DNA of 27,687 nt from an uncultured Pseudomonadota bacterium (GCA_913020725.1 CAJWCD010000037.1:1-27687), one strand, 5' to 3'; counted from the first letter of the stretch, positions 1 through 27,687 are shown. Notes: generated by a model not told the origin, from the letters alone. Translations and numbers: made by a program.

Positions 1-133
1 TTCCCGATTTTCAGAGGAACAACACTCAAGGGGGAGACTACCGTAAATTCAATAGCAAGAGAATTCCTCAGGCAAGCTGTACTGGCCACCGAGGTGCTTG
101 CTAACGATGAGGCATAACGAGCAGAGAAAATGA

Positions 134-162
134 TTGACTTGCATGATCATGCGAGTTAAAAG
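134..162 (+). promoter_or_regulatory. Putative sigma70 promoter for coxSLM with a palindromic operator in the spacer
   Basis: TTGACT (134-139), 17-nt spacer, TAAAAG (157-162). The perfect palindrome GCATGATCATGC (141-152) lies in the spacer. Confidence 0.5.
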
Positions 163-216
163 AACATGTCTTTGCTTCACTCAGAAGCGTTAACCACTAA
201 CACAGGAGAAACCTCC

Positions 217-675
217 ATGCAAGTGACAATGACTGTGAACGGCTCCTCGTTCACAAGCGATGTGGAGTCCCGGACTTTGCTCGTGCAACACCTGCGCGAC
301 AATCTGGACCTCACAGGAACCCACGTTGGCTGCGACACCAGCAGTTGCGGTGCCTGCACCATTGTGGTGAATGGCGAGGCGGTCAAATCCTGCACCCTGC
401 TCGCCGTGCAATGCGACGGGGCAGAGATCACCACCATCGAAGGACTCGCCTCCAACGGCACCCTTCATCCCATTCAAGAGGGCTTCCGCGAGAAGCACGG
501 CTTGCAGTGCGGTTTCTGCACTCCGGGCATGATCATGACCTCGTGGCAGTTGCTCGAACGCAACCCAAAGCCCTCGGATGTGGAAATCCGGCGTGCGCTG
601 GAAGGCAACTTCTGCCGCTGCACGGGCTACGACAACATCGTCAAGGCGGTCCAGTGGGCTGCCGAGAATGCCTAA
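217..675 (+). CDS. coxS: Aerobic CO dehydrogenase/xanthine dehydrogenase family small subunit, 2x[2Fe-2S]
   Basis: Motifs [11 protein letters not shown]...KSC and QCGFCTPG...CRCTGY. ATG at 217 is preceded by AGGAG, so it is preferred over the ORF-track start at 166. Confidence 0.93.
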
Positions 676-697
676 ACCCTGATCTAAGGAGATTTCT

Positions 698-3064
698 ATG
701 GGCAAGCTGATTGGAGAACCGATCAAGCGGGTGGAGGACCGACGCTTCACCACTGGAACCGGCCAGTACACGGACGATATCGTGCTGCCGCGCATGACCC
801 ACGCACACATTGTGCGCAGCCCCTTCGCTCACGCTCGCATCCGCAGCGTGAACTCCACTGCCACTCAAAACGCCCCCGGCGTGGTGGCCGTGCTGACGGG
901 GGAAGATTTTAAGGAGATCGGTGGAGTGCCCTGCGGTTGGCAGGTGGACTTCAAGGACGGCACGACCATGCGGGAACCAAAGCACCCGATCCTTGTTGCG
1001 GACAAGGTTCGCCACGTTGGAGATGCCGTGGCTGTCGTCATTGCCGAAACCAAGGCGCAAGCCAAGGACGGTGCTGAGTTGCTCGAGGTTGATTACGAGG
1101 AACTGCCCGCAGTCACCGACTCGACCGCAGCCCTCCAGTCCGGTGCGCCGAGGGTGCATGACGACCTTCCGGACAACATGGTGTTTGATTGGGAACTGGG
1201 CGACCAAGCCGCAACGGACGCAGGCATTGGCAGCGCCCACCATGTCACCAAGCTGGACATCCGCAACCAACGTCTGGTTCCAAATGCGATCGAACCGCGC
1301 AGTTACATCGGCGACTACGATGCAGCCCGCGATTTCTACACGCTCTACACCTCTTCCCAAAACCCCCACGTCATCCGCCTGTTGATGTGCCTGTTCGTGC
1401 TGGGGCTTCCGGAAAACAAGGTGCGCGTGGTTTCCAGAGATGTCGGCGGTGGTTTTGGCAGCAAGATCTACCACTACACGGAAGAAGCGCTGGTGACTTG
1501 GGCTTCGAAGCTGATTGGCCGTCCCGTCAAGTGGACCGCCGAGCGCAGTGAGTCGTTCCTGACGGACGCGCACGGACGCGACCACAACACGACGGCGGAG
1601 ATGGGCTTTGATGCCGGCGGCAAGATCACCGCTCTGCGGGTACGCACGGATGCCAACCTTGGCGCGTACCTCTCCACCTTCTCGACCTGTGTCCCGACCT
1701 ACCTGCACGGAACACTGATGCAAGGGCAGTACACAACCCCGGCGATTCACATCAGCGTGAACGCGGTCTTCACGAACACAACCCCGGTGGATGCGTACCG
1801 TGGAGCCGGACGTCCGGAGGCGACTTATCTGATTGAGCGTCTGATGGACACTGCCGCCGCTGAGCTGAACATTGATCCGGCAGAACTCCGCAAGCGCAAC
1901 TTCATCCCGCCTTTTGACGGAGTGACTGAGCCGGGTTACCAGACGCAGGTGGCCCTGCAATACGACAGCGGCAACTACATCGCGGCAATGGAGAAGGCGC
2001 TGGACACCATCGGCTATCAGGACTTGCGGCGCGAGCAGGAAGAAGCGCGCAAGCAAGGTCGCTACCTCGGCATCGGTTTCTCGTCCTACATCGAGGCCTG
2101 TGGCATTGCCCCCTCTGCGGTGGTCGGTTCTCTCGGCGCCCGCGCCGGACTCTTTGAGAGCGCGAACATCCGGGTCCAACCCGGCGGGACGGTTTCGGTC
2201 TACACCGGAAGCCACTCGCACGGGCAGGGTCACGAAACCACCTTCGCCCAGCTTGTCGCGGACACTCTTGGGATTCCCATGGAGAATGTCGAAATCGTTC
2301 ACGGCGACACCGAGCAGATCCCCTTCGGGATGGGCACCTATGGCTCTCGTAGCCTAGCGGTCGGTGGTTCTGCCATTTTCAGAGCGCTTGACAAGGTTAA
2401 GGAGAAGGGGGCGAAGATCGCCGCGCACCTGCTGGAAGCCTCAGTGGATGACCTCGATTTTGCGGACGGCAAGTGGACTGTGCGGGGCACGGACAAGTCC
2501 ATCGCCTTCGGCGAGGTTTCCTTGGCCGCCTATGTGCCGCACAACTTCCCGGAAGGCATGGAACCCGGCATCGAGTTCAACAGCTTCTACGATCCGGCGA
2601 ACTTCACCTACCCCTTTGGGACGTACATCGCCGTGGTCGAGGTGGAACCCGACACTGGAACCGTTGCGCTCAAGCGTTTCGTCGCGGTGGACGACGTGGG
2701 CAACATCCTCAATCCGATGATTGTGGATGGGCAAATCCACGGCGGCATCGCCCAAGGCGTGGGGCAGGCGTTGCTGGAAAGTGCCAATTACGACGAGAGC
2801 GGACAACTCTCGACAGGCACTTATCTGGATTACGCCATGCCGCGTGCCGATGACCTGCCGAGCTTTGAGGTCTCACAGAACGTGACTCCGTGCCCGCACA
2901 ACCCGTTGGGGGTGAAGGGCTGCGGAGAAGCGGGAACCATCGGCTCGACTCCGGCGGTGGTCAATGCCGCCATTGACGCCCTGCGTCCTCTTGGAGTCAC
3001 CGACCTCGAAATGCCGCTGTCGCCGCCCCGTGTGTGGTCGGCCATCCAGCAGGCGTCGGCGTAA
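698..3064 (+). CDS. coxL: Molybdopterin-binding large subunit, form II (putative) CO dehydrogenase type
   Basis: 788 aa with VGGGFGSK, active-site loop AYRGAGRPEA, HGQGHET, GTYGSRS, GQIHGG and KGCGEAG. RBS AAGGAG. Confidence 0.92.
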   Translation: MGKLIGEPIKRVEDRRFTTGTGQYTDDIVLPRMTHAHIVRSPFAHARIRSVNSTATQNAPGVVAVLTGEDFKEIGGVPCGWQVDFKDGTTMREPKHPILVADKVRHVGDAVAVVIAETKAQAKDGAELLEVDYEELPAVTDSTAALQSGAPRVHDDLPDNMVFDWELGDQAATDAGIGSAHHVTKLDIRNQRLVPNAIEPRSYIGDYDAARDFYTLYTSSQNPHVIRLLMCLFVLGLPENKVRVVSRDVGGGFGSKIYHYTEEALVTWASKLIGRPVKWTAERSESFLTDAHGRDHNTTAEMGFDAGGKITALRVRTDANLGAYLSTFSTCVPTYLHGTLMQGQYTTPAIHISVNAVFTNTTPVDAYRGAGRPEATYLIERLMDTAAAELNIDPAELRKRNFIPPFDGVTEPGYQTQVALQYDSGNYIAAMEKALDTIGYQDLRREQEEARKQGRYLGIGFSSYIEACGIAPSAVVGSLGARAGLFESANIRVQPGGTVSVYTGSHSHGQGHETTFAQLVADTLGIPMENVEIVHGDTEQIPFGMGTYGSRSLAVGGSAIFRALDKVKEKGAKIAAHLLEASVDDLDFADGKWTVRGTDKSIAFGEVSLAAYVPHNFPEGMEPGIEFNSFYDPANFTYPFGTYIAVVEVEPDTGTVALKRFVAVDDVGNILNPMIVDGQIHGGIAQGVGQALLESANYDESGQLSTGTYLDYAMPRADDLPSFEVSQNVTPCPHNPLGVKGCGEAGTIGSTPAVVNAAIDALRPLGVTDLEMPLSPPRVWSAIQQASA

Positions 3065-3077
3065 CAGACTGAAACCC

Positions 3078-3102
3078 GGCACGGAGGGCTTTCCTCCGTG
3101 TC
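3078..3102 (+). other. Intercistronic stem-loop between coxL and coxM
   Basis: GGCACGGAGG-GCTTT-CCTCCGTGTC, a 10-bp stem with one G-U pair. Only a short T run follows. Confidence 0.6.
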
Positions 3103-3128
3103 TTCGCAACCATCCTCTTTGGAGGCTT

Positions 3129-3983
3129 ATGATTCCAGCAGCGTTTGAATACTACCGCGCCTCGTCTGTCGACGAGGCCCTTGCCCTGATGCAACAGCAT
3201 GGGGAAGACGCCAAGGTGCTTGCCGGGGGCCACAGTCTTGTGCCCGCTATGAAGCTCCGTTTGGCAACACCAGAGAAGGTCATCGACATCGGTGGCATCG
3301 GCGGTCTGAAAGGCATTCAGGACCGCGGAGACCATCTCGCGATTGGCGCTCTCACCACCCACTGGCAGCTTGAATCCTCGGACGTGGTGCAGCAAAAGGC
3401 TCCGGCCTTGAGCCAAGCCGCCGGGGCCATCGGCGACGTTCAGGTTCGCAACCGAGGCACGATTGGCGGGGCACTCGCTCATGCCGATCCGTCCGCAGAT
3501 TATCCCGGAGCTGTCCTCGCACTCAACGCGACCCTCGTGATCCGGGGTTCCGGAGGCGAGCGCGCGGTGGCAGTGGCAGATTTCTTCACGGGACTCTGGG
3601 AGACCGCCGTTCAGGACGGGGAATTGCTCACCGAAATCCGGATTCCCACGGATGCGGCGAACGCCAACTCGTGCTACCTCAAGTTCCCGCAACCAGCCTC
3701 TCGCTACCCTTATGTGGGCTGCGCGGTCGCCATGACCACCTCCGGAGGCGCCTGCTCCGACGTGCGTGTCGGCTTCAGCGGGGTGGGAGAATCCGCCTTC
3801 CGGGATTCCGGAGTGGAGAACGCCATGCGTGGCCAAGCCGTGAACGAGGCGTCCGCCAAGTCGGCAGGCGACCAAGCCGCGAATGGCCGCAGCGTCCTCA
3901 GCGACTGGTCTGTGAGCGAGGAGTATCGCCGCGCCATGGCCAAGGTCTTCGCCAAGCGGGCATTGCTGCAAGTCGGCAGCTGA
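3129..3983 (+). CDS. coxM: FAD-binding medium subunit of CODH/XDH family
   Basis: Starts MIPAAFEYYRA; motifs LAGGHSL and VRNRGTIGG..AHADP. GGAGG precedes ATG 3129, so the ORF-track start at 2964 is an over-extension. Confidence 0.92.
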   Translation: MIPAAFEYYRASSVDEALALMQQHGEDAKVLAGGHSLVPAMKLRLATPEKVIDIGGIGGLKGIQDRGDHLAIGALTTHWQLESSDVVQQKAPALSQAAGAIGDVQVRNRGTIGGALAHADPSADYPGAVLALNATLVIRGSGGERAVAVADFFTGLWETAVQDGELLTEIRIPTDAANANSCYLKFPQPASRYPYVGCAVAMTTSGGACSDVRVGFSGVGESAFRDSGVENAMRGQAVNEASAKSAGDQAANGRSVLSDWSVSEEYRRAMAKVFAKRALLQVGS

Positions 3984-3997
3984 CCGCACCCTCTTCC

Positions 3998-4024
3998 GCC
4001 GACCCTCCACCGTGGGGGGTCGGC
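3998..4024 (+). terminator. GC-rich hairpin after coxM (terminator or mRNA-stabilising stem)
   Basis: GCCGACCCTCCA-CCG-TGGGGGGTCGGC, about 12-bp stem, 14 nt after the stop. No immediate U-tract. Confidence 0.5.
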
Positions 4025-4070
4025 ACCTCTCCCTCCCCGTTTTCTCAAAACTTTTCGCCGTCTTTCTGGA

Positions 4071-4937
4071 ATGCCACGCCACGTCTCGCAGGTGATTCAA
4101 ACCGTCCAAACGCTCGAAGGTGGGGGCTTTCCGGTGCGTCGTCCGTTTCCCACGCCGCAGTGTTCGCAGGTGGATCCGTTTTTATTGCTGGATCACATGG
4201 GTCCAAAGGACTGGTTGCCCGGCGAAGCGATTGGTGCTCCGGACCACCCGCACCGGGGTTTCGAGACCGTCACCTACCTGCTTTCCGGAGAGATGGAACA
4301 CAAAGACTCGCAGGGCAACTACGGTAAGCTCACGCCGGGAGACGTGCAATGGATGACTGCCGGGGCGGGCGTGGTTCACTCGGAAATGCCCACTGTCGAA
4401 TTCCGGGAGCGCGGTGGAGTCACCAACGGTTTCCAGATTTGGGTGAACCTGCCTGCCAAGCTGAAGCTGACCCCACCGCGCTACCAGGACACTCCTGCCG
4501 CCCAGATTCCGGAGGTGGACTTGGACGGCGAAGGCAGCCGTGTGCGCATCATCGCCGGGACGGTTGGAGACACCACCGCCGTGATTGACACCCACACGCC
4601 CATCACGTTTCTACACGTCACGCTGCAACCCGGAGCCGCGTTCACACATGCGGTGCCGCCGTCACAAAACGCGATGGCCTACGTTATTTCCGGGAGTGGG
4701 CAGTTTGGAGAAAACGCACAAACCGCCGCTGCCGGACAGCTTGCGGTCTTCGCCAACGACGCGGAAACGGTCACGGCCTCCGCCCTTCCGGACGCGCCGC
4801 TCGATTTGCTGGTGCTGGCCGGGGAACCGCTCAACGAACCAGTGGTGCGCTACGGTCCGTTTGTGATGAACACGCAGGAGGAAATCTTGCAGGCGTTTCA
4901 GGATTACCAATCTGGAAAAATGGGGGTCATTTCCTGA
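4071..4937 (+). CDS. Pirin family protein (bicupin)
   Basis: Motifs DPFLLLDH, HPHRGFETVTY, HKDS.GN, GDVQWMTAGAGVVHSE and YGPFVMNT. Confidence 0.95.
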   Translation: MPRHVSQVIQTVQTLEGGGFPVRRPFPTPQCSQVDPFLLLDHMGPKDWLPGEAIGAPDHPHRGFETVTYLLSGEMEHKDSQGNYGKLTPGDVQWMTAGAGVVHSEMPTVEFRERGGVTNGFQIWVNLPAKLKLTPPRYQDTPAAQIPEVDLDGEGSRVRIIAGTVGDTTAVIDTHTPITFLHVTLQPGAAFTHAVPPSQNAMAYVISGSGQFGENAQTAAAGQLAVFANDAETVTASALPDAPLDLLVLAGEPLNEPVVRYGPFVMNTQEEILQAFQDYQSGKMGVIS

Positions 4938-4974
4938 GTTTGTAGCACCTCTGTCGGTCTCACGCCGCAAAGCT

Positions 4975-6153
4975 TCAAACCTGACTCCACCACCAGCTTG
5001 CCTTGCGGCGTAGGCCGTGCTGGAGTTTGTCATCGATCCAAAGTGCCAACCTCCGCCAGCGCGTTCCAGCCAGCCAGCGCCACCAACGGGCCAACGGCTT
5101 AGTGAAGTCCCGATTGTACGGGCAGACCCGGATGCAAATGGAGCAGTCCGAATTCTGTGCCGCCCAGAACCCAAAACACTTTTCTGCAATCGTCGTCCAC
5201 TTGCGAACACCTGTGAGGTTTGAGCGGCTGTGAGGTTCCGGCTGGGGTTCGCCACTTGAGATCGCTTTGACCGGACAATTCGTGGAACACTTGTGGCAGA
5301 TTTCGCAGAATTCACGGACACCAAAATGTTGTGGCCGGTCCGGAACCAGCGGCAGGTCGGTGAAAATTTTCCCCAGTCGCAGCCTTGGCCCGAACTCCGG
5401 GGTGATCAGCAAGCTGTGCCGTCCGACCTCGCCCAGCCCGGCTTGTGCTGCCAGCGGCACCGCCAGCGCGGAATCGTTCATGGTCGCGTAAGCGCGGTAG
5501 CCGAGGTTTCGGAGGTACTGCGTTAGTGTGAGCAGCACCACCGCGTCCTGCGTGTAGCCCATACCGGTCGCAGCTCCGGAGAGGGCGGAAGGCACCGTCC
5601 ACATGAGGTCGCGGTCCATCGCCTCTCCAATCACGATCACCCACGGCAAATCGTCCGGAAGGTCCATCGGTTCGGCCTGTTGGGTGCGTTCGCTGTAGCG
5701 GGTGCGGTAAACCCAGCGTTCGTCATACGCACACACGCCCACCAAGTCCGCTCCCACAAAACCGGCGACGCGCTTGAGCTCCGCCGTCGCCTGCTCCGGG
5801 GATTCAAACGGAAACGGTTCCAGCCCGCCCTCGGCGTGGGTGGTGAACTCGGCAAGAAAACCCTCTTTGCGGTCTTCAGATTCGCGCTTCAAGTCCCGGA
5901 GGACATTGGTGACGTGCCACGTAGCGTTGCGCAGGGCGTAGTCACGCTGCCCAAAACCGTCCACGTTACGGGCGCGGGCCTGGGGCATGTCATGCCCCCG
6001 GTAAAACGCCTCGCTCTTGGCAGAGCGGATTTCCGGATCCCAGTCTGAACGGCAAAACGCCTCATCCCGCTGATCAAAACGCCGAAACTCTGCCGAAACC
6101 TCGAATCCGGTCTCGTGGTCAATCTCACGGAAGTTAGGGTTTTTCAAAGACAC
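4975..6153 (-). CDS. rdhA: Reductive dehalogenase (cobalamin/2xFe-S), lacking a Tat signal
   Basis: Motifs GADLVGVC.YDERWVY, MGY, LRNLGYRA, PLA.QAGLGE.GR..LLITPEFGPRLRL.KIFTDLPL, FCEICHKCSTNCP and KCFGFW...CSICIRVCPYN. Likely start is GTG at 6153; the ORF-track extension to 6291 overlaps the antitoxin gene. Confidence 0.85.
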   Translation of the reverse strand: MSLKNPNFREIDHETGFEVSAEFRRFDQRDEAFCRSDWDPEIRSAKSEAFYRGHDMPQARARNVDGFGQRDYALRNATWHVTNVLRDLKRESEDRKEGFLAEFTTHAEGGLEPFPFESPEQATAELKRVAGFVGADLVGVCAYDERWVYRTRYSERTQQAEPMDLPDDLPWVIVIGEAMDRDLMWTVPSALSGAATGMGYTQDAVVLLTLTQYLRNLGYRAYATMNDSALAVPLAAQAGLGEVGRHSLLITPEFGPRLRLGKIFTDLPLVPDRPQHFGVREFCEICHKCSTNCPVKAISSGEPQPEPHSRSNLTGVRKWTTIAEKCFGFWAAQNSDCSICIRVCPYNRDFTKPLARWWRWLAGTRWRRLALWIDDKLQHGLRRKASWWWSQV

Positions 6154-6157
6154 AGAC

Positions 6158-6379
6158 TTACGCCGCCGCCCGTTGCAACCCCACCCCTTCCAGGGTGACC
6201 GACCCCAGCACGTCCAAATCCGGGAGGCGTTCCCGAACATCAAGGATTTCCAAACCAACCAAGCGGCCATCTGCATCGTAATCTGCCGCAACCCCTTCGG
6301 TAAGGTGGACCGTCGTTACTGTGGTCTCTGCAAATGCGATCCGCATCGCGTCCACCTCGGCATCATATTGTATTTTCAT
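6158..6379 (-). CDS. DUF2283 family protein (putative type II antitoxin)
   Basis: 73 aa with the family-typical pattern MKIQYDAEVDAMRI...ADYDADGRLVGLEILD. Confidence 0.88.
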   Translation of the reverse strand: MKIQYDAEVDAMRIAFAETTVTTVHLTEGVAADYDADGRLVGLEILDVRERLPDLDVLGSVTLEGVGLQRAAA

Positions 6380-6385
6380 GGTTCC

Positions 6386-6667
6386 TCAGAAGTAGTAGGT
6401 GTACACAGTGATCACAACAATCTCCTCCACCTCTTCAACGAAGATCGGTCGAACCTGCTTGGTCGCATACTGTTTCCCATTCCACACTTGGTTATACAGG
6501 AAATCCTTGCGGTATTCCATCCGAGAGTTGCGTCCGGTCTTGGACTAAGCTGTGGTACGAATCGCCTGCTCCACCTCGTCCACCACAAACCCACGAATGT
6601 CGCAGTAGCCCTCAGCGTGGCGGCTGAGCCGGATAGGTTTTTCCTCAGTCAAAGCTTGACTTTGCAA
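6386..6667 (-). pseudogene. DUF4258 family putative toxin interrupted by an in-frame TAG
   Basis: Manual translation: (M)QSQALTEEKPIRLSRHAEGYCDIRGFVVDEVEQAIRTTA*SKTGRNSRMEYRKDFLYNQVWNGKQYATKQVRPIFVEEVEEIVVITVYTYYF. TAG is at 6545-6547. TTG start at 6667 has GGAG upstream (alternative TTG at 6652). Absent from the ORF track. Confidence 0.8.
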
Positions 6668-6720
6668 GGACTCTCCCTTAGAAAACAGGATCGGTTTTGG
6701 TCAAAATTCCTTTGGAATTG

Positions 6721-7974
6721 CTAGACCGAAACCTTCTGGAATCGTTCTTCTCGCCAAACTTCCGTGGATAGCACTTCCTTGAGTCGTTGGATCCCGGCCC
6801 AAATGTCCTCATGGCTATGGTACAATGGTGAGATTCCAAAGCGAATGGAATCGGGTTTCCGGAAGGAGGACACGACTCCATGCTCCAGCAGCGCCTCACT
6901 CACCGGACCAGCCCCCGGATGCCGGATGGAAACGTGCCCGCCTTGCTGAGAATGGTTGCGGGGTGAGGTCATTTCTGCTCCAAGTGGACCGCATTCCTGC
7001 TCCAGAAGTTCCCGGAACAATTGGGTCAACGATTCGTGTTTCCGGTCGAGTTCGTCCACTTGCACCTCCTGCCAAATTTCCACCGCTGCTGAAAAGATTT
7101 CGTTGGCCATGATCGCTGGCGATCCCGTGGTCTGGCTGATGATGCTGGGGTGAGCCTCATAATTTTGTGCAAAGGCAAATACGTCCAAGTGCCCCATCCA
7201 ACCTGCAATTGTGGGCCATGTCTGGTTTTGATGCCGGGGATGGATAAACAAGTATGCCGGAGCGCCTGGGCCTCCGCAGAGGTACTTGTAACTACAGCCA
7301 ACCGCAAAATCGGCATCGCATTCCATCAAATCAATCCTTACCGCACCAGCGGCGTGGGACAAATCCCAAACCACCAAGGCTCCCACCTCCTTGGCCTTCT
7401 GCATGAGACGGGACATCTCCCAGCGCAGACTGGTTCGATAGTCAACATAGGTCAAACTGACCACCGCAACTTCCTCGTTCAAGGAATCCATGACCTCCTC
7501 GTGCGAATTCGAGAATCTGATTTCTGCCTCGCTTCCAAGCTCTTGCACGGTTTTCACCCAGCCTTCAGCAATGTAGATGTCCGTGGGGAAATGGTTGGAC
7601 TCGGTCAACAGGATGTTGCCCCCCTTCCGGATTCGCCACGCATAGCTCAAAAGCTTGTAGAGATTGATGGAGGTACTGTCGCAGACGATCACATCCTCCG
7701 GGTTCGCACCCAGCAAATGGGCAATACCAGCCGCTAGTTTTTTCGGCTTGTCCAGCCAATCAAGTTTTGACCATCCTTGTCTGCTCAGATTCCGCCAACC
7801 TTCGTTGAGCATCCATGCCACTTGCTCCGGAACTGCCTTCGGCATGGCTCCCATCGAATTTGCATCGTAATGGATTGCACCGCTTTCCGATTGGGAAAAT
7901 TTGGCTCGCAAGGAGCGCAGGGGATCCTGCTCATCAAGCGTTTGGCAATCATTCAAATCAATCGATTTTTTCAT
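6721..7974 (-). CDS. kynU: Kynureninase-like PLP enzyme (aminotransferase class V fold)
   Basis: Motifs LDEQDPL..LRAKF, DANSMG, DSTSINLYK, FPTDIY, WDLSHAAGA, GCSYKYLCGGPG (PLP Lys), GWMGH and IRFGISPLY. Confidence 0.85.
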   Translation of the reverse strand: MKKSIDLNDCQTLDEQDPLRSLRAKFSQSESGAIHYDANSMGAMPKAVPEQVAWMLNEGWRNLSRQGWSKLDWLDKPKKLAAGIAHLLGANPEDVIVCDSTSINLYKLLSYAWRIRKGGNILLTESNHFPTDIYIAEGWVKTVQELGSEAEIRFSNSHEEVMDSLNEEVAVVSLTYVDYRTSLRWEMSRLMQKAKEVGALVVWDLSHAAGAVRIDLMECDADFAVGCSYKYLCGGPGAPAYLFIHPRHQNQTWPTIAGWMGHLDVFAFAQNYEAHPSIISQTTGSPAIMANEIFSAAVEIWQEVQVDELDRKHESLTQLFRELLEQECGPLGAEMTSPRNHSQQGGHVSIRHPGAGPVSEALLEHGVVSSFRKPDSIRFGISPLYHSHEDIWAGIQRLKEVLSTEVWREERFQKVSV

Positions 7975-7983
7975 TCTCAAGTG

Positions 7984-8406
7984 TTATTCCAGCAAAGTTT
8001 TGATTTGTAAAATTTCGTGTTCGTGAGCCGCGATCAGCCCACACCAGCGTTCATCATCCATGCTTTCAAGCCGCCACGCCATCATGGAAACTACACACTG
8101 CTCACTCGTTGTGCCAAGGCATTCTCCGGAAACCACCCGAATCATGATGCGCGGAACGAGTTGCTCCCGGAAGCCTCCGACAAAGAAATGGATCGTGTGG
8201 GTGCTTGCATCCGCCTGCACTTGTACCCAGACCGTGGTTCCGGTCTGCGTGACCACCCCCCTCGCCAGAGCGTTTTCAACAATCTCAATCTCAGACATGT
8301 TGAGGTTCCATGCCGCCATGCGCTCCAAGCTGGTGAGGTAGGCAAACGCCTCGTCTGCCCCGCAACGGACTTGCGCCGAGGCAATGTGAGCGTATCCGTC
8401 ATCCAT
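7984..8406 (-). CDS. SRPBCC/START-like ligand-binding domain protein
   Basis: About 140 aa with N-terminal pattern SAQVRCGADEAFAYLTSLERMAAW and a C-terminal helix HEHEILQIKTLLE. Start uncertain (8406 or 8454). Confidence 0.65.
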   Translation of the reverse strand: MDDGYAHIASAQVRCGADEAFAYLTSLERMAAWNLNMSEIEIVENALARGVVTQTGTTVWVQVQADASTHTIHFFVGGFREQLVPRIMIRVVSGECLGTTSEQCVVSMMAWRLESMDDERWCGLIAAHEHEILQIKTLLE

Positions 8407-8450
8407 GCGAATCAAACACAAGCGGTTGCCGTAGCGGCTTACTCCAAATC

Positions 8451-10085
8451 TCAATAATCACGCGCAGCGCCTTCCGGAGTCACGTAGCCCGCTTCAAGAT
8501 CCTGCTGAATTCGTTGCCGATCACGTTTTTGGGGATCCCCCAAGCCGCCGCCGCCCGGAAGTTCCACCCGGAGACGATCACCCTGCGGCACGGTGTAAAC
8601 CGCCTTGTCGGCGAATTCCATGCCGGAAACCAGTTGGGCCTTGCCCGGTCGGCCAGCTTGTCCCCCCTCGCGGCCTCGGGGAGGGTTGTGGATACGGTCG
8701 AAGGTCGCGGCGGAAATCGTGAAGGGCGCGGCCTCGGTATTGCCAACCTCGATGACCTGCCCCAAGCCCCCCCGAAACATTCCTGGACCCCCGGAATCGG
8801 ACAGGAACTCCTTGCGCCAAAAGACGAGTGGAGAATCGGATTCCGTGACCTCCACCGGAATTGCGCCCACCCCGCTTGGAAAAGCGGTCACGGAAAGGCC
8901 GTCCTTTCCGGGACGCGCTCCGACCCCGCCCATGCCGACGTTCATCACGTTGAAACGGGAAGCGCCTTGTCCGGTGTCAGCGAAGGGCAGCACCCAAATG
9001 CTACCAGCACTCTCAGCAGGGACTTTGCCTTCAAGAGCTTGCGCGAGGCATCCGAAGGCGACATCCGGGAGCATTTGCCCGATCACGTGCCTTGCTGTCA
9101 CAGGAGAAGGTGGTAGCGGGTGGACCACCGAACCCGATTCGGCAACGATCCGGAATAAACTCAGCGAACCCTGATTGTTGGGAACCTCCGGAGCGAGGAT
9201 GCACTTGAGTCCAAAAAAAGTGTAGGCTTCCGTGTAGCAAAGGGGGGAGTTGATGCCGTAGGCAGAGACAGAGGACGATCCGGAGTAGTCAATCACAATC
9301 TCCTCGTCCATAACCCGCATGACCGCCTTAAGCGTCACTGGAGACTCATACCCATCCAGTAGCATCTCCGTGGAATACTCGCCCTTGGGGACGGCGGTGA
9401 TGGCCTTTTTCATGGCCGCGCGGGAGTTGTCAAGAATGAACTCGGCCAGAGGCTCGATGGTATCCAGTTCGAACTCCCGCATCATTTCCTGCAAGCGAGC
9501 TTCCCCCGTGTCGTTACAGCTCACAAGCGAAAGGATGTCCCCTTTCACCTCCACGGGATTACGGCTATTCGCTTCCAAGATGCGCAAAAGGTCTTCATTC
9601 AAACGACCTTGGTCGCGCAGTTTCATGTGGGGAATGCAAATCCCTTCCTCGAAAACCGATTTTGCTTCCGCAGAAAACCCTCGGCCTCCAACGTCCATCA
9701 CATGGCAGGTCGAAGCAAACAGCGCAACCGCATTTCCCTTGTGGTATGCGGGGGAGACCACCACGAAATCGAAGAGGTGCCCTGTGCCCATCCAAGGGTC
9801 ATTGGTTACAAACACATCCCCGGAACGCATGGAATCCACCGGAAACCGGATCAGGAAATGCTGCACAGCCCTGGCCATTGTGTTGACATGCCCTGGAGTT
9901 CCTGTGACCGCCTGCGCGATCATGCGTCCCTGAAGATCGTAAATGCCCGTGGACAAATCCCCGGCCTCCCGGACCACCGAACCGAACGCAGTCCGCAGAA
10001 TCGCTTGAGCCTGTTCTTCAACCACGGCAATCAGGCGGTTCCACATCACCTGCTGGTGAATCTGCGCGAGGGCTTCCTTAGCCAT
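8451..10085 (-). CDS. hyuB: Hydantoinase B / 5-oxoprolinase subunit B family
   Basis: Motifs RTAFGSVVREAGDLS, GDVFVTNDPWMGTGHLFD, HVMDVGG, EEG, DSGGPGMFRGGLG and PGGGGLGDP. ATG 10085 has GGAG at 7 nt and overlaps the hyuA stop. Confidence 0.92.
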   Translation of the reverse strand: MAKEALAQIHQQVMWNRLIAVVEEQAQAILRTAFGSVVREAGDLSTGIYDLQGRMIAQAVTGTPGHVNTMARAVQHFLIRFPVDSMRSGDVFVTNDPWMGTGHLFDFVVVSPAYHKGNAVALFASTCHVMDVGGRGFSAEAKSVFEEGICIPHMKLRDQGRLNEDLLRILEANSRNPVEVKGDILSLVSCNDTGEARLQEMMREFELDTIEPLAEFILDNSRAAMKKAITAVPKGEYSTEMLLDGYESPVTLKAVMRVMDEEIVIDYSGSSSVSAYGINSPLCYTEAYTFFGLKCILAPEVPNNQGSLSLFRIVAESGSVVHPLPPSPVTARHVIGQMLPDVAFGCLAQALEGKVPAESAGSIWVLPFADTGQGASRFNVMNVGMGGVGARPGKDGLSVTAFPSGVGAIPVEVTESDSPLVFWRKEFLSDSGGPGMFRGGLGQVIEVGNTEAAPFTISAATFDRIHNPPRGREGGQAGRPGKAQLVSGMEFADKAVYTVPQGDRLRVELPGGGGLGDPQKRDRQRIQQDLEAGYVTPEGAARDY

Positions 10086-12180
10086 TTTCATGCTCCAGAG
10101 GCAGCGTTTCCATGACGATGTGACCGAGCGAATTGATGGATGCTGAAAAATGACCCGGAACAATGGTGGTGGTTTCCTCTTCTGCAATCACCGCAGGCCC
10201 GGAAAAACGGGTTCCGGGATTGAGGTCAAACCGCCAGTAAACGGGGCATTCGACCTGTTCTCCGGAAAAGGAATCATACACCTTTCGGTGGTTCAACGGA
10301 ATCGCAGAAGTATTCGGAACCCCATCCGCAGCTTTTTCGGGCGCATCCGGTTTCGTCGTCACTGTGACCGACCACGACACACTCTGCACCTCCATGTCCG
10401 GGATTCTCAATCCGTAGATCGTTTCGTATTGCTCCTCGAATTGCCCCCGCAGAGCCTCGGCATCTTTTAGCTCCAGCAGACGCTCTGGCAAAGGAATTCT
10501 CAACTCATGCCCCTGTCCGAGATAGCGGAGTTCCACGACTCGTTTTTCCAAGAAATCCTTGCTCCCGGTAACTCCTTGTGCGACCACCCCTCGGGCCTCC
10601 GCGCTCATTACCTCCAGAAGTTGGTTGACTTGGAAGGCGTCGAATTCCCGAAACTCCATCATCAGTGAACGGACCACCTCATAGGAGATGGGCGCCCGCA
10701 GAAATCCGATTGCTGAACCAACTCCAGCTCCGAAAGGAATCACCACCTTCGAAATCCCAAGCTTCTGCGCAAGCCGCCCCGCATGCAGTGGCGCCCCGCC
10801 GCCGAAGGCGATCATGGTGTGACGACCGATCACCTTGCCGCGTTCAATCGCGTGAACCCTTGCTGCGTTGACCATGTTCTCCTCGACAATTTCCACCACC
10901 CCCGTAGCGGGCCAGTGCCTCTCAAGACCAAGTTTGCCACCGATTTCCTGCGCCAGCACGACTTCGGACTTACTCGAATCCAGGGCAATCTTGCCCCCTG
11001 CGAAGCGTTCCGGATCAAGCTTTCCCAGCGCAAGGTTGGCATCGGTGACGGTGGCGTGGAGGCCTCCTCGTCCGTAGCAGGCCGGTCCCGGTTCAGAACC
11101 TGCGCTCTCCGGTCCCACCTGAATGCGTCCCATCTCGTCCACCTGCGCAATCGAACCTCCTCCGGCTCCGATCTCCACCATCTCAATCACTGGAATCCGC
11201 ACAGGCAGACCACTGCCCTTCAAATTCCGATACATGCGGGCAACCTCGAAGTGTCGGGAGCGTTCCGGCACACCGTTTTCAATCAGGCAGATTTTTGCCG
11301 TGGTCCCACCCATGTCAAAAGAAAGTGCCTCCGTGACTCCGCATTCCAATGCCACTTTTCCTGCCAGAATGGCCCCTCCCGCTGGACCTGATTCCACCAA
11401 CCGGATTGGAAACGTCGTTGCATTTTCAAGGGTGGTCAGACCTCCTCCGGACATCATCAGCAAAAGCGGGCATGACATGCCCCGTTCTTGAGCTAACACC
11501 TGCAAGCGTTGCAAGTATCCGGACATCAGCGGGCGGATGTAGGCGTTCGCGCAAGTGGTCGAAAATCGTTCGTACTCGCGCATTTCCGGACAGACCTCGC
11601 TGGAGAGGCAGATGGTCACTTCCGGGAGTTCGGTGGCAAGGATTTCGCGGATTCGCTGTTCGTGCGCTGGGTGGGCATAGGCATGCAGTAGGCCGACCGC
11701 GACCGCTTCAATCTCCACATGTTTCAGTTGTGCGATCGTTTTCAGCAGTCCGGATTCATCAAGCGCAAGCAAGGTTTCCCCCCTTGCGCTCATCCGCTCA
11801 GTGACCGGGAATCGCAACGGGCGCGGCACCAATGGCGTGGGCTTGTCCATATAAATGTCATAGTGTTCGAAGCGTTTCTCATGGCCCATCTCCAGAATGT
11901 CCCGGAATCCTTCCGTGGTGAGAAACGCGATTTTCGCACCCTTGCGCTCGATGAGCGCGTTCGTGCCCAGCGTGGTTCCATGAATGAAAAGCGCAACTTC
12001 ATCGGCTTCCGTTCCAGACTGCTCCAACACCTCTTCGAGTCCCTCCATCACGCCAAGTTCAGGAGCCTGCGAGGTTGTGAGCACTTTGGTCGAGAAACTC
12101 CGGCTTCCTGATTCCAGCACCACGTCTGTGAACGTGCCGCCGATGTCTGCGGCCAAACGGGTTTTGCGCATATTCATCAT
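10078..12180 (-). CDS. hyuA: Hydantoinase A / 5-oxoprolinase ATP-binding subunit family
   Basis: Motifs DIGGTFTD, HGTTLGTNALIERKGA, REYERFSTT, ESGPAGG, DMGGTT, IGAGGGS and GPESAGSEPGPACYGRGG. ATGA overlap with the Rid gene. Confidence 0.94.
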   Translation of the reverse strand: MMNMRKTRLAADIGGTFTDVVLESGSRSFSTKVLTTSQAPELGVMEGLEEVLEQSGTEADEVALFIHGTTLGTNALIERKGAKIAFLTTEGFRDILEMGHEKRFEHYDIYMDKPTPLVPRPLRFPVTERMSARGETLLALDESGLLKTIAQLKHVEIEAVAVGLLHAYAHPAHEQRIREILATELPEVTICLSSEVCPEMREYERFSTTCANAYIRPLMSGYLQRLQVLAQERGMSCPLLLMMSGGGLTTLENATTFPIRLVESGPAGGAILAGKVALECGVTEALSFDMGGTTAKICLIENGVPERSRHFEVARMYRNLKGSGLPVRIPVIEMVEIGAGGGSIAQVDEMGRIQVGPESAGSEPGPACYGRGGLHATVTDANLALGKLDPERFAGGKIALDSSKSEVVLAQEIGGKLGLERHWPATGVVEIVEENMVNAARVHAIERGKVIGRHTMIAFGGGAPLHAGRLAQKLGISKVVIPFGAGVGSAIGFLRAPISYEVVRSLMMEFREFDAFQVNQLLEVMSAEARGVVAQGVTGSKDFLEKRVVELRYLGQGHELRIPLPERLLELKDAEALRGQFEEQYETIYGLRIPDMEVQSVSWSVTVTTKPDAPEKAADGVPNTSAIPLNHRKVYDSFSGEQVECPVYWRFDLNPGTRFSGPAVIAEEETTTIVPGHFSASINSLGHIVMETLPLEHENG

Positions 12181-12599
12181 GGGTTGGGAATTCCAGAGCC
12201 TCGCAGGGCTTCAGCTTCGATTTCAACAAGGCAACCGGAAACAGCCAGAGCGGTGCAGACCGTGGTATTCGCCGGCCTAGTGAAGCCAAGCCTCGCTTTC
12301 AAAACAGAGGAAACTGAGGCCACATCTTCTGGATCAGGAATGAAGACTCTGACACGCACGACATCCTGCAAACCGGAATCCGCTTTCACAAGTGCGGACT
12401 CGATGGTGTTTAAGGCCACTTCCGCCTGCTCTTTGGCACTCTCCGGAAGTTTGCCCGTCTTAAAGTCAATCCCCACGGTTCCGGAAACAAAGATCTGGTC
12501 TTTTACAACCACAGCACGGGCATAGCCGGCTTGTTCTTCGTAGCTAGAACCAGAGAATATGTGCTGGCGGGGATGAGTTAATGGAGCTTTCAAGGACAT
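12177..12599 (-). CDS. Rid (YjgF/YER057c/UK114) family protein, non-RidA subfamily
   Basis: Motifs YEEQAGYARAV...FVSGT, DVVRVRVF, RPANTTV and LVEIEAEA. Confidence 0.9.
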   Translation of the reverse strand: MSLKAPLTHPRQHIFSGSSYEEQAGYARAVVVKDQIFVSGTVGIDFKTGKLPESAKEQAEVALNTIESALVKADSGLQDVVRVRVFIPDPEDVASVSSVLKARLGFTRPANTTVCTALAVSGCLVEIEAEALRGSGIPNP

Positions 12600-12646
12600 C
12601 TGGTGGCACTTATTGTTGAGTTGATTGAGCGAACAACACTGAGACT

Positions 12647-14131
12647 CTAATGGTCAATCACAGCCTCAGCTTCGATTTCAACCAGATGGTTCCCGATCAA
12701 CCCGGAAACCTCAAGAGTCGTATTGGCTGGGCAAAGACCTTCAAAATAACGGCCATGAACTCGGGAAACCTCCTCACAATGTGCCGTGTTCTTAAGGTAG
12801 ACCCGGGTCCGGACCACGTCAGCCAATGATCCGCCGAGGGCTGTGATTCCAGCAATAATCTTATCCAAGATGTAGACCGCCTGCCCGCGAGGGTCTCCAG
12901 CACAGATTACCCGATCCAAGCCATGAGTTGCCGTTGTGCCGCTCACCAAAATCCTGTTACCCACTCTAACTGCCCGTGAATACCCACATGCCGACTCCCA
13001 ATAACTTTCGCTGTTGATTCGCATACGCTTGGGCCTCTCAAAGATCGAAGTGGCATTGTAGAGTTTAGGAATTGATGCCAGGTGGTGGCTGAGATCCCCT
13101 GAAGCCGTGAGAAATGGTGGACGTCGATATTCCCGACCACAATCCCCCGCAATCCTTCGTGTCTTACTCAATGCTTCATCGATGAGGACGCGATCCTCTT
13201 CACTCAGTGAAAATGAGAAGACCGCAAGGTTGTCCCTGCGATGGTCTGTTGCGTTAAGTCTTGCCCCGATAATGGCCCCGGCAACGGCGGGCTGATCCAG
13301 GACCCAGCGTGTCGCTACATTGGTTATTGAAACATTTGATCGCCGGGCAATGGTATCCAGCACCTCAAGAATGTTCTGAAATGTCGCCCACCCCCCCGTC
13401 TCTTTGATGAAACCTTTGTACTTCATCTTGCTCCAATCCGTGATTTCCGCAACTGACGGCTCTGGCTTTCCCAACCAGCGTTCGGAAAGAAATCCACCAG
13501 CGACCACCCCGTAAGCCAACAGCTTGACGTTGTGCTCCAAACAAAAACTGCCCATCTCTTCCAAGGCCCTCCGATCGAGCAGTGACACAACGACTTGGTT
13601 GGTGAGAATATTGAAACCCTCCTTAATGAGCAAATGCAGATGGTCGGTGTCAAAATTGGTCAGTCCCAAGTGGGCGATCCGCCCTTCTTGTTGGGCCAGC
13701 GCTAGTCCTTCCATAGCCTCAAGGTAGCCTGGATGTTCAAATGACCACCAGTGAAACTGGAGGAGGTCAATGGTCTCCACCCCCAATCGGTCTGCACTTT
13801 CCCGGATGCCATCATACACAATCTGGGAAGTCATTAGTCCCGGCTTTGGGCACCACTTGGTATGGAATTTTGCCTGAATCGGAGAACTCTGACCGCATGG
13901 ATTGGTTTGAAGAATTTTCCGGGCACATCCCGCAATCAACTCTGCGCTGCCGTAGTGGTCTGCCATGTCAAAAGTGTCGAACCCCTCCGTCGCGTAGTCC
14001 ACCAACGTCTTCGCAGCCTGGTCTTGATCAAGCTGCTTGCCTTCTTTTTCTATATCAGCCACCTGCCAGAGACCCGTGATGATCTGGCTGATCTCATAGC
14101 CCGCGGCAAGTTGAGTTCGTAAAGGTGCCAT
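12647..14131 (-). CDS. Aldo-keto reductase fused to a C-terminal Rid domain
   Basis: N-terminal AKR (FDMADHYG, HTKW, DLLQFHWW, LGLTNFD, LAYGVVAGGFLS) plus about 125 C-terminal aa of Rid (WESACGYSRAVRVG...VSGTT, DVVRTRVY, PANTT, LVEIEAEA) in one ORF. Confidence 0.9.
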   Translation of the reverse strand: MAPLRTQLAAGYEISQIITGLWQVADIEKEGKQLDQDQAAKTLVDYATEGFDTFDMADHYGSAELIAGCARKILQTNPCGQSSPIQAKFHTKWCPKPGLMTSQIVYDGIRESADRLGVETIDLLQFHWWSFEHPGYLEAMEGLALAQQEGRIAHLGLTNFDTDHLHLLIKEGFNILTNQVVVSLLDRRALEEMGSFCLEHNVKLLAYGVVAGGFLSERWLGKPEPSVAEITDWSKMKYKGFIKETGGWATFQNILEVLDTIARRSNVSITNVATRWVLDQPAVAGAIIGARLNATDHRRDNLAVFSFSLSEEDRVLIDEALSKTRRIAGDCGREYRRPPFLTASGDLSHHLASIPKLYNATSIFERPKRMRINSESYWESACGYSRAVRVGNRILVSGTTATHGLDRVICAGDPRGQAVYILDKIIAGITALGGSLADVVRTRVYLKNTAHCEEVSRVHGRYFEGLCPANTTLEVSGLIGNHLVEIEAEAVIDH

Positions 14132-14224
14132 GGTTTATTTATTCGCAATGAGGTCTATTGAGGTTGTCGTCCAAGCAAGTCAACCACCATCTGCGTTAAT
14201 GAGATGGCACCCTCAGACGGGGGA

Positions 14225-15160
14225 CTATGATTGCGTATTCTTTTCTGGCAGCAGTCCTGCTGGGCGGAAAATGAGCATCAGCACCAAAACCACGCCAATC
14301 GTTATAAGCCGGAGTGCTGCTGCTTGAGTTTGGAAATCAGGAGTCACCATGACTGAGATAAGGCTGTCACTTGCCGACCACAAGGTCCAGATCATGATCG
14401 CCCCCAGTATGGCACCAAGATTATTCCCCTTTCCGCCAACAACCAGCATGACAAGGACTTGTATTGTAAAGATGGGCATAAAATCTTGTGGGCTGATGAA
14501 GCGCATGAAGTTCGCGTACATAGCCCCGGACAGCCCCATGATTGCGCATCCCACCACGAAAGCCTGTAGCCTGAAGCTGAACACATTTTTCCCCATCGCA
14601 CTTGCTGCCACTTCATCTTCCCTGATTGACCGCAGCACACGGCCCCATGGCGATTTGACAATGCGTTCAAGTGCTAGGTAGACCATTGCCACGAGGACAA
14701 GGCACAGCAGCAGATAAAGCAGGTTGTCGATCAGAGGATTATCTGAAACCTTTGCGAAGGGCTTTGGGAGTGCGTAGAGTCCGTTTGGTCCTCTTGTCAG
14801 CGAATCGACATTGTTCGCCACCAACTGAAGGCTGATGGCAATGCCAAAAGTTGAGATTGCCAGAAAATCCTCTCGAAGCCTGAGGGTAATCAAACCCACA
14901 AGCATACCCGCCAAACCCGAAACCATGATGGCAGCAACCCAACCCACCACGATTGGCAAATCGAAACCTCCCACCACCGTATCCGGGTAGCGAGGACCAG
15001 TCAGTAGTGCACTGGTGTAGGCACCAATTGCAAAAAAACCAGCGACCCCGACATTGAACATGCCCGTATACCCGTACTGAATATTGAGCCCCAGACAACT
15101 CAGCACATAGAACGAGCAGATGATGAGGAAAAAAATCAGGTAGGAGATAACTTCAATCAT
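14225..15160 (-). CDS. livM: Branched-chain amino acid-type ABC permease (LivM-like)
   Basis: Motifs LGLNIQYGYTGMFNVG, LRLREDFLAIST, SPWGRVLRSIREDE and RPAGLLPE. Start MIEV at 15160 overlaps the upstream stop. Confidence 0.9.
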   Translation of the reverse strand: MIEVISYLIFFLIICSFYVLSCLGLNIQYGYTGMFNVGVAGFFAIGAYTSALLTGPRYPDTVVGGFDLPIVVGWVAAIMVSGLAGMLVGLITLRLREDFLAISTFGIAISLQLVANNVDSLTRGPNGLYALPKPFAKVSDNPLIDNLLYLLLCLVLVAMVYLALERIVKSPWGRVLRSIREDEVAASAMGKNVFSFRLQAFVVGCAIMGLSGAMYANFMRFISPQDFMPIFTIQVLVMLVVGGKGNNLGAILGAIMIWTLWSASDSLISVMVTPDFQTQAAALRLITIGVVLVLMLIFRPAGLLPEKNTQS

Positions 15161-16058
15161 CTCTTTCTTTTTCTCCAAGAATACCTTGGGGTCTGAAAAC
15201 AAGCACCAGAATCAAGATCATGAACGAAATGGCTCCACGGTAGGCGGCCCCCCCTCCAGCCACTGCGAAGGATTCGGATAGACCAATCAAGAGCCCCCCC
15301 AACACGGCTCCGTAGACGCTGGTTACCCCACCCACAACCAGTGCTGCAAACATAGGCAGGATCAACTCAAATCCCATTTCAGGGTCAAGCTGCGTGATGT
15401 GAGCGTGTAGGGTTCCTGCAACCGCTGCCAAGGAGGCTCCAAGGATCCACGACCATTTGAAGACGCGTTCGACATTAATCCCGCTCACCATGGCCAGTGC
15501 AGGGTTCTCTGCCACGGCCCGCATCTTTTTTCCCATGGTTGATCGATTGAGGAAGACATGGAGACTTATGACACTGATCAGGGTGATGAACAGAATGAGC
15601 AAGTCATCAGGTAAGATTTTTACACCCTCCATAATCTTGATAGCTTTGGGGATGTAGAAGCTATAAAAGAGCTGATCCCCACCGGCGATCAGTGTAATCA
15701 CGTTTCTCACCATCAATGACACACCAAATGCGGCAATAATGAAGGTGATGCGTGATGCCTGCTTTTGTCTCAAAATCCGGAACAGAACCCAATCCACCCC
15801 CAACACCAACAAGCACGTTACAAGCATGGAAAACACCATTGACCCCAGCAGGGGCCAACCTAGAGAAATCGGACCAAGCCTGCCAATGCCAATCCCCATC
15901 AGAGAAACAAGTGCCAAGGAAACATAAGCCCCCACTGCAAGCACTTCCCCTTGGGCAAAGTTCGCAAAACGCAGCACGTTGTAGGTGATGCTAAGTCCAA
16001 CAGCACCAAGGGCAATGATGGAACCGTTGACCAAACCGTCAATTAAGAACTGGATCAT
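15153..16058 (-). CDS. livH: Branched-chain amino acid-type ABC permease (LivH-like)
   Basis: Motifs GLVNGSIIALGAVGLS, NFAQGE, GKKMRAVAENP.LA..SGIN and RPQGILG. Confidence 0.9.
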   Translation of the reverse strand: MIQFLIDGLVNGSIIALGAVGLSITYNVLRFANFAQGEVLAVGAYVSLALVSLMGIGIGRLGPISLGWPLLGSMVFSMLVTCLLVLGVDWVLFRILRQKQASRITFIIAAFGVSLMVRNVITLIAGGDQLFYSFYIPKAIKIMEGVKILPDDLLILFITLISVISLHVFLNRSTMGKKMRAVAENPALAMVSGINVERVFKWSWILGASLAAVAGTLHAHITQLDPEMGFELILPMFAALVVGGVTSVYGAVLGGLLIGLSESFAVAGGGAAYRGAISFMILILVLVFRPQGILGEKERDD

Positions 16059-16061
16059 GGA

Positions 16062-16793
16062 TCAATTTCCCGGTGTTGCTCCAAAGTATATCTCTCTCAT
16101 GCTTGGATGTTCTAAAAGTTCATCAGCGGGACCCTCCAGCCTCAATTTCCCTTCAGAAAGCACAATGCCTCTGTCCGAAACCTTGAGAGCCGCACGGGCA
16201 TTCTGCTCAACCATGACAACCGTGACTCCGTCTTCATGGATTCTCTGAACGTGTTCGAAGACCTGCCGTCTCAGCAAGGGTGATAAGCCGGCTGAAGGTT
16301 CATCCAGCATCAGCAGTTCAGGGTTGGACATCAGCGCACGGGCAAGCGCCAGCATCTGCCTCTGGCCTCCCGATAGTTTTCCCGCCTTGGTTTCCTGGTA
16401 TTTCTGCAAGTCGGGAAAAAGCTGAAACATCCGGTTGAGTCGTTCTTTCCGAAAATCCGGATTGGCAATCGCCCCAAGGTCAAGGTTGTGCAGGACACTC
16501 AGCCGGGAGAAGACATTATTGGTTTGGGGGACATAGGCGATGGCCTGATTGATGATCTCGTGAGTCGATAAACCGGAAATCTCCTTGCTGCGAAACCTGA
16601 CCTTCCCCTCTGTGTATTTGACTAAACCGCAGATTGAACGGATCAGGGTTGATTTTCCCGCACCGTTTGGGCCAAGTATGGTAACAATCTCTCCTTCCCT
16701 GACAGAAATTGAAACATCTTCAATGATCATCATGGAAGACACATAACCCGCAGTAAGTTGATCGACCTCCAGTATTATTCGAGCTTTGGACAT
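16062..16793 (-). CDS. livF: ABC ATP-binding protein (LivF-like)
   Basis: Walker A GPNGAGKST, signature LSGGQRQMLA, Walker B LMLDEPSAGL, VEQN. Start 16793 or 16823. Confidence 0.92.
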   Translation of the reverse strand: MSKARIILEVDQLTAGYVSSMMIIEDVSISVREGEIVTILGPNGAGKSTLIRSICGLVKYTEGKVRFRSKEISGLSTHEIINQAIAYVPQTNNVFSRLSVLHNLDLGAIANPDFRKERLNRMFQLFPDLQKYQETKAGKLSGGQRQMLALARALMSNPELLMLDEPSAGLSPLLRRQVFEHVQRIHEDGVTVVMVEQNARAALKVSDRGIVLSEGKLRLEGPADELLEHPSMREIYFGATPGN

Positions 16794-16878
16794 GGATGTT
16801 TGCTCAGGCTCCACGATACGCAACGATTATCGTAGGCTACTATTCAAGAGTTTTGTGATTAGATCGAAATCCAGACCT

Positions 16879-17631
16879 CTACTCACCAAAAAAGGCATCC
16901 AGTAATCTTTTATCGGAGCGCACCTGCTCAGGGCTTCCCTGCATCATAATAGACCCCTCGGCCATGACGAGGATTGGGGAACACAATTTCATGATCAGAT
17001 CCATATTGTGTTCAATGATCAGGAAAGTCACCCCCATTTCATTGATCTCCCTGATCCGGTCGATAATTTCTTCCAACAAAACAGGGTTCACTCCTGCCGC
17101 AGGTTCGTCTAAGAGAATCATTCGTGGTTTGGACATCATCGCCCGCCCAAGCTCAAGCAATTTTAGCTGCCCCCCCGAAAGGTGCATGGAGGGTTCATCC
17201 CTCAATGCCGCCAGCTTAAGGAATTCAAGGATCTCCAGTGCTTTTTCTCGATTGGTTGCTTCCTGACGTTTGACTTGCTTGAGACGGATCCAGTTATTCC
17301 AAAGGTTCTCACCTAGTTGCGAACCGGGCACCATCATCATGTTCTCCAGAACCGTCATGCCGGAAAAAGGACGAGGAATCTGAAAAGTGCGGACAATGCC
17401 CAGATGAAATGTCTCATAGGATTTCATCCCGGAAATTTCCTGCTTTCCAAAGAACACGGCTCCGCTGGTTGGACTATCATGTCCTGCGATAATGTTGAAG
17501 GTAGTGGTTTTACCCGCCCCGTTGGGGCCGATCAACCCAGTGATAGTTCCAAGCTCTACCGAAAAATTCACGCTGTTGACGGCATGCAGTCCGTCAAATT
17601 CTTTGCAGAGGTTCTTGACCGTGAGCAGCAT
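16879..17631 (-). CDS. livG: ABC ATP-binding protein (LivG-like)
   Basis: Motifs GPNGAGKTT, RTFQ, LSGGQLKLLELGR, LLDEPAAG and IEHNM. Confidence 0.92.
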   Translation of the reverse strand: MLLTVKNLCKEFDGLHAVNSVNFSVELGTITGLIGPNGAGKTTTFNIIAGHDSPTSGAVFFGKQEISGMKSYETFHLGIVRTFQIPRPFSGMTVLENMMMVPGSQLGENLWNNWIRLKQVKRQEATNREKALEILEFLKLAALRDEPSMHLSGGQLKLLELGRAMMSKPRMILLDEPAAGVNPVLLEEIIDRIREINEMGVTFLIIEHNMDLIMKLCSPILVMAEGSIMMQGSPEQVRSDKRLLDAFFGE

Positions 17632-17800
17632 TTTGATTGGAGATCTATTTGTGCCGACTAGAGAACCTTAAAATGGGAAAATCGAGCAGCAGGAGGGCTC
17701 TTGTAAAATCAGAGGATATTTTTAAAATATCTCATATCCTATACCACGGATTCTTGTAAAAAACACATCCGCTTTAGCCTTAAAAGTTATTTCTTCCCAG

Positions 17801-17841
17801 AAAAACTGGAGACTGGAAAGAAGCATTCCAGTCTCCAGTTT
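17801..17841 (-). terminator. Rho-independent terminator/attenuator downstream of the substrate-binding protein gene
   Basis: Perfect 16-bp inverted repeat AAACTGGAGACTGGAA (17803-17818) / TTCCAGTCTCCAGTTT (17826-17841) with a 7-nt loop. Ends in TTTTT on the - strand and starts 22 nt after the stop at 17864. Confidence 0.8.
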
Positions 17842-17863
17842 GACATTGTTGTCCTGACCTAGA

Positions 17864-19171
17864 TTAGTTCTTCATGTTCCGGACGTTTGCTTTGATCTTG
17901 TTGATCTCTTCAAGGCTGATTCCACCGACATCAACATACTTGCCACCCTTGATCTTCATCTTCACAAAGGGGCCAGCCACATCTCCATAGGGATCGAAGT
18001 TGATGGGGCCAGTTGCGCCGACATACCAGATGTCCATGCCCGCCTTGATGGCGGTTAGGGCATCCTTTAACCCTTGAACACCCGCTCTGAACTGCTTTCC
18101 AGTCGGTCCTGTGATTTCTCTTACATGCTTTGCGAGGGTTGGCCCCTTGATATCCGTTCCTCGTATATCTGCGGTCACCATGGCAAGTCCGATCAGCACT
18201 CCTGCATCATAACCAGAGTTCCGTCCCGGTCCTTTGGGAGTGGCATTCCAGCGTTTTTGAAAATCCGCTTCCATCTTTACCAATGAAGAATTCTCGGGCA
18301 CCCCTGGACTGATGAACCAAGCATTCTTGAGGTTCTCAGATCCTACCGTATCGACAAAAGCGGAGTCATTCATACCCTGAGGCATGATGAAATTTAGAGG
18401 GCCATCAAAGCGGACCCAGTCTCGAAAATGCTTCACACCATCCTGAATGTTGCTGAGCAGGTATAAACTGTCGGGGTTGCCTTCCAGCGTTTTTGTGATT
18501 TCCGCACGATACGAAGGTTGGTCGGGGTTGAAGGGGACGGCTTGGGCAATTTCTCCACCTAACGCCCTAAAGGCGTCAACGAATTCCCCTTGGTTGTTTT
18601 TACCCCAGTCGTTGTTCCAATAAAGAATGGCCGGCCTGCGAAAACCAGCATCATAGGCCATTTTGGCCGCAGCTACTGCTTGTAGGGAATCTGCAGGGAG
18701 AGTGCGGAAGAACAACCCCTTGGTCTCACCACGCTTGCCCATGTTGGTGAAGGTTGAAGATGTTGAAGCGGTGGCAATAACCAGAATCTCTTCCTCAACC
18801 GTGACTGAACTCAACAAAGGTGCCGTGATCCCTGACGAGATTGGACCAACCAGTGCTGTCACGCCTTCTAGATCAATCAGCTTTCTTGCGGCATCCACAG
18901 CAACAGAGGCTTGCGTGTTGGAATCGCGAACATCATAAACGAGTTCACAACCGATACCAAGTTGCTTTCTTGCTTCGTTGACCTGCTCAACCCCCAGTTG
19001 GGCAGCCCTAGAAATGGGAACACCATGGGCACCATAGGCTCCGGTCAATGAGAGAATGGACCCAATCTTGTGGGTACACTGAGCCGCATGGGATGGACTC
19101 AACAAGCCCGCAACGACAATTCCGAACACCGTTAAAACGGCAATCATGACCCTTTGTTTAGCAATTCTCAT
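17864..19171 (-). CDS. ABC substrate-binding protein, LivJ/K (periplasmic binding protein type 1) family
   Basis: Signal peptide MRIAKQR...PSHA; motifs KIGSILSLTG, GPISS, FFRT.P.DSLQ, NNDWG and Y.GATGPINFD..GD. RBS AAGGAG before ATG 19171. Confidence 0.9.
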   Translation of the reverse strand: MRIAKQRVMIAVLTVFGIVVAGLLSPSHAAQCTHKIGSILSLTGAYGAHGVPISRAAQLGVEQVNEARKQLGIGCELVYDVRDSNTQASVAVDAARKLIDLEGVTALVGPISSGITAPLLSSVTVEEEILVIATASTSSTFTNMGKRGETKGLFFRTLPADSLQAVAAAKMAYDAGFRRPAILYWNNDWGKNNQGEFVDAFRALGGEIAQAVPFNPDQPSYRAEITKTLEGNPDSLYLLSNIQDGVKHFRDWVRFDGPLNFIMPQGMNDSAFVDTVGSENLKNAWFISPGVPENSSLVKMEADFQKRWNATPKGPGRNSGYDAGVLIGLAMVTADIRGTDIKGPTLAKHVREITGPTGKQFRAGVQGLKDALTAIKAGMDIWYVGATGPINFDPYGDVAGPFVKMKIKGGKYVDVGGISLEEINKIKANVRNMKN

Positions 19172-19737
19172 ATCAGTCTCCTTGAGATAGTTGATCATTG
19201 TTCTGTCAACACAGAACAAAGTGAAACGGAGTACAAGACTCCAACCATGATTTCGTCGACGCTACACTAAAACCGAGGTTCTTGCGCAATCCATGCAGTC
19301 GAGCAAACTTTACCACTGTAATTGCCTAGCAATGCCTCTGGAGGCCAACTGGGACGACTGCCCCTCGCTGGAGGGTGCTGTCTCAGCGGAAGTTCCCAGC
19401 ACGTTGGTCCCCACCGAATCTGCGATTCCGATTGTTTGCGGCGGTCGTTAAAGAATCTAAATATCTCGCTCTGCACCCCGTTATGCAGGAATAGCAGGCA
19501 TCCAGATTTGAAGGTTATTCTCTATCCTTAGTTGAAGGTTAATAATATTCTAGAAACGAGTATTTCTCTATCGTTGAGGTATACAGTAACTCATTTTTTT
19601 AGAAACACAAGATAAATTTTATACTTGATTTTTTTTGCTATAAAACATCCATACCCTTGTCATCTTCCGGTTACCAACACGCCATTATTTGCACCTTGGG
19701 TTCCGTTGAAAACTCATCTTACTCAAGCGGCTCAAGG

Positions 19738-20793
19738 TTATTCCGTCTTATTCTGATTATAGCGCATGATGCTTCCATGATGTCCAGTTTTGTCGCGTTC
19801 CAGATCGTAACAATCTCCATTTAAAACGGTGCGTTTTTTGAGAATCGTGTCAATCAAAGCATAATCGTCATCGGTCATGGAAAACTCAAAAACTCTAAGA
19901 TTTTCTTCAAGATGGAGGGTTGAAGTTGCACCAATAATCAGGGCAGCAACTCCGGGACGATCCAATACCCATCTCATAGCAACAAGCGGCATGGTCACTC
20001 CATATCTATCAGACACTTGCTTCAGAATCTGTAGCAGTTCTTGAAACAGTGTCCAGCCGCCAAAGTCATCTATAATCAGTTTGTACTTGGTCAGCGAGCG
20101 ATTTGCAAAGAGTTCAGTGGGTTCGGGCTTACCCATCCAGTCTTCCGAAAAAAACCCACCAGCCAATGTACCATAGCACAATTGGTTGATTCCGTTATCA
20201 AGGCAATAAGGGATGAGTTTTTTTTCTGGTCGGGTATCAAGCAGAGAATACTGAGGCTGATTACTCTCCATAGGCACCCCGGTGTCAATCAGTGTACGGA
20301 GTTGTCGTGTATTGAAATTCGAGACACCGAGACGATCAATTTTCCCCTCGGTTTTCAAGTCTCCCAGAAGTAATGCGGTATCAATGTACCCTGGTATACC
20401 GTCAGGATCCCACCAGTAGAATTGCACAAGATCGAGTCGTTCGACATGTAAACGCTTAAGAGATCGGTCGATTATTTTTTCCACATAGGTTCGATCAACG
20501 TTACCCAGTTGTTCATAATCGGGCACGAACTTAGTATGGATCTTCACCTGAGATGCAAGACTAGGATAAGCCTTCCGAAAATTCCCAATCAATTCCTCAA
20601 CCCCGGTGTAGTGATCGGCGCAATCAAATGTCGTAATCCCTGCCTCAACAAATGCCGCCATATCTTTGACCGCCTGATCTGGGTCAATCTCTCCATGACC
20701 ACCAGCGAGATGCCATCCCCCTTTGATCAGACGAGAGATTGAGTAACCAGATTGCAAATCTGTTCTTTCAACCCTGTTTTTTTTCTTCTCCAT
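19738..20793 (-). CDS. Aldo-keto reductase
   Basis: Motifs IKGGWHLAGGHG, FDCADHYTG.E, HTKFVPD, SLKRL..ERLDLVQFYWWD, GVSNF, QYSLLD.RP and CYGTLAGGF. Confidence 0.92.
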   Translation of the reverse strand: MEKKKNRVERTDLQSGYSISRLIKGGWHLAGGHGEIDPDQAVKDMAAFVEAGITTFDCADHYTGVEELIGNFRKAYPSLASQVKIHTKFVPDYEQLGNVDRTYVEKIIDRSLKRLHVERLDLVQFYWWDPDGIPGYIDTALLLGDLKTEGKIDRLGVSNFNTRQLRTLIDTGVPMESNQPQYSLLDTRPEKKLIPYCLDNGINQLCYGTLAGGFFSEDWMGKPEPTELFANRSLTKYKLIIDDFGGWTLFQELLQILKQVSDRYGVTMPLVAMRWVLDRPGVAALIIGATSTLHLEENLRVFEFSMTDDDYALIDTILKKRTVLNGDCYDLERDKTGHHGSIMRYNQNKTE

Positions 20794-20796
20794 TTT

Positions 20797-21186
20797 TTAG
20801 TCGACTGCTGGAAGTGGCACGATTGTCGTTTCCGCATGACTGAAGATTCGTTTAGCAATCCTTGTGATGCGAAACCGCCCTCCACAATTTGGATCTGAGC
20901 AGGCAACAATAGCATCAGTTGTCATCCAATCATTCTTATCTGTCAGGCGTTGCTTAGCAGGCAACAGCGGTAATAGGGCAGCAAGTGGATACATGGGGAA
21001 ACTTTTCCGGCCTTCTTCTGGAAAAATGATCTTTTCACCAATGACATGAAAATATTCACCTTCCTGGTGATCACAAACCATAGGGATATCACCAAAAATG
21101 ACTTCTACTTTTAAATCATAAAGTTCAAACAAACCTGAATCATGATCATTGCTCATTTGAGTCGTATGCTCATGGTTTTTGTTCAT
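20797..21186 (-). CDS. TIGR04076-like small cysteine-containing protein
   Basis: FELYDLKVEV...MVCDHQEGEYF...YPLAALLPLLPAKQR...NDWMTTD...ACSDPNC..RFRITR; family call is from memory of this motif pattern. Its stop lies 3 nt before the AKR start. Start 21186 or 21156. Confidence 0.72.
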   Translation of the reverse strand: MNKNHEHTTQMSNDHDSGLFELYDLKVEVIFGDIPMVCDHQEGEYFHVIGEKIIFPEEGRKSFPMYPLAALLPLLPAKQRLTDKNDWMTTDAIVACSDPNCGGRFRITRIAKRIFSHAETTIVPLPAVD

Positions 21187-21272
21187 AGAAACACTGAAAA
21201 TTGTGACCTAAATAAAATTTCACGAAAGTACATTGGGCAAATCTTTCAATTGTACGATCTGGTAGCAGATTC

Positions 21273-22211
21273 CTATTCGTCGCTGTATCGTTCCGGCAGC
21301 AATCCCTCCGGACGACGTTGCAGAATGAACTGGAGGATGAGCCCGACGAGGAAGATGCGGACATAGCCCACGCGGTTGAGCCAATCAATGGGCAGGAAAC
21401 GTGAGAGCAGTTCGGTGGAAGACCAGACGGCCCAGACAATCACGGCTCCAAGTATTGCGCCCCGGTTATTGCCACTGCCTCCGATAATGAGCATCACCCA
21501 AACCAGAAAGGTCGCCAGCAACGGTTCGGAAGCATCCGGGCTGACAAACTTGAAGGCGTGAGCGGTCAGCGCTCCCCCGAGGCCCATCAGGGTTGCTCCC
21601 AACACGAACGCCTCCATCCGGAAGCGCTCAACATCCTTTCCAGTCGAGGCGGCGGCAGTCTCGTTCTCACGGATGGCTCGCATGATCCGGCCCCACGGCG
21701 AGTGAAAGGCACGTTCGAGGGCAAGGTACAACACCAGCACCAGCACCAGCACGACGGCCAAGAATCCCAATTCCGACCACGGTTGTGGCAGATGCTCAAA
21801 GGGTCGGGGGATGCTTGGAATGCCGCGACTTCCACTGGTTAACCAGATTTCGTTCTTGAGGATCAGTCGCAGGATTTCGGCAACCCCAATGGTCGCAATC
21901 GCCAAGTAGTCACTGCGCAAGCGCAGGCAAATTTTCCCCACACCGAAAGCGACGATCCCGGCAACCAGCATGGAAGCCGTCAAGCCAACCGGAATCGGCA
22001 GGTTCAGCCCCCCGAAGTGGTTCGGGCTTTCTGCGGTCGTGAGTAAGGTGGAGGTGTACGCACCAATCGCGAAGAACCCTGCGATGCCTGCGTTGAAGAG
22101 ACCGGTCATGCCCCAATGCAGGTTGAGACCCAAGCTCAGAATAGCGTAAATCCCACCGATCGTCAGCAGTGAGATTCCATACATCATCACACCGTAGAGC
22201 AGGTCTTGCAT
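21273..22211 (-). CDS. livM: Branched-chain amino acid-type ABC permease (LivM-like)
   Basis: Motifs LGLNLHWGMTGLFNAG, LRLRSDYLAIAT, SPWGRIMRAIRENE and RPEGLLPE. Confidence 0.9.
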   Translation of the reverse strand: MQDLLYGVMMYGISLLTIGGIYAILSLGLNLHWGMTGLFNAGIAGFFAIGAYTSTLLTTAESPNHFGGLNLPIPVGLTASMLVAGIVAFGVGKICLRLRSDYLAIATIGVAEILRLILKNEIWLTSGSRGIPSIPRPFEHLPQPWSELGFLAVVLVLVLVLYLALERAFHSPWGRIMRAIRENETAAASTGKDVERFRMEAFVLGATLMGLGGALTAHAFKFVSPDASEPLLATFLVWVMLIIGGSGNNRGAILGAVIVWAVWSSTELLSRFLPIDWLNRVGYVRIFLVGLILQFILQRRPEGLLPERYSDE

Positions 22212-22229
22212 CGTTCGCCTCCCGTTCCT

Positions 22230-23120
22230 TTAAAAAACCCGGCCCCGGAACAGCCCGCTTGGACGCCAGATCAGCATGCCGATCATGATGGCAAAGGCCA
22301 CTCCAGTTTTGTATCCGGGGGAGAGCAGGGGTTCATTACCAATCCACGGATAGGCCGACAACTCCTCAGCCATGCCGATCACCAGTGCTCCGGCAATCGC
22401 TCCGTAGGGTCGGCCAATTCCTCCAAGGATCGCCGCTGCAAACAGGGGCAGCAACTGATCCCAACCCATATTTGAGTGCAGTTGGGTGTCGATCCCCAAG
22501 AACACGCCTGCGACTGCTGCGAGCGCAGCACCAATCCCCCATGTCGCCATGATCACACGCTCGGTGTGGATTCCGGAGACAAGCGCCAAGTCCGCATCGT
22601 CGCTCATCGCTCGCATCGCTTTGCCCAAGCGTGTTCGCGTGAGGAAGAGGTGGACCAAGACGATGATGACGATGGCTCCACCTACAATCCAGAGATGCCG
22701 TTCGGCAATGCGTAGGGTGTCGAAAAACACCAGCGGTCGCTGAATTCCACGCTGATAAACCTTAACATCAACTCCGAAAAAAAACTGGACCGCCGAGCGC
22801 AGCATCAGCGAGATCCCGAACGAGGAAATCACCAGGATGATGGTCCGGCTTTCCCGGAAGGGCTTGTAGAAAAACCGATCAATTCCAACCGCCAAAAGCG
22901 CCGCCACCAGCATCGCCACTGGAATGGCGCCCATCGCAGGAATCCCGAAGGTCGTGACCACCACGAGCGCCACATAGGCCCCGAAGGTCATCAGGTCGCC
23001 GTGCGCGAAGTGCGCGAATCGCAGGATACCGAACAGCAGAGAGATGCCCACCGCCCCAAGGGCGTAGATGCAGCCCAAGACCACTCCGGGAATGAAGTAG
23101 AAGTTGATGAACTCAAACAT
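22230..23120 (-). CDS. livH: Branched-chain amino acid-type ABC permease (LivH-like)
   Basis: Start MFEFINFY at 23120 (TGATG coupling with livF); motifs FAHFAHGD, GKAMRAMSDD.DLA..SGI and RPSGLF. Confidence 0.9.
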   Translation of the reverse strand: MFEFINFYFIPGVVLGCIYALGAVGISLLFGILRFAHFAHGDLMTFGAYVALVVVTTFGIPAMGAIPVAMLVAALLAVGIDRFFYKPFRESRTIILVISSFGISLMLRSAVQFFFGVDVKVYQRGIQRPLVFFDTLRIAERHLWIVGGAIVIIVLVHLFLTRTRLGKAMRAMSDDADLALVSGIHTERVIMATWGIGAALAAVAGVFLGIDTQLHSNMGWDQLLPLFAAAILGGIGRPYGAIAGALVIGMAEELSAYPWIGNEPLLSPGYKTGVAFAIMIGMLIWRPSGLFRGRVF

Positions 23121-23824
23121 CACCCACCCAGAAAAGATGCTGCAACTTCCTCGTTCGCCAGGAGGTTGGCTGCCGTGTCGGAGAAACGGTTCTCCCCAGA
23201 GGTGAGGACGTAGCCTCGGTGCGCGATCTCCAACGCTTTCTTGGCGTTTTGCTCCACCATGAGGATGCCCACATGGGTTTGGTTGATCCCCAAGATGCAC
23301 TCGAAAATCTGCCCCATCACCTTTGGGGCGAGTCCGGCGGTGGGTTCGTCGAGCAACAAGAAGCGCGGTCGGCTCATCAAGGCCCGACCGATGGCGACCA
23401 TCTGTCGCTGTCCTCCCGAAAGTTCACCCACTGCTTGTCGGCGTTTGGGCTTGAGGTCGGGAAACAGATCATACATTTCCACGAGAGCGTCCGGCACATC
23501 TTGTGGATTGAGATATGCGCCCATTTCAAGATTCTCTTCCACCGAGAGATTTGGGAAGACGTTTCGGACCTGCGGGACGTAAGCCAAGCCCTGTCGCACC
23601 AACACCTGCGGATGGTGGTTGGTGAGATCGGTTCCCGCCAGCGTGACCTGCCCCTCCCGGACTTGCACCAGCCCGAAGATCGCCTTCATCAGCGTGGACT
23701 TGCCCGCGCCGTTCGGGCCGATGACAACCACGATCTCGTCCTTGGCGACCTCTGCGGAGGCTCCGTTGAGGATGTTCATTCCGCCATACCCCCCAACGAT
23801 GCCGGATGCAAGCAAACTGTTCAT
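23120..23824 (-). CDS. livF: ABC ATP-binding protein (LivF-like)
   Basis: Motifs GPNGAGKST, LSGGQRQMVA, LLDEPTAGL and VEQNA. Confidence 0.92.
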   Translation of the reverse strand: MNSLLASGIVGGYGGMNILNGASAEVAKDEIVVVIGPNGAGKSTLMKAIFGLVQVREGQVTLAGTDLTNHHPQVLVRQGLAYVPQVRNVFPNLSVEENLEMGAYLNPQDVPDALVEMYDLFPDLKPKRRQAVGELSGGQRQMVAIGRALMSRPRFLLLDEPTAGLAPKVMGQIFECILGINQTHVGILMVEQNAKKALEIAHRGYVLTSGENRFSDTAANLLANEEVAASFLGG

Positions 23825-24600
23825 GCCACCGCCTTTCGCACTTCACCTCCGAGGTAAGCTTCGATGACATCCGGATTGCCGCGCACCGCCGCCATTGTGC
23901 CCTGCATCAGCACGGAGCCATGCGCCATGACAACAACGGGATCACAGAGCCGAGCAATCAAATCCATGTCATGTTCGATCACGCAGAAAGTGACCCCCTG
24001 TTCCCGGTTGAGGCGTTCAATGTGGGAAGCCAGTTTTTTCATGAGAGTGCGGTTGATGCCCGCGCCGATTTCATCAAGCAACACAACTTGGGGAGTCCCC
24101 ATCATCACCCGGCCCAGTTCCAGTAATTTCTTCTGACCACCGGAAAGATTCCCGGCAAGTTCATGCTTGAGTGGCGTGAGTCCCAGAGTGTCAAGGATGG
24201 ATTCCGCACGTTCTTGCAGTTCACGTTCTTCCTGCTGGATCTGAGACCACTTAAGCCAATTCGCCCACAACCGACTCCCGGTTTGCCCCTGCGGAGCAAC
24301 CATCAGGTTGTCTTTCACCGACATGCGGGCGTACTCGTGTGCGATTTGGAAGGTGCGCAAGATGCCAAGGTCTGCGAGTTGATGAGGCGACCAACCCGTC
24401 ACATTCTTCCCGTCAAGCCACACGGTACCAGAATCAGGTTTGAGCAATCCTGCAAGGATATTGAAAAGCGTGGACTTGCCGGCCCCGTTGGGACCGATCA
24501 CCCCGGTGATGCTTCCGGAGGCGATCTCGAAAGAACAGTCCTCCACAGCATGCACTCCTCCAAAAGCCTTGCTGACCTGCTGGATGGAGATGGCGGCCAT
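23821..24600 (-). CDS. livG: ABC ATP-binding protein (LivG-like)
   Basis: Motifs GPNGAGKST, RTFQ, LSGGQKKLLELGR, LLDE and IEHDM. Likely start MAAI at 24600. Confidence 0.92.
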   Translation of the reverse strand: MAAISIQQVSKAFGGVHAVEDCSFEIASGSITGVIGPNGAGKSTLFNILAGLLKPDSGTVWLDGKNVTGWSPHQLADLGILRTFQIAHEYARMSVKDNLMVAPQGQTGSRLWANWLKWSQIQQEERELQERAESILDTLGLTPLKHELAGNLSGGQKKLLELGRVMMGTPQVVLLDEIGAGINRTLMKKLASHIERLNREQGVTFCVIEHDMDLIARLCDPVVVMAHGSVLMQGTMAAVRGNPDVIEAYLGGEVRKAVA

Positions 24601-24646
24601 GAGGCGAGACTGCCGAAAACGGGAATAGATTAGGAAAGGAGAGCAG

Positions 24647-24673
24647 CCGGGGAGCACAGTAGCCACTCCCCGG
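24647..24673 (-). other. Stem-loop just downstream of the substrate-binding protein gene
   Basis: CCGGGGAG (24647-24654) / CTCCCCGG (24666-24673), 10 nt after the stop at 24684. No U-tract on the - strand. Confidence 0.6.
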
Positions 24674-24683
24674 AAAATTGGGC

Positions 24684-25892
24684 TTACTTGAGGATGTCGA
24701 TTTCCTTGTACTTGTTCCCCTCGACAATGTAGTGCCCGATCACTCCGGCCACGTCGCCATTGCCGTCAAACTCGTGCTCACCAGCGGCACCGTTGTAGTT
24801 GATGGCTTGGTGTGCGGCGATCAGGCGTTTCGCCTTGGCCCACTCGCCCGGCTCGATCACTTCGCCGTCAGCGGTGGCCACCGCCCGGATCATCTTGCGC
24901 ACCAGCCGACGATCAGTGGATCCAGCCTGCTCAATCGCCAGAGCCATCACCATGATGGCATCATAGGTCTCCTTGATGAACATCTTGTCAACGCCATGCT
25001 CGGAGAAAGCAGCAAAGTTCTTCTCAAACTTCTCCTTAGCACTCGATGCGACCGAGGAAGGCGTGGTGAAGAAGGACTTGCCCATATTTTCGCCTCCGAT
25101 TTGCTCGAGGAGCAGGTCGTCCCGCATGCCATCTGGACCGATGAAGCGCTCGAAGAAACCGTTTTCCAGCGACTGCTTGACGATGGTGATGCCGCTGCTA
25201 CCCGCATAGGCGATCAGCACCAGTGCCTCCGGATTGCCCCCCCGAGAGAGCGTGGCAAGTTCGGAGCGGTAGGAGCTTTTCTTCTCCTCATGAACCTGAT
25301 CAGCCGTGATGATGCCACCCAGCGCGGTGTAGGCGTTCCGGAAAGCAGTTGCCAGCCCAACAGCGTAGTCGTTGTTGGCGTAGGTCAACGCCACGCGCTT
25401 CAAGCCTTGGTCCAAGACGAGTTTGCCCATCACCTTCCCTTGAAAGTTATCGCTGGGTATGACGCGGAAAATATAGTCTTTGTCCTCAAGTCCGGTGAGG
25501 TCAGGAGAAGTCGCGGTTGGCGAAATCGTGGGCACCCCAGTGGGGATCATCACGCTGCTGGCCGCCGCAATGGTTGGACCACTGCACATCGGCCCAACGA
25601 TGCCGACGACATTGTTCACGTTCACGAGTTTGGTGGCGGCATCGACTCCGGCTTGTGGGGAGCAGCCACTGTCACCAATGACCAGTTCCAGCTTGCGCCC
25701 GCCGAGGATGCCTCCGTTGTCGTTGATCTCCTTCACCGCCAGATTGGCCCCATCGATGATGGGTGGAATGAAGTTGGCGATTGGTCCGGTCACGCCGAAG
25801 AGCGCACCAATCTTGACGGGCTGCGCGGACGCAGCAGCCGGAATTAGCGCCACAGCCAGCACGACCATCATGAGTTTCAGTTGAGTTCTCAT
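24684..25892 (-). CDS. ABC substrate-binding protein, LivJ/K family
   Basis: Signal peptide ...PAAASA; motifs VKIGALFGVTG, EINDNGGILGG, GPMCSG, SPTATSP, FRVIPSD and INYNGAAGEHEFDGNGDV. RBS AAGGAG before ATG 25892. Confidence 0.92.
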   Translation of the reverse strand: MRTQLKLMMVVLAVALIPAAASAQPVKIGALFGVTGPIANFIPPIIDGANLAVKEINDNGGILGGRKLELVIGDSGCSPQAGVDAATKLVNVNNVVGIVGPMCSGPTIAAASSVMIPTGVPTISPTATSPDLTGLEDKDYIFRVIPSDNFQGKVMGKLVLDQGLKRVALTYANNDYAVGLATAFRNAYTALGGIITADQVHEEKKSSYRSELATLSRGGNPEALVLIAYAGSSGITIVKQSLENGFFERFIGPDGMRDDLLLEQIGGENMGKSFFTTPSSVASSAKEKFEKNFAAFSEHGVDKMFIKETYDAIMVMALAIEQAGSTDRRLVRKMIRAVATADGEVIEPGEWAKAKRLIAAHQAINYNGAAGEHEFDGNGDVAGVIGHYIVEGNKYKEIDILK

Positions 25893-26029
25893 AAAGCTCC
25901 TTGAAGGAAAGGGTTCATCAATGCCACACAAACGGCTTCATACCATCCAAAATTTCCGCTGAAAAGTCAACCAAAATTTCATATCAGACAAAATTATTGC
26001 GATTCGGATTTGGGCGTAGAATGCCGATC

Positions 26030-26452
26030 TCAGGAAGAATCACTGTCCAGTTCCCCCTCGGACGAATCTGGAAACTGGGGGAGTGCGTCGTTGATTTCGT
26101 AGTAGTCGGACTTGTGGTCAACGTAGATGTGCCCAATGGAGCGCAGGTCGGTCGGTCGGTCGAACATCCCTGCCGCAATGCTCAGGGTTCCAGAATCGTG
26201 TGGTTCGTAAAACAGGCTCGCCCCGCACTTGCCGCAGAATCCACGCTGCGCCCGCTCGGAGGAGGCGTACCAACGCAAACCGTCTTCGCGACTGAAACAC
26301 AACGCCTCACGCAGAACGTTGGTGTAGGCAGCAACATGACCATGTGTTTTCAGGCATTGTCCGCAGTGGCAGTGAATCACGCCCCGGAGTGCTCCAGAGA
26401 CGGTGAAACGCACTGCTCCGCAGAGGCAGCCACCGTGGTGTTCGTTCGTCAT
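26030..26452 (-). CDS. GFA/CENP-V family Zn-binding protein
   Basis: Motifs GGCLCGAVRF, CHCGQC and RGFCGKCGASL. RBS AGGAG. Confidence 0.9.
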   Translation of the reverse strand: MTNEHHGGCLCGAVRFTVSGALRGVIHCHCGQCLKTHGHVAAYTNVLREALCFSREDGLRWYASSERAQRGFCGKCGASLFYEPHDSGTLSIAAGMFDRPTDLRSIGHIYVDHKSDYYEINDALPQFPDSSEGELDSDSS

Positions 26453-26467
26453 CGTCAAGCTCCTGTG

Positions 26468-26857
26468 TCAGGTGGAAGTGCCAAATCCGCTGCCCGCCTT
26501 GCGGTACTCCTCCCTCGGTGGACTGAAGACATCGAGAATCGTCGAGCTGGATGCTTCCGTGCGGATCCCGTGCAGCACACCTCCCGGAGTGTGCCAGAAA
26601 TCTCCCGCTTTCATGCGCACCTCCTCATCGCCTTGAATGCGGATGCACTCGCCCTTCAGCAGCACTCCCCACTGCTCCTCCGGATGTTTGTGGATGCGGC
26701 CTTGCGAGTGTGGTTCCACCTGCACCACCGAAAGCATCGCTTGCTCACCCACAAAAATCCGGGTGCTGATGCCCGGACCCAAGACGCGCTGGAGCCCTTG
26801 GGTGTCGTCATCCAACCGGAAAACCCAATCCGGTGCCTTGGTCATGTTATCGGTCAT
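26468..26857 (-). CDS. Cupin_2 domain protein
   Basis: Motifs IHKHPEEQWG...G, PGGVLHG and LDVFSPPREEY. Start uncertain (26857 preferred over 26977). Confidence 0.85.
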   Translation of the reverse strand: MTDNMTKAPDWVFRLDDDTQGLQRVLGPGISTRIFVGEQAMLSVVQVEPHSQGRIHKHPEEQWGVLLKGECIRIQGDEEVRMKAGDFWHTPGGVLHGIRTEASSSTILDVFSPPREEYRKAGSGFGTST

Positions 26858-27094
26858 TGTTGCTTTTCTGGTGTCATGAGATTTTCGCATTTCCACTCCC
26901 TCACACACTCGCAGGTTCATAGCATCATCGACAAGCTCAATAATCAGTCCCGAAAATGTCTTGGCTTCAAGATTCAAAATCAGCTATGCTCCCGAATCCG
27001 CCCACCTGTTGCACTTACGAGTTGAGTCCGCACTCCATAGCAATATGTGGGGAATCCGACAAAACAAGCGTTATTGGATTTCAACTCACTTTAG

Positions 27095-27687
27095 ATGGTT
27101 TCTAATTTGTCCGCGCATGGCTGGTTTCACGCCGGATTGCGTGAGGTGTTCGTGCGGAATGAAGCCGCCCGTTTTCCGGGACTGGATGGTCTGCGGGCAC
27201 TGGCGATTCTGCTCGTCATTTGCTTCCACGGCTTTTTCTTCACGCAATACGCCTTTCAGGAACACCACCAGTTTCCAGAGTTTGTCGAGCAGGTTCCCCG
27301 CCTGCTGACGTGGGTCTGGCAGGGGGACAAGGGGGTGGATGTGTTCTTCGTGCTCAGTGGTTTCCTGATGGGCTGGATGCTCTGCGGGGAGTACGCCCGC
27401 ACCCAGCAACTGTCCTGGCGACGTTTCTACCTGCGGCGCTGGGGGCGCATCTACCCTGCCTACCTGCTCGCCCTGCTGCTCTACCTGCCGTTCGGCCAAA
27501 ACGTTGAATACTTCTGGGCGAACCTGATTCCAGTCAACAATCTGATTTCGCTGGAAAAAATCTACATCCCGTGGAGTTGGTCGCTCACCGTCGAATTGCA
27601 GTTCTACCTGCTCTGCCCGCTGCTCGTTTGGGCGCTGGTCCGGAGTCGATTTGGCTGGTTGGCGGTGCTGGGGTTGGCAGTGCTGGC
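27095..27687 (+). CDS. Acyltransferase 3 family (OafA/YrhL-like), truncated by the window edge
   Basis: Manual translation from ATG 27095: ...RFPGLDGLRALAILLVICFH...GVDVFFVLSGFLM...FYLRRWGRIYPAY...WSLTVELQFYLL. No stop before the window end, hence missing from the ORF track. Confidence 0.9.
   Translation, partial: MVSNLSAHGWFHAGLREVFVRNEAARFPGLDGLRALAILLVICFHGFFFTQYAFQEHHQFPEFVEQVPRLLTWVWQGDKGVDVFFVLSGFLMGWMLCGEYARTQQLSWRRFYLRRWGRIYPAYLLALLLYLPFGQNVEYFWANLIPVNNLISLEKIYIPWSWSLTVELQFYLLCPLLVWALVRSRFGWLAVLGLAVL

Follow-up and report, generated by a model that had tools for sequence, protein, structure and literature searches.

The iaa clusters of Aromatoleum/Azoarcus contain genes for a CoA ligase, a CoA transferase, a mutase and a molybdoenzyme. 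A two-subunit ATP-dependent lactamase is clustered there with an ABC importer, and the opening of an oxindole, 2-oxindoleacetate, by the HyuAB homologue IaaCE has been proposed (PMC8453981, section 2.1). The iad locus of Variovorax/Bradyrhizobium, as described in two reports, begins with a Rieske oxygenase (IadDE), removes the side chain in a CoA-dependent manner and employs dioxindole/isatin-type chemistry that ends in anthranilate (PMC9613470; bioRxiv 10.1101/2025.10.25.684584). Loci of this kind, which degrade indoleacetate to anthranilate by way of dioxindole and isatin, are marked by IorAB-type genes (PMC9613470). The third system for comparison is the kynA-kynB-kynU pathway with its kynureninase (P. 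fluorescens, PDB 1QZ9).

Here we describe a cluster of 13 open reading frames, all on the minus strand at 6721..21186 of the window, the 27,687-nucleotide stretch of DNA from an uncultured marine Pseudomonadota bacterium that was analysed. The cluster shares with the iaa pathway the combination of a two-subunit lactamase and an ABC importer, but none of its 13 genes encodes a molybdoenzyme, a mutase or either of the two CoA enzymes, and kynureninase-like and aldo-keto reductase (AKR) genes are present instead. Neither IadDE nor CoA-dependent side-chain removal is represented, although in four alphaproteobacteria the extended cluster is bordered by IorAB-type genes; the word 'hydantoinase' occurs 0 times in the two iad reports. 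Unlike the kynurenine pathway, the cluster has no kynA or kynB: neither kynA nor a formamidase gene lies beside kynU in the window, and genome G000 carries kynA and kynB on other contigs (C90/C82 and C28). The 13-gene set is conserved and uncharacterised, and in keeping with the earlier note, which recognised no described pathway with this combination, no description was found in the literature outside subscription journals and supplements. Profile searches assigned the following families:

20797..21186, minus strand: TIGR04076-family small protein, core (TIGR04076, 52 bits > 33)
19738..20793, minus strand: AKR-A, aldo-keto reductase, core (PF00248)
19172..19737, minus strand: intergenic stretch of 566 nt, likely promoter and long leader
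17864..19171, minus strand: Liv/HAAT-fold substrate-binding protein (SBP) of its own subfamily, core (PF13458)
16879..17631, minus strand: LivG-like ATPase, core (profile matches)
16062..16793, minus strand: LivF-like ATPase, core (profile matches)
15153..16058, minus strand: LivH-like permease, core (Pfam match)
14225..15160, minus strand: LivM-like permease, core (Pfam match)
12647..14131, minus strand: AKR-B::Rid fusion with an arginine-less Rid domain, core (PF00248 and PF01042)
12177..12599, minus strand: stand-alone Rid protein (PF01042)
10078..12180, minus strand: HyuA, predicted ATP-binding subunit of an ATP-dependent lactamase, add-on (PF01968/PF05378/PF19278)
8451..10091, minus strand: HyuB, predicted metal-binding subunit, add-on (PF02538)
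7984..8406, minus strand: SRPBCC/START-fold small protein, add-on (PF10604 at 23.5, below the Pfam cut-off of 27.4; Atlas 0.97-0.98)
6721..7974, minus strand: divergent kynureninase of a separate clade, add-on (TIGR01814, 255.8 > 246.4)
4975..6150, minus strand: reductive-dehalogenase-family gene outside the 13-gene span, start uncertain at ~6150 (TIGR02486, 186.6 > 160.35)

The inventory agrees with that of the earlier note in the 13 co-oriented genes, in the TIGR04076, HyuA, HyuB and kynureninase families with two AKR and two Rid members, in the SRPBCC gene and in an embedded Liv-type importer. This importer comprises two ATPases, two permeases and an SBP. With the start codons selected in this analysis, the reported tight junctions were reproduced as well (TIGR04076/AKR-A 3 nt, Rid/hyuA -4, hyuA/hyuB -14 and SRPBCC/kynU 9 nt), and livF/livH (3 nt) and livH/livM (-8) are similarly close. 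Two internal gaps absent from that note, 566 nt from AKR-A to the SBP gene and 232 nt from there to livG, indicate that the cluster is probably transcribed as more than one unit. Within the larger gap, about 400 nt 5' of the SBP gene align with the congeneric genome G001, and RNA contigs from four studies extend to 19543-19566; in all four of four runs the bin 20568-21151 (TIGR04076) was left uncovered by RNA contigs, which cannot show absence. An Rfam search of the whole window gave no match, the fold of the SBP leader did not exceed pair-shuffles (z -0.6 in the window, -1.7 in G001), no conserved small ORF was found in the leader of these two, and a promoter scan returned 8 sites against 5.2 +/- 2.3 by chance. 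A second Liv importer located upstream (21273-25931) was rejected as a cluster member, as it adjoins the cluster in neither of the relatives G001 and G022.

The 13 genes form one unit. Co-occurrence elsewhere had been named as a check, and all 13 are found together in G001 in the same order and, circularly permuted, in G022 from another genus, in both cases with unrelated flanks; such a recurrence is more than chance. Two layers make up the unit. TIGR04076, AKR-A, the Liv-type importer and AKR-B::Rid form a widespread core, and HyuAB, SRPBCC and the kynU-like gene an add-on that recurs in loci with a close SBP relative. Among 22 such loci the kynU-like gene is present in seven and the SRPBCC gene in six, while in core loci whose SBP is distant or missing the kynU-like gene occurs in 0/31 from metagenomes and 0/10 from plasmids, and hyuAB in one of each set. 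As the core is mostly without kynU-like or hyuAB genes, the add-on may be lineage-specific. AKR-A shares its locus with TIGR04076 in 20 of 21 sampled cases. TIGR04076-type matches were found in 8/88 genomes of the same phylum and, with 11 candidates scored per genome, in at least 21/401 alphaproteobacteria and at least 2/400 gammaproteobacteria. Four records (L046, L048, L049, L051) bearing the labels Flavobacteriales, Nitrospiraceae, Chloroflexi and SAR202 were not taken as evidence of spread across phyla; one of them, L046, has 99-100% identity to the window and is therefore suspected of mis-binning.

By its motifs, HyuAB is predicted to be an ATP-dependent lactamase of the Hyu/Cap/Opl/IaaCE type. 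Like CapAB, OplA and N-methylhydantoinase (PDB 6YRA, 7HK5), it combines the three ATP motifs, in HyuA, with the four metal ligands of CapB, in HyuB (residues as in PMC8453981), but it falls far below the cut-off of the caprolactamase CapAB equivalog (485.9 and 174.7 vs 1000) and also below that of acetophenone carboxylase (253.9 and 83.9 vs 1500). Relatives of HyuB with 50-53% identity occur on 217 plasmids in unrelated contexts, so that family membership tells little about the substrate; the three of these 217 records that were examined showed no known pathway.

The cluster KynU matches 1QZ9 with an E value of 6e-92 and keeps the kynureninase fold, the PLP lysine K232, D206, H209, W261 and the carboxylate-binding R380 (residues counted from the TTG at position 7980). 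Eight cluster KynUs, from the window, G001, G022 and five alphaproteobacteria, group together with a support of 99, separately from the KynUs encoded next to kynA, in a clade with at least 100 relatives. All eight keep the substrate-stacking Trp70 and share an added arginine three residues before it (Arg67) together with the loss of an Asp; the changes in the clade are G-to-A, I-to-R and D-to-S. A kynurenine-preferring bacterial kynureninase carries Trp and Thr at the positions of human H102 and N333 (PMC11329768). At the former position Trp70 is kept; at the latter Thr is found in the five alphaproteobacterial copies, and is replaced by Ser (Ser287) in the three SAR324-like copies of the window, G001 and G022. 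Each of the eight carrier genomes checked encodes a second KynU, and the cluster protein is a paralogue beside it.

The TIGR04076 protein has three cysteines, each conserved in 55 of 56 sequences. Fold searches with its predicted structure (pLDDT 86) identified no clear family; a possible resemblance to the XdhC N-terminal-like fold (2WE7, Z 7.0, rmsd 3.4, 77 aligned) came with a Foldseek E of 0.57. The catalytic tetrad of aldo-keto reductases is Asp-Tyr-Lys-His. It is complete in AKR-B (clade SH-aLRT 100), while AKR-A, whose clade of 74 rows has an SH-aLRT of 89, retains Asp-Tyr-Lys with Tyr at the position of the His; among its orthologues this residue is His, Tyr, Cys or Phe. Aligned to RidA-type chains, both Rid domains carry Asn in place of the catalytic Arg105, and by their motif we label them 'Rid6'. 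Arg105 is the criterion for imine deaminases of the RidA/Rid1-3 type (PMC4433059), and this function was rejected for both domains. They share the fold and a conserved Glu with the Rid family (best PDB match 3I7T; TIGR00004 at 60.6 < 106.25 for the stand-alone protein), but the Asn places them with the arginine-less subfamilies among Rid4-Rid7, whose function is termed unknown (PMC4433059). For these Rid domains and for SRPBCC, binding or chaperoning of intermediates is a likelier role than deamination. The importer is also distinct: the SBP scores 34.8 against a LivJ-type cut-off of 477 (best PDB match E 6e-13), and the LIV-I models give 222.8 vs 441 for LivF, 215.6 vs 362 for LivG, 136.3 vs 379 for LivH and 150 vs 366 for LivM. 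With all five proteins below the cut-offs, ordinary branched-chain amino acid transport of the LIV-I type was rejected.

The substrate is probably derived from tryptophan in some form. Three lines point this way: the KynU clade, the continuity with kynA, IorAB and dehalogenase genes, and PrnB/IDO-like operons with a Trp-Trp leader. In the alphaproteobacteria G092, G682 and G895 the cluster is continued by IorAB, a reductive dehalogenase and kynA; in the first two, these are followed by kynU, Rid, SDR and acyl-CoA dehydrogenase genes and by one for a PRK08255 protein above cut-off (kynU-abmA). In G595 the core lies between IorAB and a 51% relative of PRK08255. Proteins related to those of the downstream route are encoded in G000 (PRK08255 53%, hydratase 66%, dehydrogenase 59%). 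A search of G000 for IorA and PrnB relatives found none at E 1e-15. We infer the substrates and the order of all steps from the genes, the conservation of the unit, the intact motifs of HyuAB, KynU and AKR-B, and these contexts. Our preferred reading, whose chance we put somewhat short of even, is that the cluster serves the import, ATP-dependent lactam opening and PLP-dependent cleavage of an oxindole-type oxidised tryptophan. The importer would take up oxindolylalanine or dioxindolylalanine, HyuAB would open the lactam ring at the expense of ATP, and the divergent kynureninase would cut alanine off the ring-opened product, leaving a 2-aminoaryl acid for an anthranilate-CoA route encoded elsewhere. 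The reading is in line with the lactam opening proposed for the HyuAB homologue IaaCE, with the IorAB-type genes that mark iad loci and with hydrolases similar to kynurenine formamidase at 10 of 22 loci. In the case of dioxindolylalanine the opened product would be a 4-hydroxy-4-aryl-glutamate, for which retro-aldol cleavage by kynureninase to alanine and 2-aminophenylglyoxylate is possible. TIGR04076, AKR-A and AKR-B::Rid would constitute a redox module of their own that uses NAD(P)H and, by prediction, acts on this class of substrate too. The tryptophan-oxidation reading of the earlier note thus gains independent support from genomic context, and of the outcomes that the note listed as refuting it, none turned up as far as they were accessible to computation. 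But a single linear route of 13 genes does not stand: the core is found alone in most carriers, the Rid domains lack the deaminase arginine, AKR-A has Tyr for the catalytic His, and the KynU-like protein is a paralogue of a second KynU.

For the redox module, four small genomes of one order provide a further context, a TIGR04076/AKR-A pair that comes after a PrnB/IDO-like gene, with the AKR inside the AKR-A clade. The PrnB/IDO-like label is based on the Atlas alone; the protein matched no PDB sequence and, at E 1e-5, no Pfam family. A short ORF ending in Trp-Trp-Arg lies upstream in three of the four; in the fourth trpS comes first, and the Trp-Trp leader precedes a divergent paralogue. Here the pair is predicted to lie behind a tryptophan-shortage switch. 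At ordinary loci Trp-Trp leaders before TIGR04076, SBP or AKR-B occurred in 15 of 282 stretches, none conserved across lineages, in a scan of 500 nt that falls short of the PrnB-type leaders, located further upstream. No trpA was found in the three genomes of the order tested (control 14/14). The position behind such a switch makes a repair of damaged tryptophan possible, and TIGR04076 with AKR-A, and AKR-B::Rid, might be a reductase that returns an oxidised form, e.g. the 3a-hydroxypyrroloindole, to L-tryptophan, a role that we consider unlikely. If true, it would explain the core alone with its importer in many bacteria and the pair behind a Trp-Trp leader in bacteria devoid of trpA, and deep-sea lineages would have added HyuAB and the new kynureninase clade to degrade irreparable forms.

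It is rather unlikely that the compound enters already ring-opened, as N-formylkynurenine, kynurenine, dihydrokynurenine or a kynurenate-like molecule, with the AKRs interconverting keto and hydroxy forms as they ordinarily do, KynU cleaving and HyuAB handling a cyclised by-product. KynU passes TIGR01814 and has the Trp of kynurenine-preferring enzymes (PMC11329768), but three cluster orthologues (G022, G092, G895) score only 225-239, below 246.4, and a second KynU is already available in each genome. Hydrolases of the alpha/beta type with similarity to kynurenine formamidase (4E11, E 1e-19) accompany 10 of the 22 loci, though their scores against other esterases (9N8R, 2PBL) are higher and they are absent from the window. 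As kynurenine cannot be turned into tryptophan without trp genes, the Trp-Trp-leader operons would also be left unexplained.

The reductive-dehalogenase-family gene that follows kynU in the window is likely linked functionally to the cluster. Relatives with 60-64% identity lie beside kynA in G092, G682, G895 and G798, and others with 44% adjoin the importer in L054 and L055. PrnB acts on 7-chlorotryptophan. All of this would suit a halogenated tryptophan or kynurenine of marine origin, whose halogenated ring the divergent KynU would accept before the dehalogenase strips the halogen from a haloanthranilate. We nevertheless hold this to be improbable: the relatives in G022 (48%) and G001 are on other contigs, with the junction unassembled in G001, the window query found none in G595 or G089, many hosts from soil or associated with plants have the core but no dehalogenase, and HyuAB is left without a role. 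A halogenated substrate is compatible with our preferred reading.

Comparison of neighbours by selected ORFs and tblastn also revealed varied add-ons at core loci (a pipecolate-oxidase-like flavoprotein, an isochorismatase, a racemase/decarboxylase and a second HyuAB type). Among the annotated genes of 21 sampled alphaproteobacterial TIGR04076 loci, 15 have no tryptophan-type neighbour; the six that do represent three lineages only, and the kynU-bearing alphaproteobacteria are close kin. Both observations would fit a different N-heterocyclic or lactam amino acid, with the kynureninase fold recruited for another C-C cleavage, a quite improbable reading that fails to explain the kynA/abmA/IorAB continuity, trpS, the PrnB/IDO-like gene and the Trp-Trp leaders. 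That the redox-import core and the lactamase-kynureninase block are functionally separate and joined by genomic clustering only is highly doubtful, for in spite of the internal gaps, a GC3 that rises from 0.35 (TIGR04076) to 0.65 (hyuB) between flanks of 0.63-0.77, and a core that is mostly alone, the permuted G022 locus retains all 13 genes with kynU 57 nt before TIGR04076, and in the alphaproteobacteria the two layers are again together, arranged differently once more.

Oxidised tryptophan is set free from all decaying protein. In the literature outside subscription journals and supplements we found no pathway by which microbes take it up, open it or repair it. The cluster offers one testable handle on four orphan groups, the TIGR04076 family, the arginine-less Rid proteins, the AKR subfamily and the kynureninase clade, and since the core is present on plasmids of cultured Rhizobiales and Rhodobacterales, it is testable now. 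Cultured carriers include Alloyangia pacifica, Paroceanicella profunda and Neorhizobium sp. NCHU2750. The abundance of SBP relatives with 77-83% identity in public assemblies, together with the presence of the SBP sequence in seawater RNA libraries, suggests that the substrate may belong to marine dissolved organic nitrogen.

The earlier note had read this stretch as 13 co-oriented genes for the catabolism of an N-heterocyclic compound, for instance an oxidised tryptophan, and its gene families as well as its junction distances (3, -4, -14 and 9 nt) agree with the ORFs that we find:

6721-21186, minus strand: 13 ORFs, for a TIGR04076 protein, AKR-A, a binding protein (SBP), livG/F/H/M-like importer subunits, an AKR-B::Rid fusion, a lone Rid protein, HyuA, HyuB, an SRPBCC protein and a kynureninase-like protein (KynU)
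6158-6379 and about 6386-6667, minus strand: remnants of two small ORFs, lying between kynU and a dehalogenase gene: a 73-aa ORF (presumably DUF2283-like) and an upstream partner split across two frames, which we take to resemble a small toxin-antitoxin-like pair
166-3983, opposite strand to the cluster: a coxSLM-type molybdoenzyme scoring below the CO-dehydrogenase cut-off, one among about nine paralogues in the source genome; no link to the cluster was found

The 13-gene cluster is a unit. Co-occurrence of the genes is seen in the congeneric genome G001, with 13 of 13 genes in the same order behind a different upstream flank, and in G022, from another genus, where all 13 are circularly permuted (hyuAB-SRPBCC-kynU-TIGR04076-AKR-A-SBP-liv-AKR-B::Rid-Rid). 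The second Liv importer of the window (21273-25931) is absent beside the cluster in both. Along the cluster GC3 climbs from 0.35 to 0.65, and gaps of 566 and 232 nt lie ahead of and behind the SBP gene. About 400 nt ahead of this gene (19172-19560) are similar in G001, RNA contigs from four studies stop upstream of it at 19543-19566, and the stretch is possibly a long regulatory leader. The sequence was present in 17 seawater RNA runs, in 9 of them with a share of at least 0.2, and in four runs contigs showing neither strand nor level cover 18-28 of 30 bins; DNA carry-over could be the source of these matches. A contig filed under Flavobacteriales (L046) is 99-100% identical to the window and probably mis-binned. 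The source genome holds a second hyuAB (51-55%; contig C58, L032:5402-15571), accompanied by a Liv-type importer of its own, and this operon includes a gene of the phosphodiesterase family.

Comparison across loci divides the cluster into two layers, a core (TIGR04076, AKR-A, importer with SBP, AKR-B::Rid) and an add-on (HyuAB, SRPBCC, KynU). A search with the SBP gave 32 genome loci (L048-L079), and among the 22 of at least 16 kb TIGR04076 was present in 18, AKR-A in 17 and Rid in 16, any hyuAB in 13, hyuAB of the window type in 8, a kynU-like gene in 7, SRPBCC in 6 and a formamidase-like hydrolase in 10. More distant AKR-B::Rid proteins led to 56 metagenome loci; the 31 of at least 11 kb carried the SBP in 24 cases, TIGR04076 in 18, hyuAB in one and a kynU-like gene in none. 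All ten plasmid loci contained TIGR04076 and AKR-A, one had hyuAB, and none a kynU-like gene at 35% identity or above. Cultured members of Microvirga, Neorhizobium, Paroceanicella, Alloyangia and Acuticoccus carry the core as a compact cassette, in many cases together with a GntR gene, and its flanks are unrelated. The core thus functions independently of HyuAB and KynU. Many alphaproteobacterial loci add a second HyuAB type (36% to HyuB of the window), a racemase/decarboxylase, a DUF4440-like protein, a flavoprotein oxidase and a further AKR, possibly a pseudo-enzyme partner:

L064:12004-13020 and 21 similar ORFs: third AKR type, adjoining AKR-A, with Glu, Arg and Gln for the catalytic Asp, Lys and His

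TIGR04076 loci were found in 21 of 401 sampled alphaproteobacterial genomes. At three of these, and at a fourth from the same order (6 genomes), a PrnB/IDO-like gene precedes TIGR04076/AKR-A; these operons represent one lineage, and their AKR lies within the AKR-A clade (support 89). A short ORF ending in Trp-Trp-Arg stands ahead of the operon in G764, G633 and G894, while in G868 trpS is the first gene of the operon and such an ORF precedes a divergent paralogue. By their likeness to trp attenuators, these leaders would sense tryptophan shortage. No trpA was found in G868, G633 or G764 (the control was found in 14/14), and the source genome has trpA. Because the core must be useful alone and should yield tryptophan in trpA-less hosts, it might carry out reductive repair back to tryptophan, which we consider unlikely. 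G868 has two whole copies of the PrnB/IDO-like gene, and in three genomes it is interrupted:

L204:6106-7273, L205:10224-11382 and L220: PrnB/IDO-like gene broken into two ORFs, at about the same point in each

The KynU of the window scores over the TIGR01814 cut-off, and its match to 1QZ9 has an E-value of 6e-92. In a midpoint-rooted FastTree analysis of 38 rows, eight cluster copies and 14 chosen database homologues formed one clade (support 99), separate from the KynUs adjoining kynA, and each of the eight genomes carries a second KynU. The Trp typical of kynurenine-preferring enzymes (PMC11329768) is retained in the clade; a ring-opened tryptophan-type substrate is nonetheless improbable. 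Three residues ahead of this Trp, Arg replaces Ile, and Ser replaces Asp near the C-terminal Arg; among the 120 homologue matches listed, Ser occurs in 120 and Arg, by pattern, in 104. If the added positive charge lies near the ring pocket, such a paralogue would fit a substrate that carries one more carboxylate. In one Atlas protein cluster (744 aa, 65 members) a PrnB domain and a kynureninase-like domain are joined in a single protein.

AKR-B (12647-14131) has a complete catalytic tetrad and motifs presumably like those of an AKR family from plants and algae; AKR-A has Tyr at the His position. HyuA retains all three ATP motifs and HyuB all four metal ligands, as named for caprolactamase (PMC8453981), yet both score far under the caprolactamase cut-offs. 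Asn replaces Arg105 in both Rid domains, placing them in groups without imine hydrolysis (PMC4433059). The predicted TIGR04076 structure is confident (pLDDT 86), with three Cys kept and a weak fold match (Z 7.0); a passage on this family in the literature searched shows no function for it. No importer subunit passes the LIV-I models.

In the closely related G092, G682 and G895, IorAB-type genes, a reductive dehalogenase gene and kynA directly follow the cluster, and in G092 and G682 they are followed in turn by kynU, Rid, SDR, acyl-CoA dehydrogenase and a PRK08255 protein, presumably of the 2-aminobenzoyl-CoA monooxygenase/reductase AbmA family. The window dehalogenase (4975-6150) is 60-64% identical to those adjoining kynA, and its G022 relative is not adjacent to the cluster; a halogenated tryptophan-type substrate seems quite improbable. 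In G595, sampled on TIGR04076 alone, the core is flanked by IorAB on one side and a 51% PRK08255 relative on the other, and on a Caballeronia plasmid the importer adjoins the same genes. IorAB-type genes mark iad loci, which convert indoleacetate via dioxindole and isatin to anthranilate (PMC9613470), with early steps since revised (bioRxiv 10.1101/2025.10.25.684584). The source genome lacks an IorA match and holds relatives of the PRK08255 protein, hydratase and dehydrogenase on contigs other than the window. Its second tryptophan dioxygenase gene, in pieces (C82:11484-12253, L185), adjoins hydratase, acyl-CoA dehydrogenase and CoA-ligase-like genes. A Natronosalvus plasmid has some 9 kb between TIGR04076/AKR-A and the genes for IDO, kynU and trpB, a weak sign of a tryptophan link. 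Against such a link, tryptophan-type neighbours occur at 6 of the 21 sampled loci (three lineages) and none was seen among the annotated genes at the other 15, HyuB has many relatives at 50-53% whose contexts are unrelated, and other esterases are closer matches to the formamidase-like proteins than 4E11 is.

In its logic the cluster resembles the kyn, iaa and iad systems, but it appears to belong to none of them. Its component families are known; as the earlier note had supposed, no description of this gene set was found in the literature searched (subscription papers and supplements being outside its scope). Oxindole-type compounds are among the oxidation products of tryptophan, and kynureninase is capable of retro-aldol cleavage. 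We tentatively propose that the cluster scavenges oxindole-type oxidised tryptophan: after import, the lactam ring would be opened in an ATP-dependent step, as proposed for IaaCE on 2-oxindoleacetate (PMC8453981), alanine would be lost by PLP-dependent cleavage, and the remaining 2-aminoaryl acid would be disposed of via anthraniloyl-CoA. Taken together with the halogenated and ring-opened alternatives, the substrate is likely to be tryptophan-derived in some form.
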